Notes: a model not told the origin generated them from the sequence alone. DNA of 60,438 nucleotides, filler included, from 5 parts of 5 records of this genome joined end to end with filler, not necessarily neighbours in it, one strand, 5' to 3'. Counted from the first letter of the whole stretch, positions 1 to 60,438 are shown. Translations and numbers: made by a program.

Positions 1-45
1 CACGTGCCCGATCAGCGACTTCATGTCCTGTATGTCGCCGCTCAT
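1..45 (-). CDS. trpD: Probable anthranilate phosphoribosyltransferase, N-terminal 15 codons only
   Basis: The ATG at 45-43 overlaps the trpG TGA (ATGA). Reads [15 protein letters not shown] to the window edge. Call rests on the usual trpG-trpD order. Confidence 0.55.
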
Positions 46-674
46 GTTCCGGTTTTCCGCAATTCCGATTCAAGCTGTTCCAGTGGCTTCAACGGCTCGG
101 CATTGACGCCGGAAATCCGCAGGAAGTTTTGTAGCAGCTTGTGGCCATGCTCGGAGGCGATGCTCTCGGGATGGAACTGGACGCCATGGATCGGCAGCTC
201 GCGGTGCTGCAGGCCCATGATCATGCCGTCTTCCGTCTCGGCGGTAATTTCGAGACAGTCCGGCAAGCTCGCCCGGTCGACGACCAGGGAGTGATAGCGG
301 GTCGCATCGAACGGGCTTGGCAGTCCTTGAAACACACCCTTGTCCGTATGGGTGACCGGGCTGATCTTGCCGTGCATCGGCACCGGCCCGCGGGTGATCT
401 TGCCACCGAAGGCCTGTCCGATAGACTGCAGCCCGAGGCAAACGCCAAACACAGGAACCTTCCCGGCGGAGCGCTCGATCAGCTCCAGGCAGATGCCGGC
501 ACTGTCCGGATCGCGCGGACCGGGCGAAAGCACAATGCCCTGCGGGTTCTGCGCCATCACCTCGTCGGTGCTGATCTGGTCATTCCGGTGAACAACCACC
601 TCCACGCCCAGTGACCCGAGAAAGTGCCACAGATTGTAGGTGAAGCTATCGTAATTGTCGATAAGTATGAACAT
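42..674 (-). CDS. trpG: Anthranilate synthase component II (glutamine amidotransferase)
   Basis: Motifs [30 protein letters not shown] and GVQFHPES. The true start is the ATG at 674, not the ORF-track start at 1790. Confidence 0.95.
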
Positions 675-803
675 TTTCAGACTTTTATCGAATTGTGTTG
701 ATGTAATATCGGAGGCTCTTCTAGTGTTTATAGCAAGCCACCGCGCGAGCGCATAGAGACTGCCCCGGCAGGCTTGGCTTGGCAAACCCTTTTGGACCAG
801 TTC

Positions 804-1919
804 ATGGCGCGGAAACGCAAAGATAAAAACAGGATCAGCACACTTGCTCTCGCCGTTGGTGGAGGGGCATTCGTGCTGGCCGTCTTTGGTGTGGGGCTTT
901 GGGCGGGTATGCAGTTCGGGGCGGAGCCACCGGCAGAAATGCCAGCCGGAATGTCCGAGGGGAATGCCGTGCCGGACAAATCGCCTGCGTCTGCCCGCCA
1001 GACGGCAGCACTTCCAGCGCCCGAGCCTGCCGGGCCCAAACCACTTGATCAGGCTGCACTCGACCGGCTGATTGCCAAGGTCGCGGAGCCGGTGCCGGAA
1101 AAGACGGCAAAGCCCGCGCCCGCAATAATTCCTCCCATTGGGCCTCCCGTCACGGATCTGATGCCTGCAAAAACGCCGGCCTGGATCAGCAACGCGGTCG
1201 CCTACAAGGCGGAAGCCAGCAAGCCAATGATTGCGTTGGTGATCGACGATGTCGGGATCGACCGGCGCCGTTCTGACGCCGTGGTTGCCCTGCCCGGGCC
1301 GCTGACGCTGTCTTTTCTGACCTATGCCCATGATCTGGACAAACAGACCGCGGCCGCGCGGGCCGGAGGGCATGAGCTGATGGTGCATGTGCCGATGCAG
1401 CCGAAGAGCGCGGATGCGGATCCCGGCCCGAAGGTTCTCCGGGTGCGGGATACGCCGGTGCAGCTTGCCGAAAAGCTCGAATGGGGGCTTTCCAGGTTTG
1501 GCGGCTATGTCGGCGTCAACAATCACATGGGCAGCCGTTTCACTACGGATCAGGCCGGTATGCAGGCCGTGATGACGGCGCTTGGCGGGCGGGGGCTGTT
1601 TTTTCTCGATTCGATGACGGCGCCGGACAGCGCCGGCGTCAGCACGGCACGGGCGGCCGGGGTGCCCGTGCTGACCCGGGATGTCTTCCTCGATAACGAA
1701 GATTCTCCGGAGGAAGTCCGGTATCGCTTGGAACAGGTCGAGAAAATCGCTCTCAGGACCGGTGCCGCCATCGCTATCGGTCACCCGCACGATGCGACAA
1801 TCACTGTGCTCCGGGACTGGATACCGGATGCGCTATCCCGCGGATTTGCGATCGTTCCGGTTTCCGCGCTTGTCCGCAGGCGGTATCCGGCGCTATGGAA
1901 ACAGGCAGGACGTTCTTGA
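804..1919 (+). CDS. Divergent polysaccharide deacetylase family protein (YibQ-like), membrane anchored
   Basis: N-terminal TM helix, Pro/Ala linker, then [27 protein letters not shown] and AIAIGHP. Confidence 0.9.
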
Positions 1920-1940
1920 TCCACCGTAAAGGAGCCGATC

Positions 1941-2390
1941 ATGGTTGATTGGACATTCGAGAGCTTTGAAAGCCTCTCTTGCGCCGATCTCTATGACATC
2001 CTGAGGCAGCGTCAGGATGTCTTCGTTCTTGAGCAGAAATGTTTTTATCCGGATATCGACGGCAAGGACCATCTGGCGCGTCACCTGATCGGGCGCGCTG
2101 AGGATGGTACTTTTCTCGCCTATCTGCGCGTTCTCGGCCCCGGCGATTATTACGACGAGCCCGCACTCGGCCGGGTGCTGGTGACGCCAGAGGCCCGGGG
2201 CAGGGGGCTTGCCCGCAAGCTGATGGAAGAGGGCCATGCCCGTGCCCGCGCGCTCTACGGGGACACGCCGATCAGGCTTAATGCGCAAGCCTATCTCAAG
2301 GATTTTTACCTGAGTGTCGGCTACGAAATTATCCGTGGTCCCTATGACGAGGACGGCATCCCGCATTACGAGATGCTGAAGGCGGCCTGA
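1941..2390 (+). CDS. elaA: ElaA-family GNAT acetyltransferase
   Basis: Motifs RQDVFVLEQ..YPDIDGKD, LGRVLV..RGRGLA, AQAYL..FY and EDGIPH; RBS AAGGAG. Confidence 0.88.
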   Translation: MVDWTFESFESLSCADLYDILRQRQDVFVLEQKCFYPDIDGKDHLARHLIGRAEDGTFLAYLRVLGPGDYYDEPALGRVLVTPEARGRGLARKLMEEGHARARALYGDTPIRLNAQAYLKDFYLSVGYEIIRGPYDEDGIPHYEMLKAA

Positions 2391-2506
2391 GAGGCTTTCA
2401 GGGAGCCAGTCGCACCTGTCCCGGGAAACCTTTCAGGGTTCCACACAGGGACAGGCGGGAAAGTCTTTTGGGGCGAACGGCAGGCCTGTCTTACCGAGAG
2501 AGATCT

Positions 2507-4114
2507 TCAGATTGCAATGGCCGCTCCGTCCCGGCGCGAATCCGCGGCACCTGAGAGGGCGCCGCTTTTCGGGTCGCGGCGGATTGCATGCATGCCGCCG
2601 CACTGCATGGAAAAAGGCGTTGTCATCTCAATTTCATGGCCACGCCGTTTCAACTCCGCGATCACTGGTTCTTCCACACGCGCTTCGAGGTTGACCTTGG
2701 CGCCGTCCCAAAGCCGGGCGCGAGGCGCGTCGATCGCGGCCTGAAGTTCGAGACCGAAATCGAGATGATGAACCATGGCTTGCGCCTGGGTTTGCAGGAT
2801 GCCGTAGCTTCCGGGGGTGCCAAGCGCGAGCACGGCCTCGCCGTCCTGGTCGAGCGAGATGGAGGGGGCGAGGCACATCCCGAAACGCTGCCCGCCGACA
2901 AGACGGTTCGGAGAGTCCGGGTGAAGATCGCCCCAGTTCATGAAGTTGTTCATGGTCACGCCCGTTCCCGGAATGACGACACCGGAGCCGAACATGGACC
3001 CGAGGCTTTGGGTCAGGCACACCGCGTTGCCGTCACGGTCGATGGCGGAAAAGGATGTTGTGTGTTCACGCAATTCCGCGCCCCCGGGAAGAGGACCGTC
3101 GCCGAATTGCTCCGTGCGCCCGATGATCGGTGCCGGGGCGAGGAGGAGATCGCGTAGTGGCGCGATGTGGCGCTCGCCGAGGAGCTCTGCCACCCGTTCC
3201 GGACTGCACTTGTTGTTGCGGATGCGGGTTTCCGCCGCCAGGCGGACCGCCCGGAAAACCATATCCAGATGATCCGCCGAAAGATGCTCCCTGGTCCCTA
3301 TATCAAGACCTTCGAGCAACTTCATGGTCAGCAGGAATTGAAAGGATTCGGCAGGCGGCGGCGGCACGTGAATGTCGAGCCCCCGGTAATTCGTGACCAC
3401 CGGGTCTTCCCAGACCGGCGCGACGGCGGCGAGATCGTCTTCGCTCATGCAACCACCAAGCGCGCGGAGATGCGCGATCATCTTTCGCCCGAGCGGGCCG
3501 TCATAGAGATAGGAAGGCCCCTCGGCTGCGATGGCCTCCAGGGTTTCCGCAAGATCGGGCTGCTTCAGGACCGCATTGAGGGTGGCATTATTGGTTGGAT
3601 CGACATAGGTCGAGAGCCATTCCGGCTGCATCGCCCTCGGACGGCTGACCTCCACCATCTCGACAAAGAATGACGAGACCGGGATACCTTGCTGCGCATG
3701 CTTGATCGCTGGCGCCAGAAGCGTGCTCAACGGGAGTGTGCCGAGTTCGGAAGCCAGCGTGCACCAACCGGCGAGATTGCCCGGCGTTCCGCTCGCATTC
3801 GCCCCGTCCAGGATATCTTGGCTCGTCAGTTTAGCGGCATCGAAGGCGGCCGGCACCGGCGGGTGAAAATCGAGAACGCGGACTTTGCCTTCTTTCGCTT
3901 TGAACACTGTTGCGCAGCCGAGACCGGCAAGGCCGGACATGAACGGCTCGGCAACGTTGAGAACCGCAGCGGTGGCAACGATGGCATCGAATGCGTTACC
4001 GCCGGCTTCCAGCATCTTGGTTCCTGCTGCCGAGGCCAGCGGATGGGCGGATGAGACCATTCCGCCGACCGCACGCACTGTCGGACGGCCATGTGAATAG
4101 ACGGCGACACCCAT
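2507..4114 (-). CDS. ggt: Gamma-glutamyltransferase family Ntn hydrolase
   Basis: GGNAFDA and EPFMSGL motifs, nucleophile Thr in HTTSFSAID, GSGVVIPGTG, and C-terminal GAADSRRDG. Confidence 0.9.
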   Translation of the reverse strand: MGVAVYSHGRPTVRAVGGMVSSAHPLASAAGTKMLEAGGNAFDAIVATAAVLNVAEPFMSGLAGLGCATVFKAKEGKVRVLDFHPPVPAAFDAAKLTSQDILDGANASGTPGNLAGWCTLASELGTLPLSTLLAPAIKHAQQGIPVSSFFVEMVEVSRPRAMQPEWLSTYVDPTNNATLNAVLKQPDLAETLEAIAAEGPSYLYDGPLGRKMIAHLRALGGCMSEDDLAAVAPVWEDPVVTNYRGLDIHVPPPPAESFQFLLTMKLLEGLDIGTREHLSADHLDMVFRAVRLAAETRIRNNKCSPERVAELLGERHIAPLRDLLLAPAPIIGRTEQFGDGPLPGGAELREHTTSFSAIDRDGNAVCLTQSLGSMFGSGVVIPGTGVTMNNFMNWGDLHPDSPNRLVGGQRFGMCLAPSISLDQDGEAVLALGTPGSYGILQTQAQAMVHHLDFGLELQAAIDAPRARLWDGAKVNLEARVEEPVIAELKRRGHEIEMTTPFSMQCGGMHAIRRDPKSGALSGAADSRRDGAAIAI

Positions 4115-4509
4115 CGAAATTCCCCCATTGAATTGAAGAGAGGCGAGCAGGACGCCCGCATCAATTGTGAGCCGCAGGACACGACTGGTGCGAGGATGCA
4201 GGTGACGAAAGGGATGATCAATCCAAAAGACATCCCTGTGGCCGGGTGGATGGTCGATACAGAAGGCGTATAGAGCGTCAAAAATTGCCTAACGCTGCGA
4301 TCAGCGGGCTGTCGCGCGGGGCATTCCGCATGATGAAATGCTTAAGTGGGCTCAAACTCGCCAGGGAAACATATCTGTTTCCAAACGGGCTTGTTGATTG
4401 CTTTCGGGTGCCCGCCGATCTCCCGCCAGTGCCCTCCGTAACCGGAAGGCAAATAAAGCAAAAGTCTGGAATCCGTTTTGACGTCGGTCCCCCGGTCCGG
4501 TTCTGTCGA

Positions 4510-4635
4510 GGAGCCGTCGATTTCCGCTGGCCTGCCGTTGTCTGGGGAGGGGCCATCGCTCCGCTTGTGGCATTGGCCTATTTCTTGACCCAACATCCGG
4601 ACCTGATGCGTGAAGCGGCACAGGAAGCGGCCTAG
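4510..4635 (+). pseudogene. Possible 3' remnant of a membrane transporter gene (last TM helix)
   Basis: WPAVVWGGAIAPLVALAYFLTQ then stop resembles an MFS terminal helix. The upstream part of the ORF does not look coding. Confidence 0.3.
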
Positions 4636-4671
4636 TTCCGGCGTTTGACGGCTGCATGCATCGAAAATTTA

Positions 4672-4700
4672 CCTCACCCGGCTCACAAAACCGGGTGAGG
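4672..4700. repeat. Perfect 10-bp inverted repeat upstream of the orphan secreted gene
   Basis: CCTCACCCGG-ctcacaaaa-CCGGGTGAGG. Confidence 0.6.
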
Positions 4701-4746
4701 AAGCGTCCAGACAATATCCTGATTATGAAAAGAAGGGAGTATTGTC

Positions 4747-5085
4747 ATGAAAGCTTTCTCCATTGCTCTGGTGCTTGGCCTTGTGGGCGTGTGTTTTGCT
4801 GGAGCGTCGAATAAAGCCGTTGCGGCCTGTGTCGTCGGCCCGCATGCGGCAGGTCTCCCTGTCGAGCAGGAGGTCTGGCCCAGCCAAACCAGATACGGCA
4901 ATCTGACAAATGCCTACAACGCCGGAACCTGCACGATAACGACAAGGCTTCATCAGAGCGGCACGCCGTGCCTGAATGGACGAACGAACAACCATATTCA
5001 GGTGACGACCGGCCAATATACCTATCACGTCTTTGGTTATTATGAGGTCGTCAACGGAAACAGATACCGTTGCGCAACGCGTTAG
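4747..5085 (+). CDS. Small secreted Cys-containing hypothetical protein (112 aa)
   Basis: RBS AAGGGAG, Sec signal peptide ending A-V-A, four Cys in the mature part, and a downstream terminator. Confidence 0.75.
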   Translation: MKAFSIALVLGLVGVCFAGASNKAVAACVVGPHAAGLPVEQEVWPSQTRYGNLTNAYNAGTCTITTRLHQSGTPCLNGRTNNHIQVTTGQYTYHVFGYYEVVNGNRYRCATR

Positions 5086-5111
5086 AAGTCTTTCGCGTGA
5101 GTCCTGAAACG

Positions 5112-5140
5112 AGAAACGCCGCCATGAAGGCGGCGTTTCT
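5112..5140. terminator. Probable bidirectional intrinsic terminator
   Basis: AGAAACGCCGCC-atgaa-GGCGGCGTTTCT, a 12-bp perfect stem between convergent genes. Confidence 0.85.
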
Positions 5141-5158
5141 GTCTTTGGAAAGAGCTGA

Positions 5159-7010
5159 TCAAGCGTCTTGTTTGCGCTTGTCGTCAGACTCGTCAATGGC
5201 TGCCTGTGCCGCCGCGAGCCGTGCGATCGGCACCCGGTAGGGAGAGCAGGAGACGTAGGTCAGACCGACCTCATGGCAGAAACGGACCGATTGCGGGTCG
5301 CCGCCATGCTCGCCGCAGATCCCCATCTTCAGATCCGGGCGGGTCTTCTTGCCCTTCTCTGCGCCCATGCGCACGAGGGCGCCGACGCCGTCCCTGTCGA
5401 TGGTGATGAAGGGGTCGGCTGGCAGCAGGCCGCGTTGCAGATATTCTTCGATGAAGGAGCCTGCATCGTCCCGAGAGAAGCCAAAGGTGGTTTGCGTCAG
5501 ATCGTTCGTACCGAAGCTGAAGAATTCGGCTGTTTCCGCGATCTCGTCCGCGACTATGCAGGCGCGGGGCAATTCGATCATGGTGCCGACCATATATTCG
5601 AACTCTTCGCCGGTTTCCTCTTTCACCGCGGCGGCGATGCGGCGGACGATAACGGCCTGATCGTCCATTTCGGCCTTGGTGCCGACCAGAGGGATCATCA
5701 CTTCCGGAATGGCCTTGATACCTTCCTTCTTCACCGCGACAACGGCTTCGAAGATGGCCCGGGCCTGCATTTCGCAGAGTTCCGGGTAGGTCACGGCGAG
5801 ACGGCAACCGCGATGACCCAGCATCGGGTTGGCTTCGTCCAGTTCCGCTTTCCTGATCTGCAGGGCACGCAGCGAGACGCCGGCGGCATCAGCCACAGCC
5901 TGCATTTCCTCGTCCGTGTGCGGCAGGAATTCGTTCAGCGGCGGATCGAGCAGGCGGATGGTCGCCGGCAGGCCGTTCATGATGCGGAACAGGGCGGTGA
6001 AGTCGTCACGCTGATAGGGCAGCAGCTTGGTAATGGCGGCGCGGCGGGCTTCCGGGTCGCGGGCCAGGATCATCTCGCGCATGTGCACGATCCGCTCCGG
6101 ATCGAAGAACATGTGCTCGGTTCGCGACAGGCCGATACCTTCGGCACCGAAATCGACGGCGGTCTGGGCATCCAGCGGGGTTTCCGCATTGGCCCGGACA
6201 CCGAGGGTGCGGAACTCGTCCACCCAGCCCATCAGCTCGCCGAAATCGCCGGTCAGCTCGGGCTTGATGGTGGCGACTTCGCCCTTCATCACCTCGCCGG
6301 TGGTGCCGTCCAGGGTGATGATGTCGCCTTCGGCGAACTCGCGCCCTCCAGCCAGCATCACCTTGTTCTTGCCATCGACCTTGATCTCGCCCGCACCGGA
6401 AACGCAGGGCGTGCCCATGCCGCGTGCCACAACGGCCGCGTGGGAGGTCATGCCGCCGCGTGTGGTCAGGATGCCCTCGGCCACGTGCATGCCGCCGATA
6501 TCCTCGGGGCTGGTCTCGTTACGAACCAGGATGACCTTCTTGCCGGCCTTGACCCATTCTTCCGCTTCCTCGGCGGTGAACACGATCTGACCGCTGGCGG
6601 CGCCGGGAGAGGCAGGCAGGCCACGGCCGACCACATCGCGTGTCGCACTCGGGTCCAGGGTCGGATGCAGCAGCTGGTCGAGCTGGGCCGGATCGATACG
6701 GCGCACGGCTTCGCGCTTGTCGATAAGGCCTTCACGCACCAGGTCGCAGGCAATCTTCAGAGCAGCCGCGGCCGTGCGCTTGCCGTTTCGGGTCTGCAGG
6801 ATCCAGAGCCGGTTCTGCTGAACCGTGAATTCCATGTCCTGCATGTCGCAATAATGGGCTTCCAGCTTGTCCCGGATCGCTACCAGTTCCTTGTAGACGT
6901 CCGGCTGGACCTCTTCCATGGAGGCAAGATCCCCGCCGCCTTCCTCACGTTCGGCGATGGTGAGCGGTTGCGGCGTACGAATGCCGGCGACCACGTCCTC
7001 GCCCTGGGCG
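5159..7010 (-). CDS. ppdK: Pyruvate, phosphate dikinase (5' truncated)
   Basis: VVAGIRTP, phospho-His motif GGMTSHAAVVA, EANPMLGHRGCR, FSFGTNDLTQ and GICGEHGG. Confidence 0.97.
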
Positions 7011-7110
7011 NNNNNNNNNNNNNNNNNNNNNNNNNNNNNNNNNNNNNNNNNNNNTTAATTAATTAANNNNNNNNNNNNNNNNNNNNNNNNNNNNNNNNNN
7101 NNNNNNNNNN
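7011..7110. other. Artificial contig linker
   Basis: N44-TTAATTAATTAA-N44, with stop codons in all six frames. Confidence 0.99.
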
Positions 7111-7563
7111 GTTGACGAAGCGCCAGCCGATGGTGGTGTCGTAAATTTCTGCCTTGCGTGAAAAGGCTGTGTCAGCCTTGGGCATCACAAACGGGGCGCG
7201 GCTCATGCTTTCCACGCCACCTGCCAAAATCACCTCGGCTTCGCCGGCCTTGATGGCGCGGGCCGCCATGCCCACCGCATCCATGCCAGAGCCGCACAAG
7301 CGGTTGATGGTGGTGCCGGGCACTGAGGTTGACAGCCCGGCCAAAAGGGTCGCCATGCGGGCCACGTTGCGGTTGTCTTCGCCTGCCTGGTTGGCGCAGC
7401 CCATATAGCAATCATCGATGGCACTCTGGTCCAAACCGGGCGCGGCCTCGATGGTTTTTTTGATCACATGCGCCAGCATATCGTCTGGTCGTACGGCTGC
7501 TAGAGTGCCCCCAAAACGGCCAATCGGCGTTCTAAATCCTTCGCACAAATAGGCTTCTGTCAC
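7111..7563 (-). CDS. paaJ: 3-oxoadipyl-CoA thiolase PaaJ/PcaF (3' truncated)
   Basis: RTPIGRFGG, GCANQAGEDNRNVARM and catalytic NRLCGSG; paa context. Confidence 0.9.
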
Positions 7564-7994
7564 GCCTCATCCTCCTCAAAATGGGTTCCCTTCACGGTGC
7601 GCGAATGGCCGCGAAAATGCGCCAATGCCTCGCCGTTCTGGTTGGTGATGGTCACATCATAAATGCCTGCACGCCCGGCCTTGCTGACTTCTACCGCTTT
7701 GGCGGTCAACACGTCGCCTTCCATGCCGGGCTGCACATAGGTGATTGAATTTTGGTAGGCCACAGCCAATTGGTTGTAGCTGTTGCAGGCAAAAGCAAAA
7801 GCGCTATCGGCCAACATGAAAATATAACCGCCATGGCAGATTTTATGGCCGTTCAAATGCTCTGGCCGCAAGGGCAGCGACAAGGTGGCTGTGCCCGGCC
7901 CCACATGATCCAATATCATGCCCACCCGTTGCGAGGCAAAATCATTGTCCCACATGGCTTTGGCGGCGCGTTCAGCGCGCTCCTGCGGGTTCAT
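7560..7994 (-). CDS. paaI: Phenylacetyl-CoA thioesterase PaaI
   Basis: Hotdog-fold motif HLNGHKICHGGYIFMLADSAFAFACNS. Confidence 0.93.
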   Translation of the reverse strand: MNPQERAERAAKAMWDNDFASQRVGMILDHVGPGTATLSLPLRPEHLNGHKICHGGYIFMLADSAFAFACNSYNQLAVAYQNSITYVQPGMEGDVLTAKAVEVSKAGRAGIYDVTITNQNGEALAHFRGHSRTVKGTHFEEDEA

Positions 7995-8785
7995 TATTCA
8001 ATGCCCCCAAATTGGGTTGGCCGCTTGTCCAAAAAGGCGCTCACCCCTTCGGCATAATCTTTTGAGCGACCGCAACGGCCCTGCATTTCAGCCTCCACGT
8101 CCAAGTGCTCGTCGAGCGTATGGTCGTGGGATGTTTGCAGCGCTTGCTTCATTTGCCCGAGGCCAAAGGTTGGGCCTTCGGCCATTTGCGCGGTCAGCTT
8201 GCGGGCTTCATCCATCAATTGGTCATCAGCCACGGCCTGCCAGATCATGCCCCAATCCACAGCCTGCTTGGCCATAACGGGCGTTGCTGTCATGCAGATA
8301 TATTTGGCACGTGCTTCGCCGATCAAGCGTGGCAAAATCCAGCTGCCCCCGGCATCAGGCACCAGCCCGACTTTGGCAAAGCTTTGGATGAATTTTGCGC
8401 TCTCCGCCGCCAGCACGATGTCGCAGCCGAGCGCGATATTAACCCCAGCTCCAGCCGCAACGCCATTTACGGCGCAGATGATTGGCTTGTTGATCGAACG
8501 GATCAAACGCACAAGTGGATTGTAAAAATTGGAAATGGTGGCGTGTAGATCCGGCGGCGTTTCCATTTTGCGCGGATCGCGGGCATCCAAATCCTGTCCA
8601 GCGCAGAAACCACGACCTGATCCGGTGAGCAGAATCGCCCGCACCGCATCATCATTTTTTGCCTCATTCAGCGCCTTTTGCAGCGCCTCATGCATCTCGT
8701 CATTGAACGAATTTAGACGGTCTGGACGGTTGAGCGCGATCTCAACCCAAGTCTCATTTTTGGTGACGATGATTGTATCGCTCAC
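7994..8785 (-). CDS. paaG: Ring-1,2-epoxyphenylacetyl-CoA isomerase PaaG
   Basis: Crotonase motifs LNRPDRLNSF, GFCAGQDL, AAGAG and GLVPDAGG. Confidence 0.92.
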   Translation of the reverse strand: MSDTIIVTKNETWVEIALNRPDRLNSFNDEMHEALQKALNEAKNDDAVRAILLTGSGRGFCAGQDLDARDPRKMETPPDLHATISNFYNPLVRLIRSINKPIICAVNGVAAGAGVNIALGCDIVLAAESAKFIQSFAKVGLVPDAGGSWILPRLIGEARAKYICMTATPVMAKQAVDWGMIWQAVADDQLMDEARKLTAQMAEGPTFGLGQMKQALQTSHDHTLDEHLDVEAEMQGRCGRSKDYAEGVSAFLDKRPTQFGGIE

Positions 8786-8865
8786 GCTAACCTCCCTTAA
8801 GAACTCACTTTTTTCCTTTTCGGACCAGCGAGAACAATCTCCATTTGAAAATTAGCTTTACATAA

Positions 8866-8879
8866 ACCGACTGGTTGGT
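8866..8879. promoter_or_regulatory. Putative TetR-type PaaR operator between the divergent paa operons
   Basis: ACCGA-CTGG-TTGGT, one mismatch from the ACCGA-N4-TCGGT palindrome I associate with PaaR. Confidence 0.55.
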
Positions 8880-8922
8880 CAATATATGTTTCAACGAAGA
8901 TCGACAGTGGGGGAGCAAATTA

Positions 8923-10956
8923 GTGTCTGACGTGGTACGGGTCGATATTCAGGATCAAGTCGCGCGGGTGGAGATCAATAATCCGCCGGTGAACGCAACG
9001 GGGCAAGCGGTGCGCCAAGGGCTGCTGGATGCAGTGGCGCAGATCGAACAGGCTGGCGCGAAAGCCGCCATTGTTTATGGCGCGGGCCGCACTTTTGTGG
9101 CGGGCGGCGACATTTCAGAATTTGGCAAGCCACCGCAATTGCCGCACCTTCCAGATGTGTATCAAGCGATTGAAGACAGTAACGTGCCGTGGATCGCGGC
9201 GGTGCACGGCACCACTTTAGGCGGCGGCTTTGAACTGGCGATGGCCTGTGCCTTCCGATTGGCGCAAAAAGGCACGCGCTTCGGGCTGCCGGAAGTGAAT
9301 TTGGGCCTAGTGCCCGGTGCTGGCGGCTCACAACGCTTGCCGCGTTTGATTGGTGTAGATGCTGCGATTGATCTGGTGACCACGGGCAAAATGATTGGTG
9401 CCGCCGAGCTAAAAGAGCTAGGTGGATTAGACGGTGTCTTTGAAGGTGATCCGCTGGAAGCGAGCCTTAATTTTGCAGCCGATTTGCCTGCGCGCCCGAC
9501 CAAGGTCAGCGCCCGCGAGGTTGCGCCGGTGGATAGCGACTATTTCACGCAAAAACAGGCCGAGATCAAAAAACGCGCCAAGGGCCAATCGTCGCCACTC
9601 GACAATTTGAAGGCCATTGAATGGGCTGCCACGCTACCTTTTGCTGAAGGCCAACCCAAAGAGCGGCAATTGCATTTGGATCTTCGCGACAGCGCCCAAA
9701 GCCAAGCCTTGCGGCATGTGTTTTTTGCCGAACGCGCGGTGAGCAAGCCGAGAGCCATTGAGGGTGGCACGCCGATTGAAATTAACACAATCTGTGTGGT
9801 CGGCGGCGGCCTGATGGGCGCGGGCATCGCTTTTGCCTGCTTGCAGGCGGGCTATCAGGTGATTTTGATTGAGCGGGATGATGACGCGGCGAACGCTGGT
9901 CAGGACCGCATTTCAAACCTGATCGAGGGCGGCATCAAGCGCGGCAAAATTTCAGAAGAGAAAGCGGTGAAGCTGCGTACGGCACTCTCCGCATCATCAG
10001 ATTATGCTGCATCTGCGCCTGCCGATCTGGCGATCGAGGCCGTGTTTGAAGATTTGGCGGTGAAGCAGACGGTGTTCCAATCGCTGGCGGCGCATGTGCG
10101 CAACGACGCGATTTTGGCCACCAACACCTCCTATCTCGACCCAACCCAAATCTTTGATGGCATCGACAATCCGGCCCGCTTTATCGGCCTGCATTTCTTC
10201 TCGCCCGCGCACATTATGAAGCTGCTGGAAATCGTCAAACTGCCCACCACGTCAAAAGATGTGCTGGCCACAGGCTTTGATCTGGGCAAGCGCTTGCGCA
10301 AGGTTGGTGTGTTGTCCGGCATTTGCGACGGTTTTATCGGCAACCGCATCCTTTCCGCTTATCGCCGCCAAGCGGATTATTTGCTGATGGACGGGTGTAC
10401 GCCACGCCAGATTGACCGAGCCATGCGCGACTTTGGCATGCCGATGGGACCTTATGAGCTGCAAGATTTGACCGGGCTGCAAATTGCCTGGGCCAATCGC
10501 AAGCGACAGGCGGCGACACGCCCCGCAGACGAACGCTATGTGCGCATTGGCGATTTACTGTGCGAAGCGGAGCGGTTTGGCCAGCGCAGCCAAAAAGGCT
10601 GGTACAAATATGAGGATGGCGACCGCACACCGCAGGACGATCCGTTTGTGACGGACCTGATCACCGAAGAAGCCGTGCAGGCAGGTGTCACGCGCCGCGA
10701 CTTTACCGATCAGGAGATTGTGGATCGGCTGATGGCGGTGATGATCAATGAAGGCGCACTGATTGTTGAAGAAGGCATTGCCGAGCGTGAACTCGACGTC
10801 GATCTGGTGAAAATCCACGGCTATGGCTTCCCGCGCTGGCGCGGCGGTCCAATGCATTATGGCGAGCAGATCGGCATGGACAAGGTGAAACATGCTATGG
10901 CCAATGTGGTGGCGCAAAGCCCCAATAGCTGGCGCGTGGCGGGGAGGCTCAAATGA
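8923..10956 (+). CDS. Fused enoyl-CoA hydratase / 3-hydroxyacyl-CoA dehydrogenase (FadB/FadJ-like, PaaF/PaaH function)
   Basis: GTG start after GGGGAG. LGGGFELA and PEVNLG, then VVGGGLMG, TNTS, GLHFFSPA and GFIGNR. Confidence 0.92.
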   Translation: MSDVVRVDIQDQVARVEINNPPVNATGQAVRQGLLDAVAQIEQAGAKAAIVYGAGRTFVAGGDISEFGKPPQLPHLPDVYQAIEDSNVPWIAAVHGTTLGGGFELAMACAFRLAQKGTRFGLPEVNLGLVPGAGGSQRLPRLIGVDAAIDLVTTGKMIGAAELKELGGLDGVFEGDPLEASLNFAADLPARPTKVSAREVAPVDSDYFTQKQAEIKKRAKGQSSPLDNLKAIEWAATLPFAEGQPKERQLHLDLRDSAQSQALRHVFFAERAVSKPRAIEGGTPIEINTICVVGGGLMGAGIAFACLQAGYQVILIERDDDAANAGQDRISNLIEGGIKRGKISEEKAVKLRTALSASSDYAASAPADLAIEAVFEDLAVKQTVFQSLAAHVRNDAILATNTSYLDPTQIFDGIDNPARFIGLHFFSPAHIMKLLEIVKLPTTSKDVLATGFDLGKRLRKVGVLSGICDGFIGNRILSAYRRQADYLLMDGCTPRQIDRAMRDFGMPMGPYELQDLTGLQIAWANRKRQAATRPADERYVRIGDLLCEAERFGQRSQKGWYKYEDGDRTPQDDPFVTDLITEEAVQAGVTRRDFTDQEIVDRLMAVMINEGALIVEEGIAERELDVDLVKIHGYGFPRWRGGPMHYGEQIGMDKVKHAMANVVAQSPNSWRVAGRLK

Positions 10957-12170
10957 GCGAGATTGGCCGCGATTTGATCGATGGGTTTGATCTGAACCAT
11001 CCCCCTGCCGGGTTTATTCAGGACCCGTTCCCCTATTATCGCGCCATGCTGGCGCATCAACCGATTTTGCCGCAGCCGGATGGCTCTTTTATTCTGTCGC
11101 GTTTTGCCGATCTGGATCGCATCTATCGCGACACCACGCTTTATTCGTCAGACAAGAAGCAGGCCTTTTTGCCAAAGTTTGGCGGTGATGCGCCGCTTTA
11201 TGAGCATCACACCACGTCGCTGGTGTTTAACGACCCACCTTTGCACACGCGCGTGCGCAAAATCATGGTGGGTGCGCTCAATGCCCGTGCCATTGCCAAT
11301 ATGGAGCCTGGGCTGATCGAGACCATCGATATGCTTTTGGCCGACATGGCGGATCGCAATGAGGTAGATTTGATCGAAGATTTCGCCAGCAAAATCCCGA
11401 TCCAGATCATCGGCAATATGTTCAATATGCCGATGGAAGATCGGGAACCGTTGCGCGACTGGTCTTTGGCTATTTTGGGCGCACTTGAGCCAACGCTTAC
11501 ACCCGAGCAGGAAGCGTGGGGCAACCAGTCAGTCAAAGACTTTAAGCTTTATCTGAAAGACCTTGCCGACCATCGGCGCAAATATCCCGGCGATCCGGAA
11601 ACCGATGTGTTGACCCGCCTGATTGAGAGTGAAGAAGGCCAATTGTCTGAAACGGAATTGCTGCAAAATTGCATTTTCATTCTCAATGCGGGCCACGAAA
11701 CCACCACCAATTTGATCGGCAATGCCCTGGCGGTGCTGCATGACTTTCCAGACCAGATGCAGGCGCTGAAAGCGGATCCGGATTTGATCAAAACCGGGGT
11801 TGATGAGTTTTTGCGTTTTCTGTCGCCCAACCAGTTTGGCAACCGGGAAACCACTGAAGATATGGAGCTGGACGGGTTTGAGTTCCCCAAGGGCACCAAT
11901 TTGCATTTGTGCATTGGCGCGGCCAATCGCGATCCGGCGCAATTTGATCAACCGGATCAATTGATCCTGTCGCGCAAGCCAAATCGGCATTTGGCGTTTG
12001 CGGGCGGACCGCACCTTTGTGTGGGCTTTCAATTGGCGCGGATGGAGGGCCGCATCGCGGTCAACCGGTTCCTCAAGGCCTATCCAGATTACAAATTGAC
12101 AGGCGAAGCAGAGCTGGGCGGGCGCATCCGCTTCCGCGGCTATGCGAAACTGCCTGCGACATTAAAATAG
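10953..12170 (+). CDS. Cytochrome P450
   Basis: I-helix AGHETT, ExxR (EFLR) and heme motif FAGGPHLCVG. ATGA overlap with the upstream gene. Confidence 0.96.
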   Translation: MSEIGRDLIDGFDLNHPPAGFIQDPFPYYRAMLAHQPILPQPDGSFILSRFADLDRIYRDTTLYSSDKKQAFLPKFGGDAPLYEHHTTSLVFNDPPLHTRVRKIMVGALNARAIANMEPGLIETIDMLLADMADRNEVDLIEDFASKIPIQIIGNMFNMPMEDREPLRDWSLAILGALEPTLTPEQEAWGNQSVKDFKLYLKDLADHRRKYPGDPETDVLTRLIESEEGQLSETELLQNCIFILNAGHETTTNLIGNALAVLHDFPDQMQALKADPDLIKTGVDEFLRFLSPNQFGNRETTEDMELDGFEFPKGTNLHLCIGAANRDPAQFDQPDQLILSRKPNRHLAFAGGPHLCVGFQLARMEGRIAVNRFLKAYPDYKLTGEAELGGRIRFRGYAKLPATLK

Positions 12171-12180
12171 AGGGTTTAAA

Positions 12181-14220
12181 ATGACTTTGATGCAATTAGA
12201 AAGCTTTGCTGCAGGCCAATGGGTGGCCCCTTCCGGCAGGATGCGGAAAATTTATTCTGCGGTGACGGGCGAAGAGATCGCCGAAGCGGGCTCGGACAAG
12301 CTCGACTTCCAGCAAATGATCGATTTTGCCAAACAAAAGGGCGGCCCGGCGCTGCGCAAAATGACCTTTCATGACCGCGCCCGCATGCTGAAAGCCTTGG
12401 CGACTTATCTGAATGACCGCCGCGATCCGCTTTATGAATTGTCGTATAAAACTGGCGCCACCTTGGCCGACAGCAAAATCGATATTGATGGCGGCATCGG
12501 CACTGTTTTTGTTTATGCCTCCAAAGGCCGTCGGGAAATGCCCGACGCGCATATTTATCCGGATGGCGACCTCGAAATCTTGTCGCGCAATGGCACGTTT
12601 TTGGGCCAGCATTATTGCACGCCATTGCTAGGTGTCGCGGTGCATATTAATGCGTTCAACTTCCCGGTTTGGGGCATGTTGGAAAAACTCGCCCCCACCC
12701 TGTTGGCGGGTGTCCCTGCGATTGTGAAACCCGCCACCTCCACCTCTTACGTCACCGAAGCGTGCGTGAAAATGATGGTGGAAAGCGGCATTTTGCCAGA
12801 AGGCGCGATCCAGTTGGTGATGGGCGGTACAGGCGATTTGCTTGATCGTTTGGATTGCCAAGATGTGGTGAGCTTCACTGGCTCCGCCGCCACAGCGTCC
12901 TACCTCAAATCTAATGAGAATATCCAGAAGAACGGCGTGCGTTTTATCGCCGAGCAAGATAGCTTAAATGCCTCTGTGCTTGGGCCGGACGTGACACCGG
13001 AGACACCTGAATTCGATCTGTTCATCAAAGAAGTGTTGCGCGAGATGACCGCCAAGGCGGGCCAAAAATGTACGGCCATCCGCCGGATGATTGTGCCGGA
13101 CGCGCAGGTGCAAAATGTGATCGATGCATTGAGCGCCAAGCTGGCCAAAAATGTGATTGGTGATCCCACCGCCGAGGGCACCCGCATGGGCCCTTTGGCG
13201 TCGCTGGATCAGAAAAAGGATGTGCTGGAAAAAGCAGCCGAAATCGGCACCGAGTGCGAGCTTGTTTTTGGTGATCAGGACAATTTGCAACTCAATGGCG
13301 AAGGCTTGGACAATGGCGCTTTTGTTGCGCCCATGTTGTTCCATTGTAAAGACCCGGACAAGGCTACCATCGTACATAGCACAGAAGCCTTTGGCCCCGT
13401 GGCCACGGTGATGGGCTATCGTGATCTTGGCCATGCGATTGAGTTGATGAACAAGGGCGGCGGCTCGCTCGTCGCTTCTGTCATCACCCATGATGCCGAT
13501 GTGGCTCGGGAAATGACAATGGGCGCTGCGGCGTGGCACGGGCGGCTCTATTTCAACAACCGCGACAGCATGAAAGAATCCACCGGCCATGGCTCGCCCC
13601 TGCCGCATATGGTGCATGGTGGCCCGGGCCGCGCGGGCGGCGGCGAAGAATTGGGCGGCGTGCGTGGTGTCACCCATTATATGCAGCGCACCGCGGTACA
13701 AGGCAGCCCGGACCTCTTGACCGGCATTGGCGGTACTTATGTGAAAGGCGCGCGCTTTAAAGAAGGCCCTGCCCATCCGTTCACCCGCACCTTCCACGAG
13801 TTGGAAATTGGCGAAACGATCCAAACCAAATCACGCACCGTGACGCTTGAAGATATTGAGCATTTCGCCCATTTCACAGGCGACACTTTCTATGCCCATA
13901 TGGATGAGGAAGCGGCGGAGGCCAATCCGTTCTTCCCCGGTCGTGTGGCGCATGGCTATTTGCTCTTGAGCTTTGCGGCGGGCTTGTTTGTGCAGCCTGA
14001 CCCTGGCCCTGTTCTGGCCAATACGGGGTTGAATAGCCTCAGCTTCCAAAAGCCGGTGAGCCCGGGTGATGAAGTGCGCGTGACGCTGACCGTGAAGCGC
14101 AAAACCAAGCGGACTGACGAATATGGCGAAGTGCGCTGGCACGTGAATATGTTCAATCAGGATGATGAACAAGTTGCCGAATATGAGCTTTTGACCATGG
14201 TGGCGTTTGAGCGTACATAA
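12181..14220 (+). CDS. paaZ: Bifunctional oxepin-CoA hydrolase / aldehyde dehydrogenase PaaZ
   Basis: ALDH part [14 protein letters not shown] and AGQKCTA; C-terminal MaoC domain [11 protein letters not shown] and RVAHGY. Confidence 0.96.
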
Positions 14221-14225
14221 AGTGC

Positions 14226-15089
14226 ATGAGTGCACCGCATAAGCTGATTTCACCTTTAATCGACCATCTGCATTCAGATGGTCGATTGCGCGTTTGGTCT
14301 GTGGTCATCACCATTTTTGGTGATGCCGTGCAGCCCCATGGGGGCACGGTGGCCATGGCCGATTTGCAAACCATCTTGGGCCATATGGGCGTTGAAAATG
14401 GCGCCTTGCGCACGGCCATGTCGCGCCTGGCAAAAGAAGGCTGGGTGACGCGCGACCGCCAAGGCCGCAACAGCTTTTACCGCTTGTCTCCCGCCGGGCT
14501 GAAAAGCTTTATCCCTGCCACCGAAAAGATCTACCGTGCCCAATATGCGCAGACACCGGAAAAACTGATATTTGCTATCGGTCCCGATGTGATCGGCACC
14601 GCCCGTGAACAGCTGAACGCACTGCTGGCCGGATTTGGCGGCATGGCACTGCGCAACGGCGTGGCATTGTTTGCAGACCCGAGCAAACACTTATTGCAGC
14701 AATTGCAGCAAGCCGACCTTTTGCTGATCGATGCGGGTGTAGAAGAACTGCCGCGCTGGGTAGCGGAGAAGTTGGAACTGACAGAGATTGAGGCAGATTA
14801 TCAGTCCCTGCTCAATCGGTTCACGCCGCTGGGCGAGCAAGCCGAACAATTGGCCGACCTCTCCCCAATCGATGCCCTATGCGCCCGCATTTTGTTGATC
14901 CATGAATGGCGGCGGCTGATCTTGAAACAACCGCCCCTCCCCGCGCATTTATTACCCGCAGACTGGCCCGGCGCTGCCGCCCACCATCTGGTGAGCGCGC
15001 TTTATCGGCAGTTGATTGGGCCGTCTGAGAACTGGTGGTCGAACGGCAATGGTGCTGAGGCACGGATAGTGTTGGCTGAGCGGTTTTGA
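14226..15089 (+). CDS. paaX: PaaX-family transcriptional regulator
   Basis: WSVVITIFGD, RTAMSRL...GRNSFYRL and RILLIHEWRR...LLPADWPG. Confidence 0.88.
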   Translation: MSAPHKLISPLIDHLHSDGRLRVWSVVITIFGDAVQPHGGTVAMADLQTILGHMGVENGALRTAMSRLAKEGWVTRDRQGRNSFYRLSPAGLKSFIPATEKIYRAQYAQTPEKLIFAIGPDVIGTAREQLNALLAGFGGMALRNGVALFADPSKHLLQQLQQADLLLIDAGVEELPRWVAEKLELTEIEADYQSLLNRFTPLGEQAEQLADLSPIDALCARILLIHEWRRLILKQPPLPAHLLPADWPGAAAHHLVSALYRQLIGPSENWWSNGNGAEARIVLAERF

Positions 15090-15099
15090 GTTCACGCAA

Positions 15100-15240
15100 A
15101 CCATCCCGGCTCTGAGCCGGGATCAAAAGCTGCAAGACCCCGCATCAAGTGCGGGGTGGTGGGTTCGGCAAAGGCGTATTGGATTTCTCCGAGCCATACT
15201 CCGCACACCCACGTCATTACCGGGCTTGACCCGGTAATCC
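15100..15240. repeat. Cluster of REP-like palindromes at the contig end
   Basis: ATCCCGGCTC-t-GAGCCGGGAT (15103-15123), ACCCCGCA-tcaag-TGCGGGGT (15137-15157) and ATTACCGGG-cttga-CCCGGTAAT (15216-15238). Confidence 0.75.
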
Positions 15241-15340
15241 NNNNNNNNNNNNNNNNNNNNNNNNNNNNNNNNNNNNNNNNNNNNTTAATTAATTAANNNN
15301 NNNNNNNNNNNNNNNNNNNNNNNNNNNNNNNNNNNNNNNN
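15241..15340. other. Artificial contig linker
   Basis: N44-TTAATTAATTAA-N44. Confidence 0.99.
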
Positions 15341-15341
15341 T

Positions 15342-16193
15342 GATTTTCCGGTATTTGAGCCGGGTTGGGTTTGGCTGGTCGGCGCAGGTCCGGGTGATCC
15401 CGGTTTGCTGACGCTTCATGCTGTCAATGCGATGCAGCAGGCCGATATTGTTGTCTATGATGCGTTGGTTGATGACCGGATTCTCAATCTTTTGCGTTCG
15501 GATGCCAAGCGTGTTTATGCCGGGAAGCGCGGTGGTCGGCCGTCTTCAAAGCAAACGGATATATCCCTGCAGCTTGTTGATTACGCCAAGCAGGGCTTAA
15601 GGGTTCTGCGGCTTAAAGGTGGTGATCCGTTTGTTTTTGGCCGCGGTGGTGAAGAAGGCCTGACGCTGGTTGAACATAATGTGCCGTTCCGGGTCGTGCC
15701 GGGTATTACGGCGGGGATTGCCGGTGCGGCCTATGCCGGGATTCCAACAACGCATCGTGATTGCAATTCATCGGTAACCTTTGTCACAGGCCACGGTTCA
15801 AGTGGCGAAATGCCCGATAACATTAATTGGGCGGCTCTTGCCAAAGGGGCGCCGGTATTGGTGCTGTATATGGCGATGAAGCATTTGCGCCGTATTTCAT
15901 CGGAACTGATGGCCAATGGACGATCCGGTGACGAACCACTTGCGGTTATCAATCAGGCAACAACCCCCAATCAGGGCATTCTGATTTCGACGCTTGCCAA
16001 TGCGGCCGATGATGTCGAAAAAGCCGGTGTGGAACCGCCGGCAGTTTGTATTCTGGGCAAGGTGGTCGACTTGCGCGACCGGTTGAACTGGCTTTCGCCG
16101 CAGGATGACGTCAAAGCCGTGCGCCATGTTCCGTTCGAACAGGTTCTTGACCTTATTACCATGCCGGCGGATGCGAACGTTTCCAAATCCTGA
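15342..16193 (+). CDS. cobA: Uroporphyrinogen-III C-methyltransferase (5' truncated)
   Basis: VWLVGAGPGDPGLLT, VVYDALV, RLKGGDPFVFGRGGEE and VPGITA. Confidence 0.95.
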   Translation, partial: DFPVFEPGWVWLVGAGPGDPGLLTLHAVNAMQQADIVVYDALVDDRILNLLRSDAKRVYAGKRGGRPSSKQTDISLQLVDYAKQGLRVLRLKGGDPFVFGRGGEEGLTLVEHNVPFRVVPGITAGIAGAAYAGIPTTHRDCNSSVTFVTGHGSSGEMPDNINWAALAKGAPVLVLYMAMKHLRRISSELMANGRSGDEPLAVINQATTPNQGILISTLANAADDVEKAGVEPPAVCILGKVVDLRDRLNWLSPQDDVKAVRHVPFEQVLDLITMPADANVSKS

Positions 16194-16271
16194 GTTCCGG
16201 ATTGATCTATATCGTTGTTCACAATGGATCGGCGCGTCACAATCGACGCAACTGATCATTTCGGGTGGATC

Positions 16272-17060
16272 ATGGACGAACAACAGATACTGATCCGCAT
16301 CATCGAAAGCGGCTGGGCACAATGCATGACTGTTTTGCAAGAAGACAGCGGCGTTTTGGCGACAGCATTGATTGCCGGACTTGTCGGCAGTGCCACGCAC
16401 TGTGTTGGGATGTGTGGGCCATTTGTGATCAGTCAGGTCACGTCGCGCATGGAAAAGCTGCCGCTTGAAAAGATGAGCGAGCTTCGCCGACTTACCGGGG
16501 CCGCCTTATTGCCTTATCAGTTTGGCCGATTGACGACCTATACCCTGCTTGGTGTGATGGCGGGCTTTTTCGCCGATAGCATCACGGTGCTGACCAAAAT
16601 CTGGTGGTTGGGGCCTATGTTGCTTTTGTGTGCGGCACTTTTCTTTCTGGTCTTTGGGGTAATCGGTCTGGTGCCACATCTTGCCGGGCTGTTTCCAAAC
16701 GTGGCTGGAGGAAACGCTGCGGGGGCATGGTGGAACCGTGTGGTTGGTGACCGCATTAAACCGCTATTTGGTGCGCCATTTGGCTGGCGGGGTTATCTGC
16801 TGGGGATCATGCTTGGATTTATTCCCTGCGGTCTGATTTATGGTGCGCTGGTTCTGGCGGCCGCAGGTGGCAATGTATTGACCGGCGGGTTCGTCATGGC
16901 GGTATTTGGTCTTGGCACCGTGCCGATGCTGTTTGCAACGGGCGTGATCGGCCAGTATGCCACCCGACGTTTTCGTGCTTTTATGGCACCGGTCGGTCGG
17001 GGGCTTATGGTCGTTAACGCCATCATCCTTGCCATGCTGGCATTTCATCAGATCGGATAA
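16272..17060 (+). CDS. DsbD_2 / TauE-SafE-like membrane protein with metal-binding Cys motifs
   Basis: HCVGMCGP and GFIPCGLIY motifs, about six TM helices; start codon uncertain. Confidence 0.82.
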   Translation: MDEQQILIRIIESGWAQCMTVLQEDSGVLATALIAGLVGSATHCVGMCGPFVISQVTSRMEKLPLEKMSELRRLTGAALLPYQFGRLTTYTLLGVMAGFFADSITVLTKIWWLGPMLLLCAALFFLVFGVIGLVPHLAGLFPNVAGGNAAGAWWNRVVGDRIKPLFGAPFGWRGYLLGIMLGFIPCGLIYGALVLAAAGGNVLTGGFVMAVFGLGTVPMLFATGVIGQYATRRFRAFMAPVGRGLMVVNAIILAMLAFHQIG

Positions 17061-17215
17061 TTTTGCGAATTCGCAATGACGCTATTGTGAGCCATGGCAC
17101 AGTCACGGGTCTTGCATGATCGTTTTGCGGATTTATAGTGCCCGCAAGACAGTGGGTTATTCATCCGGTTGATTGCGGCAAAGGTAATCCCGGGACAAAA
17201 GGAACAGGTAGCGGC

Positions 17216-17836
17216 GTGAGCAGGAAAACACTCGTAATCATTCTGGCGATTGCGCTGGTTCTCGGAATCGGATTGACCTATCGACTGATGATGATGGGAT
17301 CGGAAACCGCATCTTCAAGTTCGGGTGCTGCGGCAATTGGCGGACCGTTTGAACTGGTTGATCAAAATGGTCAGACCCGCACCGAACAGGATTTCCGCGG
17401 AAAATACATGCTGATTTATTTCGGTTATACCTATTGTCCGGACGTTTGCCCGACCGAATTGCAGGTGATGGGCAATGCGCTTGATGCTCTTGATCCCGAA
17501 ATTGCCAATGAAGTAACGCCGGTTTTCATTTCGGTTGATCCGGAACGCGATACAGTTGACGCGATTGCGGCTTATGTTCCCCATTTTCATGAACGTATGG
17601 TCGGCCTGACCGGAACGCTTGAACAGACTACAGCCGCGGCAAAGACTTTCCGTGTGTATTACGCTAAGGCATATGCTGACGGGGAAGCAAAGGATTCGGA
17701 TGCCTATCTGATGGACCATTCGTCCTTTGTGTATCTGATGGGACGTGATGGGTCATTTATCCGTCACTTTAATTACGGAACAGCCCCGGAAGATATGGCA
17801 AAGGGCATTGCCGAAGTCGTTAAGAAGAACGGATGA
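17216..17836 (+). CDS. SCO1/SenC copper chaperone
   Basis: TM anchor, [10 protein letters not shown], CxxxC motif [17 protein letters not shown] and MDHS. Confidence 0.93.
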
Positions 17837-17891
17837 TTACCGCGTTTCTGTAGGGATCAGTTTGTGCGGCATTCAGGGAAATCGGAAGAAT

Positions 17892-19232
17892 ATGGAATTA
17901 TCTGCAATGCAGCTTCCGGGCCTGATTATTGCCGCACCTTCGTCAAATAGCGGCAAGACGGTTCTGACGCTTGGCCTTTTGCGTGCACTTGCCAATCGGG
18001 GTGTTCGTGTAGCGGCGGCGAAAACCGGACCGGACTATATAGACCCGGCATTTCAGGCCGCTGCATGCCGAGAAAAATGTATCAATCTTGATCCTTGGGC
18101 GATGTCCGGTGATCAGATCGTTGCGCTTGCCCAGCGGCAGGCCGGGGAGAAGTCACTTCTTCTTTGCGAAGGTGTGATGGGGTTGTTTGACGGGGCAGCG
18201 GACGGCAGTGGGTCAACGGCCGATCTTGCGGCGATGATGAACTGGCCTGTGGTGCTGGTTATTGACGTCAAGGGGCAGTCGGCATCGGCTGCCGCGGTGA
18301 TCGCCGGGTTCGCCGGCTTTCGCAAAGATGTGAAAATTGCGGCTGTGATCCTGAACCGGGTTGGCAGTGATCGGCATCGTATGATGATTGAAACGGCGTG
18401 CCGCGAACATCTTCCGGAAATTCCTGTGATCGGGGCGGTCCGGCGCAGTGATGCATTATCGCTGCCCGAACGGCATCTTGGCCTTGTGCAGGCAGGCGAA
18501 CATGACGCGCTTGATGTGTTTCTTGATCAGGCGGCCGGGATTATTGCCGAGGATGTCAATCTTGATCAGTTGATCGGTCTGGTACGCGGGCGGAAACTTG
18601 CGGTGGGGGCTGGTGATGGTTCGGATGCGGTTGGCATCGGTATCCCGCCATTGGGGCAGCATATCGCCATCGCACGGGATACGGCTTTTGCCTTTGCCTA
18701 TCCCCATCTTCTTGAAGACTGGCGCCGTCAGGGGGCGGAATTATCGTTCTTTTCCCCGCTTGCCGATGAAACCCCAAGCAATGGGGCGAACGCGGTCTAT
18801 CTGCCGGGCGGTTATCCGGAACTGCATGGTGAACAACTGGCGAATGCGGGAAATTTCAAAGCGGCAATCGCGGCGATGGCAGTCAGAAATATCCCGATCT
18901 ACGGCGAATGCGGTGGCTATATGATACTGGGCGAGGCATTGATTGATGCAACTGGCCAACATCACCAGATGCTTGGGCTTTTGCCCCTTGTGACGAGCTT
19001 TGCTGATCGCAAGCTGCATTTGGGATATCGAACACTGGTTTTGTCCGGGGCAACAGCTTTGGGGCCGGTTGGGACCGTTCTTCGCGGGCACGAGTTTCAC
19101 TATGCCTCGACGATCAAAGCCGATGGTACGCCCCTTGGAAACATGGCCACGGCAACTGGTGGTGACCTTGGCAGTGCCGGTTTGATGAAGGGCAGTGTTT
19201 TCGGCTCGTTCTTTCATCTGATCTGCCAGTAG
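17892..19232 (+). CDS. cobB: Cobyrinate/hydrogenobyrinate a,c-diamide synthase
   Basis: SNSGKT, KTGPDYID, EGVMGLFDG, ERHLGL, GGYPELH, ECGGY and GHEFHY. Confidence 0.95.
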   Translation: MELSAMQLPGLIIAAPSSNSGKTVLTLGLLRALANRGVRVAAAKTGPDYIDPAFQAAACREKCINLDPWAMSGDQIVALAQRQAGEKSLLLCEGVMGLFDGAADGSGSTADLAAMMNWPVVLVIDVKGQSASAAAVIAGFAGFRKDVKIAAVILNRVGSDRHRMMIETACREHLPEIPVIGAVRRSDALSLPERHLGLVQAGEHDALDVFLDQAAGIIAEDVNLDQLIGLVRGRKLAVGAGDGSDAVGIGIPPLGQHIAIARDTAFAFAYPHLLEDWRRQGAELSFFSPLADETPSNGANAVYLPGGYPELHGEQLANAGNFKAAIAAMAVRNIPIYGECGGYMILGEALIDATGQHHQMLGLLPLVTSFADRKLHLGYRTLVLSGATALGPVGTVLRGHEFHYASTIKADGTPLGNMATATGGDLGSAGLMKGSVFGSFFHLICQ

Positions 19233-19316
19233 CTTCGATTGGTGATCTTTGCGGTTTGGAAGTCCGCCATATGCTATAATCCAAAAATAATAAAATGATG
19301 CCGGACGAGAGAGACG

Positions 19317-19778
19317 ATGACAGAGCCGACGGTTGAGACAGGGAATGAACCGTTTTGGGAAACCAAGACGCTTGATGAAATGACTACCGAGGAATGGGAG
19401 TCCATTTGCGACGGATGTGGCAAATGCTGTCTGCATAAGCTGCAGGATGAGGATACCGACTTTGTTTATTATACCTCGGTAGCCTGTCGATTACTCGATT
19501 GCGAAACCTGCAGCTGCAAGGATTATCCAAATCGAACCCAGCATGTGCCTGACTGTGTGCAACTTTCGCAGGAAAACGTCGCGACATTGTCCTGGATGCC
19601 ATCGACATGTGCCTATCGTTTGATGGCCGAAGGAAAAGGATTACCTGACTGGCACCCACTAATTACAGGACGCGCAGACTCAACGATCGCGGCGGGAATG
19701 TCGATCAAGGGAATGGTGATCTCAGAGGATGACGCCCACCCTGATCTGACCCGATATATTGTTAAATGGCCAGCTTGA
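19317..19778 (+). CDS. YcgN-family cysteine cluster protein (UPF0260)
   Basis: [18 protein letters not shown]...C..Y, PDC and WMPSTCAYR...WHPL. Confidence 0.92.
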
Positions 19779-19854
19779 ACGTATAATCCAAAGTATGTTC
19801 ACCTATGCTAAAATAGGTGATTGATTACTTCATCGGTATAGATATCCTGTGATC

Positions 19855-19897
19855 CGAACAATTGCGCAGTATATGCGGAATTGTTCGTTTTGTTTTT
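19855..19897 (+). terminator. Intrinsic terminator
   Basis: CGAACAATTgCGCA-gtata-TGCGgAATTGTTCG followed by a T-rich tract. Confidence 0.65.
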
Positions 19898-19961
19898 ATA
19901 CAGGCCTTTAAATGACCGGGTCTTCAGTTAGAAACCCGGGCAACACAAGAAAGACATTCGG

Positions 19962-21452
19962 ATGGGTTTTGCGTCACTTTTCAGTAATGACAGGTCGCAG
20001 GAAGGTCAGCAGATTGTAAATGCGCTGAGCCTGTCGATGGCTGTTATCGAGTTTTCGATTGATGGCAAGATTCTGACGGCCAATGATAATTTCCTGAAAA
20101 CAATGGGTTTCTCGCTGGAGGAAATTGTTGGTCGGCATCATTCGATGTTTGTCCCGCGTGAAATCAGTAATGGCGAAGAATACCGGAAATTCTGGGAACA
20201 GCTTCGCAGCGGTAAATTCTCGTCGGGTGCTGTGCCGCGTGTGCGCAAAAATGGCGAGATGATATGGCTTGAAGCGACTTACAACCCGATTCTTGGCAAA
20301 GACGGAAAGCCGACGAAGGTCGTCAAATTTGCATCCGACATTACAGCGCGTCGCGTTGAGCGTGCGGTTTTGCAAAGTGTCTTTGACGCGATGGAAAAAT
20401 CGCAGGCCGTGATCGAGTTTGACCTGAACGGCATTATCCTTAAGGCAAACAAGAATTTTCTTGATGCCATGGGATACAGACTCGATGAAATTATCGGCAA
20501 GCATCACAGCATGTTTGTTGAGCCAGAATATCGTGACTCTGCCGAATATCGCTCGTTCTGGGAAACCCTGAAAACCGGGAATTTCCATACGGGCCAATTC
20601 AAACGCGTCGGCAAGGGCGGCAAGGAAATCTGGATTGAGGCGTCCTATAACCCGGTGCTTGATCCGGTTGGAAAGCCTTTCAAGGTGATCAAGTTCGCGT
20701 CAGATATTACCGAGCAAACCCTTCTGTTGCTTGAGCTCAAGACCATGATCGATCAGAACTTTACCGAGATCGATAGTAACATCGCCGCTTTGGGCAATTC
20801 GGCCAATCAAAGTGTCAGCACATCCGAGGAAACCTCGCATACGGTGCAGACCGTTGCGGCCAGTGCCGAGCAGATGGCGGCATCAATTGCAGAAATTTCG
20901 CGTAGTATGGCGCAGTCTCGTGACGAAACAGAGCGCGCATTTGATCAGACGATCAGCGCCAACAGCTCGACCCAGCGTATGGCGGAGGTTGTCGAGTCAA
21001 TGGGGAGCATCGTTGAAGTCATTCAGAATATTGCCGGGCAGATCAACCTTCTGGCATTGAATGCGACGATAGAGAGCGCGCGTGCGGGCGATGCTGGCAA
21101 GGGGTTTGCCGTTGTTGCCAACGAGGTCAAGAACCTGGCCAATCAGGCCGCTCGTGCGACCGAGCAGATTTCCGATGAAATTTCAGGCATTCAGTCGATC
21201 TCGTCAGAGGTTGTCGGTGCCCTTGAAACCATTCGTCATTCGGTGGAAACGGTCAGGGACAGTGTCACCAACATATCCTCGGCGGTTGAGGAACAAAGTG
21301 CGGTGACCGAAGGCGTTTCGGAAAACATGCGCATGATGGCAGGTGCGGTTGACGGTCTTGCCCGGAACCTTGATAACATCAAGTCCACCACGGGTATGGT
21401 CGCCGACTCGGTCAGTCGAACCCGTAAGGCTGCGGAAGTCCTGGCGCGTTAA
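19962..21452 (+). CDS. Soluble chemoreceptor with two PAS domains (BdlA-like)
   Basis: Two PAS repeats (AVIEF..G.IL.AN.NFL..MG, W.EA.YNP), MCP hairpin [27 protein letters not shown], and no TM helix. Confidence 0.93.
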
Positions 21453-21487
21453 CCGTCTGATTTCCTATACAGATGTATCGAACTGCA

Positions 21488-21522
21488 GGATGGCCGATGC
21501 ATTCGGCCGTCCAGTTTTGTTT
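21488..21522 (+). terminator. Intrinsic terminator
   Basis: GGATGGCCGA-tgcat-TCGGCCGTCC then AGTTTTGTTT. Confidence 0.65.
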
Positions 21523-21644
21523 GTGCGGTGACGGTTTTGAGACTTTATCGCGAAAACAAATCTGAACAGCTTGCCTAATGTTCACTGTCTCAGCAAAAAT
21601 AGACACTCATTGCAAATGATCCGCAAACAGCGCGGTGACAGGGA

Positions 21645-22397
21645 ATGTCGAGTGAATATATGCGCATAGATGTTCTGGGTGTTGGCGAGGCATTCGATCC
21701 CGCCTTTGAAAACTCATCCGTCGTGGTGAGTGCAAATGGCTATCGGTTGATGATTGACTGTGGGGCAACGGTGCCCGGATTGCTGATGCGCAAGTTTCCC
21801 GATCCGGATGCCATTGATGCGATTTATTTCACCCACATGCATCCCGATCACGTTTTCGGACTGGTGCCGGTTATGCTGAACTGGCGCGATGACGGTCGAT
21901 CAAAGCCGATCCATATCATCGCGACACCTGCGGTACGCAATCATCTGGAAAAGATCATGGAGCTTGGCTTTGCCGGGCTTGGAAGTGCGTGGCCGTTTGA
22001 AATTATCTGGCATGCGGTGCCGGAAACCACGCAGATAGGTCCGTTCGAAACCAAATTTGCCCGTTCCGATCACAGCGTTCAGAACCATGCAATTTTGCTG
22101 CGTTTCGAGAATAAGGGTTTTGCCTATTCCGGTGACGGTAACGTGACAGCCGATACTACAGCGCTTTTTACCGCTGCTGATCTGGTGTTTCAGGAAACAT
22201 ATTTGCCCAAGCATGATCCAAAACATGCCGCGCACTGCGATTTGGAAACTGTTCTGCAATTGGCATCTGATATGCCCGGATCACGTTTCTGGCTCTATCA
22301 CATCAAACGTAATGTAAGACGCGAGATCGCCGAACTTCTGCGCGAAAATCCGCAGGTACGGGTTGCCGTACCTGGCGAAGTGATCGAAATCCGTTAG
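21645..22397 (+). CDS. Metallo-beta-lactamase-fold hydrolase, RNase Z-like
   Basis: LMIDCG, THMHPDH (HxHxDH), YSGDG and C-terminal His motifs. Confidence 0.85.
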   Translation: MSSEYMRIDVLGVGEAFDPAFENSSVVVSANGYRLMIDCGATVPGLLMRKFPDPDAIDAIYFTHMHPDHVFGLVPVMLNWRDDGRSKPIHIIATPAVRNHLEKIMELGFAGLGSAWPFEIIWHAVPETTQIGPFETKFARSDHSVQNHAILLRFENKGFAYSGDGNVTADTTALFTAADLVFQETYLPKHDPKHAAHCDLETVLQLASDMPGSRFWLYHIKRNVRREIAELLRENPQVRVAVPGEVIEIR

Positions 22398-22420
22398 GGT
22401 GACGCCTCAGCAAACCCAGC

Positions 22421-22448
22421 AAAAAGGCAGCCCATCGGCTGCCTTCTG
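22421..22448. terminator. Probable bidirectional terminator
   Basis: AAAAAGGCAGCC-catc-GGCTGCCTTCT between convergent genes. Confidence 0.75.
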
Positions 22449-22476
22449 ATTTCCGAGATATCCTGATCGGGTCGTC

Positions 22477-22743
22477 TTAGTGAACCGAACGCGGGTCCAT
22501 GTCGTGCTGGCGGATTGCCGCATGGGCTACGGCCTGACTTTCGAACGATGCGATATGGGTACCATCCGCGGTAAATACCCCAAAGACCGTTTCGTTGCTT
22601 TCGTCTTCGGGATTGGCCATCGCGCGCACATAAGCAAAATCGTGAATGCCAAGCATGGCAAAATCACCAGACGAAAGCAGGTTCAAATCCTGTTCCGCGC
22701 CGCGGGTTTCTTTGGTCTCATGGTCTGAGATGCGATTGCTCAT
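22477..22743 (-). CDS. DUF1150-family protein
   Basis: FAMLG...AYVR...VFTADGT...AAIRQHDMDPRSVH; RBS GGAGAG; usual partner of alphaproteobacterial hsp20. Confidence 0.8.
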   Translation of the reverse strand: MSNRISDHETKETRGAEQDLNLLSSGDFAMLGIHDFAYVRAMANPEDESNETVFGVFTADGTHIASFESQAVAHAAIRQHDMDPRSVH

Positions 22744-22759
22744 AAAACCACTCTCCTTG

Positions 22760-23263
22760 TTACGCCTTGCGGCTTTTATCTTCGACCGCGTCTGCGCCAT
22801 TTTCAGCATCGACGGTCATATCTATGGTGCGTGACGAGACGGCTTTCTTCTTGGCAGAGTTGATCGCAATTTCACGTACAACCGGTTCAGGAACCGGACG
22901 GTTCAAATCCACATGCAAAAGTCCGTTATCAAGATGGGCGCCAACAACTTCAATACCCTCGGCCAGTACAAAGGAACGCTGGAACTGGCGGGATGCTATA
23001 CCGCGATGGATATAGATGCGGTTGCTGTCGTCTTCCTGATGCTTGCCACGAATAATCAACTGGTTGTCTTCAGTCGTTACCGACAGATCGTCTTCGGCAA
23101 ATCCTGCGACCGCGACCGTGATACGCAGATGGTTTTCGCCGATTTGCTCGATATTATAAGGCGGATAGCCTTCTGCCTTGGTTTTGGAAACCTGATCAAG
23201 AACACGTTCGATCTGGTCAAACCCCAACAGCAGCGGACTGTTAAACATTGAAATTCGTGACAT
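22760..23263 (-). CDS. ibpA: Small heat shock protein Hsp20 (IbpA/HspD-like)
   Basis: SPLLLGFD, YPPYNIE, AVAGF, HRGIA.R.F.R.F.LA and NGLL. Confidence 0.93.
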   Translation of the reverse strand: MSRISMFNSPLLLGFDQIERVLDQVSKTKAEGYPPYNIEQIGENHLRITVAVAGFAEDDLSVTTEDNQLIIRGKHQEDDSNRIYIHRGIASRQFQRSFVLAEGIEVVGAHLDNGLLHVDLNRPVPEPVVREIAINSAKKKAVSSRTIDMTVDAENGADAVEDKSRKA

Positions 23264-23368
23264 AGGCAGCACCTCCTCAGTAGAGCGAGTGTGATATCGA
23301 CCAGACCCCACGCTTTTGGCGTTTCGGGCGTCTGAACATCTGACCCGACCCGTTCGGCATCAGACATA
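23264..23368 (-). promoter_or_regulatory. ROSE-type RNA thermometer in the hsp20 5' UTR
   Basis: The last hairpin CACACUCGCUC-uacu-GAGGAGGUG pairs the UCGCU motif with the SD sequence and bulges a G. Two further hairpins lie upstream. Confidence 0.78.
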
Positions 23369-23383
23369 TCTATCTAATCGAAT

Positions 23384-23411
23384 AAATGTGGTTTTCTATC
23401 GCATAGTCAAG
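23384..23411 (-). promoter_or_regulatory. RpoH (sigma32)-type promoter of hsp20
   Basis: CTTGAC-N14-CCACATTT on the minus strand. Confidence 0.7.
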
Positions 23412-23499
23412 ACCCGGATTGATACTGTAACCGCGGAAACCTTGGGAATATGCGATATCAGACCTGTGTAATACGCAGATCATGACCGATCAGAGATGA

Positions 23500-25170
23500 T
23501 CATACAACGCGTTCCGGCAGTTCGGGCATATTTTCCAGTGCATAGTAGGCAACAGTCTGATCCTTTCCGCGCAAGGCCACTTCATGCATCACCGCATTTT
23601 CAGGTAATGGAATCGGCCCATGGTCGAAAATTGCCTTTGATATCACCAACGGCACACCATGCTTTTTGGTCTGGCTTTCCAGTCTTGCCGCCGTATTGAT
23701 CGTGTCGCCGATGGCGCTGATGTTTTCGCGGCCGGGTGGCCCCATTTCGCCAACAATCGCTTCGCCCATGTGAATGCCAATACCGATGCGCAATGTATGC
23801 GGAAGCTCTGATTTCAAATGTTCATTCAGATTTTCGATTCGGCGCAACATCCCCGCCGCCCCGTGAAGGGCATCACGGATCATGGTTTCCGTATCGTCCG
23901 TATCAAGACCGTAAAGCGCCATCAGGCCATCACCGGTGAACTGGGCATAGAGCCCGCCACTTTCGCGTAAGGCTTCTGTCATTTCGGCAAAAAACTGGTT
24001 CAGTATGAACAGTACATCGTAGGGCATTTTCTTTTCGCCCAAACGTGTCGAATCCCGAAGGTCGGTGAATATGGAAACAACCTGACGTTCGCTACCGGAC
24101 AAACCGCCGGGGCGGCGTCCATCCTGTGCGGTGGCGTTCGGCGGCAATAACGGCGCAACCGCAAGATCGTTTACCGGCTTGATCTGGCAGGCCAATCGCA
24201 TACCACGCGGCGCGTGGATGCTCTCAAGCGCGGCTGCTTCGATCTTGCCGGGGGCTGCAAGCTGATCAATGCCCGATCCGCAATGGATGCGGCATGTCGT
24301 GCAACGACCATGTCCGCCACAAACCGATGCCATCTGCACACCGGCATCGCGAAGGGCTTCAAGTGCCGTTGCCCCGGGGGCGACGCGGATCAGCTTGCCG
24401 TTGGGCATCGATAGCATCGGTCCGCGTTTGATGCGATCAACGGTCTGGCGAATTTGCCGCACGACAAAGGGTGCCAAAGCCAGAGAAATGGCAATTATCG
24501 TGCCTGGGAGAAGTGCATTTTCATAAAATTTTACTGCCGCGTCATTGACGTTTGCGGCATCCAGAACACCAAAAACATATTTGCGTCCGCCTTCTTCGGT
24601 CCGGCGAATGATTTCAGCGGATGCCGCGCCAAATCCGGCCAGTGCCAGTGTCGGGACAAGTACTGCTGATGCGCTAAGCACACCGCGCCAACGCGGGTAA
24701 AATGGCTTTAATCGCAGCCAGAAATGAATACCGATACAACCATGGGTCCAGACGACAATCACAGCGATTGCATGCAATACGCCCTGGCTCGGAATAAACA
24801 CGGCAAGATCAAGCAAAACACGTTCAAACGCGGAATCGACACCAAATCCGAGGTCGATGATCCGCGTTGCGATGATATGGCGGAACAATAGAAATGGAAT
24901 GCACAGACCAAGGATCATCTGTGTCCATTCGGATTTGCGCAGGCGCAGGGAGCGCCTGCTGGTCAGTCGCGCTGTCGCCAGAAGGAAATGCGTGATCGCA
25001 GCGCATAAAAGAAGAATTTCCAGCGGTGGGAATTGCCAGATACCGGTTGTAACCGGGACGATGGCTTCCATTGCTTCGGGCGAAATGATGCCAGCGGCCT
25101 GATTGATCAGATGCATGAAGACATATGCAAACAGCGTCAGACCGGAATAAAGCCGTAAATTCTGGATCAT
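23500..25170 (-). CDS. Class III nucleotide cyclase with His-rich membrane anchor and 2Fe-2S ferredoxin domain (CyaC-like)
   Basis: Several TM helices with His residues, ferredoxin motif CGGHGRCTTC...ACQ, and cyclase motifs FTDLRDST, GDG and GDTINTAARLE. Confidence 0.9.
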   Translation of the reverse strand: MIQNLRLYSGLTLFAYVFMHLINQAAGIISPEAMEAIVPVTTGIWQFPPLEILLLCAAITHFLLATARLTSRRSLRLRKSEWTQMILGLCIPFLLFRHIIATRIIDLGFGVDSAFERVLLDLAVFIPSQGVLHAIAVIVVWTHGCIGIHFWLRLKPFYPRWRGVLSASAVLVPTLALAGFGAASAEIIRRTEEGGRKYVFGVLDAANVNDAAVKFYENALLPGTIIAISLALAPFVVRQIRQTVDRIKRGPMLSMPNGKLIRVAPGATALEALRDAGVQMASVCGGHGRCTTCRIHCGSGIDQLAAPGKIEAAALESIHAPRGMRLACQIKPVNDLAVAPLLPPNATAQDGRRPGGLSGSERQVVSIFTDLRDSTRLGEKKMPYDVLFILNQFFAEMTEALRESGGLYAQFTGDGLMALYGLDTDDTETMIRDALHGAAGMLRRIENLNEHLKSELPHTLRIGIGIHMGEAIVGEMGPPGRENISAIGDTINTAARLESQTKKHGVPLVISKAIFDHGPIPLPENAVMHEVALRGKDQTVAYYALENMPELPERVV

Positions 25171-25296
25171 GGCATTCCATTTTACTGGCAGAAATTTTGC
25201 TAAAGTCCAGTATCAGGCGCAATCATAAACAAATCGTATTGCGGAATGTTCTGAAAACTTCCAGCCGGTTGCGCATGCATCACTATATCTTAAAAC

Positions 25297-25332
25297 GCAA
25301 AACGGACCGCCATCGAAATGCCGCGGTCCGTT
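25297..25332 (-). terminator. Intrinsic terminator after the GATase gene
   Basis: AACGGACCGC/GCGGTCCGTT 10-bp stem with a T run on the minus strand. Confidence 0.65.
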
Positions 25333-25362
25333 ATAAGGGGATAATGCCTTCCCGATCCTGGG

Positions 25363-26088
25363 TCAGGCGGCTTTAACCGCCCGATTACCCCGCAGGAAAT
25401 TGAGCATCCATTTGGCAAACAGTTGGCTATCAAGCTTTTCGTCAAGTGACTTGGTTGCCTTTGAATGTACGTCTTCGGGCAACAATGTGTATCGTGCCTT
25501 CAGCAATGCTTCTTCATAGGGGCGCTGGAATTCCGGATGCGGCTGGATCGAAGCAGCGGTTTCGCCGTATTGAATAGCGGCATAGGGGCAGAATTCGGAG
25601 CTTGCCCAAACATTTGCGCCTTCGGGCAATTCTATCACCTGATCCTGATGGAATGCGTTCAGCTTGAACTTGGCTGGCGCATTTCCAAGCCAGATCGGGG
25701 CCGTTTTGCTGGTGGTGTATTCATGAACACCAATACCCCAGCCTTTGTCAGATTTGACGACCGTGCCACCAAGGGCGGCTGCCAGAATCTGGTGACCAAA
25801 GCAGACCCCGAAAACAGGAATTTGTGCGGCGACGATATCGCGAAGCAATTCCTGCAAACGGATCATCCAGGGTTCGTTTTCATAAACACCATGCTTTGAT
25901 CCGGTCACAATCCAGGCATCGACGGCATTCAGGTCTTCGGGGAATTGATCCAAAAGTACAGTCCAGGTCTGGAAGGCAAGCTCGGGATCCAATGCGCCAA
26001 GCATGGTTTCGAACATGGATGGATAGCTTTTGAATTCATCGCGAAGTTCTTCCGGAACAAGACCGGTTTCAAGAATGCCGATTTTCAT
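25363..26088 (-). CDS. Type 1 glutamine amidotransferase family protein
   Basis: VTGS..VY...W, GVCFGHQ, HQDQV and QPHPEF. Confidence 0.9.
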   Translation of the reverse strand: MKIGILETGLVPEELRDEFKSYPSMFETMLGALDPELAFQTWTVLLDQFPEDLNAVDAWIVTGSKHGVYENEPWMIRLQELLRDIVAAQIPVFGVCFGHQILAAALGGTVVKSDKGWGIGVHEYTTSKTAPIWLGNAPAKFKLNAFHQDQVIELPEGANVWASSEFCPYAAIQYGETAASIQPHPEFQRPYEEALLKARYTLLPEDVHSKATKSLDEKLDSQLFAKWMLNFLRGNRAVKAA

Positions 26089-26294
26089 GCGAGGCCTTTG
26101 AAATCATACTGTGATGTTGTTTTGCACATATGCCAGTGTCGCTGCAAAGACAAGCATGTTGCAGCAAGATTTCAGGCTTTCCAGACTAGTCGCCACAAAT
26201 TTTGAATGCTAACAGATTGATTTCCCTGCGAATGGCAATTTGTGGCGTATGGCTGGTTTGCGTGGCGCACTTGCCATAAAGGTTAAGGTTTTCG

Positions 26295-26744
26295 CTATTT
26301 TTGCGCGATTGCGGCCTGATCCAATGTGTTCATCATCAGTTTATGCACGATCATTCCGGCGATCATCGCGATCACAAAAATGATTGTTTCGATATGCCCA
26401 AAGGCAAGCGCACTAATCGCGGGACCCGGGCAATAGCCAACCATGCCCCACCCAATGCCGAACAATAGCCCGCCAATAACCAGATTGCGGTCAATGTCGC
26501 GTCGTTTCGGCAGTTCTATTGTCCCGCCGCAAATGGCAGTTCTGCGGGATTGGGCAAAGCGAAATATCGGGAATGCGATAACAAGGGCACCCGCCATGAC
26601 GAACGCAAGGCTGGGGTCCCAGTTTCCGGTCTGGATCGCTGCGATATCAAGGAAACCAAGAACCTTTTGGGGGTCTGTCATCCCCGAAATGATTAGGCCC
26701 AAGCCGAACAGGGCGCCACAGAAAGCAGAAGCAAGAATACGCAT
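26295..26744 (-). CDS. YeeE/YedE-family sulfur transporter subunit (DUF6691/PmpB-like)
   Basis: GLIISGMTDPQKVLGFLD, WDPSLAFVM and FGIGWG..GYCPGP. Confidence 0.88.
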   Translation of the reverse strand: MRILASAFCGALFGLGLIISGMTDPQKVLGFLDIAAIQTGNWDPSLAFVMAGALVIAFPIFRFAQSRRTAICGGTIELPKRRDIDRNLVIGGLLFGIGWGMVGYCPGPAISALAFGHIETIIFVIAMIAGMIVHKLMMNTLDQAAIAQK

Positions 26745-26748
26745 TGAT

Positions 26749-27180
26749 TTAGCCCCCGATAACATGACGAATGACAAAGGTACTGGCCATGCCCGCGCCC
26801 ATGAAACACAGGGTGGCGACCATTGATCGTGCTGACAGACGCGACAGGCCGCAAATTCCGTGTCCGCTGGTGCAGCCACTGCCAAGTCTCGTGCCAAACC
26901 CGACGATCAAGCCGGCTGCAATAATGACCGGCCATGAAGCGCTTACAATGCTTTGGGCATTGATCGGGGTGAGGGCCAACAGGATCATTGGAGCAATGAT
27001 CATGCCAGAGATAAAGGCAAGTTTTTCAACGCGACCCGATGTCGGGCCTTTGCTGGTAAGCAGGCCTCCAAGGATGCCGCTGATGCCTGCAATGCGGCCA
27101 TTGAGCAAAAGGTAAAGGCCTGAAGCCAGTCCGATCAGCGCACCACCCAGAAGTGCGGAATAAGGCGTAAAGTTTTCCAT
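26749..27180 (-). CDS. YeeE/YedE-family sulfur transporter subunit (PmpA-like)
   Basis: GRIAGISG and GTRLGSGCTSGHGICG..R.S.RS. Confidence 0.9.
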   Translation of the reverse strand: MENFTPYSALLGGALIGLASGLYLLLNGRIAGISGILGGLLTSKGPTSGRVEKLAFISGMIIAPMILLALTPINAQSIVSASWPVIIAAGLIVGFGTRLGSGCTSGHGICGLSRLSARSMVATLCFMGAGMASTFVIRHVIGG

Positions 27181-27219
27181 CTTGTTTCCCGGCAGCAAGA
27201 GGTTGAGGTAAATATTTAT

Positions 27220-27240
27220 ATTAATACATTATGTTTTAAT
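27220..27240. promoter_or_regulatory. AT-rich imperfect palindrome, candidate ArsR/BigR-type operator
   Basis: ATTAA-t-ACAT-t-ATGT-t-TTAAT, 40 nt upstream of the YeeE/YedE pair. Confidence 0.4.
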
Positions 27241-27490
27241 CAAGTTATTCTGGTGATCGCCCGGATCATCCAAGACTATTCATCAACTGCGAAGTTTGTC
27301 GTGAATTCTGATGCAGAGGGACCAGATAAAATGATTTTGCAGCGTGCAAAAGCGATAAAATTAGATAAACATCTGATTTTAAATGATATTATCCATATTG
27401 CCAAAAGCGCGGATTCAGCTGATATAGCGATGATCGAGTTTTGATGCTGCCGGTCATTTGGCCGGAGCCTTTTCGGATTTCTTCATATAC

Positions 27491-28465
27491 ATGAGCAAAG
27501 ATCGTTTGTTGGCCAGTCGGCGGCTTGATGTCGCGCTGGCGCTTGTCGGGCAGAATGATACCGAGGCCGCAATCGATGTGACCCGGGCGGCAATTTCGGC
27601 TGATCCCGATTGGGAAGAAGCACATTTTGTGCTGGGCGATATTTTCGAACGCATGGGACAGCACGAAAATGCGATCGAAGCTTTTCGTCAGTGCCTTGCT
27701 CTTGATCCGGTTGACCGTATGGGAGCCGAAGTTCGACTGACTTTGCTGGGTGCGGTTGCCATGCGCGATCGCTTGCCGCCTGATTATGTTCGGGCCCTGT
27801 TTGACGACTATGCACCACGTTTTGAAATCTCGTTGCGGGATCGCTTGGCCTATCGTGGGCCGGAGCTTCTTTTTGAAGCCATCCGGCCATACTTGCCGGA
27901 ATTGTTGCGCCCGTTGCGGGTTCTTGATCTTGGTTGCGGTACAGGATTGGTCGCGGACGTTTTTGCGGGCCATGTTGACGTGATTGACGGTGTCGATCTA
28001 TCGCCGCGCATGATTAACCGGGCAAAGGCAAAGGGTCTTTATCGAAATCTGATTGCCGGGGACATCACGGATTTGCCTGATGCGCTTGATCGCGACTATG
28101 GCTTGGTGGTTGCTGCTGATGTTCTGAATTATCTTGGCGATCTTGTCCCTGCGCTGCGGGCTGCCCACGAGCGGATTGTACCAGGTGGATTGATGGTTTT
28201 CTCACTTGAACATGGTGACACATTCCCGTTCGATCTTGGGCCGGGGCAAAGGTTCCGCCATCATGAACAGGCAATTCATGACTGGTTGAAAGATTGCCAG
28301 TTCAAAGTCATTGCCGATGTGATTGGAATTTTGCGACAGGAAAAGGGGAACCCTGTTTCAGGCCGTATTATGGTGGTTCGTGCAGGAGATGGTATCGCCG
28401 AATTGCTTGATGGTTTTGGACATCTTCCCGATCCGGAGCGTTCAATCGATCGCACCGTGCACTAA
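27491..28465 (+). CDS. TPR-containing class I SAM methyltransferase (COG4976-like)
   Basis: TPR helices, then YVRALFDDYA.RF, VLDLGCGTG, GVDLS..M and AADVL.Y.GDL. Confidence 0.88.
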   Translation: MSKDRLLASRRLDVALALVGQNDTEAAIDVTRAAISADPDWEEAHFVLGDIFERMGQHENAIEAFRQCLALDPVDRMGAEVRLTLLGAVAMRDRLPPDYVRALFDDYAPRFEISLRDRLAYRGPELLFEAIRPYLPELLRPLRVLDLGCGTGLVADVFAGHVDVIDGVDLSPRMINRAKAKGLYRNLIAGDITDLPDALDRDYGLVVAADVLNYLGDLVPALRAAHERIVPGGLMVFSLEHGDTFPFDLGPGQRFRHHEQAIHDWLKDCQFKVIADVIGILRQEKGNPVSGRIMVVRAGDGIAELLDGFGHLPDPERSIDRTVH

Positions 28466-28544
28466 GCAGTATTTTGCATCCAGACGCTTTTGAAGGTCGT
28501 CCTTTGGACGGCCTTTTCATTTGGGAAAAGAATACTGAAACGAC

Positions 28545-28573
28545 AAAACCCGTCGCTTTAGGCGACGGGTTTT
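28545..28573. terminator. Intrinsic terminator downstream of the tRNA
   Basis: AAAACCCGTCGC-tttag-GCGACGGGTTTT. Confidence 0.85.
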
Positions 28574-28575
28574 GA

Positions 28576-28604
28576 TGGTGGAGCCGATCAGGATCGAACT
28601 GACG
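28576..28604 (-). tRNA. tRNA-Ala, 3' 29 nt only (anticodon not visible)
   Basis: Minus strand reads CGTCAG-TTCGATC-CTGAT-CGGCTCC-A-CCA: T arm, U70 of the Ala G3-U70 identity pair, discriminator A and encoded CCA. Confidence 0.8.
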
Positions 28605-28704
28605 NNNNNNNNNNNNNNNNNNNNNNNNNNNNNNNNNNNNNNNNNNNNTTAATTAATTAANNNNNNNNNNNNNNNNNNNNNNNNNNNNNNNNNNNNNNNN
28701 NNNN
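28605..28704. other. Artificial contig linker
   Basis: N44-TTAATTAATTAA-N44. Confidence 0.99.
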
Positions 28705-29453
28705 CTCAACGATTTGCGCTGCCTTTCGGCCTTTACCGGCCGCGCATCCACACCGCGCGCATAACCATATAACTGCCGCCCAAAGCGACCAAAACGCTCC
28801 ACTAAGGCCAGCTCGCTCCACCCTTGCAGCTGCTCGCAGTTTTCGATGCCCAGTGCCGCCAACTTCGTCGCCATCACTTTGCCGACGCCGTGAATCTTGG
28901 TTACTGGCAGCGCACGAACAAAGTCATCGACCTGATCGGGCCGTATCACCGTAAGCCCGTCAGGTTTTTGCCAGTCGCTGGCAATCTTCGCCAAAAATTT
29001 ATTCGGTGCAACGCCCGCGGAAATAGTAATTCCCACTTCGCGAGCAACCGCTTGCCGGATCGCTTCGGCAATGCGGCTGGCGCTGCCCTGAAAATGCGGC
29101 GACTCGCTGACATCCAGGTAGGCCTCATCCAGGGACAACGGCTCGATCAGCTCGCTGTAGCGACTAAATATTTCACGAATCTGCGCAGCAACATGGCGGT
29201 ACTTATCCATATTCGGCGGGACCAAAATCAGCTGTGGGCAACGCTGCAATGCGGTTGCGGTCGGCATTGCCGAGTGCACACCATAGGCGCGCGCCTCATA
29301 GTTGCAGGTAGCGATCACGCCGCGCCGACTGGCCTTGCCACCAATGGCAATCGGCCTACCGCGCAAACGCGGGTCATCACGCATCTCCACCGAAGCGTAA
29401 AAACAATCGCAGTCGCAATGAATGATCTTTCTCGTGTTGAGCACCGACACCAT
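28705..29453 (-). CDS. dinB: DNA polymerase IV (3' truncated)
   Basis: RKIIHCDCDCFYASVE, CNYEAR, SLDEAYLD and KIASDWQKPDG. Confidence 0.96.
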
Positions 29454-29481
29454 GGCGCAGAAAACCCGCTTAAGCCAAATA

Positions 29482-29497
29482 CTGTACAAACATACAG
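29482..29497. promoter_or_regulatory. LexA SOS box (gammaproteobacterial type)
   Basis: CTGT-ACAAACAT-ACAG, 28 nt upstream of the dinB start. Confidence 0.88.
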
Positions 29498-29591
29498 ACT
29501 TTACGCGAGCAGCTAGCGCTTGTCACTCATGGTAGTGAGGTATACTGTGCGCCACACCACCCACGTTGAATTAAAAAGGAATGCCGTAGCA

Positions 29592-29993
29592 ATGAGTATT
29601 GGCAGTTGGACCCCGGACTCTGAAAAAGCCGCTATCACCATTGATCGAGACTTTCTCGAGCGCTGTATAGCACTGAGCGACGACGCGTCCCTGGCAACAC
29701 TCCCCTCGCCGTTCTCTGAGGAGGAGCAGCAGCGCTATAGCGCCGTCATGCGACTACCCGCTGAGCCCTGGCAACTCGCTGTGGCCGATTTCGACAACGC
29801 TGAGCTACTGGCACTCATTCGCTTCTTCACTGTTGCCGAAGAGCGGATTAGCGGCTGGGAAGCTGGCGCAGAATCCCCCGCCATTTGGATCAACAAAGTG
29901 TTGCGCAAACGCGGTGAAAAACTATCTGTTGAGACACTGCGCTGGATTCGCGCAAATAGCCGCAATCGCTTTATCCCCAATGGGGGCCTCTAG
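29592..29993 (+). CDS. Hypothetical protein (133 aa)
   Basis: MSIGSWTP...LIRFFTVAE...WEAGAESPAI...WIRANSRNRFIPNG; protein-like composition, function unknown. Confidence 0.75.
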   Translation: MSIGSWTPDSEKAAITIDRDFLERCIALSDDASLATLPSPFSEEEQQRYSAVMRLPAEPWQLAVADFDNAELLALIRFFTVAEERISGWEAGAESPAIWINKVLRKRGEKLSVETLRWIRANSRNRFIPNGGL

Positions 29994-30000
29994 GGCGCTG

Positions 30001-30291
30001 CTACTTCTGCTCTTTATTAAACGCTGCCAGCGCTTCGGGGCTGGCTTCTTTTTGGTATTTCGATTTCCATTGCGAATACGGCATGCCATAGACTCTTTCG
30101 CGCGCCGCGTCGTAATCCACCTCTATGCCCTGCTCTTCGGCTGCAGCCGCATACCACTTCGACAAACAGTTACGGCAAAAACCCGCCAGGTTCATTAAGT
30201 CGATATTTTGCACATCTTTGCGGCCGTCCAAATGCTCGAGCAAGCGGCGAAAAACCGCTGCCTCTATCGCATCGCTCTGTGACTTGTTCAT
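30001..30291 (-). CDS. DUF1244-family protein
   Basis: EAAVFRRL..HL..R.DVQNIDLMNLAGFCRNCLSKWY and VYGMPY..WK. Confidence 0.88.
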   Translation of the reverse strand: MNKSQSDAIEAAVFRRLLEHLDGRKDVQNIDLMNLAGFCRNCLSKWYAAAAEEQGIEVDYDAARERVYGMPYSQWKSKYQKEASPEALAAFNKEQK

Positions 30292-30411
30292 AATTTGTTC
30301 ACTCATTCGCTGCATTACTCTGTTCATTATCAGGAAATTTGCTATGTTAAGCCAACGAACAGACTTCCTGCTCGCGACGTACCCCAACACTTTATGACGG
30401 AGTCAGAAAGC

Positions 30412-30990
30412 ATGGCTAAACAAAAACTAGACCCTGTAGCGCTGATCAACCGGGAGATTGAATCTCTGGAAGATAAAGTAGAAAAGCTACGCGACCGCTT
30501 AATATCCGACGCGGATAAAGCACTGGAGCGCGCTAAGGCGCAAACTGAAAAAGCGCGAGCGAAAATTCGCCAGGAGCAGGAAAAGCTGCGCGAGCTGCAA
30601 AAGAAAGCCAAGGAAAATATGGATGCTCGCATACAGCGTCAGGTGGAGCGCGCCCACAAGGCCGTGGACTCTGCGCGCGAGCTTGAGGTGGACGCCAAGG
30701 CGCTGGTCATTATGGCCCGCGAACAAATGCAGGATTTAAAGGCTGACTATCAGCGTGCCAAGGCTCTGGCTAAGGCTGCCCGCGATGCTGCGCGCGACTT
30801 CGACAAGAAAAACCCACCTAAGAAAGCGGCCGCTAAAAAGGCAGCGGCAAAGAAAGCCCCTGCTAAAAAAGCCGCAGCCAAAAAGGCACCCGCCAAAAAA
30901 GCCGCTGCTAAAAAAGCACCAGCAAAAAAAGCTCCCGCTAAAAAGGCCGCAGCCAAAAAGGCAGCCGCTAAAAAAGCCCCCACCAGCTAG
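30412..30990 (+). CDS. AlgP-like histone H1-like protein
   Basis: Coiled-coil N-terminus followed by 11 KKA(A/P)(A/T) pentapeptide repeats. Confidence 0.8.
   Translation: MAKQKLDPVALINREIESLEDKVEKLRDRLISDADKALERAKAQTEKARAKIRQEQEKLRELQKKAKENMDARIQRQVERAHKAVDSARELEVDAKALVIMAREQMQDLKADYQRAKALAKAARDAARDFDKKNPPKKAAAKKAAAKKAPAKKAAAKKAPAKKAAAKKAPAKKAPAKKAAAKKAAAKKAPTS
30820..30984 (+). repeat. Coding 15-bp degenerate tandem repeat (x11)
   Basis: AARAARGCN(G/C)CNGCN-type units encoding KKAAA/KKAPA. Confidence 0.9.
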
Positions 30991-32141
30991 TCGTGACGAT
31001 CGCTGGCTGGCTCGCCGGCCAGCGTGACGACACTATTCAAAATCAACTGAATTAACTGCGTTTGCCGCGCGACGCCGGTTTTTGAAAATACCGAGCTGAG
31101 ATGCGACTTAGCCGTATTCCGAGAAATATTTAAGCTGAGCGATGCCTCGTCCAGGCTTTGCCCGTTAACCAGTCGCACCGCCAATTTAGACTCTGCAGGT
31201 GTTAAACCGAATAGTTCGATTAACACATCACTGGGTGCCTGACGCGGTGCCATGGGGTCACTAATGAACACCGCTACGGCCGGACGCCGCTCACCACCGT
31301 GGTCACTGTGCGGCAGGGGTCGTATCAGCAGGCTTAAGCCACTCAATGAGCTGGCATCTGCAAGGCGAAAGGCGCGCACACAGCCTGCCTCGCGCTGGTG
31401 ATGCGCCTGTATTACCTCGCCAAGTAGCATTTTGAAGTCTTGCTGCTCACGCCGATTTTCAAAACTCAGGCGTCCTCCCTGCAATGCGACACCGCGCCCC
31501 TGTGCTAACAGGCGCTCGGCCACTGGGTTGCTATTTAAGCTATCGCCGTTGGCATCCAGGGTAATCACGCCCACCGACAAACTGTCGATGGTATTGGCAT
31601 ACAGCACTCGCTCGCGTTCACTTTCACGTAACCGGGAGTGGATTTGCACCGCCTGTTTAATATGTGGCAGCAGTTGCTTGCACAGGGCCTTTTCCCGCGC
31701 GCCAAAATCTTCGCGGCTCTCTGGCCGCGTGACGCGCAGCCGTGCCAGTAGCTCCTCACCGTGCCATAAATCGGCACCCAGGATGTGCCGCACATTGGCT
31801 GGCTCTATATAATTTTGATAGTACTCGGACGCCTCAAACTCCTCTGCCGACATGTACTCAGCCACGGTGACGACATCGCCATCGGGAAGATTCACAAAGG
31901 GGTCTAAGGCAAAATAGGTCTCGTTGTAGGCGCGATAGATTTCCGGCGAAACCACCAGCGCGTTGAGTATCACGCCGGGGTCGTGCTCATTCGGCGGCCG
32001 CAGCAGCAAGGTCGCATAGTTACCGCCCAAGGCGTCCCTGAGCTGATCCAGAAACGCCTGCCAGGGGGGCGTTTCCAAAGTGCCACCGTAGAGCGCGCGC
32101 AGCAGAGCGTCCATACGCGGCGAGATAGAAATCTCAGACAT
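30987..32141 (-). CDS. LuxR-family HTH regulator with PAS-like sensor region
   Basis: C-terminal LFGLTPAES.LA..L..G.SL......ISRNTAKSHL..VFSKTGV.RQ. Confidence 0.88.
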   Translation of the reverse strand: MSEISISPRMDALLRALYGGTLETPPWQAFLDQLRDALGGNYATLLLRPPNEHDPGVILNALVVSPEIYRAYNETYFALDPFVNLPDGDVVTVAEYMSAEEFEASEYYQNYIEPANVRHILGADLWHGEELLARLRVTRPESREDFGAREKALCKQLLPHIKQAVQIHSRLRESERERVLYANTIDSLSVGVITLDANGDSLNSNPVAERLLAQGRGVALQGGRLSFENRREQQDFKMLLGEVIQAHHQREAGCVRAFRLADASSLSGLSLLIRPLPHSDHGGERRPAVAVFISDPMAPRQAPSDVLIELFGLTPAESKLAVRLVNGQSLDEASLSLNISRNTAKSHLSSVFSKTGVARQTQLIQLILNSVVTLAGEPASDRHD

Positions 32142-32232
32142 AGAAGATCGAGGCCATTGTGATGCAATAGCCTCGATTCTAAGCGCTGACCGCATGGAAT
32201 TCATCTATAGCGCACTAAATCCTCTCAGCGGT

Positions 32233-33021
32233 TTAATGTGGCAAGAAATCGCCACCATTTACATCGAGCGCGGCACCGGTCAGCGCTCGAGAGTACTCCG
32301 ACCCCAAAAACACAGCGGCTTTGGCGCAGTCGCCGTCATCGGGTATACGGCGCAGCGGGATATTGGCAGCTACAGCAGCTTTTTGCTCTTCGACACTGGG
32401 GCCGCCAGCCTCTGCATTCATTTGGAAATAGCCCTCGACCGACGGCCCCCACATCCAGCCCATATAGGCCGAATTCACACGAATATTGTCAGGCCCCAGT
32501 TCTAGCGCCAGGTGAGCGGTTGCACTGGCAAGCGCCGCCTTGGAGGCGCCGTAGCCGCCCTGAGTCGGCATGGGTTTGCGGGTTACCATGGTGTTGATCA
32601 TCACGATCGCGCCGCCGCCCTGCTTCTTCATTTGCGGCACGACTTCAAGCGTCAGCCCCATGGTGCCGAAGAAGTTCACATCCATGGCGTCTCGCCAGCT
32701 GTCCAAATCTGCCTCAGCGATAGGCCCAAAGTTTCCGGGGTTGTAGGCACTGTTAAACAACACGTCGATACGGCCAAATTCGGCAATTGTCTTGGCAACC
32801 AGCTCGGCACATTGCTTGCGGTCACTAATATCGGTAGCCACCTTCAATACCGCATTGTCCAGGCCCTCACTGCGAATCAGGGCTTCAGCATCATCGAGTT
32901 TACTGGCGGTGCGGGCACACATCGCCACTTTTGCTCCCTGGCGCGCGGCTTCAAGGGCCAGCTCCTGTCCCAAGCCCGGGCCGATACCCGACACAATGAC
33001 GACTTTGTCTCTAAGCAACAT
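32233..33021 (-). CDS. Short-chain dehydrogenase/reductase
   Basis: SGIGPGLG, YGASK and LDVNGG. Confidence 0.9.
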   Translation of the reverse strand: MLLRDKVVIVSGIGPGLGQELALEAARQGAKVAMCARTASKLDDAEALIRSEGLDNAVLKVATDISDRKQCAELVAKTIAEFGRIDVLFNSAYNPGNFGPIAEADLDSWRDAMDVNFFGTMGLTLEVVPQMKKQGGGAIVMINTMVTRKPMPTQGGYGASKAALASATAHLALELGPDNIRVNSAYMGWMWGPSVEGYFQMNAEAGGPSVEEQKAAVAANIPLRRIPDDGDCAKAAVFLGSEYSRALTGAALDVNGGDFLPH

Positions 33022-33090
33022 TTTGACTATCCTGTTTAATTATTCGAATTACTTGTCCCTGAAGCCTACCTAGGCTCGACCCGAGCAGCA

Positions 33091-33106
33091 CCACCCGAAT
33101 GGGTGG
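33091..33106. promoter_or_regulatory. Palindrome between the divergent SDR and outer-membrane protein genes
   Basis: CCACCC-gaat-GGGTGG. Confidence 0.4.
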
Positions 33107-33138
33107 AAGCGCCAAGCCAGAATATACAGCGAGGAAAC

Positions 33139-33837
33139 ATGCACCTACGTCGATATACCACCTCAGCACTACTCTGCCTGGCCGTGAGCACGCCTGCGCT
33201 CGCCGACACATCGCTGCGCCTACAGGCTTCAACGATTGGCGGTGGCGCGGAGCTTGGATACAGCTTTTCCCCGCAATTTGGCATTCGCGGTGGCGCCTTG
33301 TACGGCAGTTTTAAACTGGACTTCGAAGGGGATGACAACAACGGTATTGAGGGCGATGAGCTCAGCTACAAAAGCGATGTCGATCTGCGCAATGCCTATC
33401 TGCTGACCGACTGGCACCCCAGTGGCAAATGGTTTCGGGTAAGTGCAGGCATATTAATTAACAACAGCTCTGCTAAGGTTATTACCCGCTGCGAAGAAAA
33501 CTCTCCCGTACCTGGCACCACAAACTGTGAGTTCGGCAACAGCCGCTTTTCGCCCGCGATACTCGGAGATGTTATTACCAACATCGACTTCGAACCGGTG
33601 AGCCCCTACCTCGGTATTGGCTGGTCCAGAGCTACCGGGCAAGGTTTTCACTTCAGCGCCGACGTGGGCGTTGCCTACCTCGGGGACGCCAACGTTAAGA
33701 TTCGCTCGACGGGAAGCTGCAACACCAACCAGCAATGTCGAGAGGAAGTGGCAGCCGAACAGCGCGAAGTTGAAAATGAATTGGATGACTTGAACCTGTT
33801 GCCTATCGCGATGCTCGCGCTGAGTTATCGGTTCTAA
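33139..33837 (+). CDS. Outer membrane beta-barrel protein
   Basis: RBS GAGG, signal peptide ending ALA, amphipathic strands (PYLGIGW), C-terminal LSYRF and four loop Cys. Confidence 0.8.
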   Translation: MHLRRYTTSALLCLAVSTPALADTSLRLQASTIGGGAELGYSFSPQFGIRGGALYGSFKLDFEGDDNNGIEGDELSYKSDVDLRNAYLLTDWHPSGKWFRVSAGILINNSSAKVITRCEENSPVPGTTNCEFGNSRFSPAILGDVITNIDFEPVSPYLGIGWSRATGQGFHFSADVGVAYLGDANVKIRSTGSCNTNQQCREEVAAEQREVENELDDLNLLPIAMLALSYRF

Positions 33838-33852
33838 GGCCAAATTAGATAT

Positions 33853-35406
33853 TTAAAGACCCGACGGGAAACGAATACGCACCTCAGTTCCTTCCCCTAA
33901 GGCAGACAAGACCTCAACCTGCCCTTTCAGCTGTTGGCTGACAAGATTAAAGACAATATGCATGCCCAGGCCACTCCCGCCTGCGCCGCGCTTGGTGGTG
34001 AAAAACGGTTCAAAAATCTTTTCTCGCGCCTCTTCATCCATACCGCAGCCATCATCGCTATAGCAGATTTCAATATCGCCGTCGCACTCGGTTACCACCA
34101 CGCGTATGCGGCCGGCTTCACCGCCTGGAAAGGCATGCATAAGGGAATTCATCAACAAGTTGGTAAATATCTGCGAGATCGCGCCAGGCACGGAGTTGGC
34201 TTCCAGTGACGCCTCACAGTCTATTTCTACAGCGATTTGCGTATTCTTCAAGTTTGGTCGCAGACTCAGCAGGGTTTCATCAAAATAGCTTTTTAGATTA
34301 AATTTCCTGCGTTCAAAGCTGGTTTGATCCACCGCTACCTGTTTAAAGCTGTGCACTAAGTCTGCCGCTCTGCGTAGATTATTGAGAATAATCTCGGTGG
34401 ACTGCATGCAGTGCTCGAAGTAATGCTTCAGACCACTGCCGGTCAATTTCCCTTCGTTGTAGGCCTGCTCCGCTTCTATACTCTCGGCGCGCAGCGTCGA
34501 CGCGGCCGTGACACTCACGCCAACGGGGGTATTCACCTCATGCGCCACACCGGCCACCAGGCCACCCAGTGAGGCCATTTTTTCAGTGGCGACCAACTGT
34601 TTCTGCGTTCGGTTCAAGTCCTCTACGGCCTTGCGAAGTTCAGTATTCGCCGCATCGGCCTGATGTATACGGAGCGTCAGCTCTTCCTTCGCTCTCGCCA
34701 AGTCGGTATCACGGGTGGCAATGTGGGAGAGCATGACATTAAAGCCATCGATTAATTCTCCGACTTCGTCGTCGCCATGCTTGTCGGCGCGCAAACTATA
34801 GTCACCCGACAGCGACACTTTTCGCGTGGTATCGAGCAACGCAAGAATCGGCCCGGCAATGAGTTTCTGTAAAGTATTGGATATAACAAAAGCAATACCC
34901 ACACTGAGCAGCAGCATAAGCAGCAGCAACATAATATCGAGGCGGGTACTTGCCCACAGGTCGGATAGCTGACGTTCAATCACCAGGCGCCCAAGGCGCT
35001 CGCTGCCGAGCCAGACATCGCGATTCACTGTAAGCACCTGCAGCTTGGAGGCCTTCACGTCTAACAGGCTTAGCGGGCAGTCCTTGGCATCACTGCCGCG
35101 CACATAACTGGCAAATAGCTGCGCTTGTTTGGTTTCCCCTTGATACAAACACGCGCGATGGATTTCCGGCATGCCACGCAGCGATGACAATATTTCCTCA
35201 GCGGCCTGGGAGTCTGAAAAACTCATTGCCGCCGTTGTATTGAGCGAAAAAACCTCTGCAACGGCCAGCAAATTCTTCTGGACGGTTTCCCGCACGCTAA
35301 ACCAGTTATACAGCACGAAAACCGTTTCGATCATCACCAACACGATCGTGACCGTGCCGACAATCGACACCAGTATTTTTCGCTGTATCGGCAAATCCCT
35401 TAGCAT
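33853..35406 (-). CDS. Sensor histidine kinase: 2 TM, YfiN-like (CHASE8-type) periplasmic domain, HAMP, HisKA, HATPase
   Basis: Periplasmic AAMSFSDSQAAEEILSSL...LFASY, HAMP DEVGELIDGFN, H-box VAHEVNTP, and DDGCGM, FEPFFTT, GSGLG. Confidence 0.93.
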   Translation of the reverse strand: MLRDLPIQRKILVSIVGTVTIVLVMIETVFVLYNWFSVRETVQKNLLAVAEVFSLNTTAAMSFSDSQAAEEILSSLRGMPEIHRACLYQGETKQAQLFASYVRGSDAKDCPLSLLDVKASKLQVLTVNRDVWLGSERLGRLVIERQLSDLWASTRLDIMLLLLMLLLSVGIAFVISNTLQKLIAGPILALLDTTRKVSLSGDYSLRADKHGDDEVGELIDGFNVMLSHIATRDTDLARAKEELTLRIHQADAANTELRKAVEDLNRTQKQLVATEKMASLGGLVAGVAHEVNTPVGVSVTAASTLRAESIEAEQAYNEGKLTGSGLKHYFEHCMQSTEIILNNLRRAADLVHSFKQVAVDQTSFERRKFNLKSYFDETLLSLRPNLKNTQIAVEIDCEASLEANSVPGAISQIFTNLLMNSLMHAFPGGEAGRIRVVVTECDGDIEICYSDDGCGMDEEAREKIFEPFFTTKRGAGGSGLGMHIVFNLVSQQLKGQVEVLSALGEGTEVRIRFPSGL

Positions 35407-35957
35407 CAGGAACTACCCTTCGCAGCAGAGCGGCGCACCGTTCTCGCCAAGCTCAAAAGCCGCGAACTCACCGACATACCGGAGCGGTGGATATTGGCCT
35501 GATTGATATCAAAGCGCAGCTTACCCGACACGATAACAAAACTGATCATGCCGCCCGCATCGATAAAGTCGCCGTTATCGGCGATGGTTAAGATGTGGTC
35601 TTGGGGTAATTTTTGCAGCCAGTAGCGCTGTAGCTCTCCGCTATTATCAGCGAGGTATAGCACCTCGCACCCCTCGCTCTCTTCGGGGAGGAGTATCAAT
35701 CGGCTGCGTATGCCGAGGTCATTGCTCGATTTCGACTTGATTAATGCGGAAAGCGCGATGGCAATGTCGCGGTCACCGACCACGCATATATCAATTGCCT
35801 CCTCGCCACCCCGTATCGCCGCTGGGGGCCAACTGATAAAGCGCGTGAAGTTAACCAGATACGCCGCCTTAACGCGCTGCTCCAGGCCTTGCCCAAACGC
35901 ATTGCCGGCCAGGCCCAACACCAAAGCTATTGCACAGAACCGCCTGCCCCAAATCAT
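35406..35957 (-). CDS. YfiR-family (DUF4154) periplasmic protein
   Basis: Signal peptide, VKAAYLVNFTRFISWP, ICVVG, CEVLY, GGMI.F......RFDIN and SSRLLSLA. Confidence 0.92.
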   Translation of the reverse strand: MIWGRRFCAIALVLGLAGNAFGQGLEQRVKAAYLVNFTRFISWPPAAIRGGEEAIDICVVGDRDIAIALSALIKSKSSNDLGIRSRLILLPEESEGCEVLYLADNSGELQRYWLQKLPQDHILTIADNGDFIDAGGMISFVIVSGKLRFDINQANIHRSGMSVSSRLLSLARTVRRSAAKGSS

Positions 35958-37888
35958 TAGAACATCCAGCTCAATTGCGCTTGCACACTGCGCCGTATCT
36001 CTACGCCGCCACCAAACTCCGCATGGGCATCGTCATTGAGGTTACTCACGCGCACAGACGCTTCGAGCTGGTCGTTGATACGCCACATTACATTCATATC
36101 AATTGCCGCGTAGGCATCAACATTTTGATCATCCAGAGGGCCAATCCATCGTGCCGCAAGGAACAGCGACCAGCGATCATTGATATCCCAATCCAGGCGC
36201 GTTTTCAGCTGATGACTGGGATCGTTGGCATCGGCATCGGCAATAGACTGATCCAAACTGCCCGGCGGAGTGGAGGCATCCAGGTCGAAATAGCGATAGC
36301 TGGTCAGTAACTCGATGTTTGCTCTTGCTCGCCATCGCGCGGTCAGCTCAACACCATGGCTGCGCGCGCTGCCAATATTATCGATTAATATCGGTGGCGG
36401 CGTCTGAGGGTTAGTCAGGTCATCAGTGAGTCCACGCAGCTCCTCGTACTCGTTATAAAAGCCGGCGATGTCTATGGACAAACTGCCGCTCAACTGCTGA
36501 CGATACCCCGCCTCCAGCGCCGTCAATTCCTCGGAGTGAAAACTGCGATCACCGCCGAAAAAGCCACCCGAAAACGAGACATCTTGATCCAGACGGTTGG
36601 GAATACGAACCGCCCGAGACCAGGCTGCCCATACCGTGCTGTCGGGATTAATTTTATAGCGAGCCCGGACACTTGGTTGAAACTCATCGCCACTGTAATC
36701 GTTGTGCTCGAGTTTAGCGCCCAGAGTGAGGCGCAGGCGCTTGTTTAAAAAATTGATTTGATCCTGGATAAACAAATCATAGGTTTCGTCCTCGCGCTTG
36801 CGAGGGCTAAAGTCGGTGAGAAAGGGGTTAACATCGCCGATGTGATCGCGACTAAACCTAAAGCCACCGCCGATCACCAGCTCCTGCCGCTGCCCGATCT
36901 GGCGATTATGCTTCACTTCGAAATCCAGCAGGCGTCGCTGCTCAGAGAAATTCAGTCGATTGTTAAAAGCGCTGCGATCATAGACGAGTTGGTATTCTGA
37001 ATTCGCCGTACCGGCATGCTGCTGACTTAGACGCATTATCAGATTTTCGCCGCGGTGATATTCTTGCTTGCCCCCTGTCGGCACAGCCACGTGGCCGCGG
37101 TAGGCATCACCCTGAACGGTTAAGCGCAGCGCATCCGATAATTTATTATCAGTGCGAAATCCCGCTTGGCGGTGTACCCACTCATCACCGCTATCCCCGC
37201 CACTGGCAGCTTGCTGTTCGCTGTGCCACTGACTTTTGGCATAGACACGATAGAAACCGTCGCCAGCAAACTCATCGCCGTACCTCGCCTCGGTATAGCC
37301 TCGATAGTTTCCACCGCCGCCCGCGGCAACCCACCCTCCGAGCGTGTCCTTGGCTGAGCGCGTAACGATATTCACCACGCCATTGACAGCATTCGCCCCC
37401 CATAGCGCAGCGCCGGGGCCACGTATAACCTCAATGCGCTCTATGTCGCGCATCACAGTATCTTGGGTATACCAAAATACGCCGGAAAATAACGGCGTAT
37501 ATAAGCTGCGACCGTCCATTAATACTTCGAGCTTATCGGCAAGTGTGCTGTTGAAACCGCGAGCGGTTACCGCCCAGCTATGTGAATCAACCCTTGCCAC
37601 CTGCAGCCCTGGCACCAAGCGCAGGGCCTCGGCAAGTGTGCGCACGCCGCTGCGGCGAATATCCTCCGTGTCCAGCACAAACACTGCCGCGGCAGTATCT
37701 TGCAAGGGCTCCGCCCGCCTAGAAGCCGAGACCACCTCGATATCCATTAGGTCTTCGAGACTGAGTTCGCCAAGTGTTTCCAACGACGCTAGCTGAATTG
37801 TTGACGAGGCGGCGCTCAACGAGAAAGTGACCAGGCCGAGCGCAATACCCGTTTGCAATAAAAGGCGCATAACCATTGTCCGCGTCAT
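35957..37888 (-). CDS. TonB-dependent outer membrane receptor
   Basis: LSLEDLMDIEVVSASR, plug motif IERIEVIRGPGAALWGANAVNGVVNIVT, and C-terminal LSWMF. Confidence 0.95.
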   Translation of the reverse strand: MTRTMVMRLLLQTGIALGLVTFSLSAASSTIQLASLETLGELSLEDLMDIEVVSASRRAEPLQDTAAAVFVLDTEDIRRSGVRTLAEALRLVPGLQVARVDSHSWAVTARGFNSTLADKLEVLMDGRSLYTPLFSGVFWYTQDTVMRDIERIEVIRGPGAALWGANAVNGVVNIVTRSAKDTLGGWVAAGGGGNYRGYTEARYGDEFAGDGFYRVYAKSQWHSEQQAASGGDSGDEWVHRQAGFRTDNKLSDALRLTVQGDAYRGHVAVPTGGKQEYHRGENLIMRLSQQHAGTANSEYQLVYDRSAFNNRLNFSEQRRLLDFEVKHNRQIGQRQELVIGGGFRFSRDHIGDVNPFLTDFSPRKREDETYDLFIQDQINFLNKRLRLTLGAKLEHNDYSGDEFQPSVRARYKINPDSTVWAAWSRAVRIPNRLDQDVSFSGGFFGGDRSFHSEELTALEAGYRQQLSGSLSIDIAGFYNEYEELRGLTDDLTNPQTPPPILIDNIGSARSHGVELTARWRARANIELLTSYRYFDLDASTPPGSLDQSIADADANDPSHQLKTRLDWDINDRWSLFLAARWIGPLDDQNVDAYAAIDMNVMWRINDQLEASVRVSNLNDDAHAEFGGGVEIRRSVQAQLSWMF

Positions 37889-37976
37889 TGTTGTTATTTG
37901 CTTAGTGGGTGACTATTGCATCCACTTTTCAAACTAGGACAAAAGCGCCAACTGCACCATTGCAGCTTTTACCTAC

Positions 37977-39521
37977 TCAGGCCTCCACTGCTGCGGCTTG
38001 ACGGTATTTTTCTTGGAGGGGTTTTTTATACATTTTCCCGTTGTCCTTCCTCGGTAACTGCGCCTCAAAGAAAAACTCCTTCGGGCACTTCAATGCCGAG
38101 ACAGAGTCACGACACCAGCCTCGCAACCGGTCAGCCAGCTCTGCATTACCAGTGCACCCCTGCTCTGGCTGAACCACCGCGACCACTCGTTCGCCAAACT
38201 CCTCATCTGGAAGCCCAAACACGGCGACATCAGCGACCTCTGGGTGAGCAATCAGGGTATTCTCCACTTCTTGAGGATAGATGTTCACTCCACCTGAAAT
38301 AATCATAAAGTCGCGGCGATCGGCCAGATAGAGATAACCCTCGTCATCGACATAGCCCATATCACCAACCGTAGCCCAGCCCTCGCGGTGGTGAGCGCCA
38401 GCGGTCTTCTCCGGTTCATTGTGGTATTCAAAGTCGCCAAAGCCAGAGAAGTAAATCATCCCGGTTTCGCCGCAGGGCAATTCATTGCCATCGTCATCGA
38501 CGATGTGTACCTCGCCCATCAGAGACTGGCCCACTGAGCCAGGGTGTGCGAGCCACTGCGCGCTATCAATGGCGGTCATGCCAATACCTTCACTGGCGGC
38601 GTAATACTCGTTGATAATCGGCCCCCACCATTCGATCATCTTGCGCTTCACATCAGCGGGACACGGCGCCGCCGCATGCGTCGCCGCCTTCAAGGAGCTG
38701 AGATCGTATTTGCTGCGCACCGCTTCAGGCAGTTTCAGCAGGCGGATAAACATAATGGGTACCCACTGACTGCAATCCACACGGTATTTTTCGATCGCTT
38801 GAAGCGACAGCTCTGGGTCAAAACCGTCCATCATTACCACCGTACCGCCCAGGGCCATTGCCGCCATAACGCTGTGCATGGGGGCCGCGTGGTAAAGCGG
38901 CGCCGGCGTCAGATACGTCGACTCACTATTAATCCCCAGGAACGCAGCAATACCCTGCATAACGGCTGGCACCTCGTCAAAGGTTTGCTCGGGTAGGCTG
39001 GGTTTAATGCCTTTTGGCTGGCCGGTCGTTCCCGAAGAGTACAGCATCGGAACCCCCGCACATTGCTGCGCTAGTGGTACCGACGGACACTCGGCCATCG
39101 CCGCTTGCAGGGAGTCAAAATTGGGCGCCTCACCAGTGCTGATAAACCAGTGCTGTACGGCCGGCAATGCCGACCTGTCTAGTTGCTGCGCCGTTTCAAG
39201 GTAGCGAGGTGAACAGATAAACAGCTTGGCCCCTGAATTTTCCAGGATGTACGCCACTTCGGCAGGCCGCAAATGACTGTGCAGTGGCGTGAACACCAAG
39301 CCGCTGCGCTGGGCTGCCCAGGCAATTTGAAGAAAGCAGTGGCTATTTTCCATTTGATAGGCAATGTGGTCCCCGGCACGTAAACCGCGGCTGTAAAACA
39401 GTTGGGCGAGCTGGTTGGACTGGGCATCCAACTCGGCATAAGTCATCACCTCACCCGTGTTGGCAAGGATACAGGCGGCTTTTTGCGGTTGTTTCTGGGC
39501 GTGAAATTGCGGGTGCTGCAC
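37977..39521 (-). CDS. Acyl-CoA synthetase (AMP-forming)
   Basis: LYSSGTTGQPKG, YAASE, GDMGY.D and IISGGVNIYPQEVE; GTG start after GGAG. Confidence 0.93.
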   Translation of the reverse strand: MQHPQFHAQKQPQKAACILANTGEVMTYAELDAQSNQLAQLFYSRGLRAGDHIAYQMENSHCFLQIAWAAQRSGLVFTPLHSHLRPAEVAYILENSGAKLFICSPRYLETAQQLDRSALPAVQHWFISTGEAPNFDSLQAAMAECPSVPLAQQCAGVPMLYSSGTTGQPKGIKPSLPEQTFDEVPAVMQGIAAFLGINSESTYLTPAPLYHAAPMHSVMAAMALGGTVVMMDGFDPELSLQAIEKYRVDCSQWVPIMFIRLLKLPEAVRSKYDLSSLKAATHAAAPCPADVKRKMIEWWGPIINEYYAASEGIGMTAIDSAQWLAHPGSVGQSLMGEVHIVDDDGNELPCGETGMIYFSGFGDFEYHNEPEKTAGAHHREGWATVGDMGYVDDEGYLYLADRRDFMIISGGVNIYPQEVENTLIAHPEVADVAVFGLPDEEFGERVVAVVQPEQGCTGNAELADRLRGWCRDSVSALKCPKEFFFEAQLPRKDNGKMYKKPLQEKYRQAAAVEA

Positions 39522-39728
39522 GATAGTCACTCCATAAAAATTATTATTGTTTTCGCTCACTACTTTTCTAAGTAGCTTGCTGACGATAAGCGCGCAGCGC
39601 TCTGGGATCAAGCCTTGCTCATACCAAAAACACGAGCCAAGACAAGCGGGAATGCGCGGCCATTGTTGTCAGTGAACACATTACCTATACTGGCAAGCAC
39701 AATGTATTCAAACACAGGGAATCGGCAA

Positions 39729-40532
39729 ATGAGCGCTTTTGACCAACTCATGGCAGCGGTGCGAGGCAGCGACGGCCTTTACACAGCAAATGTTGACGAA
39801 AGCTGGCTGCAGGGCCGCACCGCATTTGGGGGGCTTAGTAGTGCCCTGATCGCCCAAGCCATGCGCAGTGAGATAGAGCCAGCCCGCCGCTTGCGCTCCC
39901 TGGCAGTAAGCTTTGTTGGCCCGGCCCCCGCTGGCAATCACCAAGTGGCACTTCGCCACTTACGCGACGGCGGCTCGGTTACCCACATTCAAGGAGAGCT
40001 GCGCTGTGAGGGTGAAGTGGCTACCGCGATCAATGCGACGTATGGCAAGGATCGTCAATCTGCGGTCGTTGTCGAGGGACCGGCGATGCCGACCTCGATT
40101 CCGGCGCCGCAGGACTGCATGCTACTGCCTTTCATTGACGGCCTGACGCCCGCGTTTACGCAACACTTTGATATGGCGCTCGCCAGCGGTCACCTGCCAT
40201 TATCGGGGGGAGACAGCGCTGATTTTTCACTGTGGCTGCGTTTTCGCGATACCACTGCGCTCACCGAAAGTGCGCTGATTGCCCTGGCAGATGCACCGCC
40301 AATGCCAGGCCTGAATATGATCAAACCGCCTGGGGTTGGCAGTTCGTTGAGCTGGTATTTGGAGTTTCCCAATGCGGTAAGTGCCGGCGATACAGCCGAC
40401 AACTGGTGGTTTATGGACTACCGCAGCCAAGCCGGGAGTAATGGTTACTTTTGCAACTACGCAACAATTTGGTCACCGAGCGGCGTGCCCATAATGTTTA
40501 GCCGCCAAGTCGCTACAGTGTTCGAGAAGTAA
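39729..40532 (+). CDS. Double-hotdog acyl-CoA thioesterase family protein
   Basis: WLQGRTAFGGL, LIALADA.P and SRQ. Confidence 0.85.
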   Translation: MSAFDQLMAAVRGSDGLYTANVDESWLQGRTAFGGLSSALIAQAMRSEIEPARRLRSLAVSFVGPAPAGNHQVALRHLRDGGSVTHIQGELRCEGEVATAINATYGKDRQSAVVVEGPAMPTSIPAPQDCMLLPFIDGLTPAFTQHFDMALASGHLPLSGGDSADFSLWLRFRDTTALTESALIALADAPPMPGLNMIKPPGVGSSLSWYLEFPNAVSAGDTADNWWFMDYRSQAGSNGYFCNYATIWSPSGVPIMFSRQVATVFEK

Positions 40533-40611
40533 TGGCGTAGGCCAGTAGAGTCGTAACCAGAAGAAAAAGAGCGAGCCTGTCACACATGGCAGACTCGCAT
40601 TGAGTCGTTAT

Positions 40612-41052
40612 TTACGGCTGAGTGTTCTGAATGCTCTGTGCCGAATGGTCTTTAAAGTAAAGACGAAATGGCACGTTGCGCTGCTTGCCCAGATAGATGT
40701 AAAAACCGTAGCGGTCGTTGGCATAGTCCTGAACGAACTCATAGCGAGGGCTGATCGCTGGTGCCTCCGGGTCAACCCGAGGGGCAGTAACCAGCACTTC
40801 CTCTATCTCGGTTGGCGGTTGATCGCCCGATGCCGGTAGCGACACCAGTACACGATATTCTGTCTTGCCGGGGACATTCTCCACCGCCTCAACGCGCGCA
40901 CCCGAGACCGTATCAATAAATCCTACCTGGCTTTCAATAATACCGCTTTGTCGTGAAACCGTTTGTGCCGACGGCTGCGGCTGAGCGCAGGCGGTAACTG
41001 CCACCCCCAGCAACAGTAAACCGGCGCAAGACAAGCTATGACGCATAGACAT
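40612..41052 (-). CDS. Hypothetical lipoprotein with an internal TonB-box-like motif
   Basis: Lipobox V-T-A-C22 and EIEEVLVTAPR. Confidence 0.7.
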   Translation of the reverse strand: MSMRHSLSCAGLLLLGVAVTACAQPQPSAQTVSRQSGIIESQVGFIDTVSGARVEAVENVPGKTEYRVLVSLPASGDQPPTEIEEVLVTAPRVDPEAPAISPRYEFVQDYANDRYGFYIYLGKQRNVPFRLYFKDHSAQSIQNTQP

Positions 41053-41141
41053 GGGCGCATTCCTTTTTATACCGATAATGCGGGAATGCTAACACCTGGC
41101 CAAAGGAATAACAGCCAGCTATTTGCGTTCCCACGCTATCG

Positions 41142-42278
41142 CTAGGCGCAAAAAGCCTCGCCCACGGCTATTTTGCTGCCCAGCGCGGCAAGGCTGCGCG
41201 CGGAGCTACCCAGCATCATTTCGTTGTGACGCAACCACGTACAGTAGCGCCACAGCGGGTAGTCGCGGTCAATGCCCGTGCCACCGTGCAAGTGCTGGGC
41301 GGCGTAGCTAACCCGATGACCAACATCCCCTGCCCACACTTTCGCAATCGCCACTTCGACACTCGCGTCGACACCATCGTCGAGACGACTGATCGCCTGA
41401 TAGCAATTCAAACGCAGGCATTCCACGTCGATAAAACAATTAGCCGCGCGGTGGCCCACTGCCTGAAATGTCGCAATCGGCACGCCAAACTGCTGGCGCT
41501 CGGCCGTGTAAGACGCGGTCATCCGCATCGCTTTATCACTGGCACCAAGTTGATGCGCGCACAATGCTGCCGTCGTATGCTCGGCGACCGAAGCGAGCAA
41601 CTGCTGCGCCTGCTCCCCGCGGGCCAGAATATTCTCTGCGCCCACGCGCACATTACTGAGCGTCAGCCGGTATTGTGGCTCGTAAGTCGTCACTTCCATC
41701 GCTTCAAGCGCAACACCCTCTGCCTGACGAGGCAGCATTACAACAACGGCCCCGTCACCGTCGGTCGCGGCCAGCAGTACATAGTCAGCTTGCGCCGCAA
41801 AGGGAACGCAGAGCTTCTCACCGCTGATCAGCACCGCCTCGCCGTCAGCCCGCGCACTGCATACACGCGGCTGAGTGGGGTCCTCATTGTTCGCTTCCAT
41901 CAACGCGGCTGTGAGCAACTGTTCACCGCTCACCACTCCGGGCAGTAAGCGCTGCTTTTGCTCGGCACTGCCGAATTGCTGCACCGGCATCGCCGCCGAA
42001 ATACAGTGAGAAATAAATGGCAGCGGAGCAATATTTCGCCCGACTTCTTCTGCAATCAGGGCCGCTTCAAAAAAACCGAAGCCCATACCGCCATATTGCT
42101 CTTCAATGGCAACACCCAGCAGCCCCGCCTGAGCAACCTGCTGCCATAGTTCGCGGTCAAAACGCTCCGCCGCGTAGCTGTCGTACTTGGCGAGCTTTTC
42201 CGCTGTTACCTGTTCGCCGAGAATTTCGCGCGCAAGGTTTTGCACATCGCGCTGCTGTTCTGAAAGTCCGAAATCCAT
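41142..42278 (-). CDS. Acyl-CoA dehydrogenase, FadE27/ChsE5-like subunit
   Basis: RFDRELW, ERQQFGVPIATFQAV and HLHGGTGID.DYPL.RY; lacks the C-terminal GGTNE motif. Confidence 0.85.
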   Translation of the reverse strand: MDFGLSEQQRDVQNLAREILGEQVTAEKLAKYDSYAAERFDRELWQQVAQAGLLGVAIEEQYGGMGFGFFEAALIAEEVGRNIAPLPFISHCISAAMPVQQFGSAEQKQRLLPGVVSGEQLLTAALMEANNEDPTQPRVCSARADGEAVLISGEKLCVPFAAQADYVLLAATDGDGAVVVMLPRQAEGVALEAMEVTTYEPQYRLTLSNVRVGAENILARGEQAQQLLASVAEHTTAALCAHQLGASDKAMRMTASYTAERQQFGVPIATFQAVGHRAANCFIDVECLRLNCYQAISRLDDGVDASVEVAIAKVWAGDVGHRVSYAAQHLHGGTGIDRDYPLWRYCTWLRHNEMMLGSSARSLAALGSKIAVGEAFCA

Positions 42279-42329
42279 AACTGTTTTCTCTCTATTCGTT
42301 CACTCTTCGCCGGGGTAAACACGACGCAT

Positions 42330-43517
42330 CTAGCGCGATGCCCGGGGCATCCACAAACCGGCGGCGGAAATGATGTCACGCTGAATTTCGTTGGTGCCGC
42401 CACCAAACGTAATAATTGATGCCGTGCGATACAGGCGCTCAATTCGCGATGCGATGGGGTCGGCACCCGGCGTGCGACGATTAATCAGTGACGCTTGGCC
42501 AATGACCTCGCCCAACAGGCGATACACCTCGATGAAAAACTCAGACCCGTAGACTTTCGCCGCTGAGGCATCGGCCATATCCAGCTGGCCTTCGGTCATT
42601 GCCCACGCCTGCTTGTAGCACACCAGTTTAAGTGCCTCGACACCGGCACGGACTTTCGCCAGGTTGATCTGCACCCAGGGTTGGTCGATGATTTTTCCAC
42701 CCTCGGGCAGGTCAGTTTGCTGGGCCCACCGCACTACGTTATTAAACATTTCTGCAGTGGGTCCAAAGTTCACCAAACTGAGACGCTCGCGGTTCAGCTG
42801 GCTGGTAATCAGCTTCCAGCCCGCGTTTTCCTCGCCCACCAGCGCGTCGTCATTCACGCGAATATTGTCGTAGTAGGTTGCGTTGGTGCGCACGCCACCC
42901 AAGGTGACCACCGGACTGCACGACCAGCCTGGATCGTTAGTGGGCACCAAAAACATGGAAATACCTTTGTGCGGTTTCGCTGCGTCGGGATCCGTTCGGC
43001 AGGCAAGCCAAACGTAGTCGCAAAAATGCGCGAGGCTGGTCCACATTTTTTGACCGTTGATCAGCCAGCCGTCGCCGTCGCGCACCGCCGATGTTTTCAA
43101 ACTCGCCAGATCGGTGCCGGCGCCCGGCTCGGAGTAGCCAATCGCAATCAAACATTCACCGGCGAGGATCTTGGGTACGATCTCTCTCTTCTGCCATTCA
43201 TTACCGTGCTCGGCCAGCTGCGGCCCGACCGACTCGGTTGTCAGGAATGGGAAGGGGTAACCCGCGCGCATGACTTCTTCTACGAAAATAAACTGCTCGA
43301 TGGGGCTCATACCGCGACCACCGAGCTCTTTTGGCCAGCCAACACCTATCCAGCCATCGCGCCCCATTTGCTTGAGCGCCTCGCGCCATAGCGGGCCACC
43401 GCCCTCTCCCATGCTCTCGTCGCACTCGGCCTTGAGCTCCGGCGTCATCAATGCCTCGAAATACGCGCGTAATTCTTTGCGCAGCGCATTCTGCTCTGCG
43501 CTAAACTCAACTTTCAT
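42330..43517 (-). CDS. Acyl-CoA dehydrogenase, FadE26/ChsE4-like subunit
   Basis: LR.ELRAYF..LMTPE, IGYSEPGAGTDLASL, QLNRER and TFGGGTNEIQRDII. Confidence 0.88.
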   Translation of the reverse strand: MKVEFSAEQNALRKELRAYFEALMTPELKAECDESMGEGGGPLWREALKQMGRDGWIGVGWPKELGGRGMSPIEQFIFVEEVMRAGYPFPFLTTESVGPQLAEHGNEWQKREIVPKILAGECLIAIGYSEPGAGTDLASLKTSAVRDGDGWLINGQKMWTSLAHFCDYVWLACRTDPDAAKPHKGISMFLVPTNDPGWSCSPVVTLGGVRTNATYYDNIRVNDDALVGEENAGWKLITSQLNRERLSLVNFGPTAEMFNNVVRWAQQTDLPEGGKIIDQPWVQINLAKVRAGVEALKLVCYKQAWAMTEGQLDMADASAAKVYGSEFFIEVYRLLGEVIGQASLINRRTPGADPIASRIERLYRTASIITFGGGTNEIQRDIISAAGLWMPRASR

Positions 43518-43765
43518 TGTTGCCTTCCTCTGTGTCGCCGCCAGTCGTTGGCAGTTTTGGTTGACGCTTGTCACCATAATAAGCGGCCGGGTCACTGCGA
43601 CAATTGCAAAAGCCGTCACCCACATGACATATGCGTTCATAACGCCTTTACGCTGCCACTCAACCATTCAGACGATAGCTCGCGCCAGCAACACTTGCGA
43701 TCATTTGCGGCTGTTTACCCCTCACTCAATGGTGCCAAGGTTGCACCCTCAAGCGGAGATTCGGC

Positions 43766-44200
43766 ATGAGTGACAAGCCTGTACAGGCGGCAATCGAAGG
43801 TTGGTATACCCTCGATACTGATACGCCCCACCTTATCGGCGCAAAGTGCGACGACTGCGGCACCTACTACTTCCCCAAAAATTTGTCCTTCTGTCGCAAC
43901 CCCAACTGCGAAGGCGAGACATTTAGCGAGGTACAGCTCAGTCGCACCGGAAAAATTTGGTCCTACACCGATGCGTGCTACAAGCCACCCGAGCCCTTTG
44001 TCGCCGAAGAGCCCTTCGTTCCCTACGGCATTGCCGCAGTGGAACTGGAAAAAGAACAGATGATCATTCTGGGACAAACGGTCAAAGGCGTCGGCCCCAA
44101 AGACCTGAAAGTCGGCCAGGAAGTCGAATTGGTATTAGAAACACTGCACGAAGACGACGAGTCGGTAAAAATTACTTGGAAGTGGAAGCCACTGGGCTGA
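43766..44200 (+). CDS. DUF35 Zn-ribbon/OB-fold protein
   Basis: CDDCG.YYFP...CRNPNC, G.IWSYT and PYGIAAVEL. Confidence 0.9.
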   Translation: MSDKPVQAAIEGWYTLDTDTPHLIGAKCDDCGTYYFPKNLSFCRNPNCEGETFSEVQLSRTGKIWSYTDACYKPPEPFVAEEPFVPYGIAAVELEKEQMIILGQTVKGVGPKDLKVGQEVELVLETLHEDDESVKITWKWKPLG

Positions 44201-44228
44201 GCCGCAGACTCGATGACGGGAGAATTCA

Positions 44229-44701
44229 ATGAGTAACGATATCGCCATCTTGGGCGTCGGCATGCACCCCTGGGGCAAATGGGGCAAGAACTTCAGCGAG
44301 TACGGCGTGCACGCTGCGCGCGCGGCACTGAAAGACGCCGGCATTCCCTGGCAGGATGTGGGCTTTGTTTCGGGCGCAGCAACCATGCGCTGCGGCTATC
44401 CCGGTTATGTTGCCGGGGCGACCTTCGCCCAGGCATTGGGCTGGCAGGGCGCGCAAGTAAATACGTCTTACGCCGCCTGTGCCTCCGGCTCCCAGGCGCT
44501 CGCCGCCGCACAAGCAAAAATTCTTGCCGGCGAATGCGAAGTTGCCTTAGTTGTCGGCGCCGACACCACCCCCAAGGGCTTCCTCGCGCCGGCCAAAGGC
44601 TACCGCCCGGAAGACCCGGATTGGCTGCGTTTTTACCTGGGAATTACCAACCCCACCTACTTTGCACTGTATGCCCGCCGTCGCATGGATTTGTTTGGCG
44701 A
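44229..44701 (+). CDS. SCP-x/Ltp-type thiolase-like protein (3' truncated)
   Basis: ILGVGMHPWGK, AALKDAG, ACASG and ALVVGAD; paired with DUF35. Confidence 0.85.
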
Positions 44702-44801
44702 NNNNNNNNNNNNNNNNNNNNNNNNNNNNNNNNNNNNNNNNNNNNTTAATTAATTAANNNNNNNNNNNNNNNNNNNNNNNNNNNNNNNNNNNNNNNNNNN
44801 N
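44702..44801. other. Artificial contig linker
   Basis: N44-TTAATTAATTAA-N44. Confidence 0.99.
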
Positions 44802-46685
44802 GCCATCGTGGTGGTCGAAAACGTCGAACGGATCATGGAAGAAGAGGGCCTCAGCCCACGCGAGGCCACGCGCAAATCCATGGATCAGATCACCGGCGCG
44901 CTGATCGGCGTCGCCTTGGTGCTCTCTGCCGTGTTCATTCCGATGGCCTTTTTCGGTGGCTCCACCGGGGTGATTTACCGCCAGTTCTCGATCACCATCG
45001 TCTCGGCCATGTTGCTGTCTGTCGTTGTGGCTTTGACCCTGACGCCCGCGCTTTGCGCCACCTTGTTGCGTGGCAAAGACGCCCATCACACCAAACGCGG
45101 CCCCTTTGGCCTGTTCAACCGGATGTTTGAAAAAATCACCGGCGGCTATGGCGCAACCGTAGGCTATACGGTGCGGCGTCCACTGCGCATGTTGATGATT
45201 TATGCCGTCATGGGCGGTGGCATTGTGTGGTTGTTCCTGCAAACCCCCACTGGCTTTTTGCCCGATGAGGATCAGGGCATCATGTTGGCGCTGGTGCAAG
45301 GTCCGGCGGGGTCCACCGCCGAAAACACCGCCAAAGCCAACATGCAAATCCAGGAGTATTTCCTCAACGCCGAAAAAGAGGCCGTGGATTCAATCTTTAC
45401 CATTGTCGGCTTCTCCTTTGCCGGTGCCGGACAAAACAATGGTTTGGCCTTTGTGCGCCTGAAAGATTGGGAAGACCGTCCAAGCCCGGCGCAATCGGTT
45501 CAGGCCATCGCAGGCCGTGCCTATGGTGCCTTCATGGGCATCCAGGAAGCCATGGCTTTCCCGATCGTGCCACCTGCGGTCACCGAGCTTGGCAACGTTT
45601 CGGGCTTTGACTTTTACCTGCAGGCCCCCGGCGGCCAGCCCCATGAACAACTCCTGGAAGCCCGCAACATGTTGCTGGGAATGGCGGCGCAAAGCCCGCT
45701 GATCGCCTCCGCGCGCCCCTCGGGTCTTGAGGATGCGACCCAGTTCAAACTGGACATCGACTGGCGCGCTGCGGGCGCGATGGGCGTATCTCCCACCAAT
45801 GTCGGCAACACGCTTTCGATTGCCATGGCCGGGACCTACGTCAACGATTTCGATGACAATGGCAAAACCAAACGCGTCTATGTCCAAGGCGAAGCCGGTG
45901 CCCGCGCCACCCCGACCGATTTGCAAAAATGGCGGGTCCGCAACAGCACCGGCGATCTTGTGGCCTTTTCCAACTTCGCCTCTGAACGTTGGGTCTATGG
46001 TCCGCAGGGTCTGAACCGCTACAACGGCATCCCCGCGATGCAGATCCAGGGCTCCCCCGCCCCCGGTGTCTCCACCGGCGAAGCCATGGCGGAAATCGAG
46101 CGTCTGGTTGGCAACCTGCCGCCGGGATTTGCCGTGGCCTGGACCGGTCTGTCGCTGGAAGAACGCGACTCCGGCTCGCAAGCGCCGATGCTCTATGCGC
46201 TCTCTTTGGCCGCGATCTTCTTTTGTCTTGCGGCGCTTTATGAAAGCTGGGCGATCCCGTTCTCGGTCATGTTGGCCCTGCCTGTCGGTATCTTGGGCAC
46301 GCTGTCCACGGCCTATCTGTTCAACTTCCAAAACGGCGTGTTCTTTCAGGTTGGCCTGTTGACCGTGATCGGTCTGACCGGGAAAAACGCCATTTTGATC
46401 GTGGAATTCGCCCGCGAACAATATGACGCCGGGGCCAATGTGATCGACGCGGTGCTGACCGCCGCGCGCCAGCGTTTCCGCCCGATCATCATGACCTCGC
46501 TGGCCTTCTCCTTGGGGGTTGTGCCACTTGTCCTGTCCTCGGGCGCAGGCTCCGGTGGCCGCCGCGCGGTTGGCTCCGCGGTTCTGGGCGGGACGATCTC
46601 CGGCACAGTGTTTGGTATCATCTTCGTGCCGCTGTTCTTCGTGCTGGTGATGAAACTCTTTGGCCGTAAAAAACCCGCCGCCTAA
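44802..46685 (+). CDS. HAE1 RND efflux permease, AcrB/MexB-like (5' truncated)
   Basis: AIVVVENVER, AVFIPMAF, LP.EDQG, LAALYESW, KNAILIVEF and RFRPIIMTS. Confidence 0.95.
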   Translation, partial: AIVVVENVERIMEEEGLSPREATRKSMDQITGALIGVALVLSAVFIPMAFFGGSTGVIYRQFSITIVSAMLLSVVVALTLTPALCATLLRGKDAHHTKRGPFGLFNRMFEKITGGYGATVGYTVRRPLRMLMIYAVMGGGIVWLFLQTPTGFLPDEDQGIMLALVQGPAGSTAENTAKANMQIQEYFLNAEKEAVDSIFTIVGFSFAGAGQNNGLAFVRLKDWEDRPSPAQSVQAIAGRAYGAFMGIQEAMAFPIVPPAVTELGNVSGFDFYLQAPGGQPHEQLLEARNMLLGMAAQSPLIASARPSGLEDATQFKLDIDWRAAGAMGVSPTNVGNTLSIAMAGTYVNDFDDNGKTKRVYVQGEAGARATPTDLQKWRVRNSTGDLVAFSNFASERWVYGPQGLNRYNGIPAMQIQGSPAPGVSTGEAMAEIERLVGNLPPGFAVAWTGLSLEERDSGSQAPMLYALSLAAIFFCLAALYESWAIPFSVMLALPVGILGTLSTAYLFNFQNGVFFQVGLLTVIGLTGKNAILIVEFAREQYDAGANVIDAVLTAARQRFRPIIMTSLAFSLGVVPLVLSSGAGSGGRRAVGSAVLGGTISGTVFGIIFVPLFFVLVMKLFGRKKPAA

Positions 46686-46703
46686 GGCTCAGGCGACACA
46701 CAG

Positions 46704-47030
46704 ATATGAAAACGGCCGGGCTTAAACCCCGGCCGTTTTGGTTCTCTAGGTGGACTCACGCCCCCCTACATCCCCTTCACCACCATCTCCCTCACCTTCA
46801 CCGCCTTCTCAAAATGATCCAACTGGTGGGTTTTAATCCACCATTCTGCCGCCTCCATCAGCGTCTCGGGGTCGTCGTTTCTATTGGCGAAAAACGCATA
46901 AAACGACAGGCCGACCCCCTCGCCTTTTTGGGCAATTTTGGCGTCACATGTGGCGATGATTTTGGCGCGAAGTGTTTGTCGCATTCTCTGCCCTTTCATA
47001 TGAAAACGGCCGGGAACGCGCCCCGGCCGT
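46704..47030. repeat. Two direct copies of a 33-bp hairpin element flanking a small gene
   Basis: ATATGAAAACGGCCGGG-N6-CCCCGGCCGT at 46704-46736 and 46998-47030; only the 6-nt loop differs. Confidence 0.88.
46766..46984 (-). CDS. Small protein, DUF6500-like (72 aa)
   Basis: MRQTLRAKII..CD.KI..KG..VGLSFYAFFAN.NDDPE.LMEAA.WWI..H.LDHFEKA. Confidence 0.75.
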   Translation of the reverse strand: MRQTLRAKIIATCDAKIAQKGEGVGLSFYAFFANRNDDPETLMEAAEWWIKTHQLDHFEKAVKVREMVVKGM

Positions 47031-47053
47031 GTATTGCGCAACTCTTGCGCGGT

Positions 47054-48697
<1,644 letters not shown>

Positions 48698-50554
48698 CTA
48701 TCGGTCGTGTGTGCGCATGATCTCGGCCACGCGCACGATGTCACTGTTCATGGTGAGGGTATCAGAAGTTTCGGGCAAACGAATGCGCCAATTTGGATAT
48801 TCGGTGGTGGTTCCGGGTAGATTTTGCTGGTCCACCATGTCGAGCATGATTTCGGCCTGAACCGCGACCAATCGCGAAGGGGTGCGCGCCAAAAAGTCGT
48901 GCAACGTGTCTTGTTCCGCATCCGGCAACAGCCGATCCATCGCCGCCACTTCGCGCGCCCGATGGTCCAATTCATGCGTGGTCTGCTCTGCGTCCAGCCC
49001 GCCTGCGGTTTGCCGCGCCGTCACATCTGCCCCCTGACGCCAGCCCTGCCATGTTGGCAAATCATGGGTCGAAAACGACGCAATTGCCGCCTCGTCATAG
49101 CGGTCTGCCGATTTGAATTCGGGGTCCTGCCAATTGTCACGCTCAAACACCATCACCCGGCAGCCCAACACCCCAGACCCGGCCAAAGCCGCGTGCAGGC
49201 CGTCAGGGATCAGGCCCAAATCTTCGCCGACGATGATGCCGCCTGTGCGCGCAGCTTCAATGCGGGCCACGGCCAACATCGCGTCGCGTGGCATTTGTAC
49301 ATAGGCACCGGGGGCCTGTTCCGGCACCCAAAACGTGCGCTCAAACCCAAGGATATGATCAATCCGCATCGCCCCCGCAAAACGCAGTTGCCGGGCAAAG
49401 GTGTCGCGCAGAGCGCCATAAGAATTTTTACGCAAATTCAAAGGATTAAACGGAGCAAGACCCCAGTTTTGCCCCTCCGCCGAAAACGCATCGGGCGGGG
49501 CACCCAGCGAGGCACCATAGGCGAAACTGTCGCGATCCTCCCATGTTTCCGCGCCATGCGGATGGGTGCCCACGGCCAAATCGAGGTACAGACCATGCGC
49601 CATCCCGACGGCTTTGGCCTGTGCCTGCGCTTCGGACAAATCGGTATCCGCACGCCATTGCAGCCACGCGTGAAACAGGATTTCGTCGCGCAGATCGCGG
49701 CGCGCGGCCTGTGCGGTGGCGCTGTTGGGACATTGCAAATCCGGAGGCCAATCGCACCAAAACGGGCCATGGATGGCGGAGAGCGCCTGATGCAGGGCAA
49801 AGGTTTCAAGCGACGTGCCCTCTTGCGCCAGATAGGCCAGAAATTCGGGCGATGTCGGGTGGGCTTCAAAGGCCTGACGCAACGCGGTCATCCGCGCGGG
49901 CGTGTCGGTTTGGTAGTCGATCAACGCCCCCGGCACGCCGGTCTCGGTCGCCAGATGCAAAACATTCAACCGGCGGCGATGCGACGGCGAATAGGGGCTG
50001 AACATATTTGGCACGGTCGGAAATCCGGCATGAACCGGATTGATGCCCAAAAACGCCGCCCCATGCGGCCCAAGCCCGCGCACCAGCGTGCTGAGGTCCT
50101 CATAGGTGCCGATGCCACGTTCGGACAGGCCATAAAGCGGCGCGATCAGCCCCCAACAGCGCTCCGGCAACGGAATGGTGGCAGGGGCGGCCAAAAGCGT
50201 GATGCGGATCGGCCCGGCAATCAGATGATGGATGCCCATCGGCAACTCCGGCAGGCTGTCCCCGCCCCGGCCCTCGCATGTCTGGCCATCTTCATAGGTC
50301 AACACCCACGCGCTGTCGCCAATATCGACCCAAGGCGCAGTGCCCGCCTCACAGACCACGTCCCACGGCAGGCCCGCATCCCAACCCGCCTCAAGATGCG
50401 CGCGCGCGGCCTCCTCAGTTTCGGCCTCAAACCCGAGCGCGCGCATCAGCGCCACGGCGGTCTCCACCGAGGTTTCGCGCAAAACCCCCAGTTGATCATA
50501 AAACTGGCGGTGAATGCCAATCTGTGCCGCGAGTTCAAGCCGCAGATCGCTCAT
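48698..50554 (-). CDS. malQ: 4-alpha-glucanotransferase (GH77)
   Basis: SPYSPS, DLAVG, GAPPD, RIDH, GEDLG and THD. Confidence 0.93.
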   Translation of the reverse strand: MSDLRLELAAQIGIHRQFYDQLGVLRETSVETAVALMRALGFEAETEEAARAHLEAGWDAGLPWDVVCEAGTAPWVDIGDSAWVLTYEDGQTCEGRGGDSLPELPMGIHHLIAGPIRITLLAAPATIPLPERCWGLIAPLYGLSERGIGTYEDLSTLVRGLGPHGAAFLGINPVHAGFPTVPNMFSPYSPSHRRRLNVLHLATETGVPGALIDYQTDTPARMTALRQAFEAHPTSPEFLAYLAQEGTSLETFALHQALSAIHGPFWCDWPPDLQCPNSATAQAARRDLRDEILFHAWLQWRADTDLSEAQAQAKAVGMAHGLYLDLAVGTHPHGAETWEDRDSFAYGASLGAPPDAFSAEGQNWGLAPFNPLNLRKNSYGALRDTFARQLRFAGAMRIDHILGFERTFWVPEQAPGAYVQMPRDAMLAVARIEAARTGGIIVGEDLGLIPDGLHAALAGSGVLGCRVMVFERDNWQDPEFKSADRYDEAAIASFSTHDLPTWQGWRQGADVTARQTAGGLDAEQTTHELDHRAREVAAMDRLLPDAEQDTLHDFLARTPSRLVAVQAEIMLDMVDQQNLPGTTTEYPNWRIRLPETSDTLTMNSDIVRVAEIMRTHDR

Positions 50555-52638
50555 CAAAAAGCCTCCAGTTCAAGCGCCAAAGTGGTTTCGCGCCCGGCAA
50601 TAATGATGGATCCGTCGATCACTTCGCCATCAATGTCCGGGTGGCCCGTGTCGATCCAAAGCCGCCAGCGCCGCCCCGGCATACAGGCCGGAAGATGCAC
50701 GCTCACCGCCTCGCCCCGGTTGAAAATCAGGAACAGAGCCTCTTCGCGTTGGGCATAAAGCGGTGTGCCGGAGGCAATGCGCATTTCGGCACAGAGCGTT
50801 TTCAACTCCGGTGCTGTCCAATCCTGGTCCCGCATCAAAACCCCGTCAGGTCGCCACCAAAACAGATCTTCGATCCCATCCATCAACCGTTCGCGCGAAT
50901 GCAAAAACCGTTTCTGACGCAAAATCGGGTGGTCGCGGCGAAAGGCGATCAGGCGTTTGGTAAACTCCAAAAACTCCGGGTCCACCGCGTTCCAGTCAAT
51001 CCAACCGATCTCATTGTCCTGACAATAGGCATTGTTGTTGCCCTGCTGGCTATTGCCCAGCTCATCCCCCGCCAAAAGCATTGGCGTGCCTTGGGAAAAC
51101 AACAGCGTGGCCAAAAGGTTACGCCGCCGTTGCGCGCGAGCCGCGTTGATTTTGACATCCTCGGTCGGCCCGGCCACGCCCATATTGTCGGAGGCGTTGT
51201 CATTATGGCCATCGCGGTTGTCCTCGCCATTGGCCTCATTGTGTTTGCCGGTATAGCTGACCACATCCATCAAGGTGAACCCGTCGTGCGCCGTGACAAA
51301 ATTGACCGACGAGGTGGCCGGACGGCCCGAATGATCGAATTGTAACGCCGATCCGGTCAAGCGATCGGCCAGCACCGGCACATGGCCCGCATCGCCGCGC
51401 CAAAACCGGCGAATGCCATCGCGAAACTTGTCGTTCCACTCCAAAAACGGCGGAGGAAAGCCGCCGACGCGGTAGCCGCCGGGGCCAATGTCCCACGGTT
51501 CCGCGATGAGTTTGACCTTGGTCAGAACCGGGTCCTGACGGATCGCATCAAAAAAGGACGCGCCACGATCAAACCCCGTGGGTGTGCGGCCCAGCGTGGT
51601 ACACAGATCAAAGCGGAAACCATCGACATGCATGGCTTCGACCCAATAGCGCAAGGAATCCAAGACCATGCGAAGGACCATCGGGTGATCAATATTGAGC
51701 GTGTTCCCGGTGCCTGTGTCGTTGATGTAATAGCGCGGATTGTCGGTCAGGCGATAATAGCTTTTGTTATCAAGGCCACGGAACGACAGCGTTGGCCCCT
51801 GTTCATTGCCTTCGCCGGTGTGGTTATACACCACGTCCATGATCACCTCGATGCCCGCCGAATGCAGCCGCGCCACCATATGTTGGAACTCGGCGATCTG
51901 GTGATAGGCGAGGTAACGCGGATCGGGGGCAAAGAAACTCAGCGTCTGATAGCCCCAGTAATTCACCAAGCCCCTTTCAATCAGAAACCGATCGTTGAGA
52001 AAGGCCTGAGCCGGCATAAGCTCGATCGCGGTGATGCCCAGATTGACCAGATGATCCAAGATCGCATCGGAGGCGAGGCCCAAGAATTTGCCCTTGTGCA
52101 ACACATCCGGGTGCAGTTCGGTCAGGCCTTTGACATGGGCCTCATAGATCACCGATTGCGAAGTGGGCCGGTGCGGCGGCTGATCTTTGCCCCACGCAAA
52201 AAGCACATCTTCGACGACGGAGCGCGGCATGTATTTGGCGCTGTCGCGGGTGTCAAAAGACAGATCGGCGGCCTCATGCCCGACTTCATAGCCCATCAAG
52301 GCGTCATGCCAGTCGGGATGTTTGGTCACGCGTTTGGCATAGGGGTCCATCAACAGTTTGTTGTAATTGAACCGATGGCCTTGGTCGGGCGCATAGGCCC
52401 CATCGGCGCGCAACCCGTAGAGTTGTCCCGGACGCATGCCTGGCACAAACCCATGCCAGACATCGCCATCACGCTCTGGCAAATCCAGCCGCTGGGTCTC
52501 GATCTGACCATCGTCCGAAAACAAACACAGGGTGATCCGGCGGGCGTGTTGGGAAAAAACCGCGAAATTGACACCTTCGCCATCCGCTGTGGCCCCCAGC
52601 GGCGCGGCATGGCCGCCCAGGATCGAATATTGCCTCAT
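50554..52638 (-). CDS. glgX: Glycogen debranching enzyme
   Basis: NYWGY, DVVYNHT, DGFRFD, AEPWD and HDGF. Confidence 0.96.
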   Translation of the reverse strand: MRQYSILGGHAAPLGATADGEGVNFAVFSQHARRITLCLFSDDGQIETQRLDLPERDGDVWHGFVPGMRPGQLYGLRADGAYAPDQGHRFNYNKLLMDPYAKRVTKHPDWHDALMGYEVGHEAADLSFDTRDSAKYMPRSVVEDVLFAWGKDQPPHRPTSQSVIYEAHVKGLTELHPDVLHKGKFLGLASDAILDHLVNLGITAIELMPAQAFLNDRFLIERGLVNYWGYQTLSFFAPDPRYLAYHQIAEFQHMVARLHSAGIEVIMDVVYNHTGEGNEQGPTLSFRGLDNKSYYRLTDNPRYYINDTGTGNTLNIDHPMVLRMVLDSLRYWVEAMHVDGFRFDLCTTLGRTPTGFDRGASFFDAIRQDPVLTKVKLIAEPWDIGPGGYRVGGFPPPFLEWNDKFRDGIRRFWRGDAGHVPVLADRLTGSALQFDHSGRPATSSVNFVTAHDGFTLMDVVSYTGKHNEANGEDNRDGHNDNASDNMGVAGPTEDVKINAARAQRRRNLLATLLFSQGTPMLLAGDELGNSQQGNNNAYCQDNEIGWIDWNAVDPEFLEFTKRLIAFRRDHPILRQKRFLHSRERLMDGIEDLFWWRPDGVLMRDQDWTAPELKTLCAEMRIASGTPLYAQREEALFLIFNRGEAVSVHLPACMPGRRWRLWIDTGHPDIDGEVIDGSIIIAGRETTLALELEAF

Positions 52639-54068
52639 TTAGGGTGCGCAGCTCCTGTCATCGTCTCAAAAAGATCGGCATAGGTGCCGGCCGATGCGTC
52701 CCACCCGACGGGCTGTGCCATGGCATTGTCCATCATTTTGGCCCAGACATCGGGTTTGCGGTAAATCGCACAGAGGCGGTTGAGCGCCTGCGTCAGCGCC
52801 AAGGCCGTCACCGGGTGAAATTGGATGCCCGTGGCCACGCCTTGCGCCAAGGCGGCGGCATTGGCGTTGATCACCGTATCGGCCAAACCGCCGGTCAGCG
52901 AGACCAAGGGCAAGGTGCCAAAGCGCAGCCCGTACATTTGCGTCAAGCCGCAGGGCTCAAAGCGCGACGGCACCAAAATCGCGTCCCCGCCTTCGATCAG
53001 ACGGCGGGCGAAAGCTTCGTCATAGCCGATCCGCACCGCAACGCCCGCATGGCGCAAGGCGGCATCACGAAACGCGGATTCAAACGCACTGTCGCCCGAA
53101 CCCAAAAGCGCCAATTGCCCGCCCTGCTCCAACAGGGTCGGCAGCGCTTCGAGCAAAAGATCGAAACCCTTTTGTCCGGTCAACCGTGAGATCACCACGC
53201 ACAGCGGCCCCTCACTGGCCGGACCGGAATTCGGCAGGCCAAGCTCGTCGCGCAGCGCCGTTTTGAATTTGGCTTTGCCTTTCGGGGTTTTGTAACTTGG
53301 CGACCAGACCTCTTCGTCGATGCCATTGAGAATGCCGAAAAAATCCGATCCGCGTGCGGCCAAAACGCCCTCCATCCCCATGCCATACTCGCCCGTCATC
53401 AATTCGGCGGCATAGGTGGGCGAGACGGTGGAGACCTTGGTCGCGCCGACGATCCCGGCTTTGAGCGCCGAAATCTGACCCCAGTATTCATAGCCGCCGG
53501 GACTAAATCCGGGGCGCGGCAGTCCCAGCGTGTCGATCAGATCGGCCGAACAACAGCCCTGAAAGGCAATGTTGTGGATGGTCATCAGGGTCTTGACCCG
53601 CTCCGCCGCCCCCAATTCGCGCAGGTACACCGGGGTCAATCCGGCCTGCCAATCATGCAGATGCAACACCTCTGGCGTCCAGCTTTCGATCCCATGGGCG
53701 GCAATCATCGCCGCCGCCAGCGAGAGCGCGGCAAAGCGTTGCGGGTTGTCGGCCCAATCATAGCCGCCGGGCCCGGTGTAAAGCGATCCGTCACGGTCAT
53801 AGAGATGCGGCGCGTCCAGGATATAAAGCACGGTGTCGCCCAAGTGCCCGCGTCGAATTTGGGCCGAACCGCCGAAGAAATCATGGATGTCAAACACCGG
53901 CGCAGCGTCCGGTTGGGCCGCCAAAACCGCGCGGTAGCCCGGCAAAAGCGTGCGCATGTCTACGCCATGCGCCGCCAATGCACCAGGCAAAGCCCCGGCC
54001 ACATCGGCCAATCCCCCGGTTTTCACCAAAGGCACACATTCGGACGTGACCGACAGAACCCGTGTCAT
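52635..54068 (-). CDS. glgA: Glycogen synthase
   Basis: KTGGLAD, HDWQ, HNIAFQG and PSRFEPCGL; start at MTRVL. Confidence 0.96.
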
Positions 54069-55339
54069 AGGCCTTTGGCCCTCCGGTCCAACATGTCTTG
54101 GGTGATCAAGGTGATCCCGCCCGGCGACACCCGGAACCATTTGGCATCCACTTCGGGATCTTCGCCGACCACAAGCCCCTCTGGGATGTGCACGCCGCGA
54201 TCAATCACCACATTTTTAAGCCGGGCATGACGCGCCACGTTGACATAGGGCAAGACCACTGCCCCCTCCAAAGAGGCATAGGAATTGGTGGTCACATGGG
54301 TGAACAACAGGCTTTCACGGATTTCCGTCCCCGAAATGATGCAGCCGCCCGAGACCATCGAACTCACCGCCGTACCGCGCCGATCCGGGCGGTCATGGAT
54401 GAATTTTGCCGGTGGCGTGTTCTCGGAATAGCTCCAAATCGGCCAACTGCGGTCCCACAGATCCAGCTCGGGGGTGAAATCTGTCAGGTCAATGTTGGCC
54501 TTCCAATAGGCATCAATCGTGCCGACATCGCGCCAGTACGCAGGCGCATCGGGGTGCCGAATGCAACTGTCGGTGAAACGATGCGCCTGGGCTTTGCCCT
54601 TGGCGACGATGTCCGGGATCATGTCATTGCCGAAATCGTGGCTGGAGGTTTGATCCTCCATGTCTTCCAACAGCCGCTCACGCAGGAATTTCCAATTGAA
54701 CACATAGATGCCCATCGAGGCGAGCGCGTTTTTCTCGTCGCCCGGTATGCCCGGCGGATCGGCGGGCTTTTCCAAAAACTCGGTGATCCGGTCCGTGCCA
54801 TCCACCGCCATCACGCCAAAGGCCGAGGCTTGTTTGCGGTCTACGGTCAGACAGCCGATGGTCACATCCGCGCCACTGTCGACGTGGTGTTGGATCATCA
54901 GCTCGTAATCCATCTTATAGATATGATCGCCCGCCAGGATCAGGATGTAATCGACATCATAACTGTCGATGATGTCGATGTTTTGTGCCACGGCGTCGGC
55001 GGTGCCACGATACCATGTGCTTTCTTCATAGCGTTGAGAGGCGGGCAAAATGTCCAAAAACTCATTACGTTCGGCGCGGAAAAATGTCCAACCGCGTTGG
55101 ATGTGGCGGATCAGCGAGTGGGCCTTGTATTGCGTCGCAATCGCCATTTTACGGATGCCGGAGTTGAGCGCATTGGAGAGCGCAAAATCGACGATCCGGG
55201 TTTTACCGCCAAAATAGACCGCAGGCTTCACCCGCGAATTGGTCAGTTCCTGAAGCCGCGAGCCGCGCCCCCCCGCCAAGACGAACGCCATGGTCCGATT
55301 GGCCAACCTGTTGCGCGTCTGTGTTTGTGTCTGTGTCAT
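54065..55339 (-). CDS. glgC: Glucose-1-phosphate adenylyltransferase
   Basis: [32 protein letters not shown] and YWRDVGT. Confidence 0.97.
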
Positions 55340-55386
55340 TCCTCCACCTTTCCGCAGCCCGAGGCCTCGCCTTTCGGCTCTGCCCG

Positions 55387-57579
55387 TTATGCTTTGTCTT
55401 TGATAAAGACCATTGTTGAGAGCGGCGGCACGGTGATCTCTGCGCCCGCAGGCTGTCCGTGCCACTCACCCCGCATGGCGGTGATCCGCCCCAAATTGCC
55501 ACGGCCTCCGCCACCGTAGCATTCTGCATCTGTGTTGATCGCCTCGCGCCAGACCCCCTCTTGCGGAAAACCGAGCTTGTAGGCGCTGCGTTCGAGCGGC
55601 GTGAAATTGCACACCACGACGACTTCTGCATCCTCTGGCCCGCCGCGCCTGATCCAGGCATAGACCGACTGCGCCGCATCATTGGCCTCGATCCATTGGA
55701 AACCGTCCGGGTCGCAATCCTTGGCGTAAAGCGCGGGCGTGGCGCGGTAGAGCGCGTTCAGATCGCGCACCACGTCCTGAACGCCTTGGTGCATATGATA
55801 GACCAGACAGGCCCAATCAATTTCGCCATCGTGGTTCCACTCTTGCCACTGGCCAAATTCCTGTCCCATGAACAAAAGTTTCTTGCCCGGATGCGCCCAC
55901 ATAAACCCATAATAGGCCCGCAGGTTGGCGAATTTTTCCCATTCCGAGCCGGGCATTTTATGGATCATCGAGCCTTTGCCATGGACCACTTCGTCATGGC
56001 TGATCGGCAGGATGAAGTTTTCCGAAAACGCGTAATGCAGACCAAAGGTCATCTGGTGATGGTGGTGTTTGCGATGCACCGGATCGAGCGCCATGTAAGA
56101 CAGCGTGTCGTTCATCCAGCCCATGTTCCATTTGTAGCCAAAGCCAAGCCCGCCCGCGTCCACCGGCGCGGACACCCCCGGATAGGCGGTGCTTTCCTCG
56201 GCCACAGTCATGATGCCGGGCACTTCGCCATAGGACAGCGTATTCATGCTCTGAAGCATATGGATCGCCTCAAGGTTCTCCCGCCCGCCGTGAATATTGG
56301 GAATCCATTCGCCCTCTTTGCGCGAATAATCGCGGTAGATCATCGAGGCCACGGCATCGACCCGCAGCCCGTCGATGTGGTATTCTTCAAACCAATACAG
56401 CGCATTCGAGGTCAGGAAATTTTCAACCTCGTGACGTCCGTAATTGTAAATCAGCGTGTTCCAGTCTTGGTGGAACCCCTCGCGCGGATCGGCATGTTCG
56501 TACAAGGGCGTGCCGTCGAATTGCGCCAAGCCATGCACGTCGGTCGGGAAATGCCCCGGCACCCAATCCAGCAGGATGCCAAGCCCGGCCTCATGCGCCG
56601 CCTCAACCAGATCGCGGAACTCATGTGGCGGACCAAAGCGAATGGTGGGGGCAAAAAGCCCGACGGGTTGATAGCCCCAAGAGCCATCAAACGGGTATTC
56701 GGAAATCGGCATCAATTCGATATGGGTGAACCCCATGTATTTGACATAGTCGATCAGCTCAACGGCGGCCTCCTTATAGGAGATCGGACGCCCGTCATCC
56801 TTGCGCCGCCAAGACCCGAGGTGGACCTCATAGATCGAGATGGGCTGATCGCGGTTTTGCGCCTCAGCGCGGCGCTCCATCCACGGCCCATCGGACCAGC
56901 CATAGCCCGAAATATCACGCACGACAGAGGCGGTTTCCGGCGGGTGCTGAGCGCCAAAGCCGACCGGATCGGCCTTGAGGTGCAGCGCATCCTGCGCGCC
57001 CAAGATCTCGTATTTATAGGCCGTGCCCTCGCCCACGCCCGGCATGAAGATTTCCCAAACACCGGTGCCGCCGCGTTTGCGCATGACGTGCCGCCGCCCA
57101 TCCCAGGCGTTGAAATCACCCACCACCGAGACCCGTTTGGCATTTGGTGCCCAAACGGCGAAATGCGTGCCTTGGACGCCCTCATGGGTCATCACATGGG
57201 CGCCAAGCGCGGTCCAAAGCCGGTTGTGATTGCCCTCACCCAACAGGTATTCGTCCAGCTCGCCCAGCACCGGCCCAAAGCGATAGGCGTCTTCAACCTG
57301 CCATTCGACCTTGCCTTTTTTACCGACCAAAACATAGGGCTTAGTGCCAGATACGGCCCCGTGGAACAGACCGCGATAGCCCGCGACCTGAGCCAGAGGC
57401 GACAGCTTGCCCACACTGAGCGCCGACATCGCCTCCGCCCCCGGATCATAACAGGTTACCGTACGAATCCGGCCCTTTTTATGCGGCCCTAAAATGGCGA
57501 AAGGATCATCAAACCGCCCCGCACAAATCTGCGCCAGAACCGTGTCATCCGCGAAACTCATCCGATCTGTCTGGGCCAT
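55387..57579 (-). CDS. glgB: 1,4-alpha-glucan branching enzyme
   Basis: [24 protein letters not shown] and SHDEVVHGK. Confidence 0.97.
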
Positions 57580-57641
57580 CTGATTTTCCTTTATTCAAAA
57601 GCATCTTAGGCGATTCCAGAATCCAATCAACCGTTTGATTT

Positions 57642-60035
57642 TTAGGGGATAAGGCTCTTGGCCTCCCAGATATCGCACATATAACCCCGAATGGTGCGAT
57701 CGGAGGAAAACCACCCGGATCGCGCCACATTGAGGGCCGCCATTTTGGCCCATTTTTGCGGCTCTGTGTACACCTGATCGACTTCACGCTGGGCGCGCCA
57801 ATAGTCGGTGAAATCGGAACAGACAAGGAAGTAGTCCGACCATGTCAGATTGTCAGCGATATGGGTGTAACGGCCCGGATCTTCGGGACTAAAGCGGCCT
57901 GAACGCAGCGCATCGAGCGCGCGCGCCAAACGCGGATCGGCGTTGATCGCCTGTTGCGCGTGATCATGCATCATCCGGCGCTGCATCACCTCATCGGCCA
58001 ACATGCCAAAGAGAAAGAAATTGTCCGCGCCGACCTGTTCGCGGATTTCGACATTGGCCCCATCGAGCGTGCCGATCGTGAGCGCACCGTTGAGGGCAAA
58101 TTTCATGTTGCCAGTGCCAGAGGCCTCTTTGCCCGCCGTTGAAATCTGTTCGGACAAGTCCGCCGCCGGGATCAGCCGCTCGGCCAATGTGACGTTGTAG
58201 TTCGGCAAAAACACCACTTGCAACACATCGCGCGTGTCCACATCGGCATTCGCCACTTTGGCGAAATCATTGATCAGGCGGATGATGTCCTTGGCGAAAT
58301 AATAGCCCTGTGCTGCCTTCCCGGCAAAGAGTTTGACCCGCGGCACCCAATCAGCCGACGGGTTGTCTTTGATCTCCAACCAATGTGCGATGGTCTCGAG
58401 AATATTCAGGTGCTGACGCTTATACTCGTGCATCCGCTTGATCTGAATGTCGAACATCGCCTCCGGGTTCAGGTTGATCCCATGCGCCTTGGACACATAA
58501 TCGCAAAGCGCCGCCTTGTTGTCGGTTTTCACCTGAGTGAACCGCTCCAACCAGCCCGCCTCTTCAATCGCCGGTTCCAGCTTTTTGAGTTGTTCCAGAT
58601 CGGCCACCCATTCGTCACCGATGGTTTCAGTGATCAGGGAGGACAGTTTCGGATTGCAGGAATGCAGCCAGCGGCGCGGGGTCACGCCATTGGTTTCATT
58701 GACAATCCGCTCCGGGTGCAGCGCGTTGAGCTCTTTGAACACGGTCTTTTTCATCAGATCGGTGTGCAGTGCCGAGACACCGTTGACCCGGTTTGACACC
58801 ATGAACGACAGCTCGCCCATTTTGACCTGACCATCCGAACGCGCCGAAAGTGTGCGATGCGGGTGGGCTTTGTAATGGGCGTCATCAATCCGGTCAATGA
58901 TCTGCAAATGGCGCGGCAAAAGCCGACCAAACAGGCGCTCATCCCACCGCTCCAACGCCTCCGGCAGGAGCGTGTGGTTGGTGTAATTCATACAGTGATG
59001 GGTGATATCGAACGCTTCCTCAAAGGACAAGCCGCGCTCATCATGCAAAATGCGCAAAAGCTCGGGCCCCGCGATGGCCGGGTGGGTGTCGTTCGACTGG
59101 ATCGCCACCTTGGTCGGCAGCAGGCGGATGTCATCATGTTTGCTGTCAAAGCGGCGCAGGATGTCGCGGATCGAGGCGGCGGAGAAGAAATATTCCTGTT
59201 TCAGGCGCAGCTCCTTGCCCGCCTCATTGCTGTCCTCGGGGTAGAGCACGCGCGAAATCGACCGCGCCAAGGCTTCGTGTTCGGACGCCGCAGCAAAATC
59301 GCCGGAGTTGAACAGACCCAGATCAAACGGATCGACCGCGCGCCCGGCCCAAAGCCGCAGCGTGTTGGCCCACCGCCCCTGCCAGCCAACAATCGGCGTG
59401 TCAAAGGCTTCGGCTTGGATCAACTCGGAGGGTTTCCAGATGGTTTTGCCGTTCTCGGAAATCACATCGCCGCCAAAGCCAAGGGTGAAACGCACTTCGG
59501 GGCGCTCAAATTCCCAAGGGTGCGGCTCTTGCAACCATGTTTCCGCCGCTTCCACTTGTCGCCCGTCAACAAAGCTTTGTTTGAACAACCCGTTCTCATA
59601 GCGGATGCCATAGCCATAGGCCGGGCAGCCGATGGTCGAAAGACTGTCGAGGAAACAGGCGGCCAAACGACCCAAACCGCCGTTGCCAAGTGCCGCGTCC
59701 GGTTCATCCATCAAGATGGTGCGGTAGTCCTGACCAAAGCTGTCGAGCGCCTCTTTCGCCTCCTCGGCCAGCCCAAGATTGACGATCCCATCCTCAAGCA
59801 AACGCCCGATCAAAAACTCCATCGACAGGTAATAGACCCGCTTGCCATCTTGTTCATAGGTCTTGCGCGTCGAGGCGACCCAATGATCGACAATCCGGTC
59901 GCGCACCGCATGGGACAGTGCCATCCGCCAATCAAAAAACTGCGCATGTTCAGGGTCTTTGCCCATCGTATAGGTGAGGTGTTGCAGGAGGGCGTGGCGG
60001 AAATCTTGGGAGGACGTAGGGGCTTTGCCGGCCAT
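57642..60035 (-). CDS. glgP: Glycogen/alpha-glucan phosphorylase (GT35)
   Basis: LGNGGLGRLAAC, YTNHT, NGVTPRRW and PLP-Lys motif EASGTGNMK. Confidence 0.97.
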   Translation of the reverse strand: MAGKAPTSSQDFRHALLQHLTYTMGKDPEHAQFFDWRMALSHAVRDRIVDHWVASTRKTYEQDGKRVYYLSMEFLIGRLLEDGIVNLGLAEEAKEALDSFGQDYRTILMDEPDAALGNGGLGRLAACFLDSLSTIGCPAYGYGIRYENGLFKQSFVDGRQVEAAETWLQEPHPWEFERPEVRFTLGFGGDVISENGKTIWKPSELIQAEAFDTPIVGWQGRWANTLRLWAGRAVDPFDLGLFNSGDFAAASEHEALARSISRVLYPEDSNEAGKELRLKQEYFFSAASIRDILRRFDSKHDDIRLLPTKVAIQSNDTHPAIAGPELLRILHDERGLSFEEAFDITHHCMNYTNHTLLPEALERWDERLFGRLLPRHLQIIDRIDDAHYKAHPHRTLSARSDGQVKMGELSFMVSNRVNGVSALHTDLMKKTVFKELNALHPERIVNETNGVTPRRWLHSCNPKLSSLITETIGDEWVADLEQLKKLEPAIEEAGWLERFTQVKTDNKAALCDYVSKAHGINLNPEAMFDIQIKRMHEYKRQHLNILETIAHWLEIKDNPSADWVPRVKLFAGKAAQGYYFAKDIIRLINDFAKVANADVDTRDVLQVVFLPNYNVTLAERLIPAADLSEQISTAGKEASGTGNMKFALNGALTIGTLDGANVEIREQVGADNFFLFGMLADEVMQRRMMHDHAQQAINADPRLARALDALRSGRFSPEDPGRYTHIADNLTWSDYFLVCSDFTDYWRAQREVDQVYTEPQKWAKMAALNVARSGWFSSDRTIRGYMCDIWEAKSLIP

Positions 60036-60332
60036 GGGTCACCTTAAATTATATTAAGACCCAAAACGGATCTTATGGGGGAGGGTCATTTTTTCCTAAG
60101 CCACATCAGCTTAGAAAAGCAAGCTATGGCAAATCCCAGACGATCGCTGGTGCTGCTGTTGCCCTGTTTATAGTCACTTTGTGATACATTCCTTAAAGCG
60201 TTCCGCCTTTCCCCTGCCTCAGGTGAAAGGATGACGCTTTAATCCGCCTCAAATGAGGGCCGTTTGAGGTGCTTTTATGCTTTATTTTCAGTATATCTTT
60301 TGTCCGTCCCAATAAAAGCCCGCGCCCCAAAA

Positions 60333-60438
60333 GTGTTTCGGGATTAACTTGAATAACGCGTTTGTCTCGAAACGCCCGCTTCCCAAGTTAGGTTCCGTGC
60401 GTTTCGGGTTTAAGTCGTGTCTCAACTTAAATCCGAAA
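60333..60438. repeat. Two related long hairpins (REP-like) at the window end
   Basis: GTGTTTCGGGATTAAC...GTTTGTCTCGAAACGC (60333-60375) and TTTCGGGTTTAAGT-N9-ACTTAAATCCGAAA (60402-60438). Confidence 0.6.

Follow-up and report, generated by a model that had tools for sequence, protein, structure and literature searches.

The window, that is, the entire analyzed stretch of 60,438 nucleotides that joins, with filler, 5 parts of 5 records of one genome, contains an operon of three open reading frames on the minus strand, to which the coordinates of all operon features below refer. These are the genes for a TonB-dependent receptor (35957..37888, 643 aa), a periplasmic protein with the DUF4154/YfiR fold (hereinafter, YfiR-like protein; 35406..35957, 183 aa) and a sensor histidine kinase of the CHASE8-HAMP variety (33853..35406, 517 aa), a composition that confirms the preliminary description of this locus. 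As also described there, the genes are joined by 1-nt stop/start overlaps, TAATG at 35955..35959 between the receptor and YfiR-like genes, and TGATG at 35404..35408 between the YfiR-like and kinase genes. The operon lacks a YfiB-type gene, being flanked by a convergent gene for a CarO-like porin (33103-33837; NCBIfam E-value 1.4e-13, under the cut-off of the model) and by an acyl-CoA synthetase gene (37977-39611). The 88-nt gap that follows the latter gene, on the upstream side of the receptor gene (37889..37976), includes a weak terminator-like stem (37958-37944) as its sole structure, and neither a promoter-like site nor an Rfam match was found in it. The domain scan of the window covered 51 called ORFs, all of at least 100 aa; none contains a receiver or ECF-sigma domain, in agreement with the claim that no response regulator, anti-sigma factor or ECF sigma factor is encoded nearby. 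The Spongiibacter marinus reference genome, to which the results reported below for this organism pertain, is 97% identical to the window across positions 29000-43000 and is not the window's own assembly.

The receptor consists of a Plug domain (residues 62-171, 37376..37705; PF07715, 3e-21) and a beta-barrel (residues 198-643, 35960..37297), of which residues 198-617 are spanned by the PF00593 (TonB_dep_Rec_b-barrel) match (4.1e-39), whereas the strands of the AF2 model (pLDDT 87.5, a barrel with a plug) run through to residue 642. An STN domain was not detected by Pfam at E<=0.01, and the AF2 model shows only a disordered tail at the N-terminus, so the receptor indeed is short and devoid of the STN extension. 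In the YfiR-like protein, DUF4154 covers residues 28-172 (35442-35876; Pfam, 6.6e-38); phmmer links this protein to the solved YfiR structure (PDB) at 8e-7, and all top Foldseek matches of its single-lobe AF2 model (pLDDT 85.5) are YfiR (TM 0.74). The kinase contains a CHASE8 periplasmic sensor (residues 39-143, 34978..35292; PF17152, 3.3e-16) that, in the translated sequence, is flanked by two hydrophobic segments, followed by HAMP (residues 182-229, 34720..34863; Pfam, 2.8e-8), a weak HisKA match (Pfam, 0.0017) and HATPase_c (residues 409-515, 33862..34182; Pfam, 5.9e-23). Within the motif AHEVNTP, His289 (computed position 34540..34542) is the predicted phospho-acceptor. The kinase has its H-box in common with five related kinases, and the Pfam search for GGDEF gave no match. 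The similarity of the periplasmic segment to YfiN, originally noticed by eye, holds given that residues 17-248 match the DgcN/YfiN model NF007423 at 3.7e-20.

For all three proteins, the best full-length matches are to the NCBIfam models NF053590-NF053592 (TOL_0244 receptor, TOL_0243 YfiR-like and 'HK near YfiR-like', respectively), with the same gene order. The scores, 634 bits for the receptor (cut-off 645), 123.1 bits for the YfiR-like protein (cut-off 125) and 166.1 bits over residues 6-230 of the kinase (cut-off 194), are all just below the curated cut-offs, indicating that the three proteins are close relatives of these families that are not called as members. The models carry names only, and our literature search on the three families found no mechanistic paper. 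The existence of these models, together with an analogous system published in 2023 (see below), contradicts the suggestion that the triad had gone unrecognized.

The YfiBNR system (TpbB/HmsCDE) of P. aeruginosa, E. coli and Yersinia has in common with the window operon the periplasmic DUF4154/YfiR fold and the inner-membrane CHASE8 + HAMP sensor, but differs in the output of the sensor, which is GGDEF in YfiBNR and a histidine kinase here, and in the outer-membrane partner, which is the OmpA-like lipoprotein YfiB in the former and a TonB-dependent receptor in the latter; the window genes come in the order receptor, YfiR, sensor. The two cysteines of the YfiR-like protein recognized at the outset, C58 (ICVVG) and C97 (GCEVLY), are the alignment counterparts of Cys71 and Cys110 in P. 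aeruginosa YfiR and are retained in 42 and 46 of the 47 relatives, respectively; this YfiR pair is reported to be redox-sensitive (PMC4655355). The second pair, Cys145-Cys152, a disulfide reported as essential for the stability of YfiR (PMC4655355), is absent here, the aligned positions being I132 and S139. The YfiR pocket residues F151, A164, I169, V176, V180 and L181 (PMC4655355) correspond in the alignment to I138, I151, I156, V163, L167 and L168; among the 47 relatives, I138 is present in 40, and L167 and L168 in 46 each. Thus, by alignment, the predicted partner-binding pocket keeps its hydrophobic character.

In 69 of the 79 related loci, which by record title come from eight phyla, the YfiR-like gene is directly preceded by the receptor gene, an arrangement far beyond chance; in 2 loci, the receptor is downstream of the sensor instead, and 8 encode a YfiR-like protein and a sensor with no receptor in view (one of these, L042, is cut by a contig end). 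A scan of seven receptor-less loci identified no adjacent YfiB-type gene. A CHASE8 sensor comes next in 55 of the 67 downstream ORFs scanned, with HATPase_c in 46 (14 of these being receiver hybrids) and GGDEF-EAL in 3. As anticipated, the triad is a genuine unit that is conserved while its outputs vary. An independent sample of 30 DUF4154 loci from Pseudomonadota yields a similar picture: at least 15 have the receptor directly ahead of the YfiR-like gene, a CHASE8 sensor follows in 28, only 2 loci look like canonical YfiN, and 8 YfiR-like/CHASE8 pairs have no receptor, the upstream gene being hisF, FabMG or an unassigned ORF. The description of the operon as rewired from YfiBNR hence finds no support: in this sample of 30, the receptor-linked kinase form (at least 15) far outnumbers the canonical one (2).

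The receptor-less loci (8 of 79 and 8 of 30 in the two samples) indicate that the YfiR-like/sensor pair can exist on its own, which would fit a scenario where this pair is a periplasmic stress or redox sensor, and the receptor is a co-expressed or controlled transporter. The match of Cys58/Cys97 to the redox-sensitive Cys71/Cys110 of YfiR (PMC4655355) points in the same direction. Such mere co-regulation seems unlikely to us given that the stop/start overlaps and the fixed gene order over eight phyla represent tighter coupling than is usual between a regulator and its target, and that the receptor carries a distinctive N-terminal tail.

This tail (residues 28-48, 37745..37807) extends the mature receptor at its N-terminus. 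It includes a conserved core, L39..L42-S-L-E45-D-L47-M48 (37745-37774), with the corresponding motif L-x-x-L-S-[LI]-E-x-L-M; right after this motif comes the TonB box region (DIEVVSAS, residues 49-56, 37721..37744). The latter assignment comes from alignment with BtuB, in which receptor residue 49 is matched to chain residue 6, presumably the start of the BtuB TonB box. Across the 47 relatives, E45 and L47 are invariant, L39 is found in 45 and M48 in 38; within the TonB box, V52 is present in 46 and S56 in 45. AF2 predicts a flexible tail, with pLDDT below 50 at residues 17-42 and approximately 51-58 at residues 41-60. A segment that is disordered on its own, yet contains invariant residues, is what is expected of a docking motif; the free-standing acidic helix envisaged initially gives way to a flexible tail that abuts the TonB box.

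The tail is conserved in 61 aligned receptors that adjoin YfiR-like genes, among them a clade whose similarity to the window receptor is limited to E-values of 1e-20 to 1e-30. It is retained in two divergent clades, both with the YfiR neighborhood. Among 49 S. marinus receptor N-termini, the tail HMM matches one, that of the YfiR-linked receptor, at 37.7 bits, the other 48 scoring at most 1.6 bits; the YfiR-linked receptor of another genome (G035) scores 35.9 bits. In genome G144, the motif is present in one of four receptors, which is encoded 2 kb upstream of the only DUF4154 gene of that genome. A strict DNA pattern for the motif matched in 3 of 201 gammaproteobacterial genomes, compared to 2 for the reversed-pattern control, and only the G144 match falls within a receptor. 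The expectation that LSLEDLM would be limited to YfiR-linked receptors is thus borne out in S. marinus and G144; both the motif and this restriction are new here. The restriction could partly mirror the common descent of one receptor family.

The position of the tail next to the TonB box makes its involvement in TonB recognition plausible, and under the co-regulation scenario, the tail would serve something else, e.g. a dedicated TonB paralog. Two observations argue against that scenario: of the 49 receptors in S. marinus, only the YfiR-linked one has the tail, and the tail is retained across the two divergent clades with the YfiR neighborhood. Nevertheless, the docking target of the tail could equally be a dedicated TonB or the CHASE8 domain. 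With the latter target, the receptor would touch the kinase directly, in the manner of FecA and FecR, and the YfiR-like protein would be a competitor or a chaperone. The conservation and specificity of the tail apply equally to such contact, and CHASE8 sensors are found together with the receptor at about the same frequency as YfiR. However, a tail of approximately 21 residues is short for spanning the periplasm, and in the Pah system (see below), the reported binding of the receptor to the kinase is weak (KD of approximately 1.7e-4 M) compared to that to the periplasmic protein (9e-8 M) (PMC10570129), so we consider direct contact quite improbable. The FecA/FecR/FecI transducers and the window receptor would be alike in that the signal enters the periplasm through an extension N-terminal to the TonB box, but the FecA-type extension is a folded STN domain of approximately 80 residues, in contrast to the short tail without STN seen here, and is accompanied by adjacent anti-sigma and ECF sigma genes, with none among the 51 window ORFs.

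A published system with a similar layout is PahS/PahP/PahK/PahR, which is responsible for cell-surface sensing of PAH in Cycloclasticus (Wang et al., iScience 2023, PMC10570129). We treat it as a functional analog, likened to the window operon by its published description rather than by sequence. In both cases, the receptor, periplasmic protein and kinase genes form one cluster; the Pah regulator is unlinked, as would be the case here. PahS is reported to bind PahP, and PahP to bind PahK, as shown by CoIP, SPR, two-hybrid and FRET (PMC10570129), which amounts to a binding chain from the receptor via the periplasmic protein to the kinase, with a c-di-GMP link downstream. The affinity between PahS and PahP shifts with the ligand, and loaded PahP holds PahK more tightly (PMC10570129). 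PahP (318 aa) is described as a substrate-binding protein with two lobes and PahK (771 aa) as having no periplasmic sensor domain, whereas the window encodes a single-lobe protein of 183 aa and a kinase with CHASE8. The available text of PMC10570129 does not mention YfiR, DUF domains or a TonB box. As described there, PahP delivers the ligand to the kinase, which is thereby activated, a logic opposite to sequestration that counts against the latter.

By analogy, the window receptor might transfer a hydrophobic small molecule to the YfiR-like protein, which, once loaded, would leave the receptor and activate the kinase by binding CHASE8, with the tail acting as a resting dock rather than a trap. 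This is exactly the Pah model, with its ligand-dependent affinities, and is compatible with the location of the operon amid acyl-CoA synthetase, thioesterase and acyl-CoA dehydrogenase genes, as well as with reports that the TOL_0244 receptor is up sevenfold on the n-C28 alkane in Thalassolituus oleivorans (PMC6304351) and is 40% similar to OmpS, which is required for alkane sensing (PMC6304351, PMC5174103). We regard ligand transfer as rather unlikely, considering that the single-lobe YfiR-like protein lacks the two-lobe cleft of PahP, and that the established action of characterized YfiR is repression, lifted by sequestration (PMC4655355).

The view of the kinase as an orphan is valid locally, there being no regulator among the window ORFs, but not genome-wide, where a likely cognate relay is encoded elsewhere. 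In the nearest relatives (L004, L007 and L017), the kinase gene is followed by one for a REC-DUF3369 regulator and, in L007, then by genes for a REC-kinase and a GGDEF-EAL protein. S. marinus has a single DUF3369 gene, approximately 85 kb from the operon, in a cluster that encodes a kinase, REC-DUF3369, REC-kinase and PAS-GGDEF-EAL; its product is 50-56% identical to the REC-DUF3369 regulators of the relatives, the same level as among themselves. The cluster kinase and the window kinase have the H-box in common and show 49% core identity. The window kinase, therefore, probably feeds the REC-DUF3369/REC-kinase/GGDEF-EAL relay, the phosphotransfer partner being one that we infer from synteny in other genera; this candidate relay for the locally orphan kinase is new here. 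The S. marinus relay has a kinase of its own, an observation that goes against the pairing.

We put at about even the chances that the operon encodes an envelope-spanning signaling module in which the outer-membrane input is a TonB-dependent receptor whose tail captures the YfiR-like protein and so releases the kinase. The YfiR-like protein would be a soluble periplasmic go-between that, when free, binds the CHASE8 domain and controls the activity of the kinase; if it behaves as YfiR does towards YfiN, it would keep the kinase off. Binding of a putative ligand by the receptor, or the action of TonB on the adjacent TonB box, would free the flexible tail (L-x-x-L-S-L-E-D-L-M), which would then capture the YfiR-like protein. 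The probable site of capture is the conserved hydrophobic pocket that, by analogy, would correspond to the one taking Met59 of YfiB in P. aeruginosa YfiR. The released kinase would autophosphorylate on His289 and hand the phosphate to the unlinked REC-DUF3369 regulator. Given the clustering of REC-DUF3369 with the REC-kinase and PAS-GGDEF-EAL, the final output of the module is probably c-di-GMP turnover.

The triad, an operon on the minus strand (positions 33853-37888), is a conserved signalling unit. It consists of ORFs for a TonB-dependent receptor of 643 aa (35957-37888), a YfiR-like protein of 183 aa (35406-35957) and a sensor histidine kinase of 517 aa (33853-35406), which follow each other head to tail and overlap by 1 base at both junctions, TAATG at the receptor stop and YfiR-like start (35959-35955) and TGATG at the YfiR-like stop and kinase start (35408-35404). 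Pfam searches detected Plug and the TonB-dependent barrel as the sole receptor domains (E<=0.01), DUF4154 (YfiR/HmsC-like) in the middle protein (6.6e-38), and CHASE8, HAMP and HATPase_c, along with a weak HisKA match, in the kinase, the first 248 residues of which also match the DgcN/YfiN model of NCBIfam (3.7e-20). The preliminary description of this operon is right in all checkable details, including the overlapping gene order, the two cysteines of the YfiR-like protein, the YfiN-like sensor of the kinase and the lack of YfiB: no YfiB-type lipoprotein gene was found beside the operon. The triad has not gone unrecognised: the best full-length matches in NCBIfam are the TOL_0244 family receptor, the TOL_0243 family YfiR-like protein and the "sensor histidine kinase, YfiR-like protein-associated" (scores just under the curated cut-offs, namely 634 vs 645, 123.1 vs 125 and 166.1 vs 194, respectively), and the existence of dedicated models for all three proteins implies that the neighbourhood is already recognised by curators.

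Two surveys address the conservation of the triad. In the first, one genome per prokaryotic species was scanned for relatives of the window's YfiR-like protein and the best 80 of 505 were kept, with a YfiR ORF called in 79. Of these 79 loci, 69 have the receptor directly upstream and 2 have it after the sensor; no receptor is seen in 8, one of which is cut at a contig end. CHASE8 was detected by Pfam in 55 of the 67 downstream ORFs, the remaining 12 having no family or being mis-called; HATPase_c follows in 46 of the 55 (14 with a receiver domain) and GGDEF with EAL in 3, and 6 are fragments or contig-end cuts. The anticipated triad with variable outputs (HATPase_c, hybrid receiver and GGDEF-EAL) is widespread, the loci belonging by record title to Acidobacteriota, Verrucomicrobiota, Nitrospirota, Thermodesulfobacteriota, Myxococcota, Gemmatimonadota, Planctomycetota and Pseudomonadota. 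The second survey, with a sample independent of likeness to the window, found DUF4154 in 36 of 121 Pseudomonadota genomes. Pfam analysis of the 30 best-scoring loci with 1.5-kb flanks, which are non-independent in that several share genera, placed a receptor barrel immediately upstream in at least 15, a lower bound because the upstream ORF was uncalled in four loci, and downstream in 1. In 28 of the 30 the DUF4154 gene is followed by a CHASE8 sensor, but just 2 loci show the architecture of canonical YfiN (CHASE8-HAMP-GGDEF, about 420 aa). That the triad was "rewired" from YfiBNR, as originally proposed, is not demonstrable.

Several loci depart from the simple arrangement. The module is expanded in L020 and L078, where the order is YfiR-like gene, receptor, YfiR-like gene and sensor, and in L029 and L051, where two tandem receptors precede a single YfiR-like gene. 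A Planctomycetota MAG (L075, 5878-6585) carries an ECF sigma gene directly after the CHASE8 kinase of the triad, the sole tie to ECF-type surface signalling among the loci examined. One family in the Pseudomonadota sample (L101-L103, L106 and L108-L110) is receptor-less, with the YfiR-like gene located after hisF or FabMG and followed by a CHASE8-PAS-PAS sensor, the output of which lies beyond the fetched flank; the upstream ORF of L102 matched no family.

The YfiR-like protein shares 99% identity with its counterpart in Spongiibacter marinus DSM 17750, and window positions 29000-43000 are 97% identical to the genome of this strain, which served as a stand-in for the window's own genome. No DUF4154 gene was found in G001, the closest genome compared, which has only short DNA pieces in common with the same region and is therefore of no use for an insertion/deletion comparison; the YfiR-like family was found in none of 25 genomes of the genus of G001, so that the module is patchy among close relatives. 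The G+C content is 0.51-0.58 across positions 14001-46000 and 0.59-0.62 at both window ends, and given this drop, the near lack of sharing of 29000-43000 with G001 and the absence from the genus, positions 14001-46000 may be a variable region. The genes on either side of the operon encode a CarO-like porin (convergent) and an acyl-CoA synthetase, in a neighbourhood of fatty-acid and aromatic-acid catabolism genes. The CarO-like small outer-membrane protein (244 aa; 33103-33837, plus strand, convergent with the kinase gene) matches its NCBIfam model below the cut-off (1.4e-13) and no Pfam family, and S. marinus and Neomelitea salexigens both have an ORF of similar size at this position. No Rfam family matched in the window, hence no riboswitch upstream of the receptor gene, and the promoter/terminator scan gave nothing above shuffled expectation.

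Elsewhere in the window, a 231-aa ORF (30295-30990, plus strand) for which no Pfam family was found combines a coiled-coil-like N-terminal half with C-terminal AKKAAAKKAP-type repeats, and overlaps at its start with a DUF1244 gene of the opposite strand; a 556-aa protein (23500-25170, minus strand) joins a 2Fe-2S ferredoxin domain to an adenylate/guanylate cyclase catalytic domain. Four ORFs match their family models in part only: thiolase (7063-7563; model positions 1-153 of 401), DNA polymerase IV (28653-29489; 5-248 of 357), a lipid-transfer protein (44229-44753; 3-161 of 399) and an RND permease that comes immediately next (44808-46685; 411-1036 only). These may reflect frameshifts, rearrangements or artefacts of simple ORF picking.

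After its predicted signal peptide, the mature receptor starts with about 21 residues (the tail, residues 28-48) that end in L39-x-x-L42-S-L-E45-D-L47-M48 and abut the TonB box (residues 49-56); D49-I-E-V-V-S-A aligns with BtuB from residue 6 onward, which we take to be the site of the BtuB TonB box. The motif is kept in the 61 aligned receptors that adjoin YfiR-like genes, and across 47 aligned sequences E45 and L47 never vary, with L39 conserved in 45, S43 in 41 and M48 in 38 of them. The tail is also retained in a second receptor clade that matches the window receptor at a mere E of 1e-20 to 1e-30. The YfiR partners of this clade are interspersed with others in a quick tree, on which the receptor clades change 7 times (at least 3 forced), and certain loci carry both receptor types in tandem; for these reasons, we make no claim of co-evolution. 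The AlphaFold2 model of the receptor is a plugged barrel (pLDDT 87.5) with pLDDT below 50 for residues 17-42 and about 51-58 for residues 41-60, and the 48-residue tail alone has no match in the PDB. A tail for which no fold is predicted, yet with invariant residues, bears the hallmark of a docking motif.

The proposed restriction of LSLEDLM to YfiR-linked receptors is borne out when the N-termini of all 49 Plug-domain ORFs of S. marinus are scored with a tail HMM: the triad receptor reaches 37.7 bits (E 2.6e-12) vs 1.6 bits for the best of the other 48, most of which have a plain TonB box of the L-E-E-V-x-V-T-A type soon after the signal peptide. Two further comparison genomes agree: in G144, the motif occurs in one of 4 receptors, 2 kb upstream of the sole DUF4154 gene of the genome, and the YfiR-linked receptor of G035, one of 61 there, scores 35.9 bits. 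A strict DNA pattern of the motif, which matched 3 of 201 gammaproteobacterial genomes vs 2 matches for the reversed control, with the G144 match alone falling in a receptor, was dropped for the HMM because it misses the G035 receptor (G for M). At the level of sequence, the tail-motif test favours physical coupling of the module. Under an alternative explanation, the three genes would be co-regulated only and the tail, adjacent as it is to the TonB box, would serve TonB recognition; we regard this alternative as improbable.

To our knowledge, a single role is on record for YfiR, the repression of one diguanylate cyclase that is freed by one lipoprotein. In a Foldseek search with the AlphaFold2 model of the YfiR-like protein (pLDDT 85.5), the first eleven places all go to solved structures of YfiR (TM about 0.74). 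The two cysteines of the YfiR-like protein align with Cys71 and Cys110 of Pseudomonas aeruginosa YfiR; in contrast to YfiR, it has no counterpart of the second pair, Cys145/152, which is reported to be essential to YfiR stability (PMC4655355). According to the same source, YfiR represses YfiN via the YfiN periplasmic domain and is sequestered by YfiB at the outer membrane, with Met59 of YfiB entering a hydrophobic YfiR pocket formed by A164, I169, V176, V180 and L181 over F151 (PMC4655355). By alignment, these pocket positions correspond to I151, I156, V163, L167, L168 and I138 of the YfiR-like protein, of which I138, L167 and L168 are among the best conserved in the family (40/47, 46/47 and 46/47, respectively).

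The reading that we favour, in which the receptor stands in place of YfiB, appears to us to have an even chance of being correct. Ligand binding or TonB action would set free the tail beside the TonB box, the freed tail would capture the YfiR-like protein, and this capture would release the kinase. The same tail might instead touch CHASE8 directly; we assign this arrangement very little probability.

The Foldseek matches of the YfiR-like model that come next after YfiR are single-lobe and two-lobe substrate-binding proteins. In Cycloclasticus, the PahS receptor, the periplasmic substrate-binding-fold protein PahP (318 aa) and the PahK kinase are co-encoded as Q91_0827 to Q91_0825 and, with the unlinked regulator PahR, are reported to form a surface-sensing pathway, on the evidence of CoIP, SPR, two-hybrid and FRET experiments; the paper mentions neither YfiR nor a receptor tail (PMC10570129, Wang et al. 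2023). The principle of a receptor acting through a periplasmic adaptor on a kinase is therefore already in print. As in Pah, the YfiR-like protein could ferry a ligand from the receptor to the kinase and thereby activate it, a shuttle that we deem unlikely. Comparing the tails of receptors linked to PF04392, the substrate-binding family that we suspect includes PahP, was dropped, as this family was not found in S. marinus, G144, G035 or G001.

The kinase had been described as an orphan, and no receiver or ECF-sigma domain was found in the 51 called window ORFs of at least 100 aa, but a likely partner is located elsewhere in the genome. Scanning of the gene after the sensor in 44 loci often revealed a receiver protein: REC-only in nine, REC-HD/HD-GYP in two, REC-GGDEF-EAL in one, triple-REC-GGDEF in two, and hybrid kinases in several. 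Three loci from the nearest relatives (one Spongiibacteraceae MAG, two Litorivivens) have a REC-DUF3369 gene at this place, and in one Litorivivens (L007) the operon goes on with a REC-kinase and then a GGDEF-EAL gene; DUF3369 has been described as GAF-like and as occurring in response regulators linked to c-di-GMP enzymes (bioRxiv 10.1101/2021.11.05.467447). S. marinus has one DUF4154 and one DUF3369 gene, on the same contig and about 85 kb apart. The latter belongs to a cluster (L084, G042:C8:222000-236000, where G042 denotes S. marinus; 6011-11072) that encodes a kinase, REC-DUF3369, REC-HATPase (REC-kinase) and PAS-GGDEF-EAL, and resembles the downstream half of the longer Litorivivens operon, split off from the triad. 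The REC-DUF3369 of the cluster has 50-56% identity with the regulators linked to the triad in the relatives, which are about as close to each other (53.7%). The kinase of the cluster is a membrane protein that has two TM segments and lacks a periplasmic domain; it is 49% identical to the window kinase over the core, and the H-boxes of the two are almost the same. From the synteny in relatives and the likeness of regulators and kinases, we infer that the window kinase, with His289 as the predicted phospho-acceptor, would feed this relay, c-di-GMP turnover being the probable final output. A regulator with PAS and a LuxR-type HTH, with no receiver, is encoded 1.6 kb from the kinase gene (30987-32204, minus strand) and could be an unrelated one-component regulator.

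Altogether, the original interpretation stands as far as a conserved signalling module with a motif test in favour of coupling is concerned, and falls short on novelty, on rewiring and on a kinase without a partner. The TOL_0244 receptor of Thalassolituus oleivorans is reported to rise sevenfold on n-C28 and to be 40% similar to OmpS, the Alcanivorax dieselolei receptor B5T_01485 required in alkane sensing (PMC6304351; PMC5174103). No description of the triad was found in the open-access PMC and bioRxiv literature; as far as these searches reach, the YfiR/CHASE8 version, the tail motif and the breadth of the module are unpublished. We tentatively entertain, as possible rather than probable, a broader reading in which L-S-[LI]-E-x-L-M is a YfiR docking motif and the receptors form a third category of TonB-dependent transducer, distinct both from the STN/anti-sigma type and from plain transporters, where ligand-dependent capture of a periplasmic repressor would gate two-component and c-di-GMP signalling; the triad would then be the common form of YfiR signalling, and the well-studied YfiBNR a minority derivative.

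Most of the sampled YfiR-family genes, across at least eight phyla, have a TonB-dependent receptor on one side and a CHASE8 histidine kinase on the other, and the tail motif offers a cheap and precise experimental handle (point mutants, peptides). If the tail is indeed a dock for YfiR, a simple linear motif would link two-component and c-di-GMP control to nutrient or surface cues at the outer membrane, a large class of TonB-dependent receptors, so far unassigned, would acquire a signalling role, and a general mechanistic frame would become available for the alkane and PAH sensing reported from marine oil degraders.
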